DNA from: an uncultured Clostridia bacterium
Lineage (GTDB): Bacteria; Bacillota; Clostridia; TANB77; CAG-508
DNA length: 64,000 nt
Assembly (NCBI GenBank): GCA_947632605.1
Contig: CANRPX010000001.1
Location: forward strand, 198,416-262,415
Direction: 5' to 3'
Shown here: one piece after another, positions 1-64,000 of the stretch
How positions within the stretch are numbered: position 1 is the first letter of the stretch
Layout of the letters: each line of letters begins with the position of its first letter
Made by a program: the position numbers and the translations under genes
Notes under the pieces: model-generated
What the model was told of the DNA's origin: nothing
The model's database searches: none
What the model saw: the letters and a program-made list of their open reading frames with translations, nothing else

Positions 1-1
1 A

Positions 2-1162
2 TTGATTAAAGAAAATGTAACAGAAAGATATGTAAAAAGTGGTATAGGATATGACCAGATTTCAGAAATAGTAAATATGTTAAATCCTAAAGCTCTTACA
101 ATTGGATTTGCTAGAAGATTTGCAACATATAAAAGAGCAACATTAATTTTTAAAGATATAGCTAGATTAACACAAATTTTAAATGATGATAAACGTCCTG
201 TTCAATTAGTATTTGCAGGTAAAGCACATCCAGCAGATAAAGAAGGACAAGATTTAATTAAATATATTCATGAAATATCTTTAATGCCACAATTTAAAGG
301 AAAGATATTCGTATTAGAAAATTATAATATTGGAATTTCTAGATATTTAGTAAGTGGTGTAGATGTATGGCTTAATAATCCAAGAAGACCAATGGAAGCT
401 TCAGGAACATCTGGTGAAAAAGCAGCAGTAAACGGAGTAATAAACTTCAGCGTTTTAGATGGTTGGTGGTGTGAAGGCTACACAGGCACAAATGGATGGA
501 CTATTGGAACAAATGCTAATTATGATTCTTATGAAGAACAAGATAAAGCTGATAGCAATAGTTTATATCATACTTTAGAAAACAGAATAATACCAACATA
601 TTATAATCAAGATAGTAATGGTGTTTCAAAAAATTGGGTTGCATATATGAAAAATTCTATAAAAACTAATGCTGGAAAATATAGTACAGCAAGAATGGTT
701 GCAGAATATGTAGATAGACTATATATGCCATTATGTAATTTAAGAAAAGATCATTTTGAAAATTTATCAGAAGTAGCAGAATTTACTCAGTGGAAGAAAA
801 GTGCAAGAGAAAATTGGGATAGAATAAGACTTGTTCAAGACAGAAATGTTGATAATGCTAAATTAGTTGCTGGAACAAAAATAAATGTAAGTTGTGAAGT
901 ATATTTACCAAATATAGATGAATCAAATGCAGATGTACAAGTATATTTCGGACAATTTTTAGAAAATGGAACTGTTAGAAATGTATATACAGAAACTATG
1001 CATAAAATTTCTGAAAATAGAGAAAGAAATACTTGCATATATGAAGCAGTTTTAGATTTGAAAACAGGTGGTAATTTTGGATATACATTTAGAGTTATGC
1101 CAAAACATCCAATGTTATTAGATTCAGAAAATTTAAATTTAGTTAAATGGATAACAAAATAA
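2..1162 (+). CDS. glgP: alpha-glucan (glycogen/maltodextrin) phosphorylase, C-terminal fragment (5' end lies outside the window)
   Basis: The ORF runs in from the window edge. Motifs QLVFAGKAHPADKEGQ, GVDVWLNNPRRPMEASGTSGEKAAVNG and LDGWW are typical of the alpha-glucan family phosphorylases. Confidence 0.7.
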   Translation: MIKENVTERYVKSGIGYDQISEIVNMLNPKALTIGFARRFATYKRATLIFKDIARLTQILNDDKRPVQLVFAGKAHPADKEGQDLIKYIHEISLMPQFKGKIFVLENYNIGISRYLVSGVDVWLNNPRRPMEASGTSGEKAAVNGVINFSVLDGWWCEGYTGTNGWTIGTNANYDSYEEQDKADSNSLYHTLENRIIPTYYNQDSNGVSKNWVAYMKNSIKTNAGKYSTARMVAEYVDRLYMPLCNLRKDHFENLSEVAEFTQWKKSARENWDRIRLVQDRNVDNAKLVAGTKINVSCEVYLPNIDESNADVQVYFGQFLENGTVRNVYTETMHKISENRERNTCIYEAVLDLKTGGNFGYTFRVMPKHPMLLDSENLNLVKWITK

Positions 1163-1193
1163 TAATTAATTATAAAAAAGAAAGCTTAAAAGT

Positions 1194-1231
1194 AAAAAGA
1201 TATATTTTATTATAAAATATATCTTTTTTTT
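1194..1231 (+). terminator. Rho-independent terminator after glgP
   Basis: Hairpin AAAAGATATATTTTA-ttat-TAAAATATATCTT followed by a T8 run. Confidence 0.7.
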
Positions 1232-1283
1232 ATAATTAATATAAAGCTTAAAATAAAAAATTTAAAAAATTTTTAAAAAACAC

Positions 1284-1312
1284 TTTACAAACAAAAATTA
1301 TGGTGCTATAAT
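1284..1312 (+). promoter_or_regulatory. sigma-A type promoter (TTTACA-17-TGcTATAAT, extended -10)
   Basis: Near-consensus -35 at 1284-1289 and extended -10 TGnTATAAT at 1304-1312. It sits about 350 nt upstream of the first secreted-protein gene. Confidence 0.5.
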
Positions 1313-1665
1313 CTCACACAAGTTAAATATTTTTAACTGCATTTATATTCTTAAAAATAGTAAATACTGTTCTAGTATTTATGAATTTCCAGATTATAAA
1401 ATTAAATATATTAAATTAAATTTTTGTTATGCCCCAAATCAATCACTTAATAGAACTTTTTTCTATTATTTTATTTGCTATACTTTGAACTTACTTAAAA
1501 ATTAAGTAAAATCCAAATTCAAAGATAGTTCATTTAATTTAAAATTCAGATTAATTGTTTATTTATGCCCCTAAATAATTATAAATGAGATTTGCAGATT
1601 AAAAATATTTAACTTTAATTTTTTAAAAAAGGAGGTTAAAAATTAATAGAATTATTAGAATTTGT

Positions 1666-2205
1666 TTGTTTATTAGTATAATTTTAATAGCATTTTGCAT
1701 TGGATTTTTTTCAGAAAAAATAAATATTAAAAATGATGAATTAGTAACTAATATTGCTAAATGGTCTTTTAACTCAAGTAACACTGAAAAAATGATTAAT
1801 ATATCTAATGAAAAAATATTTCCTGGTTCAAAAGGAGAATTTGAAATAGAATTAGATGCAACAGGTGCGGAAACAGATATTGAATATAAGATATTAGTTT
1901 TAGAAGAAAAAAATATACCAAGTAATTTTGAATTTTATGCAGAGACTATAAATTCTAAAGGAGAAATAATTGATAAAACAGATAAATATCAGCATTTTTC
2001 CGAATTAGCAAATAATAAATTGTTTGGAAGTATAGCTTTTGATAAGAATAATCAAACAAGAAAGATAAAAGTTTACTGGTTTTGGAAAGATGAAAATGTT
2101 GATGATTTATTAAATATCAAAGATGGAACTTTAGTTTTTAATGAAAACAATGAAAGTTCTTTAGATTGCAATTTAAAAATTGAAATTATAGGTAAACAGA
2201 TATAA
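1666..2205 (+). CDS. TasA/camelysin (peptidase M73)-family secreted protein; SipW-cognate type N-terminus
   Basis: Signal peptide, then INISNEKIFPGSKGEFEIEL (compare TasA/CalY ...NLSNLKPGD...FxFxN), KIKVYWFWKDEN (CalY KVKFLWNWDKQ) and a C-terminal SLDCNLKIEI block (CalY SLNLEWTF). The ORF starts at TTG 1666, but an in-frame ATT at 1642 lies 7 nt after GGAGG (1631-1635) and would give MNRIIRICLF..., a classic n-region plus h-region. Confidence 0.55.
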   Translation: MFISIILIAFCIGFFSEKINIKNDELVTNIAKWSFNSSNTEKMINISNEKIFPGSKGEFEIELDATGAETDIEYKILVLEEKNIPSNFEFYAETINSKGEIIDKTDKYQHFSELANNKLFGSIAFDKNNQTRKIKVYWFWKDENVDDLLNIKDGTLVFNENNESSLDCNLKIEIIGKQI

Positions 2206-2414
2206 TTTTAAATAATTTTGCACAAAAGAAAATTAATTACCTTTTTATTAAATAAATTTTTTACGAAAGAATTCATAATTAAAATCTTATAAACTTTATA
2301 TATTTTTAAGGTGGCATTTTTAAAGCCGAATGCCACTTTAAATTTTTTATTAAGAATAGTAATTATTATTATTTTTAATAAAGAATTTTAAAAATGTATA
2401 TTCGTTTATTTTAA

Positions 2415-2903
2415 TTGGAGGTGAAATTTAAAATAAAGAAAAAAGAAATAATTTTATTAATCTTGTTAATATTAATTCCGATAAAAGTTTCAGCAGGATA
2501 TTACGAAAAAATAGAAAATATAAAACTTTACTTCTTTATTGCAAAACCTATTTTAGTGATAGAAAAACAACAAAGCGAAATTGTAAAAAATGTTTATCAA
2601 AAAGAAAAAATAAAAGAATTTTATTTTACTATTAGAAATTATGAAGTAAATAATAATGTAAAAGAAATTTCAGAAGTTCCATTTTTTATTGATATGAAAA
2701 TAGAAAATTCAAATCAAAATTTTCCAATTGAATATAAAATATATGATTGTGAAAATAATGAAGAAATAACTGAGGATAAAAAAATATTTATAGATAAAAA
2801 TATTGAGTTTTTAAAAAAATATAAAGTTATAACTAGTTGGAAAAGTGATGCTAAAAATAGTTATAATGAAACAAACATTATTTTTAATATAGAACAAGCT
2901 TAA
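2415..2903 (+). CDS. secreted hypothetical protein (signal peptide ...IKVSAGYY), a possible companion matrix protein
   Basis: N-terminal hydrophobic signal with an AG/Y cleavage-like site. Lys/Glu/Asn-rich. No recognisable catalytic motif. Confidence 0.4.
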   Translation: MEVKFKIKKKEIILLILLILIPIKVSAGYYEKIENIKLYFFIAKPILVIEKQQSEIVKNVYQKEKIKEFYFTIRNYEVNNNVKEISEVPFFIDMKIENSNQNFPIEYKIYDCENNEEITEDKKIFIDKNIEFLKKYKVITSWKSDAKNSYNETNIIFNIEQA

Positions 2904-2924
2904 AAAGAGTAGTTAGAGGTTAAA

Positions 2925-3131
2925 ATGAAAAAAATATTTTTAATTAAAATTGTAATTGTTTTCTTATTATTTGTTATGATTTTTATAAGTAGTTTTAAAT
3001 TAGGAAAGAAATTTTATTTTTTAAAAAATACTTTACAGAATAATATGAAAGTAAATGCTAAAGCAACAATTATGAGATGGAATTTTAATGTAAAATTTAT
3101 AGTAGGAAAAGAGGTATTTGAGATTGAATAA
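2925..3131 (+). CDS. small membrane protein (one N-terminal TM)
   Basis: 68 aa, MKKIFLIKIVIVFLLFVMIFISSF hydrophobic helix. Overlaps the next ORF by 14 nt, which suggests operon-style coupling. Confidence 0.3.
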   Translation: MKKIFLIKIVIVFLLFVMIFISSFKLGKKFYFLKNTLQNNMKVNAKATIMRWNFNVKFIVGKEVFEIE

Positions 3132-3330
3132 AATAATATATAAAATTGTTTTTATTTTAATATTTGTAATTCTTTTTTTTACTATCAATGTATATGCTAA
3201 ATATAAATTAACATATAAATTACCAATATATAAAATTCAAATTAAAGAAAATGAACAAATAGATGATTCATTAGTAGTTTTAAAAGAAAATAATATGGAA
3301 AACAGACCTATTATAGAAATTCATAGATAA
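3118..3330 (+). CDS. small membrane protein (one N-terminal TM)
   Basis: 70 aa, IVFILIFVILFFTINVYA signal/TM. Tightly packed with the upstream ORFs. Confidence 0.3.
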   Translation: MRLNKIIYKIVFILIFVILFFTINVYAKYKLTYKLPIYKIQIKENEQIDDSLVVLKENNMENRPIIEIHR

Positions 3331-3410
3331 ATTATAATTATTAATTTAAACTTGTGAAAAAAACATATAAATGATATAATACTTTAGAAATTATATATGA
3401 GGAGAATTAG

Positions 3411-4268
3411 ATGTTATTTTCACAGCATAAAATGAAAACTTATGCTTTTGTTGGACCATCTGGTACAGGAAAGAGTTATAGGGCACAGATGGTAGCAAAT
3501 GAAAGAGGAATAAATTATATAATAGATGATGGACTTTTAATATCTGGAAATGAAATACTAGCTGGAATCTCTGCTAAAAAAGCACCAACAAAAATTGAAA
3601 CAGTAAGAAATGCATTATTTCAAAATGAAGAAAGAAAAAAGGAAATTCAAGAAGTAATTAGAAAAAGAAAACCAGATAGCATTTTAATATTAGGAACTTC
3701 TGATGAAATGGTTAAAAAAATTGTAGAAAACTTAGGATTTGAACCAATAACAGAAACTATATATATAACAGATGTAGCAACAGAAGAAGAAATGGCAATG
3801 GCGAGAGATATAAGAGTTCATCAAGGAAAACATGTTATTCCAGTTCCAACATTTGCTTTAAAAAAAGATTTTTCTGGTTATTTATTAGATCCACTTCAAA
3901 TTTTCAAATCTAAAGGAAGAGGGAAGGAACCTTATATATCAGAAAAATCTATTATAAGACCAACATTTAGTTATATGGGAAATTTTAAAATTTCTGATAC
4001 AGTTTTTAAACAAATAATGGATTGTGTGGCTCAAAAACAAGAAGGAGTACATAAAATTTATAGAGCAATTATAAAAAAACATGAAGAATTAAATGATGGT
4101 ATATATATTTATATAGAAGTAATTATTAATTATGGTTATAATGTTAATGATACTATGCAAGAATTAAAAAGAAGAATTATAAAAGAAATAGAAAAAATGA
4201 CAGCTATGAATGTTCTTAATATGGAAATTGTAGTTAAAGGTGTAAATTTAGAAAAGAAAAGCAAATAG
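3411..4268 (+). CDS. P-loop NTPase fused to a C-terminal Asp23/Gls24 (alkaline-shock protein, DUF322)-like domain
   Basis: Walker A GPSGTGKS at residues 15-22. C-terminal DGIYIYIEVIINYGYNVNDTMQELKRRIIKEIEKMTAMNVLNMEIVVKGVNL matches the Asp23 family signature (the ...VxYGxNI...V.V.V. pattern). RBS GAGGAG lies upstream. Confidence 0.5.
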   Translation: MLFSQHKMKTYAFVGPSGTGKSYRAQMVANERGINYIIDDGLLISGNEILAGISAKKAPTKIETVRNALFQNEERKKEIQEVIRKRKPDSILILGTSDEMVKKIVENLGFEPITETIYITDVATEEEMAMARDIRVHQGKHVIPVPTFALKKDFSGYLLDPLQIFKSKGRGKEPYISEKSIIRPTFSYMGNFKISDTVFKQIMDCVAQKQEGVHKIYRAIIKKHEELNDGIYIYIEVIINYGYNVNDTMQELKRRIIKEIEKMTAMNVLNMEIVVKGVNLEKKSK

Positions 4269-4311
4269 TTTATATGCTTTTTAAAAAAATATTTAAGGAT
4301 GAAATTGAATT

Positions 4312-4998
4312 ATGGCTTTTGTTGTTGCAATAGATGGACCAGCTGGTAGTGGAAAAGGAACAATCACAAAAATAGTTGGTGAAAAAATGAATTTAATAAA
4401 TATCGATACAGGTGCAATGTATAGATGTGTTACTTTAGCTTGTTTAGAAAAAGAAATTAAACCAGAAGATAATGATAAAATTTCAGAAGTTTTAGAAAGT
4501 ATTGATATAAAATTAGAAAAACAAAATGAAAAAAATCTTGTGTTCTTAAATGGAAAAGATGTTAGTGAAGAAATTAGAACTACAAGAGTAAATGAAAATG
4601 TGGCTAAATTTGCTGCTATTAAAATAATAAGAGATAAAATAACTCCTATCGAGAGAAAAATGGGAGAAATTCAAGATGTAATTATGGAAGGACGAGATAT
4701 TGGTACAGTAGTTTTTCCAGATGCAGATGTAAAAATATACCTAGATTGTTCTTTAGAAGAAAGAGCACGCAGACGTTACAAACAAAATTTACAAAAAGGA
4801 ATAAATTCTAGTTATGAAGAAGTTTTAGAAAATATAAAACAAAGACATAAATTAGAAACAGAAAGAGATATAGCACCTTTTGTTAAAGCGGAAGATGCTA
4901 TATATATAGATAGTACAAATTTAACAATAGAAGAGGTCACTGAAAAAATTATAGAAATTATTTCAAAAAAGAAGTTAGAAATTAGTAATAAAAATTAA
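4312..4998 (+). CDS. cmk: cytidylate kinase
   Basis: AIDGPAGSGKGT P-loop, GAMYR, and the DIGTVVFPDADVKIYLD...ERARRR motifs characteristic of Cmk. Confidence 0.9.
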   Translation: MAFVVAIDGPAGSGKGTITKIVGEKMNLINIDTGAMYRCVTLACLEKEIKPEDNDKISEVLESIDIKLEKQNEKNLVFLNGKDVSEEIRTTRVNENVAKFAAIKIIRDKITPIERKMGEIQDVIMEGRDIGTVVFPDADVKIYLDCSLEERARRRYKQNLQKGINSSYEEVLENIKQRHKLETERDIAPFVKAEDAIYIDSTNLTIEEVTEKIIEIISKKKLEISNKN

Positions 4999-5056
4999 AA
5001 ATGTAAAATTAAATATTGTTTGATAATATATCTTATTAATAAAGTTAGGGGTAAAT

Positions 5057-5671
5057 ATGAAAGATTTTTTTAAAGGAATTGGCAGAGTATTTATTAGAAG
5101 TGTTATATATATTTATTGCAAAATTGTATATAGAGTAAAGATTATTGGAAAAGAGAATATTCCTAAAGAAGGACCACTTCTTTTTTGTGGAAATCATAGA
5201 ACTTATTTAGATCCACCTTTAATAGTTGTTACAGCAGGAAGACACATGAGATTTCTTGCCAAAGAAGAATTAAGAAAAAATCCATTATTTGCTTTATTAG
5301 GAGTACTTTTTGAAGGAATATATGTTAAAAGAGATGAAAAAGATATAACCGCTTTAAAAAAAGCTTTAAAAACTTTAAAAAGTGGTGGATGTATAGGATT
5401 ATTCCCAGAAGGTACTAGAAATGGTTTAGAAAAAAATGATGGAAAAATAAAAAATGGTGCTGCATATATGGCATTAAAGTCAAATGCGAAAGTTGTACCA
5501 ATAGGAATTGTAGGACCTTCAAAACCGTTTACAAAAAATGCAATCATATATGGAAAACCAATTGATTTATCAGAATATGCCTCAAGTAAGAAAATAGAAA
5601 AAGAAACAGAAGAAAAGGTAAGTGAAATTATAAAAGAAGAAATTGTAAAATTAAGTAATGAGAAAATATAA
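5057..5671 (+). CDS. plsC: 1-acyl-sn-glycerol-3-phosphate acyltransferase
   Basis: H(X4)D motif in CGNHRTYLDP and the FPEGTRN motif. Confidence 0.8.
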   Translation: MKDFFKGIGRVFIRSVIYIYCKIVYRVKIIGKENIPKEGPLLFCGNHRTYLDPPLIVVTAGRHMRFLAKEELRKNPLFALLGVLFEGIYVKRDEKDITALKKALKTLKSGGCIGLFPEGTRNGLEKNDGKIKNGAAYMALKSNAKVVPIGIVGPSKPFTKNAIIYGKPIDLSEYASSKKIEKETEEKVSEIIKEEIVKLSNEKI

Positions 5672-5749
5672 ATGTTAATTTAAATAAAATAGTATTCAAT
5701 TTTAATTTTATATATTATAATAATAAAAAAAGAGAGGGGATTTTAAAAA

Positions 5750-6304
5750 ATGTTTTGTGGGGAATGTGGTAAAAAAATTGAAGAAAATTCAAAGTTTTGC
5801 AATTTTTGTGGAGCAAAAATTGAAACAAAAAATGAAGAAAAAACTGTTGCTAATAATGTAGAAAATACAAGTAATAGTAATAACACTAATGTTAATACAA
5901 ATGGACAAAATACAGTAAGTAATCAGCCACCAGTTCAAAATTATCAAGCACCAAGTTATCAAACTCAAAATTATCAGGCACCAAATTATCAGATGCCACC
6001 TAATTATCAAATGCCACCAAATTATCAAAATAATAATTCTAATTTTTATAATAATGGCAATAATATACCTTATGAATATAAACCAATTTCAATGTGGGGT
6101 TATTTTGGTTATGAAATCTTATTTTGGATACCTATTTTAGGAGTAATACTTTTTTTAATATTTGCACTTGGAGGAACTTCAAATAAAAATCTTAGAAATT
6201 ATGCAGCATCAAAGTTTTGCATTGTAATTATATTAGCTATTCTTCTATTCTTAATGTTTGGTGCTGGAATTTTTAGTGCTGCTACTGCAATGGGTAGATG
6301 GTAA
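5750..6304 (+). CDS. zinc-ribbon protein with a low-complexity N/Q/Y-rich (PNYQ-repeat) linker and C-terminal transmembrane helices
   Basis: CGECGKK...CNFCGAK zinc ribbon. Tandem NYQ(A/M)P repeats. Two predicted TM helices at the C-terminus. Confidence 0.6.
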   Translation: MFCGECGKKIEENSKFCNFCGAKIETKNEEKTVANNVENTSNSNNTNVNTNGQNTVSNQPPVQNYQAPSYQTQNYQAPNYQMPPNYQMPPNYQNNNSNFYNNGNNIPYEYKPISMWGYFGYEILFWIPILGVILFLIFALGGTSNKNLRNYAASKFCIVIILAILLFLMFGAGIFSAATAMGRW

Positions 6305-6365
6305 TATTTTATAACTAATATTTAAAAATAAGTACATATCACAATATAAATTAACATAAAATTTG

Positions 6366-6394
6366 TTGACAAATAAAAACTGCTAGTATATAAT
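6366..6394 (+). promoter_or_regulatory. sigma-A promoter TTGACA-17-TATAAT upstream of typA
   Basis: Consensus hexamers at 6366-6371 and 6389-6394. This implies a leader of about 100 nt before the typA start at 6503. Confidence 0.5.
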
Positions 6395-6502
6395 AATATG
6401 GTTAAATTTGAGAGAAAAATCAAGTTTAACCTTTTTATATTTTATAAAATATTAGTTCTAATTAATAATAAAATACATAAAAATCAAAGGGGTAATAAAA
6501 AA

Positions 6503-8326
6503 ATGAATAACCAGAAAATTAGAAATGTAGCAATAATTGCACACGTTGACCATGGAAAAACAACTTTAGTTGATGCAATGCTTAGACAAAGTGGTATTTT
6601 TAGAAGTAATGAACAAGTTGAAGAAAGAGTTATGGATTCAAATGACTTAGAAAGAGAAAGAGGAATCACTATTCTTTCTAAAAATACAGCAGTACATTAT
6701 GGTGACATTAAAATAAATATTGTAGATACACCAGGACATGCAGACTTTGGTGGAGAAGTTGAACGTGTACTAAAAATGGTAGATGGAGTTGTATTATTAG
6801 TTGATGCTTTTGAAGGTGCTATGCCTCAAACTAGAGAGGTTTTGAAAAAATCATTAGCATTAAATTTAAAACCAATTGTTGTTATAAATAAAATAGATAG
6901 ACCAGGTGCACAACCTTATAAAGTAGTTGACCAGGTTTTAGAGTTATTTATAGAACTTGGAGCAAATGATGAACAATTAGATTTTCCTGTTGTCTATGCA
7001 TCTGCTAAACAAGGTACTGCAACTTTAGATTTAAATCAAACTGGAACAGACTTAAAATGTTTATTTGAAACAATAATAAATTCAATTGATCCTCCAAAAT
7101 GTGAGATGGAAGGACCAATGCAAATGCTAGTTTCTAATATAGATTATGATGATTACATTGGAAGAATTTCAATAGGTAGAGTTGAAAGAGGAGAAATTAA
7201 TTTAAATATGCCTGTTGCAATTTGCAAAAGTGAAAACAAAATATTAAATGCAAGAGTAGCAAAGTTATATCTATACGATGGATTAAAAAGAATAGAAGTT
7301 GAGCATGCCAAAGCTGGAGATATTGTTGCATTATCAGGTGTAGCTGATATTAATATTGGTGATACAATTTGTGATTATGAACATCCTGAAAAAATTCCTT
7401 TTGTAGATATTGATGAACCAACAGTATCTATGACATTTAGTGTTAATAATGGACCTTTTGCAGGAAGAGAAGGAAAATTTATTACTTCAAGACATATTAG
7501 AGATAGATTATTTAAAGAATTAGATAGAAATGTTAGTTTAAGAGTAAAAGAAACAGAATCACCAGATTCTTTTGAGGTTTCAGGAAGAGGAGAATTACAT
7601 TTATCTGTACTTATTGAAACTATGAGAAGAGAAGGATTTGAACTTTTAGTTTCAAGACCAAAAGTTATTTTAAAAGAAATTAATGGTGTTAAATGTGAAC
7701 CAATTGAAAGATTAGTTGTAAATGTTCCAGATGATTGTGTTGGAAATGTTATAGAAAAATTAGGTAGAAGAAAAGCTGAAATGATTAATATGGAGCCAGC
7801 AGAAGATGGACATACAAAAATAGAATTTAAAATTCCAGCTAGAGGAATTATTGGATATAGAACAGAATTCTTAACAGATACAAAAGGTGAAGGAACAATG
7901 AATCACATTTTTGACTGTTACGAAGAATTTAAAGGTGATATTCAAGCTAGAACAAGAGGAACAATAGTTGCTTTTGAAAATGGAAAATCTATTACTTATG
8001 GTTTATATAATGCTCAAGATAAAGGAGATTTATTTATAGGACCTGGTGTAGAAGTTTATGAAGGTATGATAGTAGGACTAAATTCTAGAGGAGAAGATTT
8101 AGCTATAAATGTATGTAAAGAAAAACATTTAACAAATACTAGAGCATCTGGATCTGATGAAGCATTACGTTTAGTTCCACCAATTCAAATGTCTTTAGAG
8201 AAAGCAATTGAATTTATACAAGATGATGAACTTGTAGAAGTAACACCACAAAGTATTAGATTAAGAAAGAAAATACTTAATAATAAAGATAGAGAAAGAG
8301 CTGCAAGAGCTACTATGAATAAATAA
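6503..8326 (+). CDS. typA: translational GTPase TypA/BipA
   Basis: [31 protein letters not shown] and NKIDR G-motifs. About 607 aa and colinear with BipA. The start is taken at the ATG preceded by AAAGGGG; the ORF track extends further 5'. Confidence 0.9.
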
Positions 8327-8382
8327 AAAAACCCCGCTTTGTAACGCGCACGAACGATACTAAGCGGGATTTGTTTAGAGGA
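8327..8382. terminator. bidirectional Rho-independent terminator (GC-rich hairpin CCCGCTT...AAGCGGG)
   Basis: AAAAACCCCGCTT-(22 nt)-AAGCGGGATTTGTTT on the + strand. On the - strand it reads GGGG followed by T6, so it can terminate both typA and the convergent minus-strand ORF. Confidence 0.55.
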
Positions 8383-8397
8383 TATACCCTCTAAAAA

Positions 8398-8724
8398 TTA
8401 AATGCTTTCCGGACGATATATTAATAATTCTTGCTCTCCGGATACGTCGGTCTGTCTGCGGTATGCAATAAAAGACCGTCTTGGGTCGATGTTCTTGAGA
8501 GAAAGGTATTCGCCATCTTGTATCATGTGGAACATGTACTGATTCTTTTGAAAAAAAGAAAAATCAGTTACAGGAGATGACAATTTCTTGTCTGACAGTA
8601 TTATGCCATCACATTCTACAACGTAGGCTAAAACCATCCGATCTGTGAGATCTACACCTAACTCCTCGAGTTTCTCGAAAACTTCTTGATTTGATACATA
8701 ATCCATGGAATCGCCCCTTTGCAA
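8398..8724 (-). CDS. hypothetical protein (108 aa) in a locally GC-rich island, the only minus-strand gene in the window
   Basis: Clean ORF with clearly higher GC (mid-40s %) than its flanks. No recognisable motifs. Convergent with typA. Confidence 0.45.
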   Translation of the reverse strand: MQRGDSMDYVSNQEVFEKLEELGVDLTDRMVLAYVVECDGIILSDKKLSSPVTDFSFFQKNQYMFHMIQDGEYLSLKNIDPRRSFIAYRRQTDVSGEQELLIYRPESI

Positions 8725-8810
8725 TTTTTTATAAAAATTCGTGCTATTAATATTATATCACATATTAACATAAATGACAAAGTTATAGAGATTTAAAGTA
8801 ATGGAGAAAA

Positions 8811-9416
8811 TTGATTATGATTAATATAGAAGAATTTAAAATAATGAAAGAAAATGCCTTACAAAATCATATTCCAATTATTATGGATGATACTCTAGAA
8901 AAAATAAAAGAAATTCTAAAAGAGAAATCACCTGAAAGAATTTTGGAAATTGGAACAGCTGTAGGATATTCTGCAACTTGTTTTGCAATGTATACAGGAG
9001 AAAATTGTATTATAGATACAATTGAATTAGATGAAGAGAGAGCTAAAGAAGCAATTAAAAATGTGAAGAAAATTGGTGTTGATAGTAAAATTAATATTAT
9101 GATTGGAAATGCTGTTGATATACTTCCAATATTAAATGAACAATATGATATAGTCTTTATTGATGCTGCTAAAAGTAAATATTCAATTTTTTTAGAAGAA
9201 GGATTAAGACTTATAAAAAATGGAGGAATAATTTTAGCAGATAATATTTTATATAAAGGATATGTTATGAGTGATTATAATAAACATAAACAAAGAACAG
9301 CTGTAAGACACTTAAGAGAGTATATAAAAGAAGTTACAGAAAATCCAAATTTAGAAACTGAAATTTTAGAAGTTGGAGATGGACTTGCAATAACAAAAGT
9401 AAATAAAAAAAGCTAA
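8811..9416 (+). CDS. class I SAM-dependent O-methyltransferase (caffeoyl-CoA OMT / YrrM-like family)
   Basis: ILEIGTAVGYS (motif I), DIVFIDAAK, GGIILADN, the typical family-3 O-MT layout. Confidence 0.75.
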   Translation: MIMINIEEFKIMKENALQNHIPIIMDDTLEKIKEILKEKSPERILEIGTAVGYSATCFAMYTGENCIIDTIELDEERAKEAIKNVKKIGVDSKINIMIGNAVDILPILNEQYDIVFIDAAKSKYSIFLEEGLRLIKNGGIILADNILYKGYVMSDYNKHKQRTAVRHLREYIKEVTENPNLETEILEVGDGLAITKVNKKS

Positions 9417-9447
9417 TTGTGAATTTTTATTTGCAATTAGCTTTTTT
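9411..9447 (+). terminator. Rho-independent terminator
   Basis: AGCTAATTG-loop-CAATTAGCT followed by TTTTT. It overlaps the O-MT stop codon. Confidence 0.7.
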
Positions 9448-9567
9448 AATATATTTTTTGTTTTAATTGACTAATTTTTTATATTGTAATAAAATGTTTT
9501 AAACATTTTATATAGTTTAAAATAAAATAAATATATATAAATTCTTTTTATGGAAGGAGTTTTATTT

Positions 9568-10842
9568 ATGATTATTGATGGAAAAGACACATTTGTTACT
9601 ACTATTATAATGGCTGCTGGTAAAGGAACAAGAATGAAATCAAATAAATCTAAATTAGTTCATAAAATTTATGATAAAGAGCTTGTAAGAAGAGTAGCAG
9701 AAGTAGCAATGAAAGTTGGATCTGATGAAATAATAACAGTCGTAGGACATTTAAAAGAACAAATACAAGAAGTTCTTGGTGATTCTGTAAAATATGCATA
9801 TCAAGAAGAACTTTTAGGAACAGGGCATGCAGTTATGCAAGCAGCAAAATTTTTAGAAGGAAAAAAAGGAAAAGCAATTATTCTTTATGGTGATGTGCCA
9901 ATTTTAAGACCAGAAACATTAAATAATTTATTATCAAAAAGTATAAAAAATAAAGAATATGCAACACTTTTAACAGCAATTTATGAAAATCCTACTGGAT
10001 ATGGAAGAATTATTCGTGATGAAGGTGGAAACATAAAAGCAATTGTTGAAGAAAAAGATGCTAACATGTTTGAAAAAGAAATAAAAGAAATTAATTCTGG
10101 TATTTATTGTTTTGATATAGAAGAGTTATTATCAGCATTAAAAAAGATAACTCCAAATAATGTTCAAGGAGAATATTATTTAACAGATGTTATAAAAATA
10201 ATGAATGATAAAGGACTAAAAACTGGAGCTGTTATTGTAGAAGATAATACAGAAATTTTAGGTGTAAATGATAGAGCACAATTAGAACTTTTAACAAGAG
10301 TTTTAAGAATGAGAATTAATTCTGAACACATGGCAAATGGTGTTACAATTGAAGATTCAAATTCTACTTATATTTATGATGATGTAAAAATTGGAACTGA
10401 TACTATTATACATCCAAATACAACAATAAAAAATGGAGTTATAATTGGAGATAATTGTGAAATAGGACCAAATGCATATATTAGAGAAAATTGTATTATT
10501 GGTAATGATGTAAAAGTTGGAAATTTTGTAGAGATAAAAAGAACAAAAGTTGGAAATAAAACAAAATTACCACATTTTATATATTTAGGAGATACAGAAA
10601 TTGGCGAAGAATGTAATGTTGGATGTGGCACAATTACTTGTAATTATGATGGAAAAGAAAAACATAAAACAAAAATTGGAGATAGAGCATTTATTGGTTC
10701 AAATGTAAATTTAGTAGCACCAGTTACTTTAGGAGATGATGTTTTAATAGCTGCTGGTTCTACAATTACAGAAGATGTTCCTTCAGGAAAAATGGGAATT
10801 GCAAGAGAAAGACAAATAAATAAAGATAGAAAAAATAAATAA
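9568..10842 (+). CDS. glmU: bifunctional sugar-1-phosphate nucleotidyltransferase / left-handed beta-helix acetyltransferase (GlmU-like)
   Basis: N-terminal MAAGKGTRM nucleotidyltransferase signature. C-terminal hexapeptide repeats (IGDNCEIGPNAYIRENCIIGNDVKVGNFVEI...). The ATG at 9568 follows GGAAGGAG. It could be a locus-specific paralog rather than the housekeeping glmU. Confidence 0.65.
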   Translation: MIIDGKDTFVTTIIMAAGKGTRMKSNKSKLVHKIYDKELVRRVAEVAMKVGSDEIITVVGHLKEQIQEVLGDSVKYAYQEELLGTGHAVMQAAKFLEGKKGKAIILYGDVPILRPETLNNLLSKSIKNKEYATLLTAIYENPTGYGRIIRDEGGNIKAIVEEKDANMFEKEIKEINSGIYCFDIEELLSALKKITPNNVQGEYYLTDVIKIMNDKGLKTGAVIVEDNTEILGVNDRAQLELLTRVLRMRINSEHMANGVTIEDSNSTYIYDDVKIGTDTIIHPNTTIKNGVIIGDNCEIGPNAYIRENCIIGNDVKVGNFVEIKRTKVGNKTKLPHFIYLGDTEIGEECNVGCGTITCNYDGKEKHKTKIGDRAFIGSNVNLVAPVTLGDDVLIAAGSTITEDVPSGKMGIARERQINKDRKNK

Positions 10843-10899
10843 ATAAAAGGAGAAAGATAAGTAATAACTTTTTAAGTTATTACTTATTATAATGTAAAA

Positions 10900-12084
10900 A
10901 TGAATAAAAAAATGTATGAAAAAATTATAGATAATAGATTTAAAATTTCAGGAATATTAATTATACTTTTCGGAATTATAGGATTTTTTATTAATAATAT
11001 AAATGTAAAAGATTGGATATTAACAACAGATAAATCATTTTGTTTTTGGTGGAATATTAAATTTTTTACTCTAATTTTATTAAGTTATGATTTGTTTTTT
11101 CTAATAACTAATAAAAATAAGAAATTAGCATTTATTGGTTCTATATTAATAAGTTTTTCTAGTTCTGTTCAATGGAATCTTAATAATATAGATTCATTAA
11201 TAGTTGGAGAATTATTAACATTATTAGTTCAAAATTATTTTGATAAAAATAAAAAAGTTTTAATTTCTATATTATTTATTGTTTTTTCAATAATATATAC
11301 TTTTACCTTTAGACCTTATGCAGTAGCATTTGGATATTTATTTTTAGCATTAATTATTTGGATAATAATAAAAAATATTTGTAATATCAAAAATAATAAA
11401 AAAGAAATTTTACTTGGAACTGGTACTATTTTGATAAGTATTGTAGGAATGATAATTAGTGCATTATTTTTTAATAATCATAATATAGAATATTCTAATT
11501 TAAATCAAACAGGAATTAGCACATTATACTCATATTTATATGCAATTTTATTACCATTTAATAAATTTGATGGAAGAGAATTGTTAAGCAGTTTTATATC
11601 TATTTTTCCAATTCCAATGATGATTAGTTTATATTATTTATATAAAAAAGAAGATCACTCAGAATTTTTATTGCCAATAACAATTGTAACTGTTTTAGAA
11701 ACTGTATTTTGCATATCTGGTTTTCCAAGTATTATTTCAAAAGTTACGCTATTTTCACAGACTAATGCTTTAAGAACAATGTCATCAGTTTCTTTAGCAA
11801 ATTTGATTATAATATTCTATTTTTTAGGAAATGTAGAAGAGGAATTATTTAAAATAAAATATTCTATGAGAATAACAATAATAACTGCTTGTATATTAAT
11901 ATTTGTTAGTTTTCCAACAGTTTTTTTAAGTAGAATTTTTATGTATTTGTTTGTAGCTGAATTCACATTACTTACATTTTTATTTTTAAACTTTGGAGAT
12001 AAAAAATATCAAAAAGTATTATTATTTTTCTTAATATTAACTACTTTAATATCTGGAATACCTGTAAATTTTTTAATAATGTGA
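10900..12084 (+). CDS. polytopic integral membrane protein (about 10 or more TM), function unknown
   Basis: Hydrophobic throughout. First gene of the polysaccharide region. Confidence 0.45.
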   Translation: MNKKMYEKIIDNRFKISGILIILFGIIGFFINNINVKDWILTTDKSFCFWWNIKFFTLILLSYDLFFLITNKNKKLAFIGSILISFSSSVQWNLNNIDSLIVGELLTLLVQNYFDKNKKVLISILFIVFSIIYTFTFRPYAVAFGYLFLALIIWIIIKNICNIKNNKKEILLGTGTILISIVGMIISALFFNNHNIEYSNLNQTGISTLYSYLYAILLPFNKFDGRELLSSFISIFPIPMMISLYYLYKKEDHSEFLLPITIVTVLETVFCISGFPSIISKVTLFSQTNALRTMSSVSLANLIIIFYFLGNVEEELFKIKYSMRITIITACILIFVSFPTVFLSRIFMYLFVAEFTLLTFLFLNFGDKKYQKVLLFFLILTTLISGIPVNFLIM

Positions 12085-12121
12085 AATTTTTGTGATGAAT
12101 GTGAAAAGTGTGCAAAAACCT

Positions 12122-12149
12122 TTGACAAGTGTTTTTCCTGTGATATAAT
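12122..12149 (+). promoter_or_regulatory. consensus sigma-A promoter TTGACA-16-TGaTATAAT driving the rfb operon
   Basis: Perfect -35 at 12122-12127 and an extended -10 TGATATAAT at 12141-12149. The RBS AAAGGGG precedes rfbD. Confidence 0.6.
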
Positions 12150-12216
12150 GTGTGCATATTTAGAAAGTAAAAAAGAAAGGGGTTAGATTTTTAATCTAAT
12201 AAGTAGAGAAAGCAAA

Positions 12217-13077
12217 ATGAAAAAAGTGTTTTTAATTGGAGCAGATGGAATGCTTGGAGGAGAATTAAAAGAAAGATTAGAAAAGAATTATGAAGTTGTA
12301 GGAACAACAATAGAAACATTAGATATTTGTGATAAAGCAGCAGTTCTTGCTAAAGCAAAAGAAGTAAAACCTTATTTTATAATTAACTGTGCAGCATTTA
12401 CAAATGTTGATGCATGTGAAGTAAAAGAAGATTTAGCATTGGCTGTAAATGGAACAGCTCTAGAAAATATTGCAGAAGCAACAAAACAAGAAAATGCTAC
12501 TTTAATACATATTAGTACGGATTATGTTTTTGCAGGAAATAAACCTATTGACGAAATATACACAGAAGATATGGAACCAAATCCAGTAAGTGCTTATGGT
12601 AGAACAAAACTTGTAGGTGAGCAAAATGCTAAAAAAGCAGAAAAATATTATATCTTAAGAACAGCATGGCTTTATGGATTAGGTGGAAAAAACTTTGTAA
12701 AAACAATGCTTAAATTATCTGAAACACATGATGAAATATCTGTTGTAGATGACCAACATGGAAGTCCAACTTCAACAACAACACTTTGTGAGATAATAGA
12801 AAAAATTATGGAAAAAGAACCAGAATATGGTATATATCATTCAACAAACGAAGGATTTACAACTTGGTGCAAGTTTACTAAAAAAATATTTGAATATGCA
12901 AATATTAAAACAAATGTAAAAGCAATAACTTCAGAAGAATATAAAGCAATGTATCCTGCATCTAGTGATAGACCAAAGAATAGTCAATTATCAAAAGATA
13001 AATTAAAAAGAGTTGGAATTGTTCCAGCAAATTGGGAAGATGCTCTAAAAGAATATTTGAAGGAGGAATTGAAATAA
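12217..13077 (+). CDS. rfbD: dTDP-4-dehydrorhamnose reductase
   Basis: GADGMLG Rossmann motif, YxxxK in SAYGRTK, about 286 aa RmlD architecture. Confidence 0.85.
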   Translation: MKKVFLIGADGMLGGELKERLEKNYEVVGTTIETLDICDKAAVLAKAKEVKPYFIINCAAFTNVDACEVKEDLALAVNGTALENIAEATKQENATLIHISTDYVFAGNKPIDEIYTEDMEPNPVSAYGRTKLVGEQNAKKAEKYYILRTAWLYGLGGKNFVKTMLKLSETHDEISVVDDQHGSPTSTTTLCEIIEKIMEKEPEYGIYHSTNEGFTTWCKFTKKIFEYANIKTNVKAITSEEYKAMYPASSDRPKNSQLSKDKLKRVGIVPANWEDALKEYLKEELK

Positions 13078-13994
13078 TGAAAGGTATTATTTTAGCAGGA
13101 GGTAGTGCTACAAGATTGTATCCAGTAACACTAGCTGTATCAAAACAAATGTTACCAGTATATGATAAGCCAATGATTTATTATCCTTTATCAACTTTAA
13201 TGATGGCAGGAATAAGAGAAGTATTAATTATTTCTACACCTGTTCACTTACCAGCATTTGAAAGTTTATTAGGTGATGGTTCTAGATTTGGAATGAAATT
13301 AGAATATAAAGTTCAAGAAAAACCAGTTGGACTAGCTGATGCTTTTATTCTTGGAGAAGATTTTATTGGAAAAGATAATGTAGCTTTAATTTTAGGTGAT
13401 AATATGATATATGGTTCAAGAGTAGAAAGAGTTTTAAGAGCTGCAAGTCATTTAAAAGAAGGTGGAATAATTTTTGGATATCAAGTTGCAGATCCAACTT
13501 CTTATGGAGTTGTAGAAATAGATAAAAATGGAAAAGCTTTATCTATTGAAGAAAAACCAAAAGAACCAAAATCTCATTTTGCTGTTCCAGGAATTTATTT
13601 TTATGATAATGATGTTGTAAAAATTGCAAAAGCTATAAAACCTTCAGATAGAGGGGAATTAGAAATAACAGATGTAAATAAAAAATATATGGAAAACGGA
13701 AAACTAAATGTTATACCTTTAGGAAATGGATATGCTTGGTTTGATACAGGTTCTGCAGATAGATTATCAGATGCTTCAGATTATGTAAAAGCAATAGAGT
13801 TAAGACAAGGAACACAAATTGCTTGCTTAGAAGAAATTGCTTATAGAAATGAATGGATATCTAAAGAAGATTTATTAACTGAAGCAAATAAATATAAGAA
13901 AACAGAATATGGAAAATATTTAAAAAGAATTGCAGACCAAGATTATAAAGAGTATAAAGAAATATATGAAAGTGATTTATTTAATGCAAATTAA
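13077..13994 (+). CDS. rfbA: glucose-1-phosphate thymidylyltransferase
   Basis: MKGIILAGGSATRLYPVT... canonical RmlA N-terminus. TAATG start/stop overlap with rfbD. Confidence 0.9.
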   Translation: MKGIILAGGSATRLYPVTLAVSKQMLPVYDKPMIYYPLSTLMMAGIREVLIISTPVHLPAFESLLGDGSRFGMKLEYKVQEKPVGLADAFILGEDFIGKDNVALILGDNMIYGSRVERVLRAASHLKEGGIIFGYQVADPTSYGVVEIDKNGKALSIEEKPKEPKSHFAVPGIYFYDNDVVKIAKAIKPSDRGELEITDVNKKYMENGKLNVIPLGNGYAWFDTGSADRLSDASDYVKAIELRQGTQIACLEEIAYRNEWISKEDLLTEANKYKKTEYGKYLKRIADQDYKEYKEIYESDLFNAN

Positions 13995-14023
13995 AATTAA
14001 AACTAAAAATGTGTGTAATGTTG

Positions 14024-14056
14024 AGCTGTAAAGTATTTTACAGCTTAATATTTTAG
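14024..14056 (+). terminator. putative Rho-independent terminator (AGCTGTAAA-gtat-TTTACAGCT + T-rich)
   Basis: 9-bp stem and a T-rich tail after rfbA. Confidence 0.45.
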
Positions 14057-14130
14057 TATCATATATACTTGAAAAATAATATTTTTTTTGATATAAAATA
14101 ATAGAAAAATTTAAGAAAAAGGAGATAAAA

Positions 14131-14715
14131 ATGGGTAAATTTACTAGAATAGATACTTCAATAGAAGGAGTATATGTAATCGAACCAACAGTATTTGGAG
14201 ATAACAGAGGTTATTTTATGGAAACTTATAGTATGCCAGATTTTGCTGAAATAGGCATAACAAATAACTTTGTACAAGATAATCAATCAAAATCAAAAAA
14301 AGGTGTTTTAAGAGGATTACATTTTCAAAAAGAAAATACACAAGCAAAACTTGTTAGATGTATAAAAGGTGAAGTATTTGATGTTGCAGTTGACCTAAGA
14401 CCAGGAAGTAAAACTTATGGAAAATGGGAAGGTGTAATTTTATCAGAAGAAAATAAAAAAATGTTTATGATTCCTAGAGGATTTGCACATGGATTTTTAG
14501 TTCTTTCAGAAGAGGCTGAATTTAGTTATAAATGTGATGATGTATATAATCATTCAGCAGAAGGTGGATTAAAATGGGACGATCCAGAAATAGGAATAGT
14601 TTGGCCAGAAGTTCCAGGTATGAAACCAGAAGAATATTTAACTTCTGAAAAAGATAGTAAATGGCCAACATTAGAAGAATTAAGAAAAACAGATTTATTT
14701 TCAAATTTAAAATAA
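14131..14715 (+). CDS. rfbC: dTDP-4-dehydrorhamnose 3,5-epimerase
   Basis: RGLHFQ, FDVAVDLR and GFAHGFLVLS motifs of RmlC. Confidence 0.9.
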   Translation: MGKFTRIDTSIEGVYVIEPTVFGDNRGYFMETYSMPDFAEIGITNNFVQDNQSKSKKGVLRGLHFQKENTQAKLVRCIKGEVFDVAVDLRPGSKTYGKWEGVILSEENKKMFMIPRGFAHGFLVLSEEAEFSYKCDDVYNHSAEGGLKWDDPEIGIVWPEVPGMKPEEYLTSEKDSKWPTLEELRKTDLFSNLK

Positions 14716-14725
14716 AGGTATTAAG

Positions 14726-15502
14726 ATGATAGATATATTAAAAGCTAAAAGTTATTTTAAAGAATATGTTTCAAATTATGATGTTAATGATCCAAGAATT
14801 AAATTAAAAATTATTCACATAAATCATGTTTCAGAAAATTCAAAACAAATTGCTAAATTTTTAAATTTACCAAAAGAAGAACAAGACTTAGCTGAGCTAA
14901 TAGGATTACTTCATGATATTGGAAGATTTGAACAATTAAAAATATATGGAACTTTTTCTGATAGAAATAGTATTAATCACGCAGAAAAAGGTGTTGAAAT
15001 ATTATTTAAAGATAATTTAATTAGAAATTTTATAGAAGATACAAGTTATGATAATATAATTTATAAAGCTATAAAAAATCACAATCCACTTAAAATTGAA
15101 GATGGACTATCTGAAGAAGAACTATTACATACAAAGATAATTAGAGATGCAGATAAATTAGATATTTATAGAGTTTTTCTTGATAGTAAATTAGAAGATT
15201 GTGTGCATTTAAAAACTGATGATGTATCAAAAGAAATCTTAAGTCCAGAATATTTTGAAGATTTTCCAAAACAAGAATTATTGTTATATGCAAATATAAA
15301 ATCAAATATGGATTTTATGGTGGCTTGTCTATCATATATATATGATTTTAATTTTATAGATACATTAAAAATTGTTAAAGAAAAAGACTATATTACTAAG
15401 ATTATTAAAAAAATAGATGCAAAAGATAAATATACAAAAGAAAAATTGGATGAAATAAATGTTATTGCTATGGACTTTATAAATAAAAAAATAAATAATT
15501 AA
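14726..15502 (+). CDS. HD-domain phosphohydrolase-family protein inserted between rfbC and rfbB
   Basis: H...LLHDIGR metal-binding HD motif. About 258 aa. Confidence 0.65.
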   Translation: MIDILKAKSYFKEYVSNYDVNDPRIKLKIIHINHVSENSKQIAKFLNLPKEEQDLAELIGLLHDIGRFEQLKIYGTFSDRNSINHAEKGVEILFKDNLIRNFIEDTSYDNIIYKAIKNHNPLKIEDGLSEEELLHTKIIRDADKLDIYRVFLDSKLEDCVHLKTDDVSKEILSPEYFEDFPKQELLLYANIKSNMDFMVACLSYIYDFNFIDTLKIVKEKDYITKIIKKIDAKDKYTKEKLDEINVIAMDFINKKINN

Positions 15503-15518
15503 TTTTTAGGAGGAAAAA

Positions 15519-16490
15519 ATGAAAAATATATTAGTTACAGGTGCAGCAGGTTTTATTGGTGCAAATTTTGCAGAATTAATGGTTAAAAAATATGAAGGAA
15601 AATACAATATTATTGTATATGATAAATTAACTTATGCTGGAAATTTGCATAACTTAGATGGAATAAAAGATAAAATTACTTTTGTTAAAGGAGATATATG
15701 TGATTTTGATTTTGTTATGGAAACATACAAAAAATACAATATTGATGCAGTAGTTCATTTTGCAGCAGAATCACATGTTGATAATAGTATTAAAAATCCT
15801 TTTATATTTACACATACAAATGTAATTGGAACACATACACTTTTAGAAGCTGCAAAACAATTTTGGGGTGAAGGTAGCCCAAATAAATTTGTACATGTTT
15901 CAACAGATGAAGTATATGGAACACTTGGAGAAACAGGATATTTTACAGAAACTTCTCCTATTAAACCAAATAGTCCATATTCAGCATCAAAAGCATCATC
16001 AGATTTAGTTGCTTTAGCTTATAGTGAAACATATAAAATGAATGTAAGTGTAACAAACTGTTCAAATAATTATGGACCATATCAACATCATGAAAAATTA
16101 ATACCACACATGATTTCTATGGCTTTAAAAGATGAAAAATTACCTGTATATGGAAAAGGATTAAATATTAGAGATTGGCTTTACGTAGAAGATCACTGTG
16201 AAGCAATTGATATAATTTTACATAAAGGCAAAAAAGGTGAAAGATATAATATTGGTGGACACAATGAAAAAAGAAATATAGAAATTGTTAAACTAATATT
16301 AGAAAGACTTGGAAAACCAGAATCTTTAATTTCTTATGTAGAAGATAGAAAAGGACATGATTACAGATATGCAATAGATCCTACTAAATTAAAAAATGAA
16401 TTTGGATGGGAACCAAAAACAATGTTTAAAGATGGAATTGTTAAAACAATAGATTGGTATTTAGCACATCCAGAATATTTAATGAAATAA
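15519..16490 (+). CDS. rfbB: dTDP-glucose 4,6-dehydratase
   Basis: VTGAAGFIG, the YSASKASSD catalytic triad region, about 323 aa RmlB. Confidence 0.9.
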   Translation: MKNILVTGAAGFIGANFAELMVKKYEGKYNIIVYDKLTYAGNLHNLDGIKDKITFVKGDICDFDFVMETYKKYNIDAVVHFAAESHVDNSIKNPFIFTHTNVIGTHTLLEAAKQFWGEGSPNKFVHVSTDEVYGTLGETGYFTETSPIKPNSPYSASKASSDLVALAYSETYKMNVSVTNCSNNYGPYQHHEKLIPHMISMALKDEKLPVYGKGLNIRDWLYVEDHCEAIDIILHKGKKGERYNIGGHNEKRNIEIVKLILERLGKPESLISYVEDRKGHDYRYAIDPTKLKNEFGWEPKTMFKDGIVKTIDWYLAHPEYLMK

Positions 16491-16505
16491 AAAATAAAAA
16501 TTTTT

Positions 16506-16540
16506 AAATCCTAAATTATTTAATAATTTAGGATTTTTTT
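16506..16540 (+). terminator. Rho-independent terminator
   Basis: AAATCCTAAATTAT-loop-ATAATTTAGGATT followed by T7. Confidence 0.75.
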
Positions 16541-16637
16541 AAGTGAAATTAATTAACAATAAAATTCCAAATAGATATTGATGTGAAATTTGAAAAGTGA
16601 TAAAATCTAAAAGAATAAAAACGATTTGGAGATAAAA

Positions 16638-18389
16638 ATGCAAATTTTAAAAATTATTTTGCTTATAATTTCTTTTGTAGGATATTATATAATTTTAAAA
16701 AGAAAAACAAATATTAAAGAAGAATTTATACCAATATTTTTATTTTCTACAATAGGAGTTGCAGAATTTCTAGCAGGAATTTTAAATTTCATGAAATTAG
16801 CAACAATATGTATATGTGGAATTGGTATAATATTTTTCATAAAAGAAGTTTTTTTAATAATAAAAAACAAAGAAAAATTTAAATTCAATTTTAACTTTTT
16901 ATTTTTTATAATTATAGGATTATTATTTTTATATATTTTAAAAGATGCATATTTAATTCACTATGACAATTTTTCACATTGGGGAATGATAGTAAAAGAA
17001 ATTTTAGCAGAAAATAGATTACCAAATTTTAAATCTACAAATATTATATTTACATCATACCCACCAGGAACAGCTTGTTTTATATATTATATTTGTAAAT
17101 TTTTAGGAAATTCAGAAGGAATGATGTTATTTTCTCAAAGCTTATTAATTTTAGCTGGACTTTATTCATTTCTAACTTTCTGCGATAAAGATAAAAAAGT
17201 TAATTATATTTATGTAATTTTGATGAGTGCGTATTTATTAGTAGCGAATATATTTATAAATCAACTATTAGTAGATACTGTAATACCAATTATGGCATTA
17301 TCTGCACTTGCAATAATTATCAAATATAAAGAAGATAGCAAAAGCGCATTGGTATATTCTATACCAATACTATCATTACTAATGATAGTAAAGAATTCTG
17401 GTTGCTTTTTTATAATAATCGATTTAATTGTTTGGTTTATATATTTTATAAAAAATGTAGGAATAAAAAATATATTTAAACAAAAATATTTATTATTGAT
17501 TTTTATACCAGTAGTTTTAATCTTTTTATGGTCTTGCCATATAAAATTGGTTTTTGATAATGCTGAGAATTCAAAACATGCAGTGTCAATTTCTAATTAT
17601 ACAAACACATTTGCTGAAAAAGAAGAATCAGATTTTAAATTTATTCTTGAGAAAATGTTTGATAAAATGAAATCATTAGAAGATAAACAAAATAGGATTG
17701 TTTTAGTTTCTACTTTAGGCTTTTTATTAATGATTATTTGCTTTTTCAAAAATAAAGATTTAAGAAAATTTATTATTGGATTTTTTGCTTTATTTGTTAT
17801 TACATATATTTTATATACAATAAGCTTATATGTTATGTATTTATTTTCAATGCCAATCAATGAGGCTAGAAATTTGTCAGGATATTCAAGATATTATTCT
17901 ACATTAATTATGTTTTTATATGGTTTAACTGTAATTGCAATATTAAATTGTGATAAAATAGAATTTAAATCAAATGCGAAAATAAAGAATATATTAATAA
18001 AAATCGTTTTTTTAGTATTAGTTATAATTCCAGTTGTTTTTTATAAAAATAACTTAAAATCATTGTATACAAAACAAACTCTTTCTAAAGATTCTTTAAG
18101 ATATGAACTTGTGAATGTAAAAGCACAAAATAATATTGAAGAAAACAAAAGTTATTTAATTTATATTTCAAATGATGAAAATATTGAAAAAGGATATTTA
18201 TCTCATATATGTAGATATGAGTTTAGAAGTGGAAATGTAAAAGTTATAAATAATTTTGAAGAATTAAGAAATATGGATGAAGTCTTTGATTATGATTATT
18301 TTGTGATTTTAAGAAAAGATGAAAAAACATTAGAATTTATAGATATAATTAAAGGAGATATAAATCAAAATGTTATCAGATTTAGATAA
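16638..18389 (+). CDS. large polytopic membrane protein with a C-terminal extracytoplasmic domain (GT-C-like / polymer-modifying candidate)
   Basis: More than 10 TM in the first 430 aa, then a soluble tail of about 150 aa. The ATG at 16638 follows GGAG; the ORF track starts at TTG 16626. Confidence 0.45.
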   Translation: MQILKIILLIISFVGYYIILKRKTNIKEEFIPIFLFSTIGVAEFLAGILNFMKLATICICGIGIIFFIKEVFLIIKNKEKFKFNFNFLFFIIIGLLFLYILKDAYLIHYDNFSHWGMIVKEILAENRLPNFKSTNIIFTSYPPGTACFIYYICKFLGNSEGMMLFSQSLLILAGLYSFLTFCDKDKKVNYIYVILMSAYLLVANIFINQLLVDTVIPIMALSALAIIIKYKEDSKSALVYSIPILSLLMIVKNSGCFFIIIDLIVWFIYFIKNVGIKNIFKQKYLLLIFIPVVLIFLWSCHIKLVFDNAENSKHAVSISNYTNTFAEKEESDFKFILEKMFDKMKSLEDKQNRIVLVSTLGFLLMIICFFKNKDLRKFIIGFFALFVITYILYTISLYVMYLFSMPINEARNLSGYSRYYSTLIMFLYGLTVIAILNCDKIEFKSNAKIKNILIKIVFLVLVIIPVVFYKNNLKSLYTKQTLSKDSLRYELVNVKAQNNIEENKSYLIYISNDENIEKGYLSHICRYEFRSGNVKVINNFEELRNMDEVFDYDYFVILRKDEKTLEFIDIIKGDINQNVIRFR

Positions 18390-19458
18390 AAATAATGAAT
18401 TTTTTATTCTAATACCATCACTTAATCCAACTAATGATTTAATTGTATATATAGATGAATTAATAAAAAATAATTTTACAAATATAATTGTTGTAAATGA
18501 TGGAAGTAAAAAAGAATGTGATGAGATTTTTAAAGCAATTGAAAGAAAAAAAGAGTGCATTTTATTAAAACATGAAACTAATTTAGGCAAAGGAAAAGCA
18601 CTTAAAGATGGATTAGAATATTTTAAAAACTTGGAAACTTTTAGCAATTTTGTCGGAATAATTACAGTAGATTCTGATGGTCAGCATTTAGTTTCAGATG
18701 TTAAAAAAATAGCTGAAAAAATGAAAGAAAATCCTAATTCTTTAATATTGGGAACAAGAGACTTTTCAAAAAGTAATGTACCTCCTAAAAGCAGTTTTGG
18801 AAATAAGACAACATCAAATGTTTTTAAATTGTTGTATGGAGTTAAAATATCTGATACACAAACAGGCTTAAGAGGAATACCTAGTGGTTTAATAGAAGAA
18901 TTTATACATATTTCAGGAAATAGATTTGAATATGAAACAAATATGTTAATAGAATGCATATTGAATAAAATAGAAATGATAGAAGTTCCAATTACAACTG
19001 TATATATAGATAACAATTCTGGTACAAGCTTTAGACCAATACATGATTCTGTATCAATTTATTGGAAAATATTAAATTCATTTATAAAATATTCAGTGGT
19101 ATCTATAATATCATGTGTTATTGATATTTTGCTATTTCAATTGTTTTTAATGAATTTTAAATTTAATTTGTCACCTACAGTAATTATAGTAATTGCTACT
19201 GTTTTAGCAAGAATAATATCTTCTTTAGTAAATTATATATTAAATAAAAAATATTCATTTAATAGTAAGAAGAATGTAAAAAATACAATTATAAAATACT
19301 ATATTTTATGCTTAATTGCAATGATAGCTTCTGCAAGTTTAGTTTCTATAATATATAATTTTACAAAAATACCAGAAGTTGCAATAAAAATTGTTGTAGA
19401 TACAATTATTTTCTTTATAAATTATAGAGTTCAAAGAGTTTTTATATTTAATAAATAG
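18370..19458 (+). CDS. family 2 glycosyltransferase fused to a GtrA-like C-terminal membrane domain (polyprenyl-phosphate sugar synthase type)
   Basis: N-terminal GT2 (ILIPSLNP...VVNDGS, DSDGQH DXD). C-terminal four-helix GtrA-like region. Confidence 0.65.
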   Translation: MLSDLDKNNEFFILIPSLNPTNDLIVYIDELIKNNFTNIIVVNDGSKKECDEIFKAIERKKECILLKHETNLGKGKALKDGLEYFKNLETFSNFVGIITVDSDGQHLVSDVKKIAEKMKENPNSLILGTRDFSKSNVPPKSSFGNKTTSNVFKLLYGVKISDTQTGLRGIPSGLIEEFIHISGNRFEYETNMLIECILNKIEMIEVPITTVYIDNNSGTSFRPIHDSVSIYWKILNSFIKYSVVSIISCVIDILLFQLFLMNFKFNLSPTVIIVIATVLARIISSLVNYILNKKYSFNSKKNVKNTIIKYYILCLIAMIASASLVSIIYNFTKIPEVAIKIVVDTIIFFINYRVQRVFIFNK

Positions 19459-19520
19459 ATTATTTTTTAAAAAGGTGATATAATAATAATGATAAATTAC
19501 TGTATAAGGAGGGTTTTGAC

Positions 19521-19769
19521 ATGCAAAGAGAAATAACAGTTGCTGAAATAAAGAAAACTTTAGATGAGGATGAAATTAATGATACAATTGTAGTAAAAAG
19601 AGAGAATAAATCTGATGTTGTTATAATGAATATAAATGATTATAAAAGAGTTATTGAATCTAAGTTTATATCAAGATTGAAAAAAGGAGAAGAACAAATA
19701 AAAAAAGGCGAAGTTACTGATGGAGATATAGTTTTTAAAAGAATGAGGAAAAAATATGGATACAAATGA
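19521..19769 (+). CDS. type II antitoxin (Phd/YefM or RelB-like)
   Basis: 82 aa. Overlaps the downstream RelE/ParE-like ORF by 14 nt. This size and gene order are typical. Confidence 0.55.
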   Translation: MQREITVAEIKKTLDEDEINDTIVVKRENKSDVVIMNINDYKRVIESKFISRLKKGEEQIKKGEVTDGDIVFKRMRKKYGYK

Positions 19770-20082
19770 AGAACTATACAAAATAATATTCACTAATGAT
19801 GCTATAAATGAAATGGAAAATGTTTTTAATTACATATCTGAAAAATTATATGCTCCAAAAGCTACAAAAAATTTAATGCTAGAAATAGATGAAAACATTA
19901 ATAATTTAAAATATATGCCAAGAAAATATAGAACTATAAAAAAATATGATGAATTAGATTTAGAATATAGAAGAATGATTATAAAAAAATATTGTATTAT
20001 TTATACTATAAATGAAAACGAGAAGAAAGTTTATATTACACATTTGTATCATAGTAAACAAGATTATTTTAATTTATTTTAA
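19756..20082 (+). CDS. type II toxin, RelE/ParE superfamily
   Basis: 108 aa, basic C-terminal half (RKYRTIKKY...YRRMIIKKY...ITHLYH), coupled to the upstream small ORF. Confidence 0.55.
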   Translation: MDTNEELYKIIFTNDAINEMENVFNYISEKLYAPKATKNLMLEIDENINNLKYMPRKYRTIKKYDELDLEYRRMIIKKYCIIYTINENEKKVYITHLYHSKQDYFNLF

Positions 20083-20105
20083 AAAGCTAATAATAGAGTT
20101 AATAT

Positions 20106-20139
20106 AAAAAAGCTAGAAATTATATTTCTAGCTTTTTTT
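20106..20139 (+). terminator. Rho-independent terminator
   Basis: AAAAAGCTAGAAAT-tat-ATTTCTAGCTT followed by T7. Confidence 0.75.
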
Positions 20140-20253
20140 ATAATGCAAAAAAACTTTCGTAAATTTTTTGTAAAATTACTATATTAACTTGAAGAAAATT
20201 AAAGAAAATGATAAAATATGAAAGATTTAATAGGTTAAAAAGAGGTATAAAAA

Positions 20254-22131
20254 TTGGAGAAAATTAAAAAACTTAGTAAATTTAGAAATGTAATTTTAAT
20301 TTTTTTAGATATATTGTGTATAGCCTTTGCGTATTATTCAGGAATAGTACTTATAAATAATGGTTCTCTTTTATTAGATACATATTATACTAAAAGATTT
20401 TTGAATACTTTATTAGTTTCAACAATTGTTTATCAATTTGTATTTCAAATAACTAGAAGATACAAAAACTTAATAAGATATGAAGATGGAAAGGATTATT
20501 TAATTTATTTTATTTTGTGTATTATATCTTCAATTATTGTAGCTATTGTAAGAAAAGTTTTTGATATTTTTATGGTTGAAACAACAAGACTTATTATTTT
20601 AGCAGGTATTTTTATTGCTATTTTAATGGTTTCTTATAGAGTAGTTTTAAGATATATTTTAGTAAATGATATTTTTAATAAGAATGTTAAGGTAAATAAA
20701 GAAGTTCAAAAAAATCTACTTATAATTGGAGCTGGAAATGCAGCTCATGAAATTATAAGAACAATACATTCTAATATGAAAGAAATTTACAATATTGTTG
20801 GAATAATAGATGATAATAAAAAAAGATTGAATTATAGTGTTTCAGGTGTAAAAATTATTGGAAACAGAAATGATATTGTTAGAATTTGTGAAGAAAATAA
20901 AATAGATTTAATTTTCTTTTCTATTGCTAATATTGATAATGAAAATAAAAAACAAATATTAAATATATGTCAACAAACAAGAGCAAAAGTTAGAATTTTG
21001 CCTGGAATGAAAGAAATAATTAGAAATAAAAAATTATTTGAAAATTTAAGAGATGTTGAAATAGAAGATATTTTAGGAAGAGATCCTGTAAAACTAGATA
21101 ATAATAATATTGAAAATTTAATAAAAGATAAAACAATATTAGTTACAGGAGCTGGCGGATCAATTGGTTCAGAACTTTGTAGACAAATAATGAAATATAA
21201 GCCAGAAAAATTAGTAATGTTAGATATTTATGAAAATAGCTTATATGATATAGAAATTGAACTAAAAACAAAATATCCTAAAGCAAAAATAGATGCTATC
21301 ATAGCAAGTGTTAGAGATAAAAAAAGATTAGAAGAAGTTTTTGAAAAGTATAATCCTTATTTAGTATTTCATGCAGCAGCACATAAACATGTTCCTTTAA
21401 TGGAAAATAGTCCATTAGAAGCAATAAAAAATAATATTTTTGGAACATATAATGTTACAAATGTAGCAGATAAATTTAAAGTAAAAAGATTTATTTTAAT
21501 TTCAACAGATAAAGCTGTAAATCCTACAAACATAATGGGTGCTACAAAGAGAATGTGCGAAATGATAGTTCAAGCTAAAAATAAAGTAAGTGAAACAGAG
21601 TTTGTAGCTGTTCGTTTTGGAAATGTTTTAGGAAGTAATGGTTCTGTTGTTCCACTATTTAAAAAACAAATTATGGATGGTGGGCCAGTTACTGTTACAC
21701 ATAAAGAAATAACAAGATTTTTTATGACTATTCCAGAAGCAGTAGAATTAATTCTTCAGGCCATTACTTATGCTGATGGTGGAGAAATATTTGTTTTAGA
21801 TATGGGAGAGCCAGTAAAAATTTATGATTTAGCAGTAAGTTTAATAAAGCTTTCAGGATATGTTCCAAATGAAGATATAGAAATTAAAATAACAGGCTTA
21901 AGACCTGGAGAAAAATTATATGAAGAACTTTTAATGGGAGAAGAGGGACTTCAAAAAACAGCTCATGACAAAATATTTGTTGCAGAACCAACAAATATAA
22001 CAATAGATGATATTGAGAAAAAATTAGAAAAATTAAATAATTTATTAAATAAAGAAAATGCAGATTTAGAAGATACAAAATTTGTTATGAAAGAAATTAT
22101 ACCTACATATCATGAAGAAAATAATAAATAA
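20254..22131 (+). CDS. membrane-anchored UDP-N-acetylglucosamine 4,6-dehydratase (CapD/PglF/WbpM family)
   Basis: Four N-terminal TM helices, two Rossmann motifs (IIGAGNAAHEI, VTGAGGSIGSEL) and the FHAAAHKHVPLME motif. Confidence 0.85.
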   Translation: MEKIKKLSKFRNVILIFLDILCIAFAYYSGIVLINNGSLLLDTYYTKRFLNTLLVSTIVYQFVFQITRRYKNLIRYEDGKDYLIYFILCIISSIIVAIVRKVFDIFMVETTRLIILAGIFIAILMVSYRVVLRYILVNDIFNKNVKVNKEVQKNLLIIGAGNAAHEIIRTIHSNMKEIYNIVGIIDDNKKRLNYSVSGVKIIGNRNDIVRICEENKIDLIFFSIANIDNENKKQILNICQQTRAKVRILPGMKEIIRNKKLFENLRDVEIEDILGRDPVKLDNNNIENLIKDKTILVTGAGGSIGSELCRQIMKYKPEKLVMLDIYENSLYDIEIELKTKYPKAKIDAIIASVRDKKRLEEVFEKYNPYLVFHAAAHKHVPLMENSPLEAIKNNIFGTYNVTNVADKFKVKRFILISTDKAVNPTNIMGATKRMCEMIVQAKNKVSETEFVAVRFGNVLGSNGSVVPLFKKQIMDGGPVTVTHKEITRFFMTIPEAVELILQAITYADGGEIFVLDMGEPVKIYDLAVSLIKLSGYVPNEDIEIKITGLRPGEKLYEELLMGEEGLQKTAHDKIFVAEPTNITIDDIEKKLEKLNNLLNKENADLEDTKFVMKEIIPTYHEENNK

Positions 22132-22144
22132 AGGAAGTATTAAA

Positions 22145-23269
22145 ATGGAAAGAATTTATTTAGCATCACCACACATGTCAAAAGAAAAATATGAAGAAAA
22201 GTTTGTTAAAGAAGCTTTTGATACAAACTGGTTATCAACAGTTGGAGAAAATTTAAATAAATTTGAAGAAAGTGTTAGAAACTATTTAGGAATAAAAGCA
22301 TCTGTTGGACTTTCTAGTGGAAGTGCAGCAATTCATTTAGGATTAAAAGCATTAGGAGTATCAAAAGATGATATAGTTTTTGTTTCAGACCTTACATTTT
22401 CTGCAAGTGTAAATCCAATTATATATGAGAATGCAACACCTGTTTTTATTGATTCAGATTATGAAACTTGGAATATGGATCCAAAAGCTTTAGAAAAAGC
22501 ATTTGAAAAATATCCTAATCCTAAGGCTGTAATTGTAGTTCACTTATATGGTAGAGCATCTAATATGGATGAAATTTGCAAAATATGTAAAGAACATAAT
22601 GTGCCAATTTTAGAAGATGCAGCAGAAGGATTAGGTTCAAAATATAAAGAAAAATTCTTAGGAACTTTTGGAAAATGTTCAGCACTTTCTTTTAATGGAA
22701 ATAAAATAATTACTACAACAGGTGGAGGAATGCTAGTATCAGATGATGAAGAATTAGTAAAAAAAGTAAAATTTTGGTCAACTCAAAGCAAAGATCCAGC
22801 AAGGTATTATCAACATTCAGAAATTGGATATAATTATAGAATGAGTAATGTTCTAGCTGGAATCGGTAGAGGACAAATGATGGTTTTAGAAGATAGAGTT
22901 GCTAAAAAAAGAGAAATTTTTGATACTTATAAAAATGCTTTTAAGGATATAGAAGATATAGAAATAACTGATGAAAAAGAATATGAAAGATCAAATCGTT
23001 GGCTTTCAACAATAACATTAAAAAAGAATTCAAAAGTAAAACCTTTAGATATAATAGAAAGATTAGAAAAAGAAAACATTGAATCAAGAATGGTTTGGAA
23101 ACCAATGCACTTGCAACCAATATTTGAAAAATATGATTTTATTACTTTACAAGATGAAGTAAGTGTTGGAGAAGATTTATTTACAAGAGGAGTATGTTTA
23201 CCATCAGATACAAAAATGACAAATGAAGATTTAGAAAGAGTTATAAATATTGTTAAAAGTTTATTTTAA
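22145..23269 (+). CDS. DegT/DnrJ/EryC1/StrS-family PLP sugar aminotransferase (PglE-like)
   Basis: Motifs SGSAAIHLGL, DLTFSASVNPI and the active-site SFNGNKIITTTGGGMLV lysine. The ATG at 22145 follows AAAGGAAG. Confidence 0.85.
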   Translation: MERIYLASPHMSKEKYEEKFVKEAFDTNWLSTVGENLNKFEESVRNYLGIKASVGLSSGSAAIHLGLKALGVSKDDIVFVSDLTFSASVNPIIYENATPVFIDSDYETWNMDPKALEKAFEKYPNPKAVIVVHLYGRASNMDEICKICKEHNVPILEDAAEGLGSKYKEKFLGTFGKCSALSFNGNKIITTTGGGMLVSDDEELVKKVKFWSTQSKDPARYYQHSEIGYNYRMSNVLAGIGRGQMMVLEDRVAKKREIFDTYKNAFKDIEDIEITDEKEYERSNRWLSTITLKKNSKVKPLDIIERLEKENIESRMVWKPMHLQPIFEKYDFITLQDEVSVGEDLFTRGVCLPSDTKMTNEDLERVINIVKSLF

Positions 23270-23280
23270 ATGGAGAAAAA

Positions 23281-23916
23281 ATGTATAAAAAATTTTTTAA
23301 AAGATTTTTAGACATAATTATTAGTTTAATAAGTTTAATTATTTTATCACCAGTAATGCTAATTGTAGCAATTTTAGTAAGAATAAAGCTTGGAAGCCCA
23401 GTAATTTTTAGACAAGAAAGACCTGGTAAAAATGAAAAAATATTTAAACTTTATAAATTTAGAAGTATGTCAGATAAAAAAGATGAAAATGGAAAATTAC
23501 TTCCAGATAGTGAGAGATTAACAAAATTTGGAAAAATATTAAGAAGTACAAGCTTAGATGAACTTCCAGAACTTGTAAATATTTTAAAAGGAGATATGAG
23601 CTTAATTGGACCAAGACCTCTTGCTGTTGCTTATTTACCTTATTATAATGAAAAAGAAAAGCATAGACATGATGTAAGACCAGGATTAACAGGACTTGCT
23701 CAAATAAATGGAAGAAATGCTTTAGACTGGGAAAAAAGATTTGAATATGATTTGGAATACGTAAACAATATTACTTTTATAAATGACTTAAAAATATTAT
23801 TTAAAACATTTTTTAAAGTTTTAAAAAGAGAAGATGTTGTAACTAGAGGAACAGGAAAAACAATAGATTTTGATGAATATAGGAGAAATAACTTAAATGA
23901 ATCAAAAAAAATATAA
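23281..23916 (+). CDS. undecaprenyl-phosphate sugar-1-phosphate transferase (PglC/WbaP C-terminal domain family), the initiating transferase
   Basis: Single N-terminal TM, KLYKFRSM, DELPEL and PRPL motifs. Confidence 0.85.
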   Translation: MYKKFFKRFLDIIISLISLIILSPVMLIVAILVRIKLGSPVIFRQERPGKNEKIFKLYKFRSMSDKKDENGKLLPDSERLTKFGKILRSTSLDELPELVNILKGDMSLIGPRPLAVAYLPYYNEKEKHRHDVRPGLTGLAQINGRNALDWEKRFEYDLEYVNNITFINDLKILFKTFFKVLKREDVVTRGTGKTIDFDEYRRNNLNESKKI

Positions 23917-24040
23917 CTTTTTCTATTTTCAATATTAACATATATGTGGTGGGTATTTTAACTATAATTATTGAAATAATACTTATAAAATTAATTAATA
24001 AAACAAAATTTGATAAATTAAAGAAAGGGTTAGCTCTAGA

Positions 24041-25306
24041 ATGAAAAAAAGAGTATTAGTATTAAATTGTGGAACTTTAGCTTCTACTGATATAAATATG
24101 TCTTTAAGATATAATAATGAGTTTGAAGTTTGGGGAGCATCAACTACTAAAAATCATGGAATATATGTGTATAAAAATTATATTGAAGATATTCCAAATA
24201 TGAATGATAGTAATTTTATAAAAGTTTTAAATCAAAAAATAAAAGATTATAATTTTAAATTTATTATTGCACCACATGAGGATTTAGCATTATTTTTACA
24301 AGAACATAAAAAAGAAATAAATGCAGTAATTGTATGCTCAAATTATGATACAGCTCTACTTTGTAGATATAAATCAAAAACTTATGCAAAAATGAAAGAA
24401 TATAATTTTATTCCAAAAACATATAAAAAAGAAGAAGTAAAAGAATTTCCAGTTTTTGTAAAAAAAGATACAGACCAAGGTGGAAGGCATGCACACAAAG
24501 TAGAAAATCAAAAAGAATTAGATTTATATGCTGAAGGCGAAGATATGATAATTTGTGAATATCTTCCAGGAGAAGAGGTAACAGTTGATTGCTTTACAAA
24601 TAAAAATAGAGAACTTCTATTTTGTAACCCAAGAGCAGCAGATAGAATGCTTGCTGGAATAGATGTTCATGCTAGAAGAATAGAGCTATCAAAAGAAATT
24701 AAATACATCGCTGATTCTTTAAATAAAGAAATAGAATTTAGAGGCTTTTGGTTTTTTCAAATAAAAAAAGATGTAAATGGAAAATATAAATTACTAGAAA
24801 TAAGCACAAGACTTCCAGGAGCTTTTAGTTTAAGTAGATGTTTAGATGTTAATTTACCACTTATGGCATTAAAAGATTTTGATGGACAAGATGTAAAATT
24901 AACTTTTAATGATATAAATATTGAAGCAGATAAGCAATTTTTTGGAAAATATTCTTTAGGACTAGAATATGATACAGTTTATATTGATTTTGAAACTTGT
25001 TTTGAGTCAAAAGAAAAAGTAGATACTTTTCTTATGATGTTTTTATATCAATGTGTAAATAAAAATATAAAAATAAATTTATTATTGCAAAGTGATAATT
25101 TAAAAGTTTTAGATAAAAACAAAACTTCAAGAAATTTATTTGATGAAATAATTGAAATTGAACGAAAAGATATTAAAAATATTTTAGAGGAAAAAAGTAT
25201 TTTAATATCTAATGATGAAAATTTAAAAAATGAAATAAGAGAAAAAAATAAATATAATTGTTTTAGTACATCAATAATTGAAAGCTTAATTGATTGGAGA
25301 GCATAA
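24041..25306 (+). CDS. ATP-grasp family ligase
   Basis: The central region (ICEYLPGEEVTVDCF..., LEISTRLPGA) follows the ATP-grasp fold pattern. About 421 aa. Confidence 0.6.
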   Translation: MKKRVLVLNCGTLASTDINMSLRYNNEFEVWGASTTKNHGIYVYKNYIEDIPNMNDSNFIKVLNQKIKDYNFKFIIAPHEDLALFLQEHKKEINAVIVCSNYDTALLCRYKSKTYAKMKEYNFIPKTYKKEEVKEFPVFVKKDTDQGGRHAHKVENQKELDLYAEGEDMIICEYLPGEEVTVDCFTNKNRELLFCNPRAADRMLAGIDVHARRIELSKEIKYIADSLNKEIEFRGFWFFQIKKDVNGKYKLLEISTRLPGAFSLSRCLDVNLPLMALKDFDGQDVKLTFNDINIEADKQFFGKYSLGLEYDTVYIDFETCFESKEKVDTFLMMFLYQCVNKNIKINLLLQSDNLKVLDKNKTSRNLFDEIIEIERKDIKNILEEKSILISNDENLKNEIREKNKYNCFSTSIIESLIDWRA

Positions 25307-26349
25307 AAATGGAAATTGGAAGTGAGTTTTGGAAATGTGAAGATGATTTAATTTCAAATAATACAGATTTTTGGAATCTTGGAGAAGATACAAAATTTGT
25401 GTTATCTGGAAGAACAGCAATATATTTTGTTTTACAAAATATATTGTTAAATCATGATATAAAAAAAGCTTATCTTCCAACTTATTGTTGCAATTCTATG
25501 ATTAAGCCTTTTATAGATTTGGGAATAGAAATAGAATATTATGATGTTTATTATAATAATGGATTAAAATATAATATAAATTTAGATGAAGATATTGATA
25601 TATTTTTTGCTATGAATTATTTTGGATATTCATCTACAAATATGGAAAATTATATTAAAAATTTTAAGGAAAAAGGTAAAATTATAATTGAAGATATAAC
25701 ACATAGTTTTTTTAGCTCAAAAAAATTTAGTGTATATTCAGATTATTTAGTAGGAAGTTTAAGAAAATGGTTTCCAGTTACAAGTGGAGGAATAGCTGTA
25801 AATAGAAAAACAAAATTTGAATTAAAATTAAATGATAATACAAATGAAAAAATAATTTCTTTAAGAAAAAAAGCAATGGAAAATAAATCTAAATTTATAA
25901 ATAATAATGAAGATTTAAAAGAAACTTTTTTAAATCAATATTCAGAAAGTGGTAAACTATTAGAAAACGATTATAAAAATTATAGTATAGATAATGATTC
26001 TTTAAAAATAATTATGGGAATAAATCTAGAAGAAATAATTTCAAGAAGAAAAGAAAATTCAAAAATTATATATGAAAAATTAAAAAACATATCTAATATG
26101 GAATTTTTAGAAGAATACAATGAAAATGATTGTTTATTATTTGTTCCGATAATTTTAGAACATAATTTAAGAAATGAATTAAGAAAATATTTAATAGAAA
26201 ATGAAGTTTATTTACCTGTACATTGGCCATTAGAAGAAAAATTAAATAATGTTTTTGAAAAAGAATTATCTTTAATTTGTGACCAAAGATATACAAAAGA
26301 ACAAATTTCAAAATATACTGATATGATAATCGATTTTTTAGAAAAATAA
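25294..26349 (+). CDS. DegT-like aminotransferase-fold protein (divergent)
   Basis: LSGRTAIYFVLQ / YLPTYCCNSMIKPF / GSLRKWFPVTSGGIAV resemble the DegT family blocks, including a candidate PLP lysine. Confidence 0.45.
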   Translation: MESIKMEIGSEFWKCEDDLISNNTDFWNLGEDTKFVLSGRTAIYFVLQNILLNHDIKKAYLPTYCCNSMIKPFIDLGIEIEYYDVYYNNGLKYNINLDEDIDIFFAMNYFGYSSTNMENYIKNFKEKGKIIIEDITHSFFSSKKFSVYSDYLVGSLRKWFPVTSGGIAVNRKTKFELKLNDNTNEKIISLRKKAMENKSKFINNNEDLKETFLNQYSESGKLLENDYKNYSIDNDSLKIIMGINLEEIISRRKENSKIIYEKLKNISNMEFLEEYNENDCLLFVPIILEHNLRNELRKYLIENEVYLPVHWPLEEKLNNVFEKELSLICDQRYTKEQISKYTDMIIDFLEK

Positions 26350-26351
26350 AT

Positions 26352-27344
26352 ATGGAGAGAAAAGTGAAAGATATATATTTTGATAAAAATTATGGAAAAT
26401 TATATGAAAAAGCTGATAATGGAAAAGCACAAATTTTTGAATTTGAAAATGAAGATGGAAAAATTTCTAATCAGTTTTTAATAAGAGAAATTCCAGAAAA
26501 AATAGATGGAAAAACATATTATGATTTAATTACACCTTATGGATATGGTGGACCAATTATTGAAAATTTAACTGGAAATAAAGAAAAATTAATAAATGAA
26601 TTTGAAAATGAATTTTCTAAATATGCAAAAGAAAATAATATTGTTAGTGAATTTGTAAGATTTCATCCAATAATAAAAAATTATGAAGATTTTGGAAAAA
26701 TGTATAATAGCATATATATGAGAAAAACTTTAATTACAAAACTTGATGAAGAAGATCCTATTCAAAATCAATTCAAAAAAAGTTGTAGAAAAAACATAAG
26801 ACAAGCATTAAATAAAGGAATTACTTATAAAGTAATTCCAGCACCAGATAATTTATCTAATTTTAAAGAAATTTATTTTTCTACAATGGATAGAAATAAT
26901 GCAACAGATTATTATTATTTTGACGATGAGTATTTTAATAATATTTTAAAATATTACAAAGAAAATGTAGTTTTAGTTCAAGCTATTTTTGAAGAAAAAA
27001 TAATAGCTGCTGGATTATATTTTGTATATAATGATGTAATTCATATACATTTGTCTGGCACTTTAACAGAATATCTTTATTTATCTCCTGCTTATATATT
27101 AAGATATGCAATTACATTATGGGGAATTGAAAATAAATATAAATTAATTCATCATGGTGGCGGAACATCTAATAGTGAGGAAAACAGTTTGTATTTATTT
27201 AAAAGAAATTTTGCTAAACTTTATGATGCAGATTTTTATATTGGTAAAAAAATTTGGAATGAAGAAATTTATAATAAATTGTGTGATATAAAAAATATAG
27301 ATAAAAACGAAAGTTTTTTCCCTGCATATAGAAAAAATAATTAA
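26352..27344 (+). CDS. FemAB-like (aminoacyl-tRNA-dependent peptidyl/aminoacyl transferase fold) GNAT-family protein
   Basis: About 330 aa. The C-terminal GNAT-like block (VVLVQAIFEEKIIAAGLYFVYNDVIHIHLSGT...LIHHGGG) is typical of Fem/MurM-like proteins found in EPS loci. Confidence 0.45.
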   Translation: MERKVKDIYFDKNYGKLYEKADNGKAQIFEFENEDGKISNQFLIREIPEKIDGKTYYDLITPYGYGGPIIENLTGNKEKLINEFENEFSKYAKENNIVSEFVRFHPIIKNYEDFGKMYNSIYMRKTLITKLDEEDPIQNQFKKSCRKNIRQALNKGITYKVIPAPDNLSNFKEIYFSTMDRNNATDYYYFDDEYFNNILKYYKENVVLVQAIFEEKIIAAGLYFVYNDVIHIHLSGTLTEYLYLSPAYILRYAITLWGIENKYKLIHHGGGTSNSEENSLYLFKRNFAKLYDADFYIGKKIWNEEIYNKLCDIKNIDKNESFFPAYRKNN

Positions 27345-27391
27345 TCTTAAGATTATATTAAATCCTAAAATAAAAATGGAGACGAAGTATA

Positions 27392-28588
27392 ATGAAAAAA
27401 AAGATTTTAATAATTGCAAATTTTACAAGACTTCCCTGGGAACATGGAAATAGTAGATTTCCATACATAATAAATTTAATTAATAAAGAAAAATTTGATG
27501 TTGAACTTATAACTTCGAAATTTTCTCATGGTGAAAAAATACATAGAACAGGTGAAATTAAAGAAAATTTAGACTATAAAATTACATTAATAGATGAGCC
27601 TGGTTATAAAAAAAATGTGTCACTTAAAAGATTTTATAGTCATAGTAGGTTTGCTAAAAATGTAAAAAAATATTTAGAAACAATAGAAAAACCAGATATA
27701 ATTTATTCTGCAGTACCATCATTAGATGTAGCATATATTGCTGGAAAATTTGCAAAAGAAAACAATATAAGATTTATAATAGACATACAAGATTTATGGC
27801 CAGAGGCTTTTAAAATGGTATTTAATGTACCAATAATAAGCAATATTATTTTTTATCCAATGACAAAAAAAGCAAACAAAATATATAAAATGGCAGATGA
27901 CATAGTTGCAGTTTCAAATACTTATGCTGATAGAGCAGGTTTAGTAAATAAAACATATAAAAATAAAATAAGTGTATTTTTAGGAACAGACTTAGAAAAT
28001 TTTGATAAATTTAAAGAAGAAAATAAAAATGATAAATTTGATGATGTACTAAGAATAGCTTATGTTGGAACTCTAGGTCATAGTTATGATTTAAAATGTG
28101 TAATAGACAGCATAAAGATTTTACAAGAAAGAAATATAAAAAATATATTATTAGTTGTAATGGGTAAAGGACCTTTAAGAGCTGAATTTGAATCTTATGC
28201 TAAAGAAAAAAATGTTAATGCTGAATTTGTAGGCTATTTAAATTATGAAGAAATGGTAGGTAGACTTTGCTCTTGTGATATAGCAGTAAACCCAATAACA
28301 AAAGGGGCTGCTCAGAGTATTATCAATAAAGTTGCAGATTATGCAGCAGCAGGACTTCCAGTTATAAGTACTCAAGAATCAAAAGAATATAGAAAATTAG
28401 TTGATGATTATCAAATTGGTTTTAATGTAGAAAATGGAAATGCTGAAGAGATAGCAAACAAAATTGAGATCCTTCAAAATGATAAAGAATTAAGAGAAAG
28501 ATTAGGATTAAATAATAGAAAATTAGCAGAAGAGAAGTTTGATAGAAAAGAAACTTATTTAGAAATTAAAAATTTAATAGAAAATTAA
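27392..28588 (+). CDS. GT4 (GT-B) glycosyltransferase
   Basis: The C-terminal E-x7-E region (VADYAAAGLPVISTQ...) and the length are typical of GT4. Confidence 0.75.
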   Translation: MKKKILIIANFTRLPWEHGNSRFPYIINLINKEKFDVELITSKFSHGEKIHRTGEIKENLDYKITLIDEPGYKKNVSLKRFYSHSRFAKNVKKYLETIEKPDIIYSAVPSLDVAYIAGKFAKENNIRFIIDIQDLWPEAFKMVFNVPIISNIIFYPMTKKANKIYKMADDIVAVSNTYADRAGLVNKTYKNKISVFLGTDLENFDKFKEENKNDKFDDVLRIAYVGTLGHSYDLKCVIDSIKILQERNIKNILLVVMGKGPLRAEFESYAKEKNVNAEFVGYLNYEEMVGRLCSCDIAVNPITKGAAQSIINKVADYAAAGLPVISTQESKEYRKLVDDYQIGFNVENGNAEEIANKIEILQNDKELRERLGLNNRKLAEEKFDRKETYLEIKNLIEN

Positions 28589-28599
28589 AAGGGATAAAT

Positions 28600-29844
28600 A
28601 TGAATTTTATAAAAAAATACAAAAGTTTTTTATCTGATATGATTTTAAATATGATAGGGTTTGGAATATATATTGTTTCACAACAAATTTTATTACTTCC
28701 AATACTTGCAAAAATGGTAAATGATGATATATATTCTAGCATAGTTTTATACATATCAATTTTAAATGTTGTGTGCAATGTAACAGGTGGAGAACTTGGA
28801 AATGTTAGATTAGTTAGAGATAGTGAATATAAAGAAAAAAATTTAATTGGTGATTTTACTAGAATATTATTAATGCTTTCAACAGTAATAATAATATTTG
28901 TTTTTCCAGTTTTAATTTTGTTAAAATATAGTATACTTGGAAGCATTATTTTTACAATAACTATTTTATTGGCCAATATAAGACTTTATGCTACTTGTTT
29001 TTACAGATTAGAGAAAAAGTTTAATAAAGTAATTTGGCAAAATGTTTGTTATTTAATTGGAATTATTATCAGTTTAATTTTATTTAAATTATTTGGAAAC
29101 ATTTATTTATTGTTATTTATTCCTGAATTAATTTCAAGTATATATGCATTAAAAAATTCTGATATTTTGAGAATGAAATTAAAAAAGACAATTGAAATGA
29201 TAAATACAATAAAAAAATTTTTTCAACTTGGATTTGTATCTTTACTTACAAACTTAATGAATTATTTTGATAAATTTTTAATATATCCAATGTTTGGAGC
29301 AACATCAGTTGCAATATATTATGCAGTAAATTCAATGTCTAAAATTGCAAGTTTAATAACAAACCCAATGTCTAGTGTTATTTTATCTTGGGTTTCAAAT
29401 ACAAATGAAAAAGATAAGAAAAATAAAATTTTAAAAATGACTTTAATTTCAAATATACCAGTATTATTAATTGTAACATTACTTACAATACCATTAACAT
29501 ATATAGCACTTAAAATATTATATAGTCAGTATATGGAAAGTGCTTTAAATTTAATTATTCCAATAGCAGTTACAACAGCTTTTGGAACTGCTGCAACACT
29601 TGTTAAATCTGTATTATTAAAGTATAGTAATACTAATAAATTAGTATTTACTTACATATTATATTTTACAATTTTTATAATTTTAGGATACTTTTTAAGT
29701 AAATTTAATGGATTAGTTGGATTTACTACAGCAAATTTAATCTCTAAAATTATTTTATGGCTTTCTTTTATAGTATTACTGATAAAATCTAGAAAAGAAA
29801 TAAATAAGGAGCAAACAAATGAAAATATTAAACAAAATCTTTAA
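28600..29844 (+). CDS. wzx: Wzx-like oligosaccharide flippase (MOP superfamily)
   Basis: About 12 predicted TM over 414 aa. Adjacent to a Wzy-like gene. Confidence 0.5.
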   Translation: MNFIKKYKSFLSDMILNMIGFGIYIVSQQILLLPILAKMVNDDIYSSIVLYISILNVVCNVTGGELGNVRLVRDSEYKEKNLIGDFTRILLMLSTVIIIFVFPVLILLKYSILGSIIFTITILLANIRLYATCFYRLEKKFNKVIWQNVCYLIGIIISLILFKLFGNIYLLLFIPELISSIYALKNSDILRMKLKKTIEMINTIKKFFQLGFVSLLTNLMNYFDKFLIYPMFGATSVAIYYAVNSMSKIASLITNPMSSVILSWVSNTNEKDKKNKILKMTLISNIPVLLIVTLLTIPLTYIALKILYSQYMESALNLIIPIAVTTAFGTAATLVKSVLLKYSNTNKLVFTYILYFTIFIILGYFLSKFNGLVGFTTANLISKIILWLSFIVLLIKSRKEINKEQTNENIKQNL

Positions 29845-31144
29845 TAAAAGTAGATTACCAATTGTTTTATTTTTAATAGTGCTTATAAATTATTATCCAC
29901 TATTTATGAATAACTTTAATACTACAAAATCTGTTGCTGTTACTGTAAAACAAATGGGAATTGCTTTTGCAATTGAATGTATTCTTTTAGCACTATTTAT
30001 TTTTAACAACACAAAAATAACTAAAGAGACTAAAAGAAATATTGCTTTATTAAGTGTAGTTACTATAATTACTTTAATAATTCAAGTTAAAAACTTTTTT
30101 GATGGAAAATTTCAAATAATGGATTTAGCAAATATAACTTGCATAACATTAAATATAGCTATGCTTTTTATATGTGTTTTAAGTATTATTAAAGTAAAAC
30201 AAACATCCATATATCTTTTCTATATAGGAATAGTTTTAATTGGAATTCTTGCATGTGTTGTTAATTTTATAATATATTCTGAAAATATGCTTACAGTATT
30301 TGGAATTAATTCGGAAGCTCAATTAGTTAGTATAAAAAGTTTTTTTGCACATAGAAATCAATTTGCTTTCTTTTTATATTTTTCTATAGCTTCTACAGTT
30401 ATTTTATTTTTAAAGTCTCATAAAATAAGACCCAAAATAGTACTAAGTATTATATTTTTATTTTTCTTATTTAATTTAATAACAACAGCTTCAAGAACAG
30501 GATTATTATGTACAGGGATTTTTCTAACATTATTTTTTATTACTACTAATAAAATACATAAAAAAACAAAAATAATATTAGTTTTATTAGCAATTTTAAT
30601 TGCAATTTCATGTTGGGGAATGATAAAACTTCGTCTTCCAAATCTTCAAGAAAAAATAATAAAAGTTTTAGAAAACGTATTTATAAGAGAAAAATCAATA
30701 AAAACCTTTACTGGAAGAAGTAATTTTTGGAATTTAGCTTTCCAAACAATTTCAAAAAATCCAGTAAATATGTTATTTGGAATTGGTAGGTTTGTAGGTC
30801 TAGAATTATTAAAAGAAAATAATTATAGGGTTACTCAATTTCATAGCTTTTATGTAGAAGCTTTAGTAGCTGGTGGAATAATGGAATTACTTTATTTTTT
30901 ATACATATATATAACTGTGTTAAGAAAAATTCTAAAATCTAATTTAAGAACAAAATATAAAAGATTTTATATTTCACTTTATATTAGTTTTGCTATTTAT
31001 TGTGGTTTCGAAAGCATAGCAAGATTTTCAATTGGATGTGTAGACACAATGTGTTTAATTTTTGTGATTACTATTCCTCTATTGCATGCAAACAGCAAAC
31101 TTAATGTTAAAAAGTGGAAGAAAGTAGGAGAGATAAATAAATGA
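29819..31144 (+). CDS. wzy: O-antigen ligase / Wzy-type polymerase family membrane protein
   Basis: 10-12 TM with a larger periplasmic loop, and the ASRTGLL motif region typical of Wzy_C. Confidence 0.5.
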   Translation: MKILNKIFNKSRLPIVLFLIVLINYYPLFMNNFNTTKSVAVTVKQMGIAFAIECILLALFIFNNTKITKETKRNIALLSVVTIITLIIQVKNFFDGKFQIMDLANITCITLNIAMLFICVLSIIKVKQTSIYLFYIGIVLIGILACVVNFIIYSENMLTVFGINSEAQLVSIKSFFAHRNQFAFFLYFSIASTVILFLKSHKIRPKIVLSIIFLFFLFNLITTASRTGLLCTGIFLTLFFITTNKIHKKTKIILVLLAILIAISCWGMIKLRLPNLQEKIIKVLENVFIREKSIKTFTGRSNFWNLAFQTISKNPVNMLFGIGRFVGLELLKENNYRVTQFHSFYVEALVAGGIMELLYFLYIYITVLRKILKSNLRTKYKRFYISLYISFAIYCGFESIARFSIGCVDTMCLIFVITIPLLHANSKLNVKKWKKVGEINK

Positions 31145-32187
31145 TTTTAAAATGTATAATGACTTTAATTATATTTGTTATAGCCCCTTTTTTACTAGGA
31201 TTATTAATAACAAATTTTCTAAAAAAAGAAAAGTATAATTTATTATTTGCGATATTAATAGGTTATTTAGTAGAATTTGCTATATGTGAATTAATTTCTG
31301 TTCCAATGATTTTTATGGGAAAAAATTTTATTTTTCTATTTAAAACTTATGTAATTATAGTTGGAATTTTAATGATTATATCAATAATTATAAACAGAAA
31401 TAATTTTAAAGAAATATTTTATGCTACAATAAAAGGCTTTAAAAATTTACCTAAAATATTAAGTGCAGTTTGCATAATATTAATTGCTTTTCAAATTTAT
31501 ATGTTTGTAGCTTACACACATATAGATGATGATGATGCTTTTTATATTGGTTCTATTACAACAACTTTGCAAACAAATTCATTATATAAATATTCTCCAA
31601 CTACAGGATCAACTTCAGGAGAGCATTTGGACTTAAGATACAGATTAGCTCCATTTCCTTTACTTATGACAATAGTTTCAAAGTTAATTAATATGCATCC
31701 AGATATAGTTTCACATATTGTTTTTCCAATTTTTATATTACCAGTAATATACACTGTATATTATCTTTTAGCAAAAAAAATTTTTAATGAAGATATAAAA
31801 TCATCAATAATTTTTGTAATAATAATTAATATTTTAAATATATTTAGTGGATATTCAAATAGAACTCCTGGAGCTTTCTTACTTTTCCGTATATGGCAGG
31901 GAAAAGCACTACTTTGTAACTTGATATTACCAGCAATTTGGTTAGTTGTTTTAAAAGCTAGTGAAAATAATTACAATTTGGTATATTGTATTATATTAAT
32001 AATATTAAACACAGCTGGAAATCTTACAACAACAATGGCAATTGGATTATCACCAATTGTATTAGTAAGTTTAGTATTTGTACTTGAATTTGTAAACTTT
32101 AAACCTAAAAAATTTATTACAAATATGATTAAAAGTGTAATATGTTGTTTACCAAGTATAGTTTATGGTTTAATTTATTTTTTATAG
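31141..32187 (+). CDS. polytopic membrane protein, unknown (possible second polymerase/acyltransferase)
   Basis: 348 aa and highly hydrophobic. Translationally coupled (ATGA overlap). Confidence 0.4.
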   Translation: MILKCIMTLIIFVIAPFLLGLLITNFLKKEKYNLLFAILIGYLVEFAICELISVPMIFMGKNFIFLFKTYVIIVGILMIISIIINRNNFKEIFYATIKGFKNLPKILSAVCIILIAFQIYMFVAYTHIDDDDAFYIGSITTTLQTNSLYKYSPTTGSTSGEHLDLRYRLAPFPLLMTIVSKLINMHPDIVSHIVFPIFILPVIYTVYYLLAKKIFNEDIKSSIIFVIIINILNIFSGYSNRTPGAFLLFRIWQGKALLCNLILPAIWLVVLKASENNYNLVYCIILIILNTAGNLTTTMAIGLSPIVLVSLVFVLEFVNFKPKKFITNMIKSVICCLPSIVYGLIYFL

Positions 32188-32209
32188 TTTAATAGTTTAA
32201 GGAGAAGAT

Positions 32210-32965
32210 ATGTTTCAAAATAATATAGAAATAATAAAAAATACCTTTGAAGAATACAAAGGTCAAGGAATGTATATAGCATTATTTTTGGTAGGAATAT
32301 TATATATTTTATTAAAAGAAAAAGATAAAAAAATGAAAATTTTATTTGTTTTTTATCCACTATTAACATTGTTGATAACACTAAATCCAATATTTAATAA
32401 ATTAATAGGACATATTTTTAAGAGTAGTACATATTGGAGAGTTTATTGGATAATTCCTTTAGGAATAGTCATAGCTTATGCATCAATTTTATTTATAAAA
32501 GAAAATCAAGAAAAAAGTAAAAAAGTATTATGTGCTTTAGGAATAGTTATAATAATTATGGCTAGTGGAAAACTAATTTATAATAATGCAAATTTTTATA
32601 AAACAGGAAATTTGTATAAATTACCAGATGAAAGCATACTTGTTGCACAATTAATAGGAGAAGATGATGCTGAATATAAGAAGGCAATTGTGCCAGAAAC
32701 ATTAGTTGCATATATTAGACAGATAGATGCAAGTATAGAGTTATTGTATAAAAGAGATCCAGAAGGAAAATATGATGAGAATCCTGCATGGAGAGAATTA
32801 AATTCGGGAAATGTAAGTGGCATAACAAAAATTGCAAAATCAAAAAAATGCAATTATATAGTTTTTAAAAAAGCAACAGTTTTAACTGAGAAAATGGAAG
32901 ATTACGGATTTGAAAAACTAAATGAAACACCAAATTATGCAATTTATAAATACATAGAACAATAA
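32210..32965 (+). CDS. membrane-anchored hypothetical protein (N-terminal TM helices plus a soluble domain)
   Basis: 251 aa. Two or three N-terminal TM segments. Confidence 0.4.
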   Translation: MFQNNIEIIKNTFEEYKGQGMYIALFLVGILYILLKEKDKKMKILFVFYPLLTLLITLNPIFNKLIGHIFKSSTYWRVYWIIPLGIVIAYASILFIKENQEKSKKVLCALGIVIIIMASGKLIYNNANFYKTGNLYKLPDESILVAQLIGEDDAEYKKAIVPETLVAYIRQIDASIELLYKRDPEGKYDENPAWRELNSGNVSGITKIAKSKKCNYIVFKKATVLTEKMEDYGFEKLNETPNYAIYKYIEQ

Positions 32966-32989
32966 TAGAAAAAAGGAGTGCAAAATAAG

Positions 32990-33985
32990 ATGAAGATATT
33001 AGTAACAGGTGGGCTAGGTTTTATTGGTTCACATACTGTTGTAGAACTTGCAAAAGAAAATAATGAAGTAATTATTATAGATAATCTTTATAATAGTAAA
33101 ATAGATGTTTTAGAAAATTTAGAAAAAATTACTGGAAAAAATTTTAAGTTTTATGAATGTGATTTAAAAAATAAAGAAGAACTAGAAAAAGTTTTTAAAG
33201 AAAATGAAATTGATAGTGTAATACATTTTGCAGGATATAAAGCTGTTGGAGAATCAGTAAAAAAACCATTAATGTATTATTCAAATAATTTGGTAAGTAC
33301 AATGAATCTTTTAGAAATAATGGATAAATATGGTATTAAAAAATTTGTTTTTAGTTCATCTGCTACTGTTTATGGAAATCCTGGTATTGTTAAATATACT
33401 GAAGATTTAGGAAGAGGACAAGCAAGTAGTCCTTATGGAACAACAAAATGTATAATAGAAAAAATGTTAGAAGATTTATATTTTTCAGATAATACTTGGA
33501 ACATTAGTATTCTTAGATACTTTAATCCAGTAGGAGCACATGAATCAGGCTTAATAGGCGAAGAACCAAATGGAATTCCAAATAATTTAATGCCTTATAT
33601 TATGAAAGTAGCATCTGGAAAATTAGAAATGTTAAGTGTTTTTGGAAATGATTATCCAACACCTGATGGAACAGGAATAAGAGATTATATACATGTTGTT
33701 GACCTTGCAAAAGGACATGTAAAAGCATTAGAAAAGATGAAAGAAGGAGTAAATTATTACAATTTAGGTTCAGGAAAAGGGGTAAGTGTTTTAGAACTTG
33801 TAAATACATTTGAAAAAGTAAATAATGTAAAAGTAAATTATAAAGTTGTAGGTAGAAGAGATGGAGATTTAGCAGAATATTATGCTGATCCATCAAAGGC
33901 TTTGAACGAACTTAATTGGAAAACAGAAAAAACTCTAGAAGATATTTGTAGAGATTCTTGGAATTATGAAAAAAATAATAAATAA
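32990..33985 (+). CDS. galE: UDP-glucose 4-epimerase
   Basis: MKILVTGGLGFIGSH, YGTTK (YxxxK), about 332 aa. The ATG at 32990 is 11 nt after AGGAG. Confidence 0.9.
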   Translation: MKILVTGGLGFIGSHTVVELAKENNEVIIIDNLYNSKIDVLENLEKITGKNFKFYECDLKNKEELEKVFKENEIDSVIHFAGYKAVGESVKKPLMYYSNNLVSTMNLLEIMDKYGIKKFVFSSSATVYGNPGIVKYTEDLGRGQASSPYGTTKCIIEKMLEDLYFSDNTWNISILRYFNPVGAHESGLIGEEPNGIPNNLMPYIMKVASGKLEMLSVFGNDYPTPDGTGIRDYIHVVDLAKGHVKALEKMKEGVNYYNLGSGKGVSVLELVNTFEKVNNVKVNYKVVGRRDGDLAEYYADPSKALNELNWKTEKTLEDICRDSWNYEKNNK

Positions 33986-34008
33986 AATTAAAAAAAGAAA
34001 GATAAAAA

Positions 34009-34041
34009 GGGCTTAAATATTTTGATATTTAAGCCTTTTTT
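34009..34041 (+). terminator. Rho-independent terminator
   Basis: GGGCTTAAATAT-tttg-ATATTTAAGCC followed by T6. Confidence 0.75.
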
Positions 34042-34143
34042 GAGCACAAAAAATTCACAATTAAATGTTCTTAAAATGTTGAAAATAATATGTTTAAATG
34101 ATATAATACACGAGTAAAATTATTGGGTAAAAAAGGAAAAAAT

Positions 34144-34935
34144 ATGGAATTTTTTAGAATACTTTTTAAAAATAGAAAATTAGCTATTAAACTTGGAAAA
34201 AATGATTTTAGAAATAGATTTGCAAATACAAGTTTGGGAACAGTATGGGGATTTGCACAGCCTTTTGTGTTTATGATTACTTATGTAATTGTATTTCAAT
34301 ATATCTTAAAATCTGGAAGCAGTGGAGAATATCCTTATGTAGTATGGTTTTTACCAGGAATGTCTATGTGGATGTTTTGCAGTGATGCGATTCTAACTTC
34401 AAGTAATTCAATTAGAAATTACAGTTATTTAGTAAAAAAAGTTGTATTTCCAGTTGACATTATTCCAGTAATATCGCTTACATCAGCTAGTTTTATAGGT
34501 GTATTTTTAATTATAATAGCAATAATTGTAGCATCATTATTTGGATATGTACCAAATTTCATAAATGTTATTTATATATTGTTTTGTGCAATTTGCTTTA
34601 TAATTGCTTTAACAAGATTTACATCAGCATTAACAACAGTAGTTCCAGATTTTGCACAACTTCTTACAATAGTAATTCAATTATGTATGTGGTTTACACC
34701 AATAATTTGGAATTTAGATTTTATTGCAGAATCTAAATTAGTATATGTATTTAAATGTATGCCATTTACTTATTTAGTAGAAGGATTTAGACAAGCTTTT
34801 ATGGAGCATTCAACAATTATTACTGAGAGCAATGGTATGTTTACTATTATTTTTTGGGTTATAACGATTTTAGTCTTTTTATGGGGAAATAGAGTTTTTA
34901 AGAAAACAAAAAAAGACTTTGCAGATGTTTTATAA
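34144..34935 (+). CDS. wzm: ABC-2 type polysaccharide/teichoic acid export permease (Wzm/TagG family)
   Basis: Six TM helices and an ABC-2 signature layout. Paired with the ATPase two genes downstream. Confidence 0.75.
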   Translation: MEFFRILFKNRKLAIKLGKNDFRNRFANTSLGTVWGFAQPFVFMITYVIVFQYILKSGSSGEYPYVVWFLPGMSMWMFCSDAILTSSNSIRNYSYLVKKVVFPVDIIPVISLTSASFIGVFLIIIAIIVASLFGYVPNFINVIYILFCAICFIIALTRFTSALTTVVPDFAQLLTIVIQLCMWFTPIIWNLDFIAESKLVYVFKCMPFTYLVEGFRQAFMEHSTIITESNGMFTIIFWVITILVFLWGNRVFKKTKKDFADVL

Positions 34936-34947
34936 GGAGAAATTTAT

Positions 34948-35862
34948 ATGAAAAAAATTTTAAAAAGAATATTAATTACAGGTTTAATAATATTTATTAT
35001 TTGTTTAATAATTTTTGCTGGATATTTAGTAAATAGATATTTAATTCCAAGAGTAGAAATGCAAGTAAGTGCAGCTGCTAATAAAGAAGAAACTGTAGAA
35101 GAAAATATAATAACAGATAATACATATAAAAGTAAAGATTTACAAATAGAAATAACAAAAGTAGAAACAGGAGAGGGTGATGATAAAGTTACATATTTTG
35201 TAGCAGATGTTAAATTGCAAAACCCTGATAGAATTGAACGTGCTTTTGCTAAAGATGAAGTAGGTACTAATATTGTAGAAAAAATGAGTTCATTAGTAGA
35301 AAAAAATAAAGCAATACTTGCTATAAATGGTGATTATTATTCATTTAGAAAAGATGGAATAATAATAGGTAATTCAGAAATATATAGAAATGTTCCATCA
35401 AGAGAAGGACTTGCTATTTATAAAGATGGCACAATGCAAATTTATGATGAAACCAAAACATCTGCAGAGCAACTTATAGAAGATGGAGTAAAATCAACAT
35501 TCTCTTTTGGACCAGTACTTGTAAGAGATCATAAAATAGATGCAGATTATACAAACTTTGCAGTAGATGGCGATAACCTTATAAGAGTAAATATAGCAGA
35601 AAGAAATCCTAGAACTGGAATTGGATATTATGAAAAAGGGCATTATTGCTTTGTTGTAGTAGATGGTAGAAATAAAGGATATAGTAGAGGTGTTACTTTA
35701 AACGAATTTGCAGAAATTTTTGAAAATTTGGGATGTGACTTTGCTTATAATTTAGATGGTGGTAGTTCAACAACTATGTATTTTATGGGAAATAAAGTAG
35801 ATATATCAAGTGTTCCAGGAAATGGCGAAAGAGAAATTAGTGATATATTATATATATATTAG
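34948..35862 (+). CDS. phosphodiester glycosidase (NAGPA-like, DUF2233) family exoprotein
   Basis: N-terminal TM anchor, ILAINGDYY and NLDGGSSTTM motifs. Confidence 0.6.
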   Translation: MKKILKRILITGLIIFIICLIIFAGYLVNRYLIPRVEMQVSAAANKEETVEENIITDNTYKSKDLQIEITKVETGEGDDKVTYFVADVKLQNPDRIERAFAKDEVGTNIVEKMSSLVEKNKAILAINGDYYSFRKDGIIIGNSEIYRNVPSREGLAIYKDGTMQIYDETKTSAEQLIEDGVKSTFSFGPVLVRDHKIDADYTNFAVDGDNLIRVNIAERNPRTGIGYYEKGHYCFVVVDGRNKGYSRGVTLNEFAEIFENLGCDFAYNLDGGSSTTMYFMGNKVDISSVPGNGEREISDILYIY

Positions 35863-35876
35863 AGAGGAATTAGATA

Positions 35877-36854
35877 GTGGAAAATAAAAATGTAGATATT
35901 TTACTTGCTACATATAATGGAGAAAAGTACTTAAAACCACAATTAGATAGTATTTTATCACAAACTTATTCTAATTTTAGATTATTAATATCAGATGATA
36001 GTTCATCAGATAATACTAGAAATATTTTAGAAGAGTATAGCAAAAAAGATAGTAGAATAATTTTATATTTTCAAGAAAAAAATCTTGGTGTAATAAAGAA
36101 CTTTGAATTTTTATTAAATAAAGTAGAATCAAAATATTATATGTTTTCAGATCAAGATGATATTTGGAAAGAAGATAAAATAGAAAAATCAATTAAAACT
36201 TTAGAAGATACTGAAAGTGATTTAGTTTATTCTGACTTAGAAGTGGTGGATGAAAATTTAAAAGTAACTTATGAATCATATTGGAAATTAAAAGGAATTT
36301 ATAAAAAAATAAAAAAATACAATAATTTTGAAAGTTTATATTTAAATAATTTTGTAACAGGGTGTACAATGCTTTCAAAAAAAGAATTGATAAATAAATT
36401 CTTGCCACTTCCAAATACTAGTAAATATGTACTTCATGATTACTGGATTTCATTAATAATTAGTCAAACTGGAAAAATAACTTATATAGAAGAACCATTA
36501 ATAAAATATAGACAACATAAAAATAATAAAATTGGTTCTAAAAAAAGGTCTGATGAGATAAAAACATTAGATGAAATAAGAAGTTTATTTATAGATGTGA
36601 AAAAACAGCATTTTAAAGTTTTTATTGATAATGAAAATAAATTTGAAAATGAAAATATTAGAAAATTAAATAAAAAATCTTTAGCATATTATGAGATGTT
36701 AGAAACAAAACATAACATTAATTTTAAAGAATGGGGATTATTTTTTAGACTTTACAAATATGAAGAATTTAATTATAAAATGCAAAATTTTATAATTTTA
36801 AATATTCCAATTTTAGCAAGATTTTTATTTAAATTAAAAAAAACTAATAAATAA
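35877..36854 (+). CDS. GT2 glycosyltransferase
   Basis: ILLATYNGEKYLKPQLDSILSQTY...DDSSSD...DQDD. Confidence 0.8.
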   Translation: MENKNVDILLATYNGEKYLKPQLDSILSQTYSNFRLLISDDSSSDNTRNILEEYSKKDSRIILYFQEKNLGVIKNFEFLLNKVESKYYMFSDQDDIWKEDKIEKSIKTLEDTESDLVYSDLEVVDENLKVTYESYWKLKGIYKKIKKYNNFESLYLNNFVTGCTMLSKKELINKFLPLPNTSKYVLHDYWISLIISQTGKITYIEEPLIKYRQHKNNKIGSKKRSDEIKTLDEIRSLFIDVKKQHFKVFIDNENKFENENIRKLNKKSLAYYEMLETKHNINFKEWGLFFRLYKYEEFNYKMQNFIILNIPILARFLFKLKKTNK

Positions 36855-36866
36855 AAGGAAAAAAGA

Positions 36867-38165
36867 ATGAGCGATACAGTAATTAAAATTTCTAATTTAA
36901 TAAAAGAATATAAGATGTATTCAAGAAAAAAAGATAGATTGTTTGAAGCAATACTTCCATTTTATAAAAAACATTCAACTTTTAAAGCATTAGATAATTT
37001 AAACTTAGAAATAAAAAAAGGAGAAGTTTTAGGAATTTTAGGAAAAAATGGAGCTGGAAAGTCTACTCTTTTAAAAATGATAACAGGAGTTGTTTCTCCA
37101 ACTTCTGGAAATATAGAAGTAAATGGAAAAATAAGTTCATTATTAGAGCTTGGAGCAGCATTTAATCCAGACTTAACAGGATATGAAAATATTTATCAAC
37201 ATGGACAAGTTATGGGATTAACAGATGAAGAAATTAAATCAAAAGAAAAAGAAATAATTGATTTTGCAGATATAGGCGAACATTTATCACAACCAGTAAA
37301 AACTTATTCATCAGGTATGTTTGCTCGTTTAGCATTTGCTTGTGCAATTAATGTTGATCCAGATATCTTAATTGTAGATGAAGTTTTATCTGTTGGAGAT
37401 ATGGCATTTCAACTTAAATGCTTTAAGAAATTTGAACAATTTAAAAATAATGGAAAAACAATAATTTTTGTAACACACAATATAAATGATGTTATGACAA
37501 ATTGTAATAGAGTTATTATTTTAGAAAATGGTAAAAAGACTTTTGATGGTACAGTAAAAGATGGTGTTGATAGATATAAAAAAATAATTGTAGGATTAGA
37601 TCCAGATGAAAACATTAAAAATGAAACTGAAGAAATAGAAATTTCAAATTCAGAAATAAATTCAAATGAAAATAATTTAAAAACTTGGAAAAAGGACTTT
37701 AATCAAAATCCTAATATGATTGAATATGGAAATAGAGAAGCAGAAGTTATAGATTATGGAATTTTTGATAAAGAAGGAAATCCTGTAAGTATTTTTGATA
37801 ATGGCGATTATGTAACTTTTAAATCAAAAGTAAAATTTAATAAAGAAGTTAAAGAACCAATTTTCACAGTAACTTTAAAAGATTTTACTGGAAAAGACAT
37901 TACAGGAACAAATTCTAATATTGAAAAGATTTCGACTGGGACATATAAAAAAGGAGATATAGTAGTTACAGAATTTACGCAAAAAGTACCTATAGCTCCT
38001 GGAAAATATACACTTTCTTTTAGTTGTACAAAATATAATGCTAAAGGAGAATTAGAAGCATTGAATAGAAAATATGATGCTTTACTTGTTGAAGTTATTA
38101 CAACCAAAAGTACAGTAGGATTAGTTAGATTAGATTCAAAAATAAATATAAAAAAAATAAATTAA
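36867..38165 (+). CDS. wzt: ABC transporter ATP-binding protein with a C-terminal carbohydrate-binding domain (Wzt/TagH-like)
   Basis: Walker A GKNGAGKST, signature YSSGMFARL, Walker B ILIVDE. An extra C-terminal beta-sandwich of about 160 aa is typical of Wzt_C. Confidence 0.8.
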   Translation: MSDTVIKISNLIKEYKMYSRKKDRLFEAILPFYKKHSTFKALDNLNLEIKKGEVLGILGKNGAGKSTLLKMITGVVSPTSGNIEVNGKISSLLELGAAFNPDLTGYENIYQHGQVMGLTDEEIKSKEKEIIDFADIGEHLSQPVKTYSSGMFARLAFACAINVDPDILIVDEVLSVGDMAFQLKCFKKFEQFKNNGKTIIFVTHNINDVMTNCNRVIILENGKKTFDGTVKDGVDRYKKIIVGLDPDENIKNETEEIEISNSEINSNENNLKTWKKDFNQNPNMIEYGNREAEVIDYGIFDKEGNPVSIFDNGDYVTFKSKVKFNKEVKEPIFTVTLKDFTGKDITGTNSNIEKISTGTYKKGDIVVTEFTQKVPIAPGKYTLSFSCTKYNAKGELEALNRKYDALLVEVITTKSTVGLVRLDSKINIKKIN

Positions 38166-38234
38166 AATTATATTAGTTTTTCTTAAAAACTTAAATTTAT
38201 AAAGGAGCTATGTAAATTACATAGATAATATTAA

Positions 38235-41200
38235 ATGAAAGATATTTTATCACAATTTGAAAAAAATATAATTTCTTGGTATCCAATAGAAAGAAATAAA
38301 AAAGTTCTAGAAATTGAAAATTCTGAAGAAATAGTAAATGAATTAAAAAACAAAACTTCAGAAATTAAATCAATATCTCTAGAGCAAATTTGTGATGCAA
38401 ATGAAAATAATTTTGATTATGTAGTTTTAATAGGCACTTTTGAAAAATTAAATAGTGAAGAAGAAATTTTAAATTTATTAGATTTTTCTAAAAAAAGCTT
38501 AAAAAAAGATGGAAAAATTCTTTTAGCTATGCAAAATAAATTTGGTATGAAATACTGGACTGGAGAGAGTATTAATAATGAAAAACCATATTTATCAATA
38601 GTATCAGATAAAGAAAATATATTAGGATTAACAAAAATAAAAAATATTTTAAATAATCTAAATTTAAAATTTAAAATTTATTATTCACTTCCTGACTATA
38701 AATTAACAAATGTTATTTTTACAGATGATTTTATGCCAGACAATGAAAGTATTGATGCAAGAGATTTAAGTTTTGTAGATAAAGAAAACGTTTTGAATTT
38801 CTCAGAAAGAGATGCTTATAAACAAATATTAAAAGACGATAAAAATATGTTTCCTTTTTTTGCAAATTCATTTTTTATTGAAATTGCAAACAATGATAAC
38901 TTTGAAGATGTGAAATTTGTTAGTTTTGGAATTACTAGAAAAAAAGAATATAGAATAAAAACAATTATAAAGAATGATTATGTTTATAAATATGCAAATG
39001 ATAATGATTTAAACCATATACAAAATATTCTTAAAAATATTAATATATTAAAACAAAATAATATAGAAGTACTTGGAGAATTTAAAAATAACGGAATAGA
39101 GAGCGTATTTTTAAAACAAGCGAAATCTTTAGATAAAGTTTTAATGGAAATTTATTTTAAAGATGGATTAGAAAAAACTATTAAAATTATCGAAGAATTT
39201 AGAGAAAATATATTAAATAAATTGTTAAATGAAAAACCAGATGGAAAAGATATATTTGAAAAATATGAAATTAAATTGCCAGTAAAGTTAAAAGAAAAAA
39301 TGCATTTTACTAAAAATGGAATTTTAGATTTAATTTTTCAAAATTGTTTGATAAAAGATAATATTTTATATGCTTATGATCAAGAATGGTATGAAGAAAA
39401 TGTTCCAATAGAATTTATATTATATAGAGCTATAATTTATTTTACTGAATTAAGAAATAATGAAAATATAGATAAAATATTTGAATTATTAAATTTAAAT
39501 GAATATGTAGAGTATTTTGAAATTTTAGAAAATAAAATTCAAGAAAAATTAGTAGATCAAGATATGTGGAAACTTCATGTTGAAACTATTAGAGAAATAG
39601 GAAATACTAGAGAAATTTTAGATAATTATAAAAAGAGATTATCTTCTGCAAATACTCATATTCAAAATTTAGAAAACAATGTAGAAGAATACAAAAAAGG
39701 AATAGATGATTTAACAAAATTAGTTCAAGATAAAGATGTACAGTTAGTTGATTATGCAAATCAATTAAGAGCAATATCAAATTCTTTATCTTGGAAAATA
39801 ACAAAACCAGTTAGAATTTTTACTTGGATGTTTAATCCATTTAATGGTGCTACTTTCATAGATAGAATTATGCCACCAGGTGGAAGAAGAAGAATAGAAT
39901 ATGATAAAAAACAAACAGAGAAAAAATATGCTAAAAAAGTAGAAAATTATTTTAAATTATCTGATGATGAGACTGCTGAATATTGGAAAGGAATAGATCA
40001 TAGAAAATATTTAAAATATGAAAAAGATTTAAAAAGAGCAGAAGAAGATGAAGAATATTCTGATTATGAAAAATGGATAAAAGAAAATACACCAAGTGAC
40101 CAAGAAATTGAAAAACAAGAAAAAACAAGATTTAGAAAAAGGCCTAAAATTAGTATTGTTGTTCCACTTTATAATACAGACACTGAATTTTTTAGAGAGC
40201 TTTTATATACTGTACATTCACAAACTTATAAAAAATGGGAATTATGTTTAGCAGATGGCAGTGAAGAACCATTAGAAGAAATTAAATCAATGGTAGAAAA
40301 AGATAAAAGAATAAAATACAAATTTTTAGGAGAAAACAAAGGAATTGCTGAAAATACTAATAGAGCAATAGAAATGGCAACAGGTGATTTTATATCACTT
40401 TTAGACCATGATGATATGCTTGATATAAGTGCTTTGTATGAAGTAGTAAAAGTTATAAATGAAAATAAAAATGTAGATTTTATATATACAGATGAAGACA
40501 AATTTCATTTTATAGATGAACCATATTTTGCACCACATTTTAAACCAGATTTTGCACCAGATACTTTAAGAGCAAATAATTATATTTGTCATTTTAGTGT
40601 ATTTAAAAAAGAATTATTAAAAGAAATTGGTGGTTTCAATTCTGATTATAATGGAGCACAGGATTTTGACATTATTTTAAGAATGTCAGAAAAAGCTAAA
40701 AAAATAGTTCATATTCCAAAGGTTTTATATCATTGGAGAATACATAAGGGTTCTACTTCAATGACTCAAGAAGCAAAGCCTTATGCAATAGATGCTGGAA
40801 AAAGAGCTATTGAAGCACATCTAGAAAGAATTGGATTAAAAGGACAAGTATCAGAAGGAATAAATTCTGGAACATATAAAATAGATTATGAAGTAATAGG
40901 AAATCCAAAAGTTTCTATTCTTATACCAAATAAAGATGAAGAAGAAACTTTAAAAACTTGTATAAATTCTATTTTAAATAAAACAACTTATAGCAATTAT
41001 GAAATTATAATAATAGAAAATAATAGTAAAACAGATGAAATATTTGATTATTATAAAGAGCTATTAAAATCTAATAAAATAAAAATTTTAAATTATAACA
41101 CTGGAAAATTTATAGAAAATGAAAAAGAGTGTAGTAAAAAATATTCTGAAGAAAATGAAAGAGAAGATTTAAATCATGAATTTAATTATTCTTCAATTAT

Positions 41201-41819
41201 AAATTTTGGTGTAAAAAATATAGAAACAGATTTTGTAGTTCAATTAAATAATGATACAGAATTATTAACACCAGATTGGCTTGAAAAAATGATAGGCTTT
41301 TGCCAAAGAGATGATGTTGGTGCTTGTGGAGCAAAACTTTATTATCCAGATGATACAATTCAACATGCTGGAATAATTATTGGTTGCCGTACAGTTGCAG
41401 CACATGTATTTAGAGGATTACCAAAGGATAAGCAAGGATATTTTGGTAGAGAAAATCTAATTCAAAATATGAATGCAGTAACAGCAGCTTGTATGATGGT
41501 TAAAAAATCAACATTTGAAGAAGTTGGATATATGAATGAAGATTTTGCAGTTGCATTTAATGATATAGATTTTTGTTTGAAGATTAGAAATACTGGAAAA
41601 TTAATAGTTTATAATCCATTTGTTGAATTTTGGCATTATGAGTCTAAAACTAGAGGAAATGATAATGCACCAGACAAAATAGAAAGATTTCAAAAAGAAA
41701 TTAACTTGTTTTTAGAAACTTGGAAAGAGAAATTAGCTTCTGGTGATGAATATTATAATAAAAATTTGAGTTTAGATTCAGATCAATATGATATAAAAAT
41801 TAATGATAAAAACGTATGA
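38235..41819 (+). CDS. 1194-aa multidomain protein: N-terminal methyltransferase-like domain, long coiled coil, then two tandem GT2 domains
   Basis: Residues about 20-200 have a class I MTase-like layout, but motif I lacks glycines (VLEIENSEE). A heptad-rich segment sits at about 430-530. GT2-1 has SIVVPLYNT...DHDD. GT2-2 has VSILIPNKD...QLNNDTE...QHAGII. Confidence 0.7.
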   Translation: MKDILSQFEKNIISWYPIERNKKVLEIENSEEIVNELKNKTSEIKSISLEQICDANENNFDYVVLIGTFEKLNSEEEILNLLDFSKKSLKKDGKILLAMQNKFGMKYWTGESINNEKPYLSIVSDKENILGLTKIKNILNNLNLKFKIYYSLPDYKLTNVIFTDDFMPDNESIDARDLSFVDKENVLNFSERDAYKQILKDDKNMFPFFANSFFIEIANNDNFEDVKFVSFGITRKKEYRIKTIIKNDYVYKYANDNDLNHIQNILKNINILKQNNIEVLGEFKNNGIESVFLKQAKSLDKVLMEIYFKDGLEKTIKIIEEFRENILNKLLNEKPDGKDIFEKYEIKLPVKLKEKMHFTKNGILDLIFQNCLIKDNILYAYDQEWYEENVPIEFILYRAIIYFTELRNNENIDKIFELLNLNEYVEYFEILENKIQEKLVDQDMWKLHVETIREIGNTREILDNYKKRLSSANTHIQNLENNVEEYKKGIDDLTKLVQDKDVQLVDYANQLRAISNSLSWKITKPVRIFTWMFNPFNGATFIDRIMPPGGRRRIEYDKKQTEKKYAKKVENYFKLSDDETAEYWKGIDHRKYLKYEKDLKRAEEDEEYSDYEKWIKENTPSDQEIEKQEKTRFRKRPKISIVVPLYNTDTEFFRELLYTVHSQTYKKWELCLADGSEEPLEEIKSMVEKDKRIKYKFLGENKGIAENTNRAIEMATGDFISLLDHDDMLDISALYEVVKVINENKNVDFIYTDEDKFHFIDEPYFAPHFKPDFAPDTLRANNYICHFSVFKKELLKEIGGFNSDYNGAQDFDIILRMSEKAKKIVHIPKVLYHWRIHKGSTSMTQEAKPYAIDAGKRAIEAHLERIGLKGQVSEGINSGTYKIDYEVIGNPKVSILIPNKDEEETLKTCINSILNKTTYSNYEIIIIENNSKTDEIFDYYKELLKSNKIKILNYNTGKFIENEKECSKKYSEENEREDLNHEFNYSSIINFGVKNIETDFVVQLNNDTELLTPDWLEKMIGFCQRDDVGACGAKLYYPDDTIQHAGIIIGCRTVAAHVFRGLPKDKQGYFGRENLIQNMNAVTAACMMVKKSTFEEVGYMNEDFAVAFNDIDFCLKIRNTGKLIVYNPFVEFWHYESKTRGNDNAPDKIERFQKEINLFLETWKEKLASGDEYYNKNLSLDSDQYDIKINDKNV

Positions 41820-43780
41820 TTTTGAAAGGAAATATAATGAACATTATAAAACATAGAATTAATCAAATTAAATTTTATATTGGAAAATACGGTTTTATAA
41901 AAACAGTAAAAAAATGTATAAAGACTGTTTTAAGAAAAATTATTAGATTTTTAAAGGGAGAAAAAGATTTACAATATGGCGATTATGGTGGTTGGATAAA
42001 ATATAACGAACCAAAAGATGCTGATATAAAAAACCAAATGAAAAAGAAATTTTCTATTTCTCCTAAAATAAGTATAGTTGTACCAATGTATAACACAAAA
42101 GAAAAGTTTTTTAAAGGGTTAATAGATTCTGTAATTGCTCAATCTTATCCAAATTGGGAACTTTGTTTAGCAGATGGAAGTCCAAAACAAAATGAAAACT
42201 TTAAAAAATATTATGAAAAAGATGAAAGAATTAAATATAAATTTTTAGGGGAAAATAAAGGAATTTCTGGAAACACAAATGAAGCAATAAAAATGGCAAC
42301 AGGTGATTTTATAGCACTTTTAGATCATGATGATTTACTTGCAGAATATGCATTATATGAAGTTGTATATGCTATAAATAAATTTCCAAATTCAGAATTT
42401 TTATATTCTGATGAAGATAAAATTGATGAAAATGATAATAGATATGATGCTTATTTTAAACCAGATTTTGCACCAGATACTTTAAGATGTCAAAATTATA
42501 TTTGTCATTTTAGTATTTTTAAGAAAGAATTAATGCAAAAATTAGATGGATTTAAAGAAGATTATGATGGTGCCCAAGATTATGATATTTTCCTAAGAAT
42601 GTCTGAAATAACAAAACCAAAAAATATATTTCATATTCCAAAAATATTATATCATTGGAGAGTACATAGTGAATCTACTGCTAAATTAAATAGTCATGCT
42701 AAAAATTATGCTTTTGAAGCTGGAAAGAAAGTTATAGAAGACCACTTAAAAAGAATTGGACTAGAAGGAACTGTATCAAGTGGTTGTATTGAAGGAATTT
42801 ATAGAATTGATTATAAGGTACAAGGCGAACCAAAAGTATCTATTGTTATTCCTAATAAAGATGGAAAAGATATTTTAAAAGTCTGTATTGATTCAATATT
42901 AAAAAAATCTACTTATAAAAATTATGAAATAGTTGTTGTAGAAAATAATAGCGAAAACGAAGAAATATTTGAATATTATAAAGAACTATTAAAAATAGAA
43001 AATATAAAAATCGCAAATTACAATACAGGAAAATTAATTGAAAATGAAGAAGAATGTTCTTTAGAATATTCTAAGAAAAATGAAAGAAAAGATTTAAAAC
43101 ATGAATTTAATTATTCTGCAATTATAAATTTTGGAGTTAAGAACAGTGCAGGAGAATATACTGTTCAATTAAATAATGATACTGAACTGATAACTCCTAA
43201 TTGGCTTGAACTAATGCTTGGATTTTGTCAAAGAGAAGATGTGGGAGCTGTTGGAGTAAAACTTTATTTCCCTGATGAAACTATTCAGCATGCTGGTATA
43301 ATTGTAGGAATTGGAGGAATTGCAGGAAATAGATTTAAAAGTATTCCTAAAAGCGGACATGGATATTTTGCAAAAGAATCTATGATAGAAAATTTAAGTG
43401 CAGTAACTGCTGCATGTATTATGACACCAAGAAAAATTTATGATGAAGTAGGATTTATGGATGAAAAATTAGCAGTTGCATTTAATGATGTAGATTTTTG
43501 TTTGAAAATAAGAGAAAAAGGTTATTTAGTTGTTTATAATCCATTTGTCGAATTCTGGCATTATGAATCTAAATCTAGAGGACAAGAAAATACACCAGCT
43601 AAAATAAAAAGATTTCAAGGTGAAATATGTAGATTTGAGCAAAGATGGCCAGAAATTTTAGATTCTGGAGATCCATATTATAATATAAATTTAAGTTTAG
43701 ATACAGAAGTTTATAATATGAAAAATATAAAAGTTAATTATTATGGAGAAGAAGAAATAATTAAGAAAAAAAGAAAGTAA
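41816..43780 (+). CDS. dual-GT2-domain glycosyltransferase, paralog of the C-terminal two thirds of the upstream gene
   Basis: The same conserved blocks are present (ISIVVPMYNT, WELCLADGS, KYKFLGENKGI, YHWR, KVSIVIPNKD, VQLNNDTEL, QHAGIIVG, EFWHYESK). The start is possibly at ATG 41837. Confidence 0.75.
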   Translation: MILKGNIMNIIKHRINQIKFYIGKYGFIKTVKKCIKTVLRKIIRFLKGEKDLQYGDYGGWIKYNEPKDADIKNQMKKKFSISPKISIVVPMYNTKEKFFKGLIDSVIAQSYPNWELCLADGSPKQNENFKKYYEKDERIKYKFLGENKGISGNTNEAIKMATGDFIALLDHDDLLAEYALYEVVYAINKFPNSEFLYSDEDKIDENDNRYDAYFKPDFAPDTLRCQNYICHFSIFKKELMQKLDGFKEDYDGAQDYDIFLRMSEITKPKNIFHIPKILYHWRVHSESTAKLNSHAKNYAFEAGKKVIEDHLKRIGLEGTVSSGCIEGIYRIDYKVQGEPKVSIVIPNKDGKDILKVCIDSILKKSTYKNYEIVVVENNSENEEIFEYYKELLKIENIKIANYNTGKLIENEEECSLEYSKKNERKDLKHEFNYSAIINFGVKNSAGEYTVQLNNDTELITPNWLELMLGFCQREDVGAVGVKLYFPDETIQHAGIIVGIGGIAGNRFKSIPKSGHGYFAKESMIENLSAVTAACIMTPRKIYDEVGFMDEKLAVAFNDVDFCLKIREKGYLVVYNPFVEFWHYESKSRGQENTPAKIKRFQGEICRFEQRWPEILDSGDPYYNINLSLDTEVYNMKNIKVNYYGEEEIIKKKRK

Positions 43781-43786
43781 AATAAT

Positions 43787-45655
43787 ATGAAAAATAATTT
43801 AAAAAAAGTTAAATATTATTTGAGAAGATATGGATTAATTAATACTTTGAAAAAGATTTTTAAAAAAATATTTCATATTTCAGAAAATAATATGTCAAAC
43901 CAAGAACAATATGAAATTTGGATGAAAAATAATTTACCAATAGAAAATGATTATGAGTTTCAAAAAAATAAAAAATTTGAAATTAGTCCTAAAGTTAGTG
44001 TTGTAGTTCCAATGTATAATACTAACGAAAAATTTTTAGAAGAGCTTGTAAATTCTTTAAAAGAACAAACTTATTCTAATTGGGAATTAATTTTAGCAGA
44101 TGGAAGTAATGAAGAAAACAATAATATAAAAAGTTTTTTTGAAAATGAATCTAGAATAAATTATAAATTTTTAGGAGAAAACAAAGGAATTTCTGGTAAT
44201 ACAAATGAAGGAATAAAATTAGCAACAGGAGATTTTATAGGATTTTTAGATCATGATGACTTATTATCTAAAGATGCTTTATATGAAGTAGTAAAATCTA
44301 TAAATGAAAATAAAGATGCAGATTTTATTTATACAGATGAAGATAAAGTAGATAATAATGGAAACTTTTTTGAACCATATTTTAAACCAGATTATTCACC
44401 AGAAACTCTAGAATGTAATAACTATATAACACATTTTGTTGTTGTAAAAAAAGAATTAATTGATAAAGTAGGAACATTAAGAGATGAGTTTAATGGTGCA
44501 CAGGATTTTGATTTTGTACTTAGAGCTACAAAAAACGCAAAAAAAGTAATACATATTTCAAAAATTTTATATCATTGGAGAGTAAGTAAATCTTCAACAG
44601 CTTATGTAGCTGATAGCAAACCTTATGCTTATGAAGCAGGATTGAATGTTATAAAAGAATATTTAAAAGAAAATAATAAAAAAGCAGAAGTTGAGTTTGG
44701 ACAAGATGTTCCTGGAATTTATAAAATAAAATATGATATTATCGAAAATCCTAAAGTTTCTATTTTGATACCAAACAAAGACAATATAAATTTATTAAAG
44801 ACATGTATTACATCAATTCTAAAACTTACAACATATAAAAATTATGAAATAATTATTATAGAAAATAATAGCGAAAAAGAAGAAACTTTTAAGTATTATA
44901 CTGAATTAATAAAAACAAATAAAATAAAGATTTTAAATTACAATAAAAATACAATTCTAGATAGTAATAGTGAAAGAGAAGTAAAAATTAAAAGTAATTT
45001 TGAAAATGATAATGAATTTAATTATTCTAAATTAATAAATTTTGGAGTAAAAAATTGTGATGGAGAATATATTCTTCAGCTAAATAATGATACAAAACTA
45101 TTATCAAAAGATTGGTTAGAATTTTTAGTAGGATATGCTCAAAATAAAGAAATTGGAGCTTGTGGTGCAAGACTTTATTTTGAAGATAAAACAATTCAGC
45201 ATGCTGGTATAATAGTTGGAATTTCTGGAATTGCTGGAAATGCACTTGTTAATCTACCTTATGGAAAACATGCTTATTTTGGAAGAGAATCAGCAACTAG
45301 AAATGTTTCTGCAGTTACTGGTGCATGCTTATTATGTAGAAGAGAACTTTATGAAGAAGTTGGCTTTATGGATGAAGAAAAATTTAAGGTTGCATTTAAT
45401 GATGTGGATTTTTGTTTAAAACTAATGGAAAAAGGTTATAGAAATTTATATATTCCTTATGTTGAATTATTTCATTATGAATCTAAAACAAGAGGTTATG
45501 AATATTCTAAAAATCAAGAAAAAAGATTTAATTTAGAATGTGAAAATTTTAAAGAAAAATGGAAAGACTTTTTGAAAAAAGGTGATCCATATTATAATAA
45601 AAACTTTACTAGAAGTACATGTAATTATGATATAGAAATAAAAGAAATGTTATAA
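43787..45655 (+). CDS. dual-GT2-domain glycosyltransferase, third tandem paralog
   Basis: Shares the same blocks (VSVVVPMYNT, WELILADGS, YKFLGENKGI, YHWR, KVSILIPNKD, LQLNNDTKL, QHAGIIVG). Confidence 0.75.
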   Translation: MKNNLKKVKYYLRRYGLINTLKKIFKKIFHISENNMSNQEQYEIWMKNNLPIENDYEFQKNKKFEISPKVSVVVPMYNTNEKFLEELVNSLKEQTYSNWELILADGSNEENNNIKSFFENESRINYKFLGENKGISGNTNEGIKLATGDFIGFLDHDDLLSKDALYEVVKSINENKDADFIYTDEDKVDNNGNFFEPYFKPDYSPETLECNNYITHFVVVKKELIDKVGTLRDEFNGAQDFDFVLRATKNAKKVIHISKILYHWRVSKSSTAYVADSKPYAYEAGLNVIKEYLKENNKKAEVEFGQDVPGIYKIKYDIIENPKVSILIPNKDNINLLKTCITSILKLTTYKNYEIIIIENNSEKEETFKYYTELIKTNKIKILNYNKNTILDSNSEREVKIKSNFENDNEFNYSKLINFGVKNCDGEYILQLNNDTKLLSKDWLEFLVGYAQNKEIGACGARLYFEDKTIQHAGIIVGISGIAGNALVNLPYGKHAYFGRESATRNVSAVTGACLLCRRELYEEVGFMDEEKFKVAFNDVDFCLKLMEKGYRNLYIPYVELFHYESKTRGYEYSKNQEKRFNLECENFKEKWKDFLKKGDPYYNKNFTRSTCNYDIEIKEML

Positions 45656-45700
45656 ATATAAAATTACTGTATTAATAAAAAAGACAAATAGAAGGGTAAA

Positions 45701-46217
45701 ATGATGGAAGAAAATAAAAATTTGACTTTAAGATTGTTTGAAATTTTAGAAAATTTTGGTTTATGGATATTAGAAAAAATCCATTTAAAATTTTTAGCAG
45801 AATTTTATAGAAAACATATTGAAGGTATGAGATATTTAATATGTGGAGCATTATCAACAGTAGTAAATATTATTTCTTATGTTTTAGGAAGTTATTTAAT
45901 TTTTAGACGGAATATCAGATGAAACTTTAAGAGTAAATATAAGTGAAATTTTTGCATTTATACTAGCATTGATTTTTGCATATTGGGTTAATAAAACAAT
46001 TGTATTTAATAGTAAATGTAAAAATATAAAAGATTTATTTAAAGAAATTGTTTCATTTACTTCTTGTAGAATTTTTACAGAAATAATAAGCATTGGACTT
46101 ATGAATTTAGCAGTAATTATAAGAATGAATGATGTAATTATGAAAGTAATTGCAAACATTGTAGTAATTATTTTAAATTTTGTTTTAAGTAAATTAATAA
46201 TTTTTAAGAAAAAATAA
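45701..46217 (+). pseudogene. GtrA-family small membrane protein, split by a +1 frameshift in a T5 tract (45900-45904)
   Basis: ORF 45701-45922 encodes the first GtrA helix pair. The frame-0 reading from 45900 continues ...LDGISDETLRVNISEIFAFILALIFAYWVNKT... into ORF 45969-46217. Removing one T gives a contiguous GtrA-like protein of about 170 aa. Confidence 0.55.
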
Positions 46218-46320
46218 AATGTTGATTATAACTTAAAATATGAAAACTTAAAGTAAAATATTTGAAAAAAGGCAAATATATGTTATAATAAACACGGAAA
46301 ATTTGGAATTTTGAAAGGAA

Positions 46321-47268
46321 TTGAAGAAAATGGACAAGATAGCAGTTTTAATACCTTGTTATAATGAAGCAAAAACTATAAAAAAAGTTGTGGAAGATTT
46401 TAAAAGAGAATTACCAGATGCTATAATTTATGTTTATGATAATAACTCAAAAGATGGAACAGATAAAATTGCAAGAGAAGCGGGAGCAGTTGTTAGATAT
46501 GAAACAAGACAAGGAAAAGGAAACGTAATTAGAACTATGTTTAGAGAAATCGATGCAGAAGTTTATATTATGGTAGATGGAGATGACACTTATCCTGCTG
46601 AAAGTGCTAAAGAAATGGTTAAAGCTGTTTTAGAAGAAAATGTTGATATGGTAATTGGAGATAGACTTTCTTCAACATATTTTAAAGAAAATAAAAGACC
46701 ATTTCATAATATAGGAAATGTAACTGTTAGAGCATTAATTAACAGAATATATAAAAGCAATATAAGAGATGTTATGACAGGATTAAGAGCTTTTAGTTAT
46801 AGATTTGTAAAAACTTTTCCAGTTATGTCAAAAGGTTTTGAATTAGAAACAGAAATGACAATACACTGTTTAGATAAAAATATGAAAACAAAAAATATAA
46901 TAGTAGAATATAGAGATAGACCTGTTGATAGTCCATCAAAACTAAATACAATTCCAGATGGAATTAAAGTTATAAAAACAATATTTGGATTTTATAAAAA
47001 TTATAAACCAATGGCATTTTTTACATTACTTGCATTTTTGCTATCAGTGGTAGGATTTGTTTTCTTTGTTCCAGTGTTTATAGACTTTTTACATAGAGGT
47101 GTTGTAAAAATACCAACTTTAGTAGTTTCAGTATTATTTTTCTTATGTGCAGTTCAATCATTCTTTTCTGGAATGATTTTAGATAATATAATTAAAAATT
47201 CAAAACAAACATTTGAAATGAGATTAATAGATTGTGAAAGAGAATTAAATAGCAGAAAGGAAAAATAA
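46321..47268 (+). CDS. polyprenyl-phosphate sugar synthase-type GT2 (DPM1/ArnC/GtrB-like) with C-terminal TM helices
   Basis: IAVLIPCYNE...YVYDNNSKDGT...VDGDDTYP and two C-terminal TM helices. Confidence 0.75.
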   Translation: MKKMDKIAVLIPCYNEAKTIKKVVEDFKRELPDAIIYVYDNNSKDGTDKIAREAGAVVRYETRQGKGNVIRTMFREIDAEVYIMVDGDDTYPAESAKEMVKAVLEENVDMVIGDRLSSTYFKENKRPFHNIGNVTVRALINRIYKSNIRDVMTGLRAFSYRFVKTFPVMSKGFELETEMTIHCLDKNMKTKNIIVEYRDRPVDSPSKLNTIPDGIKVIKTIFGFYKNYKPMAFFTLLAFLLSVVGFVFFVPVFIDFLHRGVVKIPTLVVSVLFFLCAVQSFFSGMILDNIIKNSKQTFEMRLIDCERELNSRKEK

Positions 47269-47269
47269 T

Positions 47270-48310
<1,041 letters not shown>

Positions 48311-48325
48311 AAAAGGATTTATAAA

Positions 48326-50551
48326 ATGAAAGAAAAAATTAAAAAATTCTGTAAAATTTTTGCATATAAAATAAAATCAATTTATGAAAAAATAGTAAAA
48401 AAAGCTATATTTTTTATAAATAAAGAAAACTTTACAAAAACAAAATTAATATTAGTAGCTTTTATTTCTGTATTAGTTGCTACTTTGTGTGAATATACAA
48501 TATTTAGAAAAACACATCCTGCTTTTATTTCTAAAAATAGAATTATGCTTGTTTCTATTATATTTATGTTCATTGGAATACATTTTGTTTTCAAACTTTC
48601 AAAAATGTATGAATTTATTCATAAACATAGGTACAAAATTGCTTGTGCCTTTTTGTTGTTTGTAATGATTTTTAAATATTCAGGATCATCAATAATAAAT
48701 TTTCATGAATATACAGCAATACAACCTAATTTTGATGATACAAGATATCATACATTACTTGGAAAAGCAAGAACTATTAGAACAGATGAATGGGCTACAT
48801 CTACTACATATATATTATCTCAAGATAAAGCAGAAAAGCCATTTGAATATTTTTCAAATGTTTTAAGAGGAACTGAAACAGATATGTTTACAGTTGCTAA
48901 TTCACCAGTAAAAGATATTTTAATGCTTGGTAGACCTTTTCAAATTGGATTTATGCTATTTGGAAATGATGTAGGAATGAGTTTTTATTGGAACATAAGA
49001 TTAGTTGCAATGCTACTTGGATCTTATGAGTTATGCTTAATACTTACAAAAAGAAATAAAAAAGTATCTTTATGTGGAATGATTGTAATTACTTTCTCAG
49101 CAGCAGTGCAATGGTGGTACTGTATGGATACACTTCTTTGGGGACAAATTGTTATAGTTCTTATAGATAAATTTATGAACACAGATAAGAAAAGGATTAA
49201 ATACTTATGTGCTTTAGGAATATTAGTTTCAGGATTATCCTACATATTTGTATTTTATCCTGCTTGGCAAGTTTCATTTGGATATGTATTTTTAGCACTA
49301 GTTATTTTTCTATTATTTAAGAATATTAAATATGGAAAATATAGATTTACAAAACACGATGTTTTAGTAATATTTATAACAATAATCTGTTTAGGATTAT
49401 TACTTCTAAGATGGTATAATTTATCAGGAAATACTTTAGCTGCTGAAATGAATACAGATTATCCTGGAGAAAGGAATGAAGTAGGAGGAGGAGCATTAAA
49501 TTTATATTCATACTTTTATGATATTTTCTTCCCATTCGAAGATTTTGTAAGTCCTTGTGAATATTCAAGTATGCTTTCATTATATCCAATTCCATTAATT
49601 CTAGGATTAATATATGTAATTAGAAATAAAAAAGATTTACATTTTTGGATACCAATGTTAATTACTGGAATGTTTTTAACAGTTTGGTGTGTATGGGGAT
49701 TTCCAGAAATATTAGCTAAAATTACTAAAATGTCTATGTCATCAGCTGGAAGAGCTTCTATACCACTTGGAACATTATGTATTTATTTATTAATATATTT
49801 AATTGGAAATCTAAAAAAAGAAGATAAATTATTAAATAGAAAATTAACTTATGTTTTATCAATATTAGGAGTTACATACATAATTTATAGAGCTAGAAAG
49901 ACATTAAATATAGTTCCAGATTTTGGATATTATTTAGATAAATTTAAACTTTTATTAGGCGGAGAAATATTCTTAGTATTAATTTTTGGAATATTAAATG
50001 TAAATAATGAAAAGATAAAAAATTATACTATATATGGCTTAATAGCTGTTGCATTTATGAGCGGTTTAAATGTAAATCCAGTTATTAGAACAACAGATAT
50101 TTTTTATACAAAGCCTGTTGCAATAAAAATGCAAGAAATAAGAAAAGAAGATCCAGAAGCTATTTGGATTGTAAATGAAGATAATGGCGGATGGTATATA
50201 AATGATTATGCTTTAGCAAATGGAATACGTACTTTAAATTCAACACAACTTTATCCTAATATGGAATTATTTCAAAATCTTTTAGGAGATAAAGCTGAAG
50301 AATACAGAAAAATATACAACAGATATGCACATATAAATGTTGAAATTACAGATAAAAAAACAGATGTAGAATTACTATTTTTAGACCATATTTCAATTAA
50401 ATTAAATTATAATGATTTATCAAAACTTAATGTAAAATATATTCTTTCAAAAGAAGAATTTAGTAAAGATGAATTCTTTGATAATTTTGAAGAAGTGTAC
50501 AATGAAGATGGTATGTGTATATATAAAGTAATGGAAGGTATTGAAAAATAA
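48326..50551 (+). CDS. large polytopic membrane protein (741 aa), GT-C-like extracytoplasmic glycosyltransferase/polymerase candidate
   Basis: About 14 TM helices and a C-terminal soluble domain of about 200 aa. It follows a polyprenyl-P sugar synthase and a GtrA-like gene. Confidence 0.45.
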   Translation: MKEKIKKFCKIFAYKIKSIYEKIVKKAIFFINKENFTKTKLILVAFISVLVATLCEYTIFRKTHPAFISKNRIMLVSIIFMFIGIHFVFKLSKMYEFIHKHRYKIACAFLLFVMIFKYSGSSIINFHEYTAIQPNFDDTRYHTLLGKARTIRTDEWATSTTYILSQDKAEKPFEYFSNVLRGTETDMFTVANSPVKDILMLGRPFQIGFMLFGNDVGMSFYWNIRLVAMLLGSYELCLILTKRNKKVSLCGMIVITFSAAVQWWYCMDTLLWGQIVIVLIDKFMNTDKKRIKYLCALGILVSGLSYIFVFYPAWQVSFGYVFLALVIFLLFKNIKYGKYRFTKHDVLVIFITIICLGLLLLRWYNLSGNTLAAEMNTDYPGERNEVGGGALNLYSYFYDIFFPFEDFVSPCEYSSMLSLYPIPLILGLIYVIRNKKDLHFWIPMLITGMFLTVWCVWGFPEILAKITKMSMSSAGRASIPLGTLCIYLLIYLIGNLKKEDKLLNRKLTYVLSILGVTYIIYRARKTLNIVPDFGYYLDKFKLLLGGEIFLVLIFGILNVNNEKIKNYTIYGLIAVAFMSGLNVNPVIRTTDIFYTKPVAIKMQEIRKEDPEAIWIVNEDNGGWYINDYALANGIRTLNSTQLYPNMELFQNLLGDKAEEYRKIYNRYAHINVEITDKKTDVELLFLDHISIKLNYNDLSKLNVKYILSKEEFSKDEFFDNFEEVYNEDGMCIYKVMEGIEK

Positions 50552-51459
50552 TGAATAATAGAAAAGTATCAGTTATAATGTCAACATATAATGGAGAGAG
50601 ATTTGTTGCTGAACAATTAAATTCTATTTTAAATCAAACATACTCAAATATAGAAATAATTGTCAGAGATGATGGCTCAAAAGATAATACTGTTAATATT
50701 ATAAAAGAATATCAAAAAAAATATAGTAATATTAAACTTTATGAAGGAGAAAATTTAGGATTTATTAAAAGTTTCTTTGAGCTTCTTAAACTAACAGAAT
50801 CTGATTATTATGCTTATGCAGATCAAGATGATGTATGGATTGAAAATAAAATAGAACTTGCAGTAAATTTACTTGATAATTTAGATGATTCTAAGCCTAA
50901 TATGGCATTTGGAAATTCTGATTATTATGATGAAAATATGAAGTTTATATCTAGCGGTCCAAAGAATAAAAAGTTTTCTTTCTTAACTGCATTATTTGCT
51001 TGTGTAACTCAGGGAATGACTATGACAGTAAATAAAAAAACAAGAGATATGATAATAGAAAATATGCCAAAGTCTTGTTTCTTTCATGACTGGTGGACAT
51101 ATCTTTTGTGTATTGGTATGGGAAATGTAGCATATACTAATGAAACTGTTGTAAAGTATAGAAGAAGAAAAGAAAATGCTACTTCAGAAGGACAAGGATA
51201 TTTAAGATTATTAATATGGAGAATAAAAAATCTTTTATTTAAAGATGGAATGAGAGATATTAAACAACAAATGATAAATTTTAAAGATTATTACTATTAT
51301 CAGTTATCTGATGAAAATAAGAAGATTTTAGATTTATTTTCAGAAGAAGATTATACTTTTTCTAATGCACTTAAGAAAGCCTTTTATAGAGCAAAAATTA
51401 GAACAAATATAATAGATGATTTGATGATTAGAATAATATTTTTAATAGGAGTTTTATAA
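50551..51459 (+). CDS. GT2 glycosyltransferase
   Basis: VSVIMSTYNGERFVAEQLNSILNQTY, RDDGSKDNT, DQDD. ATGA start/stop coupling with the upstream gene. Confidence 0.8.
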   Translation: MNNRKVSVIMSTYNGERFVAEQLNSILNQTYSNIEIIVRDDGSKDNTVNIIKEYQKKYSNIKLYEGENLGFIKSFFELLKLTESDYYAYADQDDVWIENKIELAVNLLDNLDDSKPNMAFGNSDYYDENMKFISSGPKNKKFSFLTALFACVTQGMTMTVNKKTRDMIIENMPKSCFFHDWWTYLLCIGMGNVAYTNETVVKYRRRKENATSEGQGYLRLLIWRIKNLLFKDGMRDIKQQMINFKDYYYYQLSDENKKILDLFSEEDYTFSNALKKAFYRAKIRTNIIDDLMIRIIFLIGVL

Positions 51460-52721
51460 TGGATTCAGAAAAAAAGGCTTTTTTAAAAAATTTTATATGG
51501 AATAGCTTGGGTACAGGAATCAACTCTTTTAATTCTTTATTTTTCTTAATAATTGTAACAAGAGTAAATGATATTCAAACAGCAGGAATATTTTCAATAG
51601 CTTATGCAACTGCAACAATACTTTATACTTTGGCTATGTATTCTGGTAGACTTTGCCAAGTAACAGACATAGAAAATAAAATAAAAGATAAAGATTACAT
51701 AGCAAATAGAGCACTTACTTGTTTTTTAATGATATTAGGTGCAACAGTATTTTTAATTTTAAAAAGATATTCTGGATTTAAAACAACAATATTTGCATTA
51801 CTTGCAATTTTTAAAGGATTAGAAGCTTTTTCAGATATTTTATATGGAATAATGCAAAAAAATGGAATTTTATATAAATCTGGACAATCTTTAAGTTTAA
51901 AAGGTTTTGTTGGAATAGTTCTATTTTTAGTTGTTGATTTAATAACAAGAGATTTAAGACTTGCTTGTTTAGCTGTAATTTTTGTAAATATAGCAGTATT
52001 AGTTATATATGATTATTTTATTATAACAAGAAAGCTTATAGATAGAACAAGTAAATTAAATTATAAAAATGTTTTATCTATATTAAAAAGTGAATTTTTT
52101 GTATTTGTAAATTCTTTTGCTGGAATATATATTTTAAATGCGCCTAAATACGCAATTGATAACTTCTTAACAGAAGACATACAAGCTATATATGGTTATA
52201 TAATGATGCCAGCTACTGTAATGACTTTGTTTACACAATTTATAGTAATGCCTTTTTTAGGCAAACTAAAAGATTTATATGAGAAAAAGGATTTAAAGCA
52301 AATAGAAGATGTAACTTTTAAAATAAAACTAGTAGTTATTGCTTTCGGATTTTTCGCAGTTTTAGCAGCATTTTTATTAGGACCAGAATTTTTAGGATTT
52401 ATATATGGATTAGATTTAACAGCATACAGAATGAATTTATGTGTAATAATTGGTTCATATATATTCTATGCAATTTCTTATATAAACTTAGTAACTTTAA
52501 CAACAATAAGACATACTTTTGTACAATTTGTAATTTATGTTATTTCAATGATTATAGCATTTATCGGTTCAAATGTTTTGGTTAGAGTTTTAAATTTGGG
52601 AATAAATGGTGCGACTTTTTCATGTACAACAACACTTGCAATTCAATTTATAATGTATACTATTATGACAAAAGTAATTATATATAAAGAAAAAAATAAA
52701 ATAGAGATAAAAAATAATTAA
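51459..52721 (+). CDS. polysaccharide flippase-like multi-pass membrane protein (MOP/Wzx-like)
   Basis: 420 aa, about 12 TM. Confidence 0.45.
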   Translation: MDSEKKAFLKNFIWNSLGTGINSFNSLFFLIIVTRVNDIQTAGIFSIAYATATILYTLAMYSGRLCQVTDIENKIKDKDYIANRALTCFLMILGATVFLILKRYSGFKTTIFALLAIFKGLEAFSDILYGIMQKNGILYKSGQSLSLKGFVGIVLFLVVDLITRDLRLACLAVIFVNIAVLVIYDYFIITRKLIDRTSKLNYKNVLSILKSEFFVFVNSFAGIYILNAPKYAIDNFLTEDIQAIYGYIMMPATVMTLFTQFIVMPFLGKLKDLYEKKDLKQIEDVTFKIKLVVIAFGFFAVLAAFLLGPEFLGFIYGLDLTAYRMNLCVIIGSYIFYAISYINLVTLTTIRHTFVQFVIYVISMIIAFIGSNVLVRVLNLGINGATFSCTTTLAIQFIMYTIMTKVIIYKEKNKIEIKNN

Positions 52722-52773
52722 ATATAAAATTAAAACAAAAGATAGAAAATATAAAAAATAAAAGGAGAAAGAA

Positions 52774-54957
52774 ATGGGGATTTTGTACATAGTAACATTA
52801 ATTTTACTTGGAATAAGTTTTATGATGTTCAAAAAATCAGAAAAGAAGCTAAACTTTATTAAATGGCTAATAATTTATGTTGTATCACTATTTTCATACA
52901 ATATATTTATTGGAATGGTTTTAGGTTTGCTTAATATTACATCTCATTTATGGTTATTATCAATAATAAATATATTGTTTACAATAATTTTAGGATTTAA
53001 AGCTATAAAAAATAAAGATTTTCAAAAATATTATGTAAGAAAAATAGATGTAGTTTCTATTATTTTTGTTTTAATAATTTTTGCTGTAATGTTAGTAAAA
53101 GACTTATATATTTTTAATGGTGATATATCTCACATGGCAATGGATTCAGCTATACATTATAGAGCGGCAAAACATTACTCAGACAATTTAAAAATATTTA
53201 TAAATGTAGAAGATAAAACATTTTTTAATTTTAATGTAATGCAAACAGGTGCTTATATAAATGATGGAATTTTTATGAATGTTGTAAATAGTATTACAGG
53301 AATAAGTCATGAGTATTTATATCAAGCATTTGAAACAATAGTATTATTTTTAAGTGGACTTGCATTTTATGCATCATTTGGAGAAAAAATCAAAACAAAA
53401 AGAGGATTATTAGCAAGTTTAGTATTATTTGCATTATACATATATGGATATCCATATAACTCTTGGTTTTATGGATTCTCTTATTTATCAGTTGGAATAA
53501 TGATTATTGCAATTATGATTCCAGTTGTAGAAAGCCTATATTCAGAAGATCAAATTACTAGAAAATTAAGTATTCCTTTAATAGTTTTGTTAGGAACTGG
53601 GTTAATTTTCTCATATTGTTTATTTGTACCAGCAGTTTTTTCTGCAATATGCATTTATTGTTTCTTAAAAGATTTAACTTTAGAAGGAAAAACATATTTG
53701 AAATTCTTTAAGAAAACAACTTTAATTGTAACAGGTTTACTTTTATTAGTTACAGCAGTAGGAATTGGATATATAGTAGTTCCAACTTTCTTTATAGAAG
53801 GGCAAACTAATTTAGTTGATGCAATAAAACTTGGAGGAGCTATATATTCTGGAACATATCAAAACTTAATTCCATATACTCCATTTTTAGTTTTATTCTT
53901 TGTAGGATTAGTAAAGAGAATAAAAGAAAAAAAATTAAGATATTTAGATGTTTTTTCAATTTTTATAATTGGATATTTAGCACTTTTACTTTTAGGAGTT
54001 CAATATAATTTAGCATCAGAATATTATATGTATAAAATATTCTTTATAATGTGGATGGTTACATTTGCTATAACATTGGATTATATAAATGAAAATGTTG
54101 ATAAAAAAATATTTAGAATTGATGTAATAATTATATTTATGATATATGTTTTCTTTATAACTAAAGCTACTGCTGTAATTACAAACATTAACATAGCAGA
54201 ACCAGGAAAATATTCTATGGTTGATTTATATAATATGTTTGTAGAAAGATTATTTTCAACATTTGATATACTAATATTTTTATTGTTAGCAATATTTACA
54301 GTGCTACCTGAAATAATAAATAAAATTAATTTAAGTAAAATAACAGAAAAATTGTCTAACAAATTTAAATCAGAAAAAATAAAAAATTTATTGAAAAAAA
54401 TATCAATAATTGAAGTTAAAAGAATTTGTGTATCTGGATATGTTTTTGTAATTCTTTGGGGAGTTTTTGTATGTGGATGGGTTTGGCTAAAATCAGGACA
54501 CTTAATAAGTGAAGAAACAAAACATAATTTACCAAATTTTGTTGGAATTTATTATGAAGAAAATTGTAATAATAGAAAATTAGTCGATTTAACACAAAAT
54601 CTTAATTCAAATCAAATTAAATTAATTAAATATGCAAGAGAAAATTTAAAAGATATGACAGTTGAAAATACAGAACTTATGACAAAAGGATATTATACTA
54701 GAATTTGGTCAACAGCAATGCTAGAATTTTCAAGTGATAAAATAAAATATGAAAATGTAGTTCAAGATACAAATATTTACACACTAAAAGATGCCTTAGC
54801 GGATAATGAAAAAAAATATATAGTAAAATTAGTTTCTAAAGATGCTACTGATATGAAAGAATATGATGAAAAAGATTTAAAAGAAGCAAAAGGAAATGAA
54901 AAAGTAGAAATACTTTATGAAAATGAAAATGGTTATGTAGCAAAAATTAATAAATAA
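52774..54957 (+). CDS. large polytopic membrane protein with a C-terminal soluble domain (paralog A)
   Basis: Shares extended blocks with the next gene (KKSEKKLN, MQTGAYIN.GIF, YGYPY.S..YGFSYLSV, FSYCLFVPA.FS.ICIY.FLKDL..E.KTYLKFFKK). Confidence 0.5.
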   Translation: MGILYIVTLILLGISFMMFKKSEKKLNFIKWLIIYVVSLFSYNIFIGMVLGLLNITSHLWLLSIINILFTIILGFKAIKNKDFQKYYVRKIDVVSIIFVLIIFAVMLVKDLYIFNGDISHMAMDSAIHYRAAKHYSDNLKIFINVEDKTFFNFNVMQTGAYINDGIFMNVVNSITGISHEYLYQAFETIVLFLSGLAFYASFGEKIKTKRGLLASLVLFALYIYGYPYNSWFYGFSYLSVGIMIIAIMIPVVESLYSEDQITRKLSIPLIVLLGTGLIFSYCLFVPAVFSAICIYCFLKDLTLEGKTYLKFFKKTTLIVTGLLLLVTAVGIGYIVVPTFFIEGQTNLVDAIKLGGAIYSGTYQNLIPYTPFLVLFFVGLVKRIKEKKLRYLDVFSIFIIGYLALLLLGVQYNLASEYYMYKIFFIMWMVTFAITLDYINENVDKKIFRIDVIIIFMIYVFFITKATAVITNINIAEPGKYSMVDLYNMFVERLFSTFDILIFLLLAIFTVLPEIINKINLSKITEKLSNKFKSEKIKNLLKKISIIEVKRICVSGYVFVILWGVFVCGWVWLKSGHLISEETKHNLPNFVGIYYEENCNNRKLVDLTQNLNSNQIKLIKYARENLKDMTVENTELMTKGYYTRIWSTAMLEFSSDKIKYENVVQDTNIYTLKDALADNEKKYIVKLVSKDATDMKEYDEKDLKEAKGNEKVEILYENENGYVAKINK

Positions 54958-55034
54958 CTCTATAAGTAAATATATTGTTAATTTTATAGATTTTAAAAAA
55001 ATCTAAATAAAGAGTTTTTAAGGAAGAAAATAAA

Positions 55035-56873
55035 ATGGGAATTTTTTATGCCTTAACAGTAATAGCAATGCTTGTTACTTTTGTAATTGTAAAGAAAAGT
55101 GAGAAAAAATTAAATCTAGTTAATTGGTGTATACTATCTATAATTAGTTATTTGGGATTTAATATTTTAGTATGTATGATTTTTGGAGCTATGAATATTA
55201 CAACTAACTTATTATTTTTATCAATAGCTGATTTATTGGTAGCACTAGGATTAGGATTCAAAATATATAAAGATAAAAAAATTCAAAAATTTGAAATAAG
55301 AAAAAGAGATTTTTTAGCTGTTATAATATCTTGTGTAATTGTTTGTTATATAGCAGTCAATCAATATAAACCTCTTGCAAAAACTATGGCAAATGCATCA
55401 GTAGATGCTAGTATGCATTATAGTGCAACAATAAATTTTGCAAATAATATGAAAATTTTATCTAAAATAGATAATCAAACAGGATACAATTTCAAAACTA
55501 TGCAAACAGGAGCATATATAAATACTGGTATTTTTATAAGTATGGTAAGAAGTATACTTCCAAGCTTTAAAGACTATGTAAGTTTTAAAGTTTTTGAAAT
55601 GGGAATATTGTTACTTAATATATTAGCATTTTATATGTTAATATCAGATAAATTAAAAACAAAAGGAAACATTATTTTTGGTTTAATATTTCTAGCATTA
55701 TATGGATTTGCATACCCATATACTAGCTTATTATATGGATTTTCATATTTAAGTGTAGCAATTGCTTTTGCAACAGGACTATTCTATTTAGCAAAAATTT
55801 ATGATAATTGTAAAATAAACTTTCCTATAATGCTAAGCTTAATTGTACTTATGGGAGTGGGAATAATCTTTTCATATTGCTTATTTGTTCCAGCACTATT
55901 TTCATTTATTTGTATATATGCATTTTTAAAAGATTTAAAAAAAGAAGAGAAAACATATTTAAAATTTTTCAAGAAATCTACTATTTTAATTACTGGATTA
56001 CTTCTTGTTGTTACAATTTTATCAATATTCTATTTAGTAATTCCAACATTTACAGATAGTGATCAAAACAAATTAACAGATGCAATAGGCTTTGTAGGTG
56101 GAAGTTATAAATCATTATATCAAGATTTCTTGTTTTATATACCTTTTGTAGTTTTATTTGTATATAAATCTATTAAAGAAAAAAATCTTAATTATCAAGT
56201 AGTTGCATTAGCATTATTACTTTTCCAAACAATGATAACTTTTTTAGGCTTAATAAATGGAATAGTATCAAGTTATTATTATTATAAGATTTATTACATA
56301 ATTTGGATTTTGTTAGTAGATATTGCAGTAGAAGTATTATGTGATATGAAAGATAATAAAGAATTGGGAGTAGTTTTAAAAACATTAACAGTAATATGGG
56401 TTTGTATAATTTGTTTTGCTATTAGTGGATATGAGGAAAAATTATATGCTAAAAATCCTACAATAATGGATGCTCCAGCAGAACTAAGACTTTCAAAAAT
56501 GGCTGGAATATATTATGATACAAATATATTTGGTATAAAAAATATTAATGTTTCTTGCTTAGTAAATCAATATAGATTAGAACTTGCAGAACAAATGGGA
56601 AAACAAGAAGATATGACTTTAAAAAATATGTTAGTTGGTGGAATGAATACTAACTGTAAAGCATGGATGTATGTAGTTTCTGGAATTACATCAGGTGGTG
56701 AATCAATAAATGATTTACAAGTTGCAGTTGTAGAAACTAATGTAGAAGATTGGATGAAAAAAGAAAGTAAAAAATATTTTGTTTTATATGATGAATCAAA
56801 TACTTATTCAGACACTGATGAATATGAAGTAGTTTTTAGCAATAGAGCAGGAGTTATTTTAAAGAAAAAATAA
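55035..56873 (+). CDS. large polytopic membrane protein (paralog B)
   Basis: Same family as 52774-54957. The N-terminal 350 aa are colinear. Confidence 0.5.
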   Translation: MGIFYALTVIAMLVTFVIVKKSEKKLNLVNWCILSIISYLGFNILVCMIFGAMNITTNLLFLSIADLLVALGLGFKIYKDKKIQKFEIRKRDFLAVIISCVIVCYIAVNQYKPLAKTMANASVDASMHYSATINFANNMKILSKIDNQTGYNFKTMQTGAYINTGIFISMVRSILPSFKDYVSFKVFEMGILLLNILAFYMLISDKLKTKGNIIFGLIFLALYGFAYPYTSLLYGFSYLSVAIAFATGLFYLAKIYDNCKINFPIMLSLIVLMGVGIIFSYCLFVPALFSFICIYAFLKDLKKEEKTYLKFFKKSTILITGLLLVVTILSIFYLVIPTFTDSDQNKLTDAIGFVGGSYKSLYQDFLFYIPFVVLFVYKSIKEKNLNYQVVALALLLFQTMITFLGLINGIVSSYYYYKIYYIIWILLVDIAVEVLCDMKDNKELGVVLKTLTVIWVCIICFAISGYEEKLYAKNPTIMDAPAELRLSKMAGIYYDTNIFGIKNINVSCLVNQYRLELAEQMGKQEDMTLKNMLVGGMNTNCKAWMYVVSGITSGGESINDLQVAVVETNVEDWMKKESKKYFVLYDESNTYSDTDEYEVVFSNRAGVILKKK

Positions 56874-56942
56874 TTTTTTAAAATTAGTTATCGATTTTCA
56901 TAAAAATAAAATTATAATTTGTTTTTATAAATAGGAGAAAAA

Positions 56943-57830
56943 ATGAAAGTTGCAGCAATTATAGTAAACTATAATGATGTAGAAGATACAGAAAAATATG
57001 TAAAAAGTATTCTTGAATTTTCAATTATAAATAGAATTTTAGTCGTAGATAATTTGTCTACGACTGAAAATGCATACTCTAGATTAAAAAAATTAGAAAA
57101 TTCTAAAGTAAAAGTAATTTCTTCAGAAAAAAATGGCGGTTATAATTATGGAAATAATTTTGGAATAAAATACTTAAAAAGCTTAAATGAAGAATATGAT
57201 TATTATATTATTTCAAATCCAGATATAGAAATAAATGAAAAAGCAATAAATCATTGTTTAACAGAAATAGAAAAAGATGAAAAAATTGCAATTATAGCAC
57301 CAAGAATGTTTAATAAGGAAAATAAGCCAATAAGAAGAAGTAGTTGGAAAACAAGAACATTTTGGTTAGATGTGGTACATTCTACAAGAATACTAGAAAT
57401 TTTATTTTATAAAATACTTAGAAATGGTGAATATTCAAATAAAGATTATGAACAGAATATGCTAGAAGTAGAAGCAATTTCTGGTGCATTTTTTATAATA
57501 AGAAAAGATGCATTAGAGAAAATAAATTTTTTTGATGAAAATATATTTTTATTTTATGAAGAAGATATTTTAGCAAAACAATTATTAAAAAATAATTATA
57601 AAACTATTTGCTTAAATAGTGAAAAATTTATTCATTATGAAAGTCAAACAATAGGAAAAACTTTTAGTTATTATAAAAAAATGTTGCAATTATATAAAAG
57701 TAAAATGTATTATCACAAAAAATATAATAATATAAATATATTTCAAGAAATAGCTTTTATGTTTCTATTTTTTATAAGAAATATAGAACTTATAATTGAA
57801 ATTCCAATGAGAAAAATTTTTAATAAATAA
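56943..57830 (+). CDS. GT2 glycosyltransferase
   Basis: VAAIIVNYND...VVDNLS...SNPD layout of GT2. Confidence 0.75.
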   Translation: MKVAAIIVNYNDVEDTEKYVKSILEFSIINRILVVDNLSTTENAYSRLKKLENSKVKVISSEKNGGYNYGNNFGIKYLKSLNEEYDYYIISNPDIEINEKAINHCLTEIEKDEKIAIIAPRMFNKENKPIRRSSWKTRTFWLDVVHSTRILEILFYKILRNGEYSNKDYEQNMLEVEAISGAFFIIRKDALEKINFFDENIFLFYEEDILAKQLLKNNYKTICLNSEKFIHYESQTIGKTFSYYKKMLQLYKSKMYYHKKYNNINIFQEIAFMFLFFIRNIELIIEIPMRKIFNK

Positions 57831-57986
57831 AAATGAAGAGTAATTTATAATAAAAAAGCATTAAATTTTAATTATAAAATTGCTCTTTTTTTATGTATTT
57901 TAAAAGCATTACATTTATGTTAAAAGTTTATAAAAAATATTGTAAAAATATACTTTATGTGATATAACAGTCGCATATAAGTATAC

Positions 57987-59033
57987 TTGGGGGAACTATT
58001 GAGAAAAAATATAAAAAATTATAATTTAGATAAACTAAAAGAAGAGCTAATAAATTTAAACGAAAAGCCATTTAGAGCTGAACAAATTTTTAAATGGTTA
58101 TATGTTGATAAAGTAACTTCTTTTGGAGAAATGACGAATTTATCCTTAGAACTTAGAAAAAAGTTAGAAGAAAATTATTCTTTAGGATTATTCAAAATAG
58201 AGAAAAAATTAGAATCTGTTGATGGTACAAAAAAGTACTTATTTAATGTACAAGATGAAGACAAAAACTTAATTGAGAGTGTTCTAATGAGTTATCACCA
58301 TGGATTTACAGCTTGTGTATCAAGTCAAATAGGATGTAAGATGGGATGTAAATTTTGTGCTTCAACAGGAATACCTTTTTCTAGAAACTTAGAATCTGGA
58401 GAAATTATAGAACAAATATTAGAAATAGAAAAAGAAGAAAATATTAAAATTTCTAATATTGTTTTTATGGGAATTGGAGAGCCTTTAGATAATTATGAAA
58501 ATGTAATGAATGCAATTAGCATTATAAATAATCCAAAAGGCTTAAATATAGGAGCAAGACATATTAGTATTTCAACCAGTGGAATAGTACCAAAAATATA
58601 TGACTTAGCAGATAAACAAATTCAGTGCACATTATCAGTTTCTTTACATAGCAGTAATAATAAAGTAAGAAGTGACATGATGCCAGTAAATAATTCTTAT
58701 CCAATTGAAGAATTAATGAAAGCTTGTAAATATTATATAGAAAAAACAAATAAAAGAATTTCTTTTGAATATGCTTTAGCTAAAGATAATAATGATAATT
58801 TAGAAGATGCAAAACAATTAGTTAAGTTATTACATGGAATGCTTGCACATGTCAACTTAATTCCAATAAACAAAATAGAGGATGGAAAATATACCAAAAG
58901 TACAAATGAAAATATAATTAAATTTAGAGATTACCTTAATGATCATGGAATAGTAGCTACGATTAGACGAGAATTAGGTTCTGATATATCTGCTGCTTGT
59001 GGTCAATTGAGAAAGCAGAACTTGAAAGAGTAA
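57987..59033 (+). CDS. rlmN: 23S rRNA (adenine2503-C2)-methyltransferase, radical SAM
   Basis: CKMGCKFCAS CxxxCxxC motif, FMGIGEPLDN and a C-terminal CGQL. Start at TTG 57987 or the downstream in-frame TTG at 57999 (LRKNIKN...). Confidence 0.85.
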   Translation: MGELLRKNIKNYNLDKLKEELINLNEKPFRAEQIFKWLYVDKVTSFGEMTNLSLELRKKLEENYSLGLFKIEKKLESVDGTKKYLFNVQDEDKNLIESVLMSYHHGFTACVSSQIGCKMGCKFCASTGIPFSRNLESGEIIEQILEIEKEENIKISNIVFMGIGEPLDNYENVMNAISIINNPKGLNIGARHISISTSGIVPKIYDLADKQIQCTLSVSLHSSNNKVRSDMMPVNNSYPIEELMKACKYYIEKTNKRISFEYALAKDNNDNLEDAKQLVKLLHGMLAHVNLIPINKIEDGKYTKSTNENIIKFRDYLNDHGIVATIRRELGSDISAACGQLRKQNLKE

Positions 59034-59046
59034 AGAGGTGAGGTAA

Positions 59047-59811
59047 GTGAGAATTTTAGCAAAATCTGATATAGGAAAAGCTAGAGATATGAATCAAGAT
59101 AGTTACTATGTATCAGATTTGAAAAAGGATGAATTGAAATTATATATTCTAGCAGATGGTATGGGTGGTTACAAAGGTGGAGAAATAGCAAGTTCTTTAG
59201 CAGTAACAAATGCTAAAAACTATATAAAGAACCACTTCAAGAAAACAAAAAAAGATAGAGAGAGTATTCTAAAATTATTAAGATATGCCATAGAATATGC
59301 AAATATGACAGTATATGATAAGTCCAAAGAAAACGAAGATTTAAAGGATATGGGTACTACTTTAGATATCTGTTTAATATATAATAATAAGGTATTTATA
59401 GGTCATGTTGGAGATAGTAGAGTTTATAGAATTCGTAAAAATATAATTAGAAAACTTACAACAGATCATAGTTATGTAGAAAAATTATTAAAAGAAGGTA
59501 CAATATCTAAAGAAGAAGCTTTTAATCATCCAAAGAAAAATATGTTAATGAAAGCATTAGGATGTAACTCACTTGTTGAGCCTGATGTTATATGTAAAGG
59601 ATTTCTAAAAGATGATATTTTACTTATGTGTTCAGATGGATTAACAAATATGTTAAAAGAAAGTGAAATATATAATTTATTATTAAATAATCCTGACCAT
59701 CCAGAAGATGCTTTAATAAATAATGCAAATGAATTGGGAGGATACGATAATATAACAGTAATTATTATTGACAATATAGAGATTAGTGAAGAGGAAACTA
59801 AGGAGAGATAG
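59047..59811 (+). CDS. stp: PP2C-family Ser/Thr phosphatase
   Basis: GTG start, SDIGKARDMNQDSY, LADGMGG and a C-terminal DNITVI. Confidence 0.85.
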   Translation: MRILAKSDIGKARDMNQDSYYVSDLKKDELKLYILADGMGGYKGGEIASSLAVTNAKNYIKNHFKKTKKDRESILKLLRYAIEYANMTVYDKSKENEDLKDMGTTLDICLIYNNKVFIGHVGDSRVYRIRKNIIRKLTTDHSYVEKLLKEGTISKEEAFNHPKKNMLMKALGCNSLVEPDVICKGFLKDDILLMCSDGLTNMLKESEIYNLLLNNPDHPEDALINNANELGGYDNITVIIIDNIEISEEETKER

Positions 59812-59813
59812 TT

Positions 59814-61851
59814 ATGAATCTTATTGGAAAAATGTTGAATAATAGGTATGAGGTTTTAGAAAAAATAGGAAATGGGCGGTATGGCAACTGTTTACAAAGC
59901 AAAATGCCATGTGCTAAATAGATATGTAGCAATTAAAATATTAAAAGATGAGTTTACAACAGATAGTGATTTTATTAAAAAGTTTAATAGTGAAGCTCAA
60001 TCTGCTGCAAGACTTGCTCATCCGAATATAGTTCAAATTTATGATGTATGTAATGAAGATAATCTATATTATATAGTAATGGAACTTATACAAGGAAAAA
60101 CTTTAAAAGAAATAATAACAGAAGACGGAATTCTTTCTTGGAAATGGTCTGTAAATATTGCAATACAAATCGCATCAGCATTAGAAACAGCACACAAAAA
60201 TAACATCATACATAGAGATATAAAACCACACAATATAATAATAACAGAAGATGGAATAGCAAAAGTAACAGATTTTGGTATAGCAAAAGCTGTTTCAAAT
60301 TCTACTATAACAGCTTTTGGAACAACAATAGGATCAGTTCATTATTTTTCTCCAGAGCATGCAAGAGGTGGATATACAGATGCAAAATCTGATCTTTATT
60401 CTCTAGGAATAGTAATGTATGAAATGCTTACAGGAAAAGTACCATTTGATGCAGATACACCAGTATCTGTTGCATTGAAACAAGTTCAAGAAGAACCAGT
60501 AGACCCAATGAATTATAATCCTAATATACCAATTAGTGTAAATAGAATTATTTTAAAAGCAATGCAAAAAGATCCAAATCTTAGATATCAAAATGCAACT
60601 GAAATGTTAAAAGATTTATCTTTAGCACTAAAAAAACCAGATGAAGATTTTGTTATTTTAGCTACTAGAAGTGATGATTCTCCAACACAAAAAGTTCCTA
60701 CTATTTATGAATTAGAAATGGAGAAAAATAACGATAGAAAAGCTCCTAAAGTAGGAGATAATGTATCAAGTAAAAAAGAAAATAAAATTAAAGCTTTTTA
60801 TGCTAAACATAAATGGGCAAAACCAGTTACTATTATTTTAGCATCTGTACTTGTTTTTATTATTGCAATGTATTCTACAATAGCAATTTTAAATGGAACT
60901 AGACCAAATCAAGTAGAAATACCAAATGTTTCTGGAATGAAAAATGAACAAAGAATGAAAAAAGAAGATGCTATAAAGATTTTAAATGATTTAGGATTTA
61001 AAGATATAACAGTTGAAGAAGAATATAATGATGAAGTTGAAGAAGGATATGTAATATCACAATCACCAGAATATCAAGAAAACTATAAATATAATTTAAC
61101 ACAAAAAATTAAATTAGTAGTAAGTAAAGGACAAAAAACTGTTACTATGCCTTCAAAAATTATAGGCAAGAAAATAGAAGATGTTAAAAAAGAATTAGAT
61201 GAATTAGAATTAAAATATGAAATAAAAGAAGAAACTAGTGAAAAGATTGAAAAAGATATTGTAATTGATGTAGATCCAGGAGAAGGAGAAGAAATTACAG
61301 CAGCTACAACTATTAATCTTACTGTTAGTTCAGGAAGTGCTTATAAAGATGTAGTAGTTCCAAGTGTTATAAATGAAACTCAAGATAATGCGGTTGCAAA
61401 ATTAACTGCTTTAAAATTACTTGTAAATGTTTCTTATGAAGAAAATGCTTCAAAATCTAATGGAATAGTTACATCTCAAACAGTAGCACCAGGAAAAACA
61501 TTAAAAGAAGGAGATTCAATAGAAATAGTTGTAAATAAACAACCAACAAAATCAACTGTAACAGTTAATGTTAATTTAAAAGAATTACTAGGATATACTG
61601 CACCTACAACTCAAACTTCATCAGATGGAAATACAACTACAGAAACACAAAGTGTACCAGAAGCAGATGTAACAATTACAGTAGGAGACGACATTATATT
61701 AAATGAAAAATATTTGAAAACTAAAACAGATATATCTGCATCATTTACAACTTCAGGAGTAAAAGATGTTAAAGTAAAAGTAGATAGTGTAACAAAATAT
61801 ACTGAAACAGTTGACTTTAGTCAAGGAAGCAAAACAATAAATGTAAAATAA
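59814..61851 (+). CDS. prkC: PASTA-domain Ser/Thr protein kinase PrkC, N-terminus disrupted by an apparent +1 frameshift in a GGG run (59874-59876)
   Basis: ATG 59814 encodes MNLIGKMLNNRYEVLEKIGNG, then shifts to a stop. The ORF track resumes at 59872 (MGGMATVYKAK...). The downstream part has HRDIKPHN, DFGIA, a TM helix and three PASTA-like repeats. Confidence 0.8.
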
Positions 61852-61855
61852 AATT

Positions 61856-61925
61856 AAAAGAGACTTTTAATTGAACTATACTAAAAGATAAATTTTATAC
61901 TAGTTCTAAAAGTCTCTTATTTTAA
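61856..61925 (+). terminator. putative terminator / large stem-loop (AAGAGACTTTTA ... TAAAAGTCTCTT + T-rich)
   Basis: 12-bp inverted repeat with a loop of about 35 nt, followed by ATTTT. Confidence 0.4.
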
Positions 61926-61935
61926 AGGAGAAATT

Positions 61936-62598
61936 ATGACAGAAATATCAGCATCATTATTAACTTTGGAAAAAGAAAATGCAATTAAAACAATGTATAA
62001 TTTAGAAGCAGGAAAAATAGATTATTTTCATATTGATGTAATGGATGGAAAATTTGTAGAAAAAAATACAACAGAAATAATGAAAGATTATGCATTAACT
62101 GCTTCACATATTTCTAATTTAGGATTAGATGTACATCTTATGGTAGAAAATGTAGAAGAATTTATTGATGAATATTCTATGTTAGAGCCTGAGATAATAA
62201 CTTTTCATATAGAGGCTACTAAAAATGAAGAAAGAACAAAGAGCGTTATAGAAGAGATTAAAAATATTGGTTCTAGAGTTGGTATTGCAATAAGCCCAGA
62301 CACTAGCATTGATGAAATAAAACAATATTTACCTTATATTCATACAGTATTAGTAATGACAGTAGTTCCAGGAAAAGGTGGTCAAAAGTTAATACCAGAA
62401 ACTTTAGAAAAAGTAAAAGAATTAAAGAAATATATTACTGAAAGAAATATAGACATTGATATTGAAGTAGATGGTGGAATAAATGATAGCACTGCAAATC
62501 TTGCAATAGATGCTGGAGCTAATATTCTAGTTATGGGAAATTATTTAATTTCTTCAGAAAATATAAAAGAAGCAATAAGAAAAATAAAAGAAAATTAA
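61936..62598 (+). CDS. rpe: ribulose-phosphate 3-epimerase
   Basis: SLLTLEKENA...FHIDVMDG and VMTVVPGKGGQKLIPE motifs. Confidence 0.9.
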   Translation: MTEISASLLTLEKENAIKTMYNLEAGKIDYFHIDVMDGKFVEKNTTEIMKDYALTASHISNLGLDVHLMVENVEEFIDEYSMLEPEIITFHIEATKNEERTKSVIEEIKNIGSRVGIAISPDTSIDEIKQYLPYIHTVLVMTVVPGKGGQKLIPETLEKVKELKKYITERNIDIDIEVDGGINDSTANLAIDAGANILVMGNYLISSENIKEAIRKIKEN

Positions 62599-62647
62599 AT
62601 TTATTATCAAAAATTATATAAAAATTAAATAATAAAAGGAGAATGTT

Positions 62648-63976
62648 ATGAAAAAAATAACAAAAATTTTTTTAAGTGCATTTATTATAATTTTATGTGT
62701 ATCAAATATCGTATTTGCAGTTGAAGATTTTAATTTTGTCTTTGATTCTAATGTTGTATTAGATGGTACAGTTAATAGTGATCAAAATGAAGAAAATGGA
62801 ATAATGCCAATTTCAGAAGAGATACCTGAAGAATGGCTTAGAACACTTCCAGAAGAAGAGTCAGATATATCATCTTTAGATGATATATTAGAATCAGGAG
62901 AAAAAGTAAATATTTCAGAAGCTGTATATGGAGATGTATATGCAAGTGGTACAACAGTTGAAATTAACTCAGAAATTGTGGATGGAAACATATATGTAAT
63001 TGGTAATACAGTTAAAATTAATTCTAAAAATGTATCAGGAAATGTATATGTAATTGGTAATACAGTTGAAATTAATTCAGAAAATATAATTGGAAATGTT
63101 TTTGCTATATCAGAAAATCTTAAAATTTCTGGACAAGTTTCTTTATATTTATATGCTATATCTGATGATATGGAAATTTCTGGTATAGTATCAGGAGTGT
63201 ATGCAATATCAAATAAATTTACTTTAGTAGAAAATGCTGAAATAATAAGAGATTTAAAACTTGCATCAAGTGAAGTTAATATAAATGGTGTAGTAGATCG
63301 TAACATTTCATTAAATTCAGAAAATACTAATATTGGAGAAAATGCATTAGTATATGGAAAACTTGTATATAATGGAAATTTAAATGGAAATTTAGATAAA
63401 ATATATGGAGAAACTGAAAAATATGAAATCGAAACTCCAAAAGAGCCATCTACAAAAGATACTATAACTACAAAAGTTATAGATTTAATTACTAAAAGTA
63501 TAGTAGCTCTAATATTTATTATTATAATGGTAGCTGTTTCAAAAAATACAACTTCACAATTTAGTAAAATGAAAGTTGGAGATTATATTAAAGATATATT
63601 TATTGGATTAGCTGTATTAATATTTACACCAGTTTTAGCAGTATGTATTTCTTTAACAATAATTGGTATACCATTTGCGATAATAGGAATTTTAATATAT
63701 GCAGTAGCAATATATCTTTCTATTACATTTTTATCTTTTGAAATATCAAAATTATTATTAAAAGAAAATGCTTCAAAACCCAAAATAATTGGAGTAGCCT
63801 TATTAGTTTATGTATGTTTTAACATTGTAGAATTAGTTCCAGGAATTGGTGGATTAATTAAATTCTTTGCAATATTAATTGGAATTTCTGCAGAATTAAA
63901 ATTAATATTTAGAAAAAAAGATAAAAAAGAAGAAAATAAAGAAGAAGTAAAAAATGAAGAAGATAAACTAAATTAA
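62648..63976 (+). CDS. secreted beta-helix-repeat protein with a C-terminal polytopic membrane domain and a Lys/Glu-rich tail
   Basis: Signal peptide, an acidic linker, then six or more repeats of about 20 aa (GNVYVIGNTVEINSEN..) resembling the DUF4097/bactofilin-like putative-adhesin beta-helix. Four TM helices at the C-terminus. Confidence 0.5.
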   Translation: MKKITKIFLSAFIIILCVSNIVFAVEDFNFVFDSNVVLDGTVNSDQNEENGIMPISEEIPEEWLRTLPEEESDISSLDDILESGEKVNISEAVYGDVYASGTTVEINSEIVDGNIYVIGNTVKINSKNVSGNVYVIGNTVEINSENIIGNVFAISENLKISGQVSLYLYAISDDMEISGIVSGVYAISNKFTLVENAEIIRDLKLASSEVNINGVVDRNISLNSENTNIGENALVYGKLVYNGNLNGNLDKIYGETEKYEIETPKEPSTKDTITTKVIDLITKSIVALIFIIIMVAVSKNTTSQFSKMKVGDYIKDIFIGLAVLIFTPVLAVCISLTIIGIPFAIIGILIYAVAIYLSITFLSFEISKLLLKENASKPKIIGVALLVYVCFNIVELVPGIGGLIKFFAILIGISAELKLIFRKKDKKEENKEEVKNEEDKLN

Positions 63977-64000
63977 AATAATAAATGTTTTTTTAAAGGT

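Follow-up and report, generated by a model that had tools for sequence, protein, structure and literature searches.

Four small genes follow one another on the + strand of a 64-kb stretch of DNA from an uncultured gut Clostridia bacterium (the window, meaning the whole sequence analysed). The locus raises the question of what kind of proteins these genes encode and what the leader ahead of them does. On balance, the four genes are probably a module that builds a TasA/BsaA-type protein fibre of the cell surface or matrix; it belongs to an unannotated and very divergent family and has a conserved structured 5′ leader RNA at its head. The coding part of the cluster consists of the following features.

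ORF1: 1666-2205 from TTG (179 aa) or 1642-2205 from ATT, AUU in the RNA (187 aa); + strand; open reading frame
Intrinsic terminator or attenuator after ORF1: 2305-2352 (hairpin 2305-2342); + strand; stem GGUGGCAU / AUGCCACU, then a U-run
ORF2: 2415-2903 from TTG (162 aa), or 2433-2903 if the start is ATA (156 aa); + strand; open reading frame
ORF3: 2925-3131; + strand; 68 aa
ORF4: 3118-3330; + strand; 70 aa, or 68 aa from TTG 3124

Purifying selection acts on all four ORFs, with dN/dS < 1 in each case (0.11-0.49 for ORF1, 0.15-0.39 for ORF2, 0.20-0.53 for ORF3, and 0.25-0.68 for ORF4). ORF3 and ORF4 overlap by 14 nt. The hairpin at 2305-2342, between ORF1 and ORF2, is the sole terminator-like site in positions 1100-3500 and is kept and covarying in relatives, for example as GUGGUAU/AUACCAC in lineage L017; the original prediction does not mention it.

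That prediction placed ORF1 near TasA on the strength of TasA/CalY signature blocks, which are undetectable by any sequence profile. The profile search it proposed as its own test returned no significant match to peptidase M73/TasA for ORF1, ORF2, or 67 family members. No Pfam, NCBIfam, PDB-sequence, or profile-profile match connects ORF1 to TasA/camelysin (PF12389), and no sequence-profile link to PF12389/TasA is found for ORF2. In hhalign with the TasA-family profile, the signal peptide alone aligns, the family G.TfAKY falling on the TasA GGGTWAAF. According to published work, members of the TasA/BsaA superfamily keep a common structure while their sequences diverge strongly, and their operons also contain paralogues and signal peptidases (PMC11580942; PMC7395162; PMC9674648; PMC10151520).

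The ORF1 family numbers 676 representatives in a profile search, and the AlphaFold model of ORF1, a confident one (pLDDT 84.8), consists of an N-terminal membrane helix, a low-confidence linker with an AKWSF strand, and a TasA-like beta-sandwich. In Foldseek searches against the PDB, the TasA fibre 8aur_A is the top match (E 7.7e-5, probability 1.0), followed by the donor-strand pilins FimG (probability 0.99), FimA, and PapE, the Sulfolobus thread 7pnb (probability 0.99), and TasA 5of1/5of2; most of the ten matches after 8AUR are donor-strand pilins. Going by this model, the fold of ORF1 is probably TasA-like, making the protein a distant relative of the Bacillus biofilm protein TasA and a putative major fibre subunit. 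The TM-scores to the TasA fibre are modest (0.42/0.35), and beta-sandwiches are common folds.

Scores near 0.4, together with the absent sequence-level link to TasA, are what would be expected if the proteins were small membrane-anchored or secreted beta-sandwich proteins, for example adhesins or envelope proteins, and the likeness to TasA were that of a generic Ig-like or jelly-roll fold. In the window's clade, ORF1 has neither a credible cleavage site nor a dedicated peptidase, and its weak start codon would be odd for an abundant structural protein, both of which fit this alternative. Such a reading is unlikely, though of appreciable weight, given that no PDB entry matches better than the TasA fibre, that donor-strand pilins dominate the next ten, and that the ORF1 model has low confidence in its N-terminal segment, which resembles in this the free donor strands in TasA and BsaA (PMC11580942). 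Orthologous clusters with a SipW-type peptidase and the make-up of ORF3, both described below, also count against it.

In three lineages that have this cluster (L004, L069, and L019/L145), ORF1 and ORF2 are separated by a SipW-type peptidase gene. The gene is intact in L004 and L069, with TIGR02228 scores of 66.7 and 80.9 bits against a cut-off of 51.85, and frameshifted in L019/L145. The L069 cluster occupies the same chromosomal locus as that of the window, upstream of the ATPase-Asp23, cmk, and plsC genes. No sipW is found in the 64 kb of the window, and the earlier remark that none adjoins the cluster is right; the absence in the window's clade is a secondary loss. In the window, the ORF1 cleavage site reads FFS-EK, a decayed form of the motif TFA↓KY, and because of this degenerate motif and the missing sipW, secretion and polymerisation are uncertain in the window's clade. 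The fold match and the SipW synteny in relatives, which are independent of each other, nevertheless rescue a TasA-like working of the module, so that the original interpretation survives on these two grounds and falls as a profile-based claim.

The three downstream proteins resemble ORF1 in part. The signal peptide of ORF2 ends in ...VSA↓GYY, and its family aligns with the ORF1 family over 146 columns (hhalign probability 94.7%, E 6e-8), which makes ORF2 a remote paralogue of ORF1; its structural model is poor (pLDDT 64) and gives no significant fold match. ORF3 combines a membrane anchor with a copy of the N-terminal AKWxF strand of ORF1 (IMRWNFNVKF), its family aligning with that of ORF1 at 94% (hhalign, E 1.4e-7) with IARWNFxVKI set against VAKWSFxxN. 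This reuse of the strand is what a strand-complementation system needs. In ORF4 the signal peptide ends in ...VYA↓KYKLTYKLPIYKIQI, an acidic linker follows, and the C-terminal strand reads IIEIHR; in hhalign the ORF1 and ORF2 families match it over the signal peptide and YAKY motif with a probability of 81-84%, and long forms of ORF4 (~390-440 aa) are present in L004, L006, and L145.

Initiation of ORF1 is unusual, as the window has no canonical start near the ribosome-binding site (GGAGG, 1631-1635) and an in-frame AUU at the correct spacing. The original choice of ATT 1642 is well supported by comparison with relatives, in which the codon 5-6 nt after the ribosome-binding site is ATT (window, L017, L018), ATA (L001-3), TTG (L005), or ATG (L004, L019); in L001 and L003 the first canonical in-frame start lies only beyond the membrane helix. 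Within the window the non-canonical-start pattern is confined to ORF1 and ORF2, the candidates for ORF2 being TTG 2415, GTG 2421, and ATA 2433, the last nearest its ribosome-binding site.

Such starts, together with the degenerate cleavage site, might mark the early pseudogenisation of a module that is decaying after the loss of sipW. The gene is absent in the window's clade and frameshifted in L019 and L145, and the ATT/ATA starts and the loss of FA↓KY coincide with its loss. Decay is highly improbable, however, in view of four ORFs without disruption in any lineage (dN/dS 0.11-0.25 at dS ~0.3), a leader and ribosome-binding site that are strongly conserved, and an AUU/AUA whose position is constant across lineages only ~50% identical in protein. 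Ahead of the leader lies a strong and conserved promoter with an extended -10.

Sigma-A-type promoter: 1284-1312; + strand; -35 TTTACA (1284-1289), 17-nt spacer, extended -10 with TG (1304-1305) and TATAAT (1307-1312)

The promoter scores 11/12 plus the extended -10, and TGnTATAAT followed by the initial transcribed sequence CAAGTTAAAT is kept in 11/11 lineages examined, including L004, where the upstream gene is different. Transcription is predicted to start at ~1319/1320, giving a leader of 322 nt up to 1641; the far-upstream promoter and long leader of the original prediction stand, and its length of 350 nt does not. Apart from this length and that of the repeated motif discussed below, the sequence features it listed are each present and non-random. 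The leader diverges by 4.7% as against 26% at neighbouring synonymous sites, it folds with z = -4.7 relative to shuffled sequence, and no Rfam family matches it. By these measures it appears to be a conserved, folded, and previously undescribed RNA of ~320 nt that forms a closed domain, with the following elements.

Helix P1, 5′ arm: 1320-1341; + strand; AAGUUAAAUAUUUUUAA plus CUGCA, pairing with 1593-1615
Hairpin P2: 1360-1382; + strand; from RNAalifold, loop core UUCU conserved, with conserved UUUCCAGAU after it at 1386-1394
C-rich hairpin 1: 1423-1438; + strand; carries motif copy 1, TTATGCCCCAAAT, 1427-1439
Hairpin P3: 1448-1468; + strand; UAAUAGAA / UUCUAUUA, present in the window fold
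Domain P4: 1477-1529; + strand; CUUUGAA / UUCAAAG, enclosing the inner hairpin P4i (1491-1509)
C-rich hairpin 2: 1552-1581; + strand; loop UUUAUGCCCC holds motif copy 2
Helix P1, 3′ arm: 1593-1615; + strand; UGCAG, a bulged A at 1598, then UUAAAAAUAUUUAACUU
U-tract and ribosome-binding site region: 1615-1639; + strand; U-tract 1615-1624, weak pairing possible with GGAGG 1631-1635

Covariation was scored over only 10 distinct leader sequences, all A/U-rich. The tested structure derives from the window's own fold and pairing counts are therefore biased towards it; 80.9% of cells are paired, compared with 38-51% when the partners are slid. The covariation score is 0.150 compared with 0.04-0.06 for slid partners, and the observed value is reached by 0/500 shuffles. 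Mismatch cells comprise 30 G-U/U-G and 3 A-C/C-A, an excess that favours a sense-strand RNA.

P1, a 22-bp helix, closes the domain by joining the 5′ end of the transcript to a segment that stops 15 nt short of the ribosome-binding site. It includes a perfect 17-nt inverted repeat (1320-1336 with 1599-1615), one of 2 such repeats in the window where 0.04 are expected; the repeat was missed in the original prediction. The P1 duplex has a dG of -21 to -30 kcal/mol in 10/10 lineages, whose inner sequences differ yet stay complementary, and 92% of its cells are paired with compensatory change at 4 pairs. Corresponding values are 88% and 3 pairs for P2, which in L069 and L004 presents the same loop on quite different stems, 88% and 4 pairs for P4, and 92% and 6/8 pairs for P4i. 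P3 is poorly supported across lineages (62% of cells paired). Pairing of the U-tract with GGAGG is seen in the minimum-free-energy and centroid folds of the window and is tentative, with 67% of cells paired across lineages, mostly as G-U.

An inverted repeat of this kind might also act as DNA. In a phase-variable invertible switch, the 22-bp repeats at 1320-1341 and 1593-1615 would be recombinase sites, the 250-260-bp segment would be invertible, and the matching changes in the P1 arms would reflect homogenisation by recombination instead of RNA pairing; P1 covariation by itself fits both models. The repeats, perfect over 17 nt, lie between a promoter and a surface-structure operon and define a segment of similar size to known switches, and in C. 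difficile switches of like layout sit in leaders with the recombinase RecV encoded elsewhere (PMC7446863). Inversion is very unlikely all the same, because 32/32 assembled contigs, from many samples and ~11 lineages, have the same orientation and are collinear along the full segment. None of the contigs breaks at the repeats and no recombinase gene adjoins them. Covariation is seen independently in the internal hairpins P2, P4, and P4i, the 1-nt bulge of P1 is always in the 3′ arm, and the G-U bias fits selection on a sense-strand RNA. A folded leader transcript thus remains the preferred explanation of the repeat.

Within this leader, the 9-mer TTATGCCCC has two copies, 1427-1435 and 1563-1571, and no other on either strand of the 64 kb (expected count 0.13; at least two copies in 0/100 shuffles). 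Copy 1 reads TTATGCCCC-AAAT (13 nt, 1427-1439) and copy 2 TTATGCCCCTAAAT (14 nt, 1563-1576), so the copies differ by an indel; the two copies of the original prediction are real, its written pattern matches copy 2 only, and the exact shared part is the 9-mer. The + strand of the window has just 5 occurrences of CCCC, and TGCCCC is confined to the two motif sites. The motif core, AUGCCCC, is presented in or at the loops of two hairpins. In independent folds copy 2 is in a hairpin loop in every lineage; 82-94% of the cells of C-rich hairpin 2 are paired, and the truncated leader of L145 keeps this hairpin as its sole internal element. Independent minimum-free-energy folds place copy 1 in or at a loop in 6/9 distinct lineages, with the ACCCC variant of L017 left out of the scoring and no closed hairpin in L001/L002; the stem of C-rich hairpin 1 is weak (75% of cells paired).

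The motif had been proposed as a regulator binding site or as part of a structured RNA. Loop placement upholds the latter, and the former is undermined by copy 1, whose sequence is not conserved. As a DNA operator, TTATGCCCC would give a transcription factor two sites from which to repress or activate the promoter from downstream. Matrix operons of the tapA-sipW-tasA type are under DNA-binding repressors, and the two exact 9-mers are in direct orientation, 136 bp apart, and unique in 64 kb. Among relatives, however, copy 1 varies as TTGCGCCCCAAGCA, TTGCGTCCCAAGCA, or TTGCACCCCAAGCA and its flanks change while the small hairpin (UGC...GCA) persists, the spacing between copies differs from lineage to lineage, and three GCCCC/CCCCC elements, whose flanks differ, are present in L004. 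The sites also lie 110-250 bp downstream of the start site, and an operator is scarcely probable.

A role of the C-rich loops in RNA pairing could extend beyond the leader itself. The domain might be excised at P1, a 22-bp duplex open to RNase III, and then work in trans in the manner of the small RNAs RsaE/RoxS, its C-rich loops binding G-rich ribosome-binding sites on other mRNAs, the cut also leaving the ORF1 mRNA with a short leader. P1 joins the ends of the domain like a processing stalk, a C-rich loop is the hallmark seed by which small RNAs of Firmicutes recognise ribosome-binding sites (PMC6158497, PMC5419742), and several window genes have AGGGG-type ribosome-binding sites (e.g. 5048, 5736, 12179, 42248). 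The domain is always linked to ORF1 with one per locus, however, and the complementary GGGGCA is absent from the window, making action in trans rather unlikely; it is compatible with the favoured reading and not exclusive of it.

We infer that the leader works in cis and post-transcriptionally. P1 could bury the 5′ end, which might make the mRNA more stable or provide a site for RNase III, and it would hold the C-rich loops beside the ribosome-binding site, with which they can pair. This pairing, with the A of GGAGG bulged, has a dG of about -6 to -10 kcal/mol and is kept only because both partners are conserved. Together with the weak start codon, it may keep ORF1 translation low or conditional. 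The terminator after ORF1 would leave the major subunit in excess. ORF1 is envisaged to polymerise through its N-terminal strand by donor-strand exchange, like TasA and BsaA, while ORF3 would offer the same strand from the membrane and thereby prime or anchor the fibre in a TapA-like or PapH-like role; ORF2 and ORF4 may be minor subunits.

The closest known systems differ from the module in instructive ways. The tapA-sipW-tasA operon of Bacillus subtilis (TasA, PF12389 / IPR022121; 8AUR) likewise has a beta-sandwich major subunit, a shared N-terminal signal peptide with a G-x-T-x-A motif, a SipW-type peptidase inside the operon (here in the clusters of relatives), and an accessory strand related to the N-terminus of the major subunit, supplied by TapA in Bacillus (strand complementation, PMC10151520) and by ORF3 here. 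Unlike TasA, ORF1 has no detectable PF12389 sequence homology and is 187 aa long as opposed to 261 aa; the window's clade has no sipW and a decayed ORF1 cleavage motif, two mini-proteins of ~70 aa stand in place of TapA (253 aa), and a long structured leader and a non-AUG start set the module apart.

The sipW-bsaA-bsaB-bsaC operon of Clostridium perfringens, which makes 'exchange and lock' fibres and is compared here by its published description, is likewise from Clostridia and unites two remote TasA-like paralogues with SipW in one operon, as do the relatives of the present cluster. BsaA and ORF1 are both subunits of ~20 kDa whose TasA homology is visible only in structure or iterated profiles (PMC11580942, PMC7395162), and the association of BsaA oligomers with the membrane is consistent with an anchor like ORF3. 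The gene order differs, with the major subunit first and sipW second here, and the cluster contains no vWA protein (BsaC) and no two-component system. The family alignment lacks an invariant Asn/Glu/Lys triad, and a BsaA-type isopeptide lock is therefore not predicted. Archaeal TasA-like filaments (Sulfolobus 'threads', 7PNB; bundling pili AbpA) and chaperone-usher pilins (FimA/FimG/PapE) are recurrent fold matches of ORF1, and are built of incomplete Ig-like subunits, each receiving its missing strand from the N-terminus of a neighbour; they have no sequence relation to ORF1, the present cluster has no chaperone or usher, and the envelope architecture of usher pilins also differs.

For the leader, the Firmicute regulatory RNAs RsaE/RoxS and RNAIII and long structured 5′ leaders likewise display unpaired C-rich loop motifs in A/U-rich RNA, and loops of the RsaE/RoxS type, like those described here, can pair with G-rich ribosome-binding sites (PMC6158497, PMC5419742). 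The present loops differ in belonging to the 322-nt leader of the mRNA itself, which a long-range helix closes and no Rfam family matches. The invertible switches of C. difficile (cwpV, flgB; RecV) share with the locus inverted repeats of ~20 bp around 150-300 bp, between a promoter and a surface-structure operon (PMC7446863), whereas the single orientation in 32 assemblies, the internal covariation, and the G-U bias of the leader point to RNA structure.

The putative fibre cluster consists of four genes on the + strand, ORF1 to ORF4, behind a leader of 322 nt (∼1320-1641), and the observation is real and non-random. The sequence features listed in the original prediction are all present where it had placed them; a perfect inverted repeat and an intrinsic terminator had been overlooked. 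The G+C content of the window is ∼24%, nearly all of its genes lie on the + strand (43 of 45 listed ORFs with a length ≥120 aa between 8000 and 64000), and the GC skew is positive throughout. The nearest relatives of the window are MAGs from gut metagenomes, of rabbit and other origin, that carry the label 'uncultured Clostridia bacterium'. The locus contains the following features.

2-1162: GlgP-like phosphorylase gene, 5' of the cluster, with its own all-A/T terminator hairpin at 1194-1228
1284-1312: promoter TTTACA-17-TG-TATAAT, score 11/12, extended -10
1320-1336 with 1599-1615: perfect 17-nt inverted repeat
1642-2205, + strand: ORF1, 187 aa from ATT
2305-2342: intrinsic terminator between ORF1 and ORF2
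2433-2903, + strand: ORF2
2925-3131, + strand: ORF3
3118-3330, + strand: ORF4
3411-4268: P-loop/Asp23 fusion gene, 3' of the cluster, followed by cmk, plsC, and typA

Perfect 17-nt inverted repeats occur twice in the window, against 0.04 expected. The product of 3411-4268 is a protein of 285 aa in which an N-terminal P-loop NTPase domain is joined to a C-terminal Asp23-family domain; its gene lies 3' of the cluster in nearly all relatives, just ahead of cmk and plsC, and may be connected with the fibre genes or independent of them.

TasA/BsaA-type fibres rank among the principal protein scaffolds in biofilms of Gram-positive bacteria, and most of their diversity escapes sequence profiles. The original prediction had assigned ORF1 to the TasA/CalY (peptidase M73) family. 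No Pfam or NCBIfam model, PF12389 (peptidase M73/TasA) included, matches any of ORF1-4; PF12389 has no match to ORF1 or ORF2 at E<=1, nor to any of 67 ORF1-family members scanned singly at E<=0.01. The M73/TasA profile search of the 179-aa and 162-aa proteins, in which the prediction itself had taken a lack of matches to speak against the assignment, returns none. PDB sequence searches with the ORF1-based profiles A1 and A3 retrieve no TasA chain, yielding spurious stathmin matches or nothing. When A3 is compared by hhalign with a 32-sequence PF12389 alignment, only 31 signal-peptide columns align (probability 29%), pairing the ORF1-family 'G.TfAKY' with the TasA-family 'GGGTWAAF', and ORF2 against TasA reaches a probability of 0.8%. 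Because PF12389 gives no match and the profile-profile similarity is limited to the signal peptide, the family assignment does not hold, and ORF1, as judged by sequence, does not belong to the TasA/camelysin family. Close relatives of ORF1 number only 10 among 5.8 billion clustered proteins; a profile built from ORF1 and these 10 gathers 676 cluster representatives of ∼190-200 aa, and 0/10 of the family clusters looked up carry a source-provided name.

Hallmarks of other surface fibres were sought in the same proteins. ORF1-4 have no LPXTG-type sorting signal (C-termini ...IIGKQI, ...NIEQA, ...VFEIE, and ...IEIHR, respectively), and the cluster contains no sortase gene; a sortase gene does neighbor the distant family member L023. 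The class III signal peptide of type IV pilins and pseudopilins (G↓FTLxE) is absent from the N-termini of ORF1-4 on direct reading. The Asn-Glu-Lys triad that forms an intermolecular isopeptide bond is a feature of the BsaA 'exchange-and-lock' subgroup; in the 67-sequence family alignment, P61, G62, and G65 are the sole invariants and no N, E, or K is invariant or nearly so.

The structural comparison relies on an AlphaFold2 model of ORF1 built from the 67-sequence alignment, with a pLDDT of 84.8, values mostly >90 for residues 61-187, and low confidence for residues 21-60. The best PDB match is 8AUR (8aur_A), the cryo-EM TasA fibre, at E 7.7e-5 and probability 1.0 with a modest TM of 0.42/0.35, followed by the donor-strand pilins FimG, FimA, and PapE, the Sulfolobus thread 7PNB, and the TasA monomers 5OF1/5OF2. 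The ORF1 subunit is predicted to adopt a TasA-like beta-sandwich fold. The ORF2 model, built from a 4-sequence alignment, is weak and has no significant fold match. In the TasA/BsaA superfamily, structure is conserved while sequence is divergent, only 632 of the 2,172 members fall inside IPR022121, and operons bring paralogues and signal peptidases together (PMC11580942; PMC7395162).

The cluster has a modular make-up. ORF2 aligns with the ORF1 family over 146 columns (hhalign probability 94.7%, E 6e-8) and is a remote paralogue of ORF1. ORF3 consists of a membrane helix followed by IARWNFxVKI, which aligns with the ORF1 N-terminal VAKWSFxxN (hhalign probability 94%), and ORF4 combines a signal peptide with the 'YAKY' motif common to ORF1 and ORF2 (probability 81-84%) and has grown to ∼390-440 aa in some relatives. 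Between the related loci L001 and L002, dN/dS for ORF1-4 is 0.11, 0.15, 0.20, and 0.25 at dS ∼0.3, and all four genes are under purifying selection. Each TasA or BsaA subunit contributes its N-terminal strand to complete the sheet of its neighbor, and TasA polymerisation is primed by TapA via strand complementation (PMC9674648, PMC10151520, PMC11580942). By analogy with these systems, ORF1 would be the major fibre subunit, ORF3 a strand-only membrane anchor or primer, and ORF2 and ORF4 minor subunits. Polymerisation in which each subunit inserts its N-terminal strand into its neighbor is putative; the indirect evidence is a second copy of the AKWxF strand on the membrane-anchored ORF3 and the low model confidence for residues 21-60 of ORF1. 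The original interpretation as a TasA-type module is thus partly right, in that the cluster, from its fold, synteny, and modular logic, appears to work as a TasA/BsaA system does; sequence-level membership of peptidase M73/TasA is the part that falls away.

In the relative L018 (2622-3200), ORF3 and ORF4 are fused into one 192-aa reading frame. In a distant Clostridium sp. cluster (L006:1982-6425), ORF1 is represented by two paralogues, accompanied by an ORF2 homologue and an ORF4-like protein of 444 aa; next comes a 264-aa protein that has a pilin-like hydrophobic N-terminus and no NCBIfam match; secretion of BsaC needs type IV pili (PMC11580942).

The SipW-type peptidase provides insights into the history of the locus. 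No sipW was noted beside the cluster in the original prediction, and tblastn finds no trace of it within the 64 kb. TIGR02228 describes the archaeal/ER-type signal peptidase I family, SipW included, with a curated cut-off of 51.85 bits; the related lineages L004 and L069 harbor an intact peptidase gene between ORF1 and ORF2 that scores 66.7 and 80.9 bits, respectively, and this peptidase is the only match in Pfam/NCBIfam scans of the L004 cluster proteins. L019 and L145 have a frameshifted sipW copy at the same place. Since L069 has the cluster at the same chromosomal locus as the window, with the Asp23-fusion, cmk, and plsC genes lying 3' in both, the order leader-ORF1-sipW-ORF2-ORF3-ORF4 is ancestral, with sipW since lost from the clade of the window. 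Lineages with intact sipW keep TFA↓(K/R)Y, which in the window clade has become FFS-EK, YFL-EK, or IFE-KS; ORF1 of the window reads GFFSEK where the family consensus is G-x-T-f-A-K-Y. An AxA-type site is retained in ORF2 (VSA↓GYY) and ORF4 (VYA↓KYK), and the NCBIfam model of the SipW-cognate signal peptide gives no match. Loss of the peptidase, loss of the ORF1 cleavage motif, and a near-cognate start codon thus co-occur, in genes that are still constrained. ORF1 of the window clade may stay in the membrane or may be processed by another peptidase.

In two diverged lineages, a +1 frameshift at one and the same codon divides sipW (L019:2082-2631 and L145:5809-6290, also L146 and L147), where …EYK[I/V] is followed by C-GGA-GAT = GDIVTY…. 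Both halves, of ∼75 and ∼120 codons, are open and conserved in an A/T-rich genome; possible explanations are programmed frameshifting, an enzyme made in two parts, and very recent pseudogene formation.

The near-cognate start of ORF1, proposed originally as ATT 1642, is upheld by its correct spacing from the ribosome-binding site and by an N-terminus collinear with that of relatives starting at ATG or TTG. A GGAGGT ribosome-binding site precedes ATT or ATA by 5-9 nt in the window, L001-3, L017, and L018, and the N-terminus read from that codon aligns with the ATG- or TTG-starting relatives; the L001 and L003 frames reach their first canonical start only past the membrane helix. Within the window, only ORF1 (ATT 1642) and ORF2 (ATA 2433) have a non-canonical codon nearest the ribosome-binding site, and nearly all other genes with a detectable site start at ATG, GTG, or TTG. 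The conserved AUU/AUA start of ORF1 appears to be maintained by selection and is, to our knowledge, among few such cases outside infC. For ORF2 (2415-2435), there is no well-placed canonical start, TTG 2415 and GTG 2421 falling within the ribosome-binding site TGGAGGTG; ATA 2433 lies 9 nt past that site, would yield the classic signal peptide (M)KKKEIILL…VSA↓GYY, and is replaced by ATG in relatives.

The leader spans the intergenic stretch from the promoter to the ribosome-binding site and is conserved in 11 lineages. It diverges less than neighboring synonymous sites, by 4.7% versus 26% between L001 and L002 and by 22% versus 55% between the window and L001, and it folds in the window at -63.5 kcal/mol against -42.2 ± 4.6 for shuffled sequences (z = -4.7). 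Homologues were sought with nhmmer over the ∼320 leader positions; in a metagenome scan with a degenerate leader pattern, most of the >120 matches were due to chance and only L069 was real by nhmmer. The element is confined to this ORF1 subfamily and has a single copy at each locus, with no second copy in the window or 5' of the distant members L006, L022-24, and L148-149. Among the Rfam 15 covariance models, nothing relevant is found at E<=10 in 1100-3500, and across the 64 kb all families stay below their gathering scores.

The 5' end of the leader pairs, in every lineage, with the segment just 5' of the ribosome-binding site (helix P1, 1320-1341 with 1593-1615; dG -21 to -30 kcal/mol). The outer 17 bp of P1 are nearly invariant, with one compensatory A-U to G-C change in L017, and the inner extension varies yet remains complementary (CUGCA/UGCAG, CUGCU/AGCAG, CUACA/UGUAG, ACGAUAU/AUAU-CGU, and ACGGAGA/UCUC-CGU). 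RNAalifold also recovers the internal helices P2 (1360-1382, loop core UUCU) and P4/P4i (1477-1529 and 1491-1509), and 6 of the 8 P4i pairs show a compensatory change. Tested against a structure that was itself taken from the fold of the window, an alignment of only 10 sequences, all A/U-rich, has 80.9% of its cells paired versus 38-51% with partners slid, and its covariation score of 0.150 versus 0.04-0.06 is reached by 0/500 shuffles.

Inverted repeats located between a promoter and a gene can also form a phase-variation switch, as 5' of C. difficile cwpV and flgB (PMC7446863). The geometry at 1320-1341 and 1593-1615 fits such a switch, the repeats flanking a short segment between promoter and gene, and P1 covariation by itself is compatible with it. 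However, the orientation is the same in all 32 contigs from many samples (0/32 inverted; assemblies give the majority orientation, so rare inversion is possible), the internal hairpins covary independently of P1, and the 1-nt bulge is always in the 3' arm of P1. The non-Watson-Crick cells of the good helices, 30 G-U/U-G versus 3 A-C/C-A, point to a sense-strand RNA, and an invertible switch is considered highly improbable. Taken as an RNA, the leader has good support as a candidate new regulatory element with a defined structure.

Two other readings of the leader were rejected. ATGCCCC opens frames of 7 and 19 aa, with no ribosome-binding site and no conservation as leader peptides (relatives have TTGCGCCCC), and an internal promoter on P4, TTGAAC-N16-TAAAAT (1485-1512), leaves the covarying spacer hairpin and the conserved 3' arm unexplained. 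Conservation of the hexamers at 1485-1512 in several lineages makes a second, shorter transcript possible.

The repeated leader motif of the original prediction holds as a 9-mer: TTATGCCCC occurs exactly twice in the 64 kb (at 1427 and 1563) versus 0.13 expected, with two copies in 0/100 shuffles. The longer 14-nt pattern fits copy 2 only, because an indel after the 9-mer separates the copies. CCCC occurs five times on this strand, TGCCCC is confined to the leader, and GGGGCA is absent. Copy 1 (1427-1439, in C-rich hairpin 1 at 1423-1438) is placed within or beside a loop in 6 of the 9 distinct lineages, with no closed hairpin in L001/L002 and the ACCCC variant of L017 unscored; it varies between UGC-GCCCCAA-GCA in several lineages and UUAUG-CCCCAA-CAUAA in L004, which has three such elements. 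Copy 2 (1563-1576, in C-rich hairpin 2 at 1552-1581; …AUGCCCCUAAA) is nearly invariant, lies in a hairpin loop in the independent folds of every lineage, and is the sole internal element left in the naturally truncated L145 leader, which points to hairpin 2 as the core element. Besides C-rich hairpin 2, that leader (L145:4860-5003, ∼120 nt) retains only the ribosome-binding site and the P1 3' arm, the latter with a short partner, and the genes 5' of it differ and look phage-like. A regulator binding site and a structured RNA had both been proposed for the motif; the variation of copy 1 and the placement in loops fit RNA display rather than a DNA operator, and the motif is part of a new structured leader RNA.

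The position of P1 suggests how the leader may act. P1 begins at most 1-2 bases from the predicted start site, which would bury the 5' end and could make the mRNA more stable or provide a target for RNase III, and it ends 15 nt 5' of the ribosome-binding site, so that the entire domain adjoins that site. The preferred mechanism is that the leader tunes translation or stability of ORF1 in cis; excision of the domain at P1 as a trans-acting RNA is possible. In RsaE/RoxS-like RNAs, C-rich loops pair with G-rich ribosome-binding sites, and the leader loops are likewise mostly exposed. Pairing between the loops and GGAGG is feasible only with a bulged A (dG about -5 to -10 kcal/mol), and covariation is uninformative on it because both partners are invariant; this specific loop-to-ribosome-binding-site model is regarded with more doubt than confidence. 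The U-tract at 1615-1639 (UUAAUUUUUU) can form G-U pairs with AGGAGGUUAA, like a fourU thermometer, in minimum-free-energy and centroid folds, but is only 67% paired across lineages.

The spacer between ORF1 and ORF2 (2206-2414) is conserved as well, with a divergence of 4-22%. It contains the blocks TACCTTTTTA and AATCTTATAAACTTTATATATT, a covarying hairpin GUGGCAU/AUGCCAC, and then TAAGRRT; its segment 2280-2309 is 77% identical to 1307-1336, the region of the promoter, start site, and P1 5' arm. The 5' arm of the spacer hairpin, GGUGGCAU, complements the leader loops AUGCCCC in some lineages, which makes a long-range antitermination contact between the two conceivable. Pairing of the C-rich loops with the 5' arm of the ORF1 terminator (dG -10 to -17 kcal/mol in the window, L003, L005, and L019) was not adopted because it is absent from L004 and L069.

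The ORF1 family, with ∼676 cluster representatives and no Pfam model, extends TasA/BsaA-type diversity into uncultured, very low-GC gut Clostridia. As a naturally dissected system of subunit, paralogue, and strand-only anchor, in clusters with or without SipW, it could serve to test the priming and anchoring of donor-strand fibres. A more ambitious reading, which we consider unlikely to hold as a whole, is that the leader represents a new class of cis-regulatory RNA, in which a clamped multi-hairpin domain with GCCCC loops beside the ribosome-binding site and an AUU/AUA start gates fibre-subunit translation in response to a signal such as a protein, an RNA, temperature, or IF3 level, and that the cluster is a minimal TasA-like fibre solution in which ORF3, a 68-aa membrane protein with little beyond the donor strand, primes or anchors the fibre without a dedicated SipW. 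Overall, the locus is best described as a variant on the known TasA/BsaA-type system, accompanied by a candidate novel RNA.

Follow-up and report, generated by a model that had tools for sequence, protein, structure and literature searches.

What might a bacterium do with a single polypeptide that carries a P-loop at one end and an Asp23/Gls24 domain at the other? This question was raised by a gene near the beginning of the 64,000-nucleotide stretch of clostridial DNA analyzed here (the window), which the original prediction had read as a P-loop NTPase fused to an Asp23 (DUF322) domain. To our knowledge, few bacterial proteins without a known function are expressed as highly as those of the Asp23 family, one of which, RfaA/YqhY, was only very recently proposed as a proteolysis adaptor. 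An Asp23–P-loop fusion thus provides a biochemical handle, as nucleotide binding, phosphotransfer and oligomerization can be assayed on one polypeptide, and its fusion partner hints at the kind of activity that Asp23 modules organize.

The gene and its domain architecture

The predicted reading frame on the forward strand, with a Walker A motif at its N-terminus, was indeed found, and its features and local signals are the following.

3352..3380, + strand: promoter-like site (TTGTGA, 17 nt, TG-extended TATAAT), matching the consensus at 10 of 12 positions, 30 nt before the start codon
3399..3404, + strand: ribosome-binding site GAGGAG, read from the sequence, 6 nt before the ATG at 3411
3411..4268, + strand: coding sequence of the fusion protein, an intact ORF of 285 codons encoding a 285-aa P-loop/Asp23 protein
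3432..3866, + strand: kinase-like P-loop domain, aa 8-152, for which neither Pfam nor NCBIfam has a dedicated family
3453..3476, + strand: Walker A motif GPSGTGKS, aa 15-22, invariant across the family
3525..3533, + strand: DDG, aa 39-41, at the end of strand 2; D39 and D40 100% and G41 99% conserved
3867..3977, + strand: linker, aa 153-189, with the motifs FSGY..DP and E-x4-RPTFSY; conserved, AF2 pLDDT below 50
3978..4244, + strand: Asp23/Gls24 (DUF322) domain, aa 190-278, Pfam PF03780

In the wider family, the majority of members start at the equivalent of M8, which would correspond here to the alternative ATG at 3432. In the clade of the window protein, the ATG at 3411 is the likely start instead, because it is preceded by the GAGGAG ribosome-binding site and because residues 3, 6 and 7 are kept in close relatives. 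The promoter-like site at 3352..3380 is a consensus match only, the region containing 29 such sites against 26.9 expected, i.e., no enrichment. A hydropathy scan of all 285 residues found no hydrophobic or membrane segment, the highest 19-residue value being 1.09, and the protein is predicted to be soluble.

The C-terminal segment quoted in the original prediction lies inside a PF03780 match that scored 37.5 bits against a gathering cutoff of 28 (E 3.5e-9) and covered profile positions 3-107 of 108; the C-terminus thus does score as Asp23, and the proposed fusion holds. Of 37 diverse homologues, 35 also matched this profile, at E-values down to 2.8e-14. Conservation was assessed in an alignment of these 37 members, which reach down to ~33% identity, and then in 489 unique full-length members, in which G15, G18, G20, K21 and S22 of the Walker A motif are all 100% conserved. 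Because of the recurrence of the Asp23 match in 35 of the 37 and this complete conservation in the 489, the Asp23 match is, on sequence evidence, far beyond chance.

Structure prediction, proposed as a check on the fusion, also gave two separate domains. With the family alignment as input, the AF2 model of the full chain (mean pLDDT 83) showed model residues 1-145 and 184-272 as two confident domains, joined by residues 147-183 with pLDDT below 50. The C-terminal domain was modelled as beta-alpha-beta-beta-alpha-beta with pLDDT mostly 86-97, and its Foldseek matches were ferredoxin-like domains, e.g., the C-terminal domains of CDF transporters, with target-normalized TM-scores of 0.60-0.78. 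The intervening linker is conserved at both ends (E178 95%, R183 99% and P184 100% in the 489 members, with G190 likewise invariant or nearly so), while its length between the two motifs varies in some family members. Since it is conserved at both ends despite its low pLDDT, we infer that its folding requires an oligomer or a bound ligand, and it may have a role in oligomer contacts or in active-site closure.

In its C-terminal 90 residues, which exceed the Pfam threshold and are predicted to form a compact alpha/beta unit, the protein resembles the stand-alone Asp23 proteins of the same phylum, Bacillota, namely Asp23 of Staphylococcus aureus and YqhY (RfaA) and YloU (RfaB) of Bacillus subtilis. 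Those, however, are 120-170 aa long and have no catalytic domain, whereas the fusion adds a P-loop domain of 145 aa and a linker of 37 aa (FSGY..DP, RPTFSY). Nor is its gene found beside accBC, fakA or amaP, its usual neighbors being cmk/plsC, ogg, udg or rex. Lacking both the stand-alone architecture and the characteristic operon partners, the protein departs from the canonical Asp23 type and is best described as an architectural variant of the family, so far unstudied, in which the N-terminal domain has no family model.

A large and conserved family

Could the fusion simply be an artefact, i.e., an assembly chimera or a gene pair joined by a frameshift? Thousands of independent assemblies, as well as complete genomes from cultured species, show the same continuous architecture, and this distribution refutes the artefact, to which we assign practically no probability. 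Both word-indexed homology searches returned at least 8,000 scored candidates. An exhaustive HMMER search of 1.84 billion cluster representatives gave 961 matches at E<=1e-3, 636 at E<=1e-10 and 258 at E<=1e-30, the last set representing 258 clusters at 50% identity. A survey of domain architecture across Clostridia had been suggested with the prediction; nearly all of the 258 clusters showed the two-domain layout at a length of ~270 aa, and almost all of the top 150 HMMER matches, likewise of ~270 aa, aligned over their full length.

The carriers are chiefly Clostridia, cultured species included, with the addition of Synergistota (a MAG). The nearest relatives of the window protein belong to Candidatus Scatovivens (82-94% identity); other carriers include Crassaminicella, Marinisporobacter, Geosporobacter, Alkaliphilus metalliredigens, Clostridium aceticum, C. 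formicaceticum, Acetivibrio, Caloranaerobacter, Lentihominibacter, Dethiobacter and Monoglobus. The protein is abundant in gut Clostridia and is also available in cultured, partly tractable species.

Annotation pipelines have named these proteins "Asp23/Gls24 family envelope stress response protein", "ATP-binding protein" or "hypothetical protein", and an automatic JGI name, 'YloU/adenylate kinase family enzyme', even covers both halves. Full-text literature searches, including those with C. acetobutylicum locus tags, found no paper describing or studying the fused form, and no NCBIfam model matched the fusion protein. As judged from these matches, the P-loop–Asp23 fusion is a large, conserved and widespread but uncharacterized Clostridial family. 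The view that this is not a characterized arrangement therefore stands in so far as neither a characterized family nor a paper on the fusion was found, but the arrangement is by no means unusual: the fusion is not a one-off, nor is it categorically new, because the databases already hold thousands of labelled copies.

A divergent P-loop domain of kinase type

When the N-terminal domain was modelled alone, AF2 returned a pLDDT of 85.4 and a pTM of 0.79. Its topology reads strand, P-loop, helix, strand (IIDD), hairpin, two helices, strand (ILILGTS), helix, strand, helix, with GPSGTGKS placed between strand 2-7 and helix 14-24 in model numbering; on this motif, the protein belongs to the P-loop NTPases. 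In the alignments and the model, an invariant 'YIIDDG' closes strand 2, and its DDG is a candidate acidic pair for binding Mg2+ or an acceptor, Walker-B-like as in DxD P-loop kinases. The invariant or near-invariant residues of the domain are G15, G18, G20, K21, S22, D39, D40, G41, G52, S54, A55, K56, T96, S97, M100, R135, H141 and P144. Since 17 positions, including K21, S22, D39, D40, K56, T96, S97, R135 and H141, are 99-100% conserved in the 489 members, the pattern suggests an active enzyme.

The class of enzyme was less sharply indicated. Of the two domains expected from a Pfam scan, Asp23 passed its cutoff, while the N-terminal domain drew generic P-loop matches only (AAA, ABC_tran, AAA_33, AAA_17 and IPT), no Pfam kinase family reaching threshold on it; weak matches among the 37 homologues included AAA_33, AAA_17, IPT and Cytidylate_kin. 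A Foldseek comparison of the domain with the PDB gave no match at E<=1e-3. P-loop kinases were the only class among the top matches, namely CMP kinase (E 2.2e-3), adenylate, APS, shikimate and gluconate kinases and the kinase domain of PNKP, but with E-values of 2e-3 or worse and TM-scores of 0.3-0.43. Sequence searches of the PDB, whether started from the single protein or from profiles of the full length or of the N-domain, gave only generic Walker A matches and chance matches to designed proteins.

Features in common with the nucleoside monophosphate, shikimate and gluconate kinases (COG0563-like) are the GxxGxGKS motif, the helix that follows, one strand closed by an acidic pair, another closed by small residues (GTS) and a conserved arginine in a late helix. 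In shikimate kinase, GGG stands at the strand end as the counterpart of GTS. The fusion differs, however, in having a beta-hairpin after DD where P-loop kinases carry their helical substrate-binding subdomain, and no canonical NMP-binding or LID region was recognized in its N-terminal domain. By sequence order, aa 42-86 (the hairpin and two helices) together with the invariant R135/H141 do match the positions of the subdomain and LID, respectively, but they showed no detectable homology to known kinase subdomains. Taken together, we consider the N-terminal domain to be an undescribed, divergent P-loop domain, probably of kinase type, with a conservation pattern that looks catalytic.

Several more specific assignments were tried and rejected. 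HPr kinase (PF07475) was suggested by the GxSGxGKS...DD spacing, but Hpr_kinase_C was matched in only 2 of the 37 members (E 0.04) and HprK was absent from the top 50 Foldseek matches. As to a duplicate of the adjacent cytidylate kinase gene, the hhalign match covered 32 columns, from the P-loop to the strand-2 aspartate (Cmk 'IDTG') only. Against the kinase domain of T4 Pnk, the sequence of which was checked against X03007.1, the family N-domain profile aligned in 23 P-loop columns only, with 27.6% probability, the region of D35, R38 and R126 being unmatched. As an AAA+ protein (PF00004), the score of 23.2 against a cutoff of 21.2 was a nominal pass, yet it was confined to the P-loop region (profile positions 3-72 of 131); the 145-aa domain has neither the hhhhDE motif nor the lid, and the p97 and Cdc48 matches in the PDB spanned just 30-40 residues around Walker A.

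Two further systems offer partial likeness. The best whole-chain Foldseek match (E 1e-5) was Era, a P-loop GTPase with a C-terminal KH domain, but only the domain order is alike: the rmsd was 17-18 A and the TM-score 0.23-0.24, and the fusion has no G2-G5 motifs and carries Asp23 in place of KH. The pair of YloU and the fatty-acid kinase FakA/YloV likewise joins Asp23 to an ATP-dependent phosphotransferase, in two genes there and in one polypeptide here, if the fusion is indeed a phosphotransferase. The analogy is architectural only, as the ATP-binding domain of FakA is Dak2/DhaL-like and that of the fusion a P-loop, and the DegV/FakB partner is not adjacent to the fusion gene.

Gene neighborhood in the window and across the family

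The genes downstream of the fusion gene in the window are listed below; cmk lies directly downstream, as had been predicted.

4312..4998, + strand: cmk (cytidylate kinase), after a gap of 43 nt; Pfam Cytidylate_kin, E 3.2e-74
5057..5671, + strand: third gene, plsC-like 1-acylglycerol-3-phosphate acyltransferase; Pfam Acyltransferase, E 1.1e-25
5750..6304, + strand: zinc-ribbon protein containing a Q/N/P/Y-rich region, with membrane segments towards the C-terminus; Pfam Zn_Ribbon_1, hydrophobic segment at aa 156
6366-6394: next strong promoter-like site, ahead of typA, 12 of 12 consensus matches

No terminator-like site was found between the fusion gene and cmk, or further on until after 6400. 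On the basis of the 43-nt gap, this absence, the promoter-like site before the fusion gene and the gene order in the clade, the fusion gene probably heads an operon with cmk and plsC, of which the zinc-ribbon gene is possibly the last member.

For the comparison of neighborhoods, 134 loci were collected by scanning genomes and metagenomes, by looking up exact proteins and from one annotated record, and grouping them all at 70% identity gave 22 lineages; the clade of the window protein was taken as the members that share at least 55% identity with it, and it contained 92 loci with a readable downstream gene. The neighborhood claimed for cmk proved real within this clade, where the next gene on the same strand was cmk in 60 loci, a cmk-plsC fusion in 14 and plsC in 12 (86 of the 92), mostly after a gap of 0-30 nt. 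It is absent from all distant lineages: among members below 55% identity in the compared loci, cmk or plsC never adjoined the fusion gene, so that the association amounts to one clade, or 2 of the 22 lineages. Neither accBC nor fakA nor amaP/DUF2273 was among the neighbors in any of the 134 loci. The lipid-related neighborhoods of YqhY (accBC) and YloU (fakA) are nonetheless echoed by plsC in the clade and by plsX-fabH in one distant lineage, the member of which heads yceD-rpmF-plsX-fabH.

Upstream of the fusion gene in the window are four small ORFs with hydrophobic N-termini, none of which matched a Pfam or NCBIfam family. The original prediction had tied the fusion to this cluster of secreted 'matrix' proteins, picturing an NTPase that energizes a membrane- or envelope-associated Asp23 scaffold. 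The literature does describe Staphylococcus aureus Asp23 as membrane-associated via AmaP and as affecting the cell envelope, and the four hydrophobic N-termini upstream, as well as plsC and the membrane zinc-ribbon protein downstream, are in line with the idea. The tie itself, however, did not survive comparison. The small secreted-protein cluster was found in the closest relatives only, and even inside the clade the upstream gene varies, the cluster giving way to unrelated genes (for a transglutaminase-like protein, RlmN or glycosyltransferases); because of this variation, the link carries no functional weight. Furthermore, the protein has no membrane segment, the window contains neither an AmaP-like gene nor a second Asp23 ORF, and most family members reside in cytoplasmic housekeeping contexts. 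An envelope scaffold driven by the P-loop is thus regarded as very improbable.

DNA glycosylases as recurrent neighbors

When neighbors were counted by lineage, DNA glycosylases and rex were commoner than lipid genes. In 8 of the 22 lineages, a same-strand glycosylase gene lay within 5 kb downstream of the fusion gene (OGG in six, the unrelated UDG in two remote ones), and rex was upstream in three. The linkage can be tight, with a gap of 6 nt between the fusion gene and OGG in one lineage (L044), an overlap of 26 nt with ogg in Monoglobus pectinilyticus, where the order is rex–fusion gene–ogg, and an overlap of 4 nt with UDG in the Synergistota member (L129); in L128 the order is fusion gene–Smr–UDG. 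Endonuclease III was upstream in two of the OGG lineages, and a gene for a 56-aa ferredoxin is often divergent upstream of the fusion gene.

These neighbors raise the alternative that the protein serves base-excision repair or the response to oxidative damage, as a kinase or ATPase that acts on nucleic acid or on damaged or cytidine/uridine nucleotides and is expressed together with a DNA glycosylase; on this view, the cmk link in the clade of the window would represent the nucleotide branch of that theme. The recurrence and tightness of the glycosylase linkage, the Endonuclease III genes, the redox character of other neighbors (rex, ferredoxin, nfnAB-like genes, malic enzyme, thioredoxin), the basic nature of the family and the PNKP kinase domain among the weak structural matches all speak for it. 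The OGG cases may nevertheless count only once, because they could all stem from one old Clostridial synteny block (rex...ogg...groESL), and DUF6062 or nfnAB-like genes are often inserted between the fusion gene and ogg. The hhalign match to T4 Pnk was confined to the P-loop, at 28% probability, and we know of no step in base-excision repair that needs a kinase beside OGG or UDG. In the window itself, there is no OGG homologue, and no Rex operator was found near 3300-3411, before the fusion gene, the whole window containing 62 matches against 73 expected. On balance, a repair function appears rather unlikely.

An evolutionary version of this idea, in which the protein would be an unrecognized kinase or ATPase partner of glycosylases in anaerobes, assumes an ancestral rex–fusion gene–ogg order, an independent re-creation of the linkage with UDG in Synergistota and in one other lineage, and a rewiring to cmk-plsC in the clade of the window. 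We consider it doubtful, a shade more so than the repair function in general. If it were true, the Asp23 domain would gain a role in oxidative or DNA damage besides or instead of lipid homeostasis.

Proposed mechanism

Stand-alone Asp23 proteins oligomerize (PMC6954212), and their paralogues are found in conserved operons with accBC (YqhY) and fakA (YloU) (bioRxiv 10.1101/2024.02.19.580884; PMC5437119). RfaA/YqhY has been reported as an adaptor that sends AccC to degradation by ClpEP, with predicted rings of 10-12 subunits (bioRxiv 10.1101/2024.02.19.580884; PMC5437119), and YloU (RfaB) has been proposed as an adaptor too (bioRxiv 10.1101/2024.02.19.580884). Recent work on the stand-alone proteins favors an adaptor function and regulation of lipid enzymes rather than an envelope scaffold (bioRxiv 10.1101/2024.02.19.580884).

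With this background, and starting from the architecture, strong purifying conservation, distribution and gene order documented above, catalysis, oligomerization, substrate and pathway may be pictured as follows. The N-terminal domain would most likely bind ATP through K21/S22 and then transfer or hydrolyze the gamma-phosphate with the help of D39/D40 (as Mg2+ or acceptor ligands), K56, T96/S97 and the lid-like R135/H141, while the Asp23 domain behind the RPTFSY linker would, by analogy with the stand-alone proteins, most likely mediate oligomer assembly or partner docking. In the organism of the window, the protein would most likely have a housekeeping function, as an ATP-dependent enzyme or regulator acting where cytidine nucleotides and phospholipid precursors meet, a role drawn from the position of its gene as the first of the probable cmk-plsC operon; this pairing would parallel that of the stand-alone Asp23 paralogues with accBC and fakA. 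We hold this combined reading tentatively, as the one we prefer, at somewhat less than even chance.

The kinase part of this reading agrees with the best structural matches, all of them P-loop kinases though weak, with the adenylate kinase family named by JGI, and with the hhalign match to Cmk, which spans the P-loop through the strand-2 aspartate; the lipid part agrees with the distant member that heads the plsX-fabH cluster. Against the former stands the fact that the domain has no significant structural or sequence match to a characterized kinase. Against the latter stand the restriction of the cmk/plsC link to a single clade and the larger number of lineages with glycosylase or rex neighbors. 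Moreover, the adjacency may amount to hitch-hiking, because cmk-plsC is in itself a common housekeeping pair.

Could the P-loop bind a nucleotide without catalysis? In such a sensor, ATP or ADP occupancy would switch the oligomeric or partner state of Asp23, making the protein an energy-sensing adaptor, e.g., one that delivers a client to a Clp protease. The small size of the N-terminal domain and its want of recognizable substrate-binding subdomains fit this picture, as do the conserved but poorly modelled linker, which could pass on a conformational change, and the precedent of RfaA/YqhY, reported as a metabolite-sensitive adaptor, and of YloU, a proposed one. The invariance of D39/D40, K56, T96/S97, R135 and H141, however, exceeds what nucleotide binding alone usually needs, and no Clp or client gene was consistently adjacent in the compared loci, making a non-catalytic sensor fairly improbable, about on a par with the ancestral glycosylase-partner scenario.

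If the link to cmk/plsC or to OGG/UDG is functional, the fusion would be a new component of phospholipid-precursor supply or of DNA-damage handling in anaerobes. For specialists in Asp23 and YqhY, the fusion should be useful and the glycosylase linkage curious, and neither overturns current understanding.

Mobility and additional features

An origin in defense, phage or plasmid was unsupported by the respective searches: PADLOC gave 0 matches to anti-phage defense systems, the sole PHROG match was to the P-loop (aa 1-37, E 0.008) and was not meaningful, and the only 'plasmid' match was a 286-kb Monoglobus replicon. For the preferred nucleotide and phospholipid reading, the fusion gene is accordingly taken as a housekeeping gene rather than a mobile or defensive one. 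No Rfam match at gathering scores, i.e., no structured RNA, was found in the window.

A few individual observations are added here. The family is basic, with a median pI of 9.2. Longer members (412-691 aa) carry N-terminal extensions of low complexity, in which no Pfam domain was found. One locus (L046) contains a divergently transcribed carboxyltransferase, and another member of the family is translationally coupled to a HAD hydrolase.

Genes flanking the P-loop/Asp23 gene

In Monoglobus pectinilyticus and at one further locus, the P-loop/Asp23 gene lies in a compact unit between rex and a gene for an OGG-family DNA glycosylase. In Monoglobus, rex ends at 7014 and the P-loop/Asp23 gene starts at 7019, leaving a gap of 4 nt, and the P-loop/Asp23 gene overlaps the OGG gene by 26 nt. 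Two remote lineages were found to carry, in place of OGG, a glycosylase of the UDG superfamily after the P-loop/Asp23 gene. Coordinates are those within each locus.

6364-8699, locus L133 (M. pectinilyticus, NZ_OY725741.1): rex, P-loop/Asp23 gene, OGG glycosylase, compact
4057-6751, locus L044: rex, P-loop/Asp23 gene, OGG glycosylase, compact
5001-6406, locus L129 (Synergistota MAG): P-loop/Asp23 gene, then UDG-superfamily gene, 4-nt overlap
5001-7853, locus L128: P-loop/Asp23 gene, Smr-domain gene, UDG-superfamily gene

In other Clostridia the block around the gene is larger, comprising tsaBD, ABC-F, rex, ferredoxin, the P-loop/Asp23 gene, ogg and groESL. In Acetivibrio and relatives (L040/L041, L109, L124, L135), a convergent DUF6062 gene is recurrently inserted between the P-loop/Asp23 gene and ogg, with ytxC upstream, and another lineage (L042, L113-L118) has the order nth, malic enzyme, P-loop/Asp23 gene, nfnA-like, nfnB-like, ogg. 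Some related gut Clostridia have, immediately after the P-loop/Asp23 gene, a single ORF of about 450 amino acids in which cmk and plsC (cytidylate kinase/acyltransferase) are fused.

5812-7176, locus L069: cmk-plsC fusion ORF, also found at 13 other loci (e.g., L074, L078, L084, L087)

Family members of extended length

Members P0140, P0172, P0177, P0186 and P0214 of the P-loop/Asp23 family are 412-691 amino acids long. Some family members, these among them, have low-complexity, S/T/Q/E/P-rich N-terminal extensions of 100-390 residues, in which Pfam detected no domain; in some, the linker that joins the P-loop domain to the Asp23 domain is also enlarged.

Other features of the window

1666-3330, +: four successive small ORFs (179, 162, 68 and 70 amino acids)
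5750-6304, +: protein combining a zinc ribbon, a long repeat region rich in N, Q, P and Y, and C-terminal membrane segments

The small ORFs, the putative "matrix-protein cluster" of the original prediction, each have a hydrophobic segment at the N-terminus, and none matched Pfam or NCBIfam. Their homologues are confined to the closest relatives and diverge rapidly, with 31-76% identity as opposed to 81-96% for the flanking genes. The zinc-ribbon protein, the repeat region of which includes NYQAPSYQTQNYQAPNYQMPPNYQ, is kept in some relatives only.

The whole window is extremely AT-rich (24% G+C). At gathering thresholds Rfam matched no family anywhere in the 64 kb, so the scan turned up neither tRNA nor rRNA nor riboswitch. 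Comparison with homologues places the likely true start of typA/bipA at the methionine of MNNQKIRN..., near 6503, and two elements lie upstream of it.

6366-6394, +: promoter-like site, a perfect match to the sigma-70 type (TTGACA, 17-nt spacer, TATAAT)
6400-6431, +: terminator-like hairpin with a T-run, 3' of the promoter-like site

The promoter-like site and hairpin may constitute a leader or attenuator. Rfam found nothing in this upstream region (6366-6502, +).

Follow-up and report, generated by a model that had tools for sequence, protein, structure and literature searches.

The Pgl pathway of Campylobacter jejuni (PglF-PglE-PglD-PglC), which leads to UDP-diNAcBac, shares with the locus described here a contiguous set of a membrane-anchored 4,6-dehydratase, a PglE-type aminotransferase and a small monotopic phosphoglycosyl transferase (PGT). 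It differs in possessing PglD, a left-handed β-helix acetyltransferase that the present operon lacks; moreover, its glycan is transferred by an oligosaccharyltransferase, whereas a Wzx/Wzy-exported polymer is predicted here, and our locus carries three extra tailoring enzymes. In Neisseria, PglB is a PGT fused to an acetyltransferase and PglB2 is a PGT fused to an ATP-grasp domain, giving a glyceramido-acetamido-trideoxyhexose (PMC11130364). The same exchange of ATP-grasp for acetyltransferase, at the same pathway position, is seen in the family of loci to which ours belongs. The Neisseria product is a protein O-glycan, whereas here the host is Gram-positive, the product a polymer and the PGT and ATP-grasp protein are encoded by separate genes; a PGT–ATP-grasp fusion with the architecture of PglB2 was found in one relative (P0339), which is 69% identical to our ATP-grasp protein.

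In Bacillus cereus, the ATP-grasp enzyme Pyl joins 2-oxoglutarate to UDP-4-amino-FucNAc, yielding UDP-yelosamine (PMC11626204, citing Hwang et al. 2014). As far as that source's account of the operon goes, this too is a Firmicute locus with a dehydratase, an aminotransferase (Pat), an ATP-grasp enzyme in place of an acetyltransferase and a small PGT, whereas the account mentions neither a Fem-like nor a second DegT-like partner, both of which are present here. Additionally, Pat is FucNAc4N-forming, whereas our PglE is of the gluco type. The Fem-like protein resembles FemX of Weissella viridescens and Orf11 of BD-12 biosynthesis, an amino-sugar aminoacylase using Gly-tRNA (PMC12945691), in being a double-GNAT protein of ∼330 residues with a conserved catalytic Lys preceded by Phe. 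The acceptor is UDP-linked for FemX and an amino-sugar amine for Orf11; unlike FemX, our protein is a non-equivalog that resides in a polysaccharide locus, and its N-terminal acceptor-binding domain does not align. Finally, DhpH of dehydrophos biosynthesis has a PLP domain fused to a Fem-like tRNA-dependent domain (PMC12945691). It parallels the Fem-like protein and the divergent DegT-fold protein of our locus (hereafter UNK), a putative PLP amine-forming enzyme paired with a Fem-type aminoacyl transferase, whereas it differs in its PLP family and phosphonate substrate, UNK and Fem being two genes of glycan loci. In DhpH, the PLP domain makes the amine and the Fem-like domain acylates it.

Organization of the operon

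The window (the whole stretch of 64 000 nucleotides that was analysed) represents the ∼23% GC DNA of an uncultured gut Clostridia bacterium. Positions 20254–33985 constitute a single Wzx/Wzy-dependent surface-polysaccharide operon of 13.7 kb on the + strand (Table 1), delimited by a terminator after an upstream toxin–antitoxin pair and a second after galE, with tight or overlapping spacing in between. The front half (20254–27344) is devoted to sugar tailoring and priming, and its six genes are intact, contiguous, tightly packed and all on the + strand. In a profile scan of the window ORFs, none of the operon's products was a PglD-type acetyltransferase; the sole hexapeptide-repeat protein among the scanned or annotated window ORFs is the product of a GlmU-like gene at 9550.

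Table 1. Features of the surface-polysaccharide operon
Feature	Coordinates	Strand	Evidence
PglF-like membrane-anchored UDP-GlcNAc 4,6-dehydratase, 625 aa	20254..22131	+	Polysacc_synt_2 4.8e-127
PglE-like aminotransferase	22145..23269 (alternative start 22112)	+	DegT 1.6e-99; LegC family 379.7 bits
PglC-like small monotopic PGT, 211 aa	23281..23916	+	Bac_transf 1.1e-66
ATP-grasp carboxylate-amine ligase, 421 aa	24041..25306	+	ATPgrasp_Ter 8.7e-18
UNK, divergent DegT-fold PLP enzyme (predicted), 346 aa	25309..26349	+	AF2 fold; conserved D129/K153
FemX-like double-GNAT transferase, 326 aa	26364..27344 (ORF from 26352)	+	FemAB 8.6e-15
GT4 glycosyltransferase, predicted second-sugar addition	27392..28588	+	Glycos_transf_1 7.8e-23
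Wzx-like flippase, weak match	28600..29844	+	Polysacc_synt 2.6e-6, 27.5 bits (cut-off 28.2)
Wzy-type polymerase/O-antigen-ligase-like protein	29819..31144	+	Wzy_C 2.6e-11
DUF6077 membrane protein	31141..32187	+	PF19554 2.6e-91
251-aa membrane protein, no family	32210..32965	+	
GalE UDP-glucose 4-epimerase	32990..33985 (ORF from GTG 32978)	+	NCBIfam PRK10675 436.9 bits (cut-off 394), TIGR01179 433 bits
Intrinsic terminator closing the operon	34010..34041	+	GGCTTAAATAT...ATATTTAAGCC then T6

Identity of the module proteins

An earlier note on this DNA had described the PglF-, PglE- and PglC-like genes as contiguous, and the Pfam and PDB matches confirm this at the positions listed. The dehydratase, which initiates at a TTG codon preceded by the ribosome-binding site AAGAGG, has a CoA_binding_3/PglD_N region at its N-terminus and partial matches of the PseB/FnlA type. 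The top PDB matches of the aminotransferase are C. jejuni PglE (1o61, E 7e-96; 4ztc, E 4e-95), as against 2.5e-34 for PseC and 2.4e-24 for Spr1654; on these matches, it is a true PglE-type enzyme. The PGT aligns with the C-terminal catalytic domain of EPS_sugtrans.

The note's ATP-grasp, DegT-fold and FemAB-like assignments were also correct, the DegT fold, the most difficult of them, being recovered through the AF2 model and a profile match to WecE. The ATP-grasp protein carries an additional conserved C-terminal α/β domain; its AF2 model (pLDDT 90.7) has the ATP-grasp structure 2pn1 as its best Foldseek match, with PylC, biotin carboxylases and L-amino-acid ligases further down. UNK, whose ORF opens at 25294 ahead of the conserved start at 25309, has no sequence match in Pfam, NCBIfam or the PDB: it scores below the Pfam DegT threshold, PF01041 weakly matches 20 of 68 distant relatives, and an S-x-x-K spacing stands where the DegT motif has S-x4-K. 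All of the top Foldseek matches to its AF2 model (pLDDT 91.8) are DegT-type sugar aminotransferases (probability 1.0, TM ∼0.65), the family profile finds WecE at E 4.8e-5, and the PLP residues Asp129 (EDxTH) and Lys153 (SLRKW) are invariant across the 68 relatives. UNK belongs to a family for which there is no existing model and which is obligately paired with a Fem-like gene; we infer, from the model, that it is a divergent DegT-fold PLP enzyme.

The Fem-like protein has further matches to Acetyltransf_6 (5.3e-8) and FemAB_like, and its profile aligns with FemX (4ii9) at ∼1.2e-18. It keeps the catalytic Phe-Lys within the motif SLYLFK, the invariant Lys284 aligning with Lys305 of FemX (PMC12945691), and on this one conserved motif the enzyme is predicted to be aminoacyl-tRNA dependent. 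Its FemX equivalog score is 50.8 bits against a cut-off of 500.

Conservation across related loci

We compared 55 related loci, comprising 54 species representatives and the window. The PGT is present in 49 and PglE in 47, and in 46 UNK is directly followed by the Fem-like gene; PGT, UNK and Fem make up the conserved core, rather than the ATP-grasp/DegT-like/Fem trio that the note had treated as one unit. The gene order is not a matter of chance, since it recurs in dozens of species-level genomes. Cultured bacteria that carry such a module include Terribacillus saccharophilus, Virgibacillus kekensis and Anaerocolumna aminovalerica. UNK and Fem form a widespread pair, whose probable role is to attach amino acids from charged tRNA to the sugar. 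Further downstream, the GT4 gene is kept after Fem in 44 loci, the Wzx-like gene is syntenic in 20, and the DUF6077 gene travels with that for the 251-aa membrane protein, which matched nothing in Pfam, NCBIfam or the PDB, in 17.

The ATP-grasp protein, by contrast with the core, is an interchangeable accessory in a variable slot: it is present in 23 loci, a small PseH-like GNAT replaces it in 18 and other ligases do so elsewhere. Directly upstream of UNK are found the ATP-grasp gene (17 loci), the small GNAT (17), a PF12746 GNAT (5) or another ATP-grasp (4). The best NCBIfam match of the small GNAT, a weak one (2.3e-12; 47 bits, where the cut-off is 93), is to PseH, an amino-sugar 4-N-acetyltransferase.

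Proposed pathway

The reading that we favour, with a probability of about 0.5, is that the slot enzyme acylates the amine made by PglE, and that UNK and Fem constitute a second amine-making and acylating unit. On strong homology, the PglE-type enzyme would aminate C4, giving the bacillosamine precursor UDP-4-amino-4,6-dideoxy-GlcNAc, and the PglC-like PGT would place a sugar-1-phosphate on undecaprenyl phosphate; GT4 would supply the second sugar, after which Wzx would flip the unit and Wzy polymerize it. As there is no PglD, two modules with other amide-forming enzymes would close the sugar amines. In one, the ATP-grasp enzyme would form the acyl phosphate of a carboxylic acid (an amino, keto or hydroxy acid could serve) and ligate the acid to the 4-amine made by PglE, as in the reactions of B. 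cereus Pyl and Neisseria PglB2; in sister loci, the PseH-like GNAT would simply acetylate this amine. In the other, UNK would aminate a keto sugar linked to a nucleotide, and the FemX-like enzyme would acylate the new amine with an amino acid taken from one of the housekeeping aminoacyl-tRNAs. One module would provide the substrate of PglC and the other the donor of GT4, or both amides may lie on one residue. Two such modules would therefore yield a polymer with amino-acid or acyl amides on trideoxy-diamino hexoses, the most likely product being an N-acylated or N-aminoacylated 4-amino-4,6-dideoxy-HexNAc as the priming or an early sugar. Counting against this reading, two C4-type aminotransferases (PglE and UNK) on one dehydratase are unparsimonious.

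The most economical use of one dehydratase and PglE would be a single chain, a possible, albeit doubtful, alternative. PglE would make the sole sugar amine, Fem would aminoacylate it from aminoacyl-tRNA, and the slot enzyme would extend or cap the new α-amine, the ATP-grasp adding a second residue or the GNAT giving an N-acetyl-aminoacyl group; UNK would tailor the sugar-bound aminoacyl residue by L-to-D epimerization or transamination to an α-ketoacyl group. The contiguous ATP-grasp–UNK–Fem order agrees with this, as do the rigid UNK–Fem adjacency, which is expected if the two share an amino-acid moiety, and the small GNAT, an Acetyltransf_3 (RimJ/RimL family) protein against which RimI/J/L-type α-amine acetyltransferases score nearby. 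O-antigens are known to contain 4-amino sugars that bear N-acetyl-aminoacyl or D-aminoacyl amides. However, the characterized DegT-fold structural neighbours of UNK all use sugar or cyclitol carbonyls, not peptidyl amines. Moreover, PGT, UNK and Fem are retained in loci such as L031 (PglF, PglC, UNK, Fem) and L047 (Fem, PglC, UNK alone), which have no slot enzyme and no nearby PglE-like match at E ≤ 10, such that UNK can be the sole aminotransferase near the locus, PglE possibly being encoded elsewhere in the genome. PGT–UNK fusions (four independent 50%-identity clusters, and L054) suggest that UNK prepares the UDP-sugar of the PGT. Additionally, UNK is frameshifted in four loci, and Fem in two of these, yet the ATP-grasp gene is intact, which would be unexpected if it needed the Fem product and argues that it is independent of UNK and Fem, with the proviso that these are metagenome-assembled genomes in which assembly errors are possible.

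Were the ATP-grasp protein an orthologue of Pyl, it would place 2-oxoglutarate on the 4-amine, UNK would transaminate the 2-oxo group to a glutamyl amide and Fem would attach another amino acid at the α-amine so formed. This follows the gene order, provides a substrate for an otherwise redundant aminotransferase-fold protein, and has an exact precedent in Pat/Pyl beside a small PGT, as the operon is described in PMC11626204. It is unlikely, however, given that at least 25 loci have UNK and Fem but no ATP-grasp, the slot holding a GNAT or being empty; the substrate of UNK is therefore not generally an ATP-grasp product. We consider it more improbable still that ATP-grasp, UNK and Fem never touch the priming-sugar amine, leaving the 4-amine free in a zwitterionic polysaccharide, with the ATP-grasp amidating a uronic-acid carboxylate, like Cj1438 and TupA-type enzymes, and the Fem-like protein either building peptidoglycan cross-bridges or working as an acyl-CoA GNAT of the CelD/BioF2 type. 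The Acetyltransf_6 match would accord with such a role, more distant ATP-grasp homologues lie in loci with UDP-sugar 6-dehydrogenases (L060–L062), and free-amine AATGal polysaccharides are well known. Against this, the scanned ORFs of the window include no UDP-sugar 6-dehydrogenase, and there is thus no evident uronic-acid acceptor; the Fem-like protein retains the FemX catalytic Phe-Lys while scoring far below the FemX cut-off, its synteny with the PGT is near-universal, and fusions to the PGT exist.

Overall, the interpretation in the earlier note is partly supported. A stray origin of the ATP-grasp and Fem-like genes in purine or peptidoglycan metabolism, which it had named as the outcome that would overturn it, is contradicted both by scores far below the equivalog cut-offs (PurD E 0.003 for the ATP-grasp; NCBIfam) and by their synteny with a PGT and aminotransferase in ∼50 species. 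N-acylation of the sugar amine fits the absence of PglD, the GNAT/ATP-grasp swap and the experimentally established PglB2/GATDH, Pat/Pyl and Orf11 precedents; that the ATP-grasp ligates an amino acid is not required, since the known enzymes in this position add glycerate or 2-oxoglutarate. The acyl groups, the order of the steps and the exact reaction of the DegT-like protein are as we infer them here. The note had supposed the decoration to be unusual, but the module is not rare, and the UNK family alone comprises 1063 clusters at 50% identity (E ≤ 1e-30), being common in gut Clostridia and having members in Bacilli too.

The operon and its bacillosamine-type front end

The window, which has a GC content of ∼23%, matches uncultured Clostridia MAGs from rabbit and other gut sources; contigs in ENA carry copies identical to it, and one species representative has 95% identity. 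From ∼9.5 kb to ∼57.8 kb, it is given over almost entirely to cell-envelope glycan biosynthesis, encoded on the + strand in the following block order: rml/GT2 genes, a ParE/Phd-like toxin–antitoxin pair, a Wzx/Wzy-type operon (20254–33985), and an ABC-transporter (Wzm/Wzt) locus with giant multi-GT2 proteins. The toxin–antitoxin pair itself (a Phd/YefM-like antitoxin and a ParE toxin, 19521–20082) separates the rml/GT2 sub-locus from the operon and is shared by the identical ENA contigs; on its 3' side lies a terminator-like hairpin with a T-run (∼20108–20140). The operon starts at a TTG codon preceded by a ribosome-binding site and is closed by a clean terminator (34010–34041). A promoter scan showed no enrichment (131 matches versus 129.8 in shuffled sequence) and was discarded, because it performed no better than shuffled sequence.

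All six genes named in the earlier note were found, intact and contiguous (see table). They are followed, in order, by genes for a GT4 glycosyltransferase, a Wzx-like protein, Wzy, a DUF6077 membrane protein, a family-less membrane protein of 251 aa, and by galE. The DUF6077 protein and the 251-aa protein (31141–32965) also co-occur in 17 related loci.

Features of the six-gene segment, in window positions
Feature	Position	Strand	Evidence
PglF-like UDP-GlcNAc 4,6-dehydratase	20254–22131	+	Polysacc_synt_2, 4.8e-127; 625 aa; N-terminal membrane/CoA_binding_3 region
PglE-type C4 aminotransferase	22145–23269	+	PDB PglE 1o61/4ztc, E 7e-96 and 4e-95, full length
PglC-like small monotopic phosphoglycosyl transferase (PGT)	23281–23916	+	Bac_transf, 1.1e-66; 211 aa
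ATP-grasp ligase	24041–25306	+	Pfam ATPgrasp_Ter, ATP-grasp_3; 'carbamoyl-phosphate-synthase-like' models
UNK (divergent DegT-fold protein)	25309 (conserved start)–26349	+	AF2, Foldseek and family profile
Fem-like protein	26364–27344	+	PF02388, 54.9 bits (cut-off 24); 326–330 aa, double-GNAT size

Judged by their sequences, the PglF-like dehydratase and the PglC-like PGT are unambiguous. The aminotransferase scores lower against PseC (2.5e-34) and the AATGal enzyme Spr1654 (2.4e-24) than against the Campylobacter jejuni PglE structures (∼1e-95), and because the PglE match is so far ahead, the 'bacillosamine-type' label that the earlier note gave to this front end is a fair one. A Hexapep search found no PglD-type hexapeptide-repeat 4-N-acetyltransferase in 20254–33985; the sole Hexapep protein among the scanned window ORFs is the product of a GlmU-like gene (9550–10842). 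Likewise, no UDP-sugar 6-dehydrogenase is encoded by the operon or by any other scanned window ORF.

The ATP-grasp ligase

The AF2 model of the ligase (pLDDT 90.7) matches ATP-grasp enzymes in Foldseek with a probability of 1.0: the nearest is an uncharacterised ATP-grasp protein from Exiguobacterium (2pn1), followed by PylC, biotin carboxylases and L-amino-acid ligases. Residues Lys141, Lys142, Glu173, Gly177, Glu179, Glu253 and Arg257 are invariant, in keeping with an ATP-grasp fold with ATP/Mg-binding motifs. The ligase family has the genomic context of the Pyl/PglB2-type N-acylases, being near or fused to a PGT and a 4-aminotransferase, in the place of the acetyltransferase. The source annotations name it no more precisely than 'ATP-grasp domain-containing protein'. 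A role as a uronic-acid amidoligase was rejected, because the scanned window ORFs include no UDP-sugar dehydrogenase. The ligase also has an extra conserved C-terminal α/β domain (residues ∼300–421; invariant Asp316, Gln337, Ser390, Asp418 and Trp419), which is not covered by 2pn1 (308 aa), the closest solved ATP-grasp structure, and which may be an acceptor-binding domain.

UNK, a divergent DegT-fold protein

Sequence searches of Pfam, NCBIfam and the PDB returned no match for UNK, and its fold was resolved only through an AF2 model (pLDDT 91.8), Foldseek and a deeper profile. The top 34 Foldseek matches in the PDB are all DegT-family proteins (aminotransferase class V-fold), mostly nucleotide-sugar aminotransferases, with TM scores of ∼0.6–0.65 and 11–15% identity; the sugar aminotransferases, WecE, PglE, PseC, DesV and Spr1654 among them, are matched with a probability of 1.0, TM scores of ∼0.65 and 12–15% identity. 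In the match of the family profile to WecE (4.8e-5), the ED-x-x-H motif falls on the PLP-binding Asp, Glu128-Asp129-x-Thr-His132 of UNK being paired with VEDAAQ of WecE. Neither Asp129 nor Lys153, the putative Schiff-base Lys (within SLRKW, with SGG after it), varies among 68 representatives, each 32–49% identical to the window protein. Together, the structural matches, the profile alignment and the invariant Asp129/Lys153 pair bear out the divergent DegT fold that had been surmised for the fifth protein.

The window protein has no match to PF01041 at the gathering score, and 20 of the 68 representatives show weak matches to this model (best 1.6e-5); the Ser-to-Lys spacing, as read from the sequence, is S-x2-K versus the S-x4-K of the DegT family; and an hhalign comparison between the UNK profile and the PglE of the window reaches a probability of only 1.8%, with the ED motif aligned and the Lys misplaced. 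UNK belongs to a large family that has no profile model; it counts 1063 representative clusters (50% identity) at E<=1e-30, rising to 6542 when the threshold is relaxed to E<=1e-3, and no relative carries a name in the source annotations. For such a module, the 'unusual' in Clostridia of the earlier note is better put as common, albeit uncharacterised, in Bacillota.

The Fem-like transferase

The profile of the Fem-like protein matches FemX at 1.2e-18, with SLYLFK aligned on SLYVFK of FemX. In FemABX enzymes, the catalytic Lys (Lys305 in FemX, Lys329 in DhpH-C) is preceded by Phe (PMC12945691); here, Lys284, which aligns with Lys305, is invariant, and Phe283 is at least 90% conserved, across 23 sequences down to 29% identity. 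Against the peptidoglycan FemX equivalog NCBIfam NF047883, the protein scores only 50.8 bits, the cut-off being 500. On sequence grounds, it is a member of the FemABX family and not the cell-wall enzyme; the possibility that it is a stray peptidoglycan gene was rejected on the grounds of synteny and the low equivalog score. Neither the window nor 42 related loci yielded a dedicated tRNA gene (a doubtful call of 92 nt, in L037, was set aside), an absence that speaks neither for nor against tRNA use. The portion of the literature covered contains no characterised example of a FemAB protein with an ATP-grasp enzyme, bacillosamine or exopolysaccharide.

A conserved core with an interchangeable slot

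Homologues of UNK occur in 54 species-representative genomes, in which the loci were examined by ORF calling, clustering and mapping; all counts refer to loci (55, including the window). The genomes are mostly gut Clostridia MAGs, together with Terribacillus, Planococcus, Exiguobacterium, Virgibacillus, Bacillus piscicola, Mobilitalea, Anaerocolumna, Alkaliphilus and one Mycoplasmatota genome. Fem lies directly downstream of UNK in 46 of the 55 loci, and a PglC-like PGT (49 loci), PglE (47) and GT4 (44) are nearby. The position directly upstream of UNK is variable: it is occupied by the window-type ATP-grasp in 17/55 loci (the gene is somewhere in the locus in 23/55), by a GNAT of ∼175 aa in a further 17/55, by a PF12746 GNAT in 5/55, and by other ATP-grasp families in several. 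The ∼175-aa GNAT (Acetyltransf_3; best NCBIfam match PseH, 2.3e-12) takes the place of the ATP-grasp in 18 loci. In two loci, a gene for a CapK-like adenylating enzyme lies 3' of Fem.

At its smallest, in Planococcus (L047), the island consists of Fem, PGT and UNK only, amid unrelated genes. Locus L031 has PglF, PGT, UNK and Fem; a PglE-like sequence is absent from it even at E<=10, as is a slot enzyme. More distant ATP-grasp homologues (∼50% identity) again occur as PGT–ATP-grasp–(UNK)–Fem, preceded by a different amino-sugar cassette (DegT, UDP-sugar dehydrogenase and SDR). Gene fusions are also seen: PGT is fused to UNK in L054 (4565–6436) and in four independent 50%-identity clusters (P0430, P0444, P0446 and P0524), and to an ATP-grasp enzyme 69% identical to the window ligase in P0339, which shares the architecture of Neisseria PglB2.

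UNK is independently frameshifted in four loci, at different positions (∼10324 in L021, ∼10470 in L030 and L032, and ∼10480 in L033), and Fem is frameshifted in L030 and L032 (∼11290). The ATP-grasp gene is intact in all four, and all have an extra PF12746 GNAT between it and UNK; UNK frameshifts affect 4/6 loci with this GNAT versus 0/17 ATP-grasp loci without it (Fisher p ∼0.002, computed by hand with relatedness ignored). This pattern suggests a joint loss of UNK and Fem, with an ATP-grasp that works independently of them, although the frameshifts could represent either real co-decay or indel errors in MAG assembly.

Two variant arrangements were observed. In L048, L049, L053, L057 and L059 (e.g. 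L059, 12285–15453), a second UNK paralogue lies directly 3' of a gene for a WbqC-like protein (PF08889), and a PIG-L-family de-N-acetylase is encoded close by; the arrangement resembles a third module of the 'amine plus acylation' kind. In L039 (8773–13593) and L041, three ATP-grasp genes surround a split UNK, Fem and PGT are both absent, and the ligases may there take the place of Fem.

Proposed pathway and alternatives

By homology, it is established that PglF and PglE would give UDP-4-amino-4,6-dideoxy-GlcNAc, that PGT would prime on undecaprenyl phosphate, and that GT4, Wzx and Wzy would complete the glycan. The missing acetyl step would be replaced by amide-forming enzymes. By analogy, we infer the logic of this replacement from three experimentally known systems, which include PglB/PglB2 and Orf11: Neisseria PglB is a PGT-acetyltransferase, whereas PglB2 is a PGT-ATP-grasp that makes a glyceramido sugar (PMC11130364), and Orf11 is a Fem-like enzyme that aminoacylates an amino sugar using Gly-tRNA (PMC12945691). 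In our preferred reading (probability about 0.5), there are two modules. In one, the amine made by PglE would be closed by the slot enzyme, namely, the ATP-grasp in the window and the PseH-like GNAT elsewhere; in the other, UNK would make an amine that Fem then acylates from aminoacyl-tRNA. UNK may transaminate a nucleotide-linked keto sugar; the context for this is given by the loci with PglF and PGT and no other aminotransferase, and by the PGT fusions.

The main rival, which we consider rather unlikely, envisages one chain built on the amine that PglE makes: Fem would take the first step, the slot enzyme would cap or lengthen its product, and UNK would modify the aminoacyl residue. A further scheme, in which yelosamine is formed and then transaminated, is elegant for the window locus; however, it cannot be general, and was rejected as such, because UNK and Fem persist in loci without any ATP-grasp.

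Each of the individual chemistries has a precedent, and the system is therefore not categorically new. The core of PGT, DegT-like protein and Fem is nonetheless widespread, with modular slot enzymes, and no description of it was found in the portion of the literature covered. Tentatively, and at somewhat less than even odds, UNK, Fem and the small PGT may form a widespread, hitherto unrecognised Bacillota system that diverts housekeeping aminoacyl-tRNAs to the priming of surface polysaccharides, where they would serve for the aminoacylation of amino sugars linked to a nucleotide or a lipid, with a new DegT-derived PLP family as obligate partner and interchangeable ATP-grasp and GNAT enzymes giving combinatorial, peptide-like N-acyl chains. 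If so, substrates of translation would feed directly into the decoration of capsule and cell-wall polysaccharides in many gut Firmicutes; to our knowledge, peptidoglycan, lipids and a few antibiotics are the only cases in which such use of aminoacyl-tRNAs has so far been demonstrated. Such a system would further provide a function for a PLP family of >1000 clusters, and for a large set of genes in glycan loci labelled 'FemAB-like', account for the closure of the 4-amine in bacillosamine pathways without PglD, and offer a modular rule by which N-acyl diversity of surface glycans could be read from sequence, acetyl, acid or aminoacyl groups being swapped at one slot. Such amide decorations alter charge and antigenicity, and therefore bear on how the immune system recognises commensals and on phage receptors. 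Since there are cultured carriers (Terribacillus, Virgibacillus, Planococcus, Anaerocolumna and Mobilitalea), the idea is directly testable.

Neighbouring glycan loci

Elsewhere in the glycan super-locus, DUF7657 and DUF7654 proteins occur twice, and rmlC and rmlB are separated by an inserted HD-domain gene (these features fall at 10900–12084, 14726–15502 and in the region 48326–50551). The downstream glycan locus contains three large ORFs (420, 727 and 612 aa; 51459–56873) without a Pfam match. The separate ABC-transporter-dependent locus (34079–45655) opens with the best promoter-like site of the region (11/12 matches, with TG), and encodes three giant multi-GT2 proteins (1194, 654 and 622 aa) as well as a NAGPA-type phosphodiester glycosidase (34948–35862).
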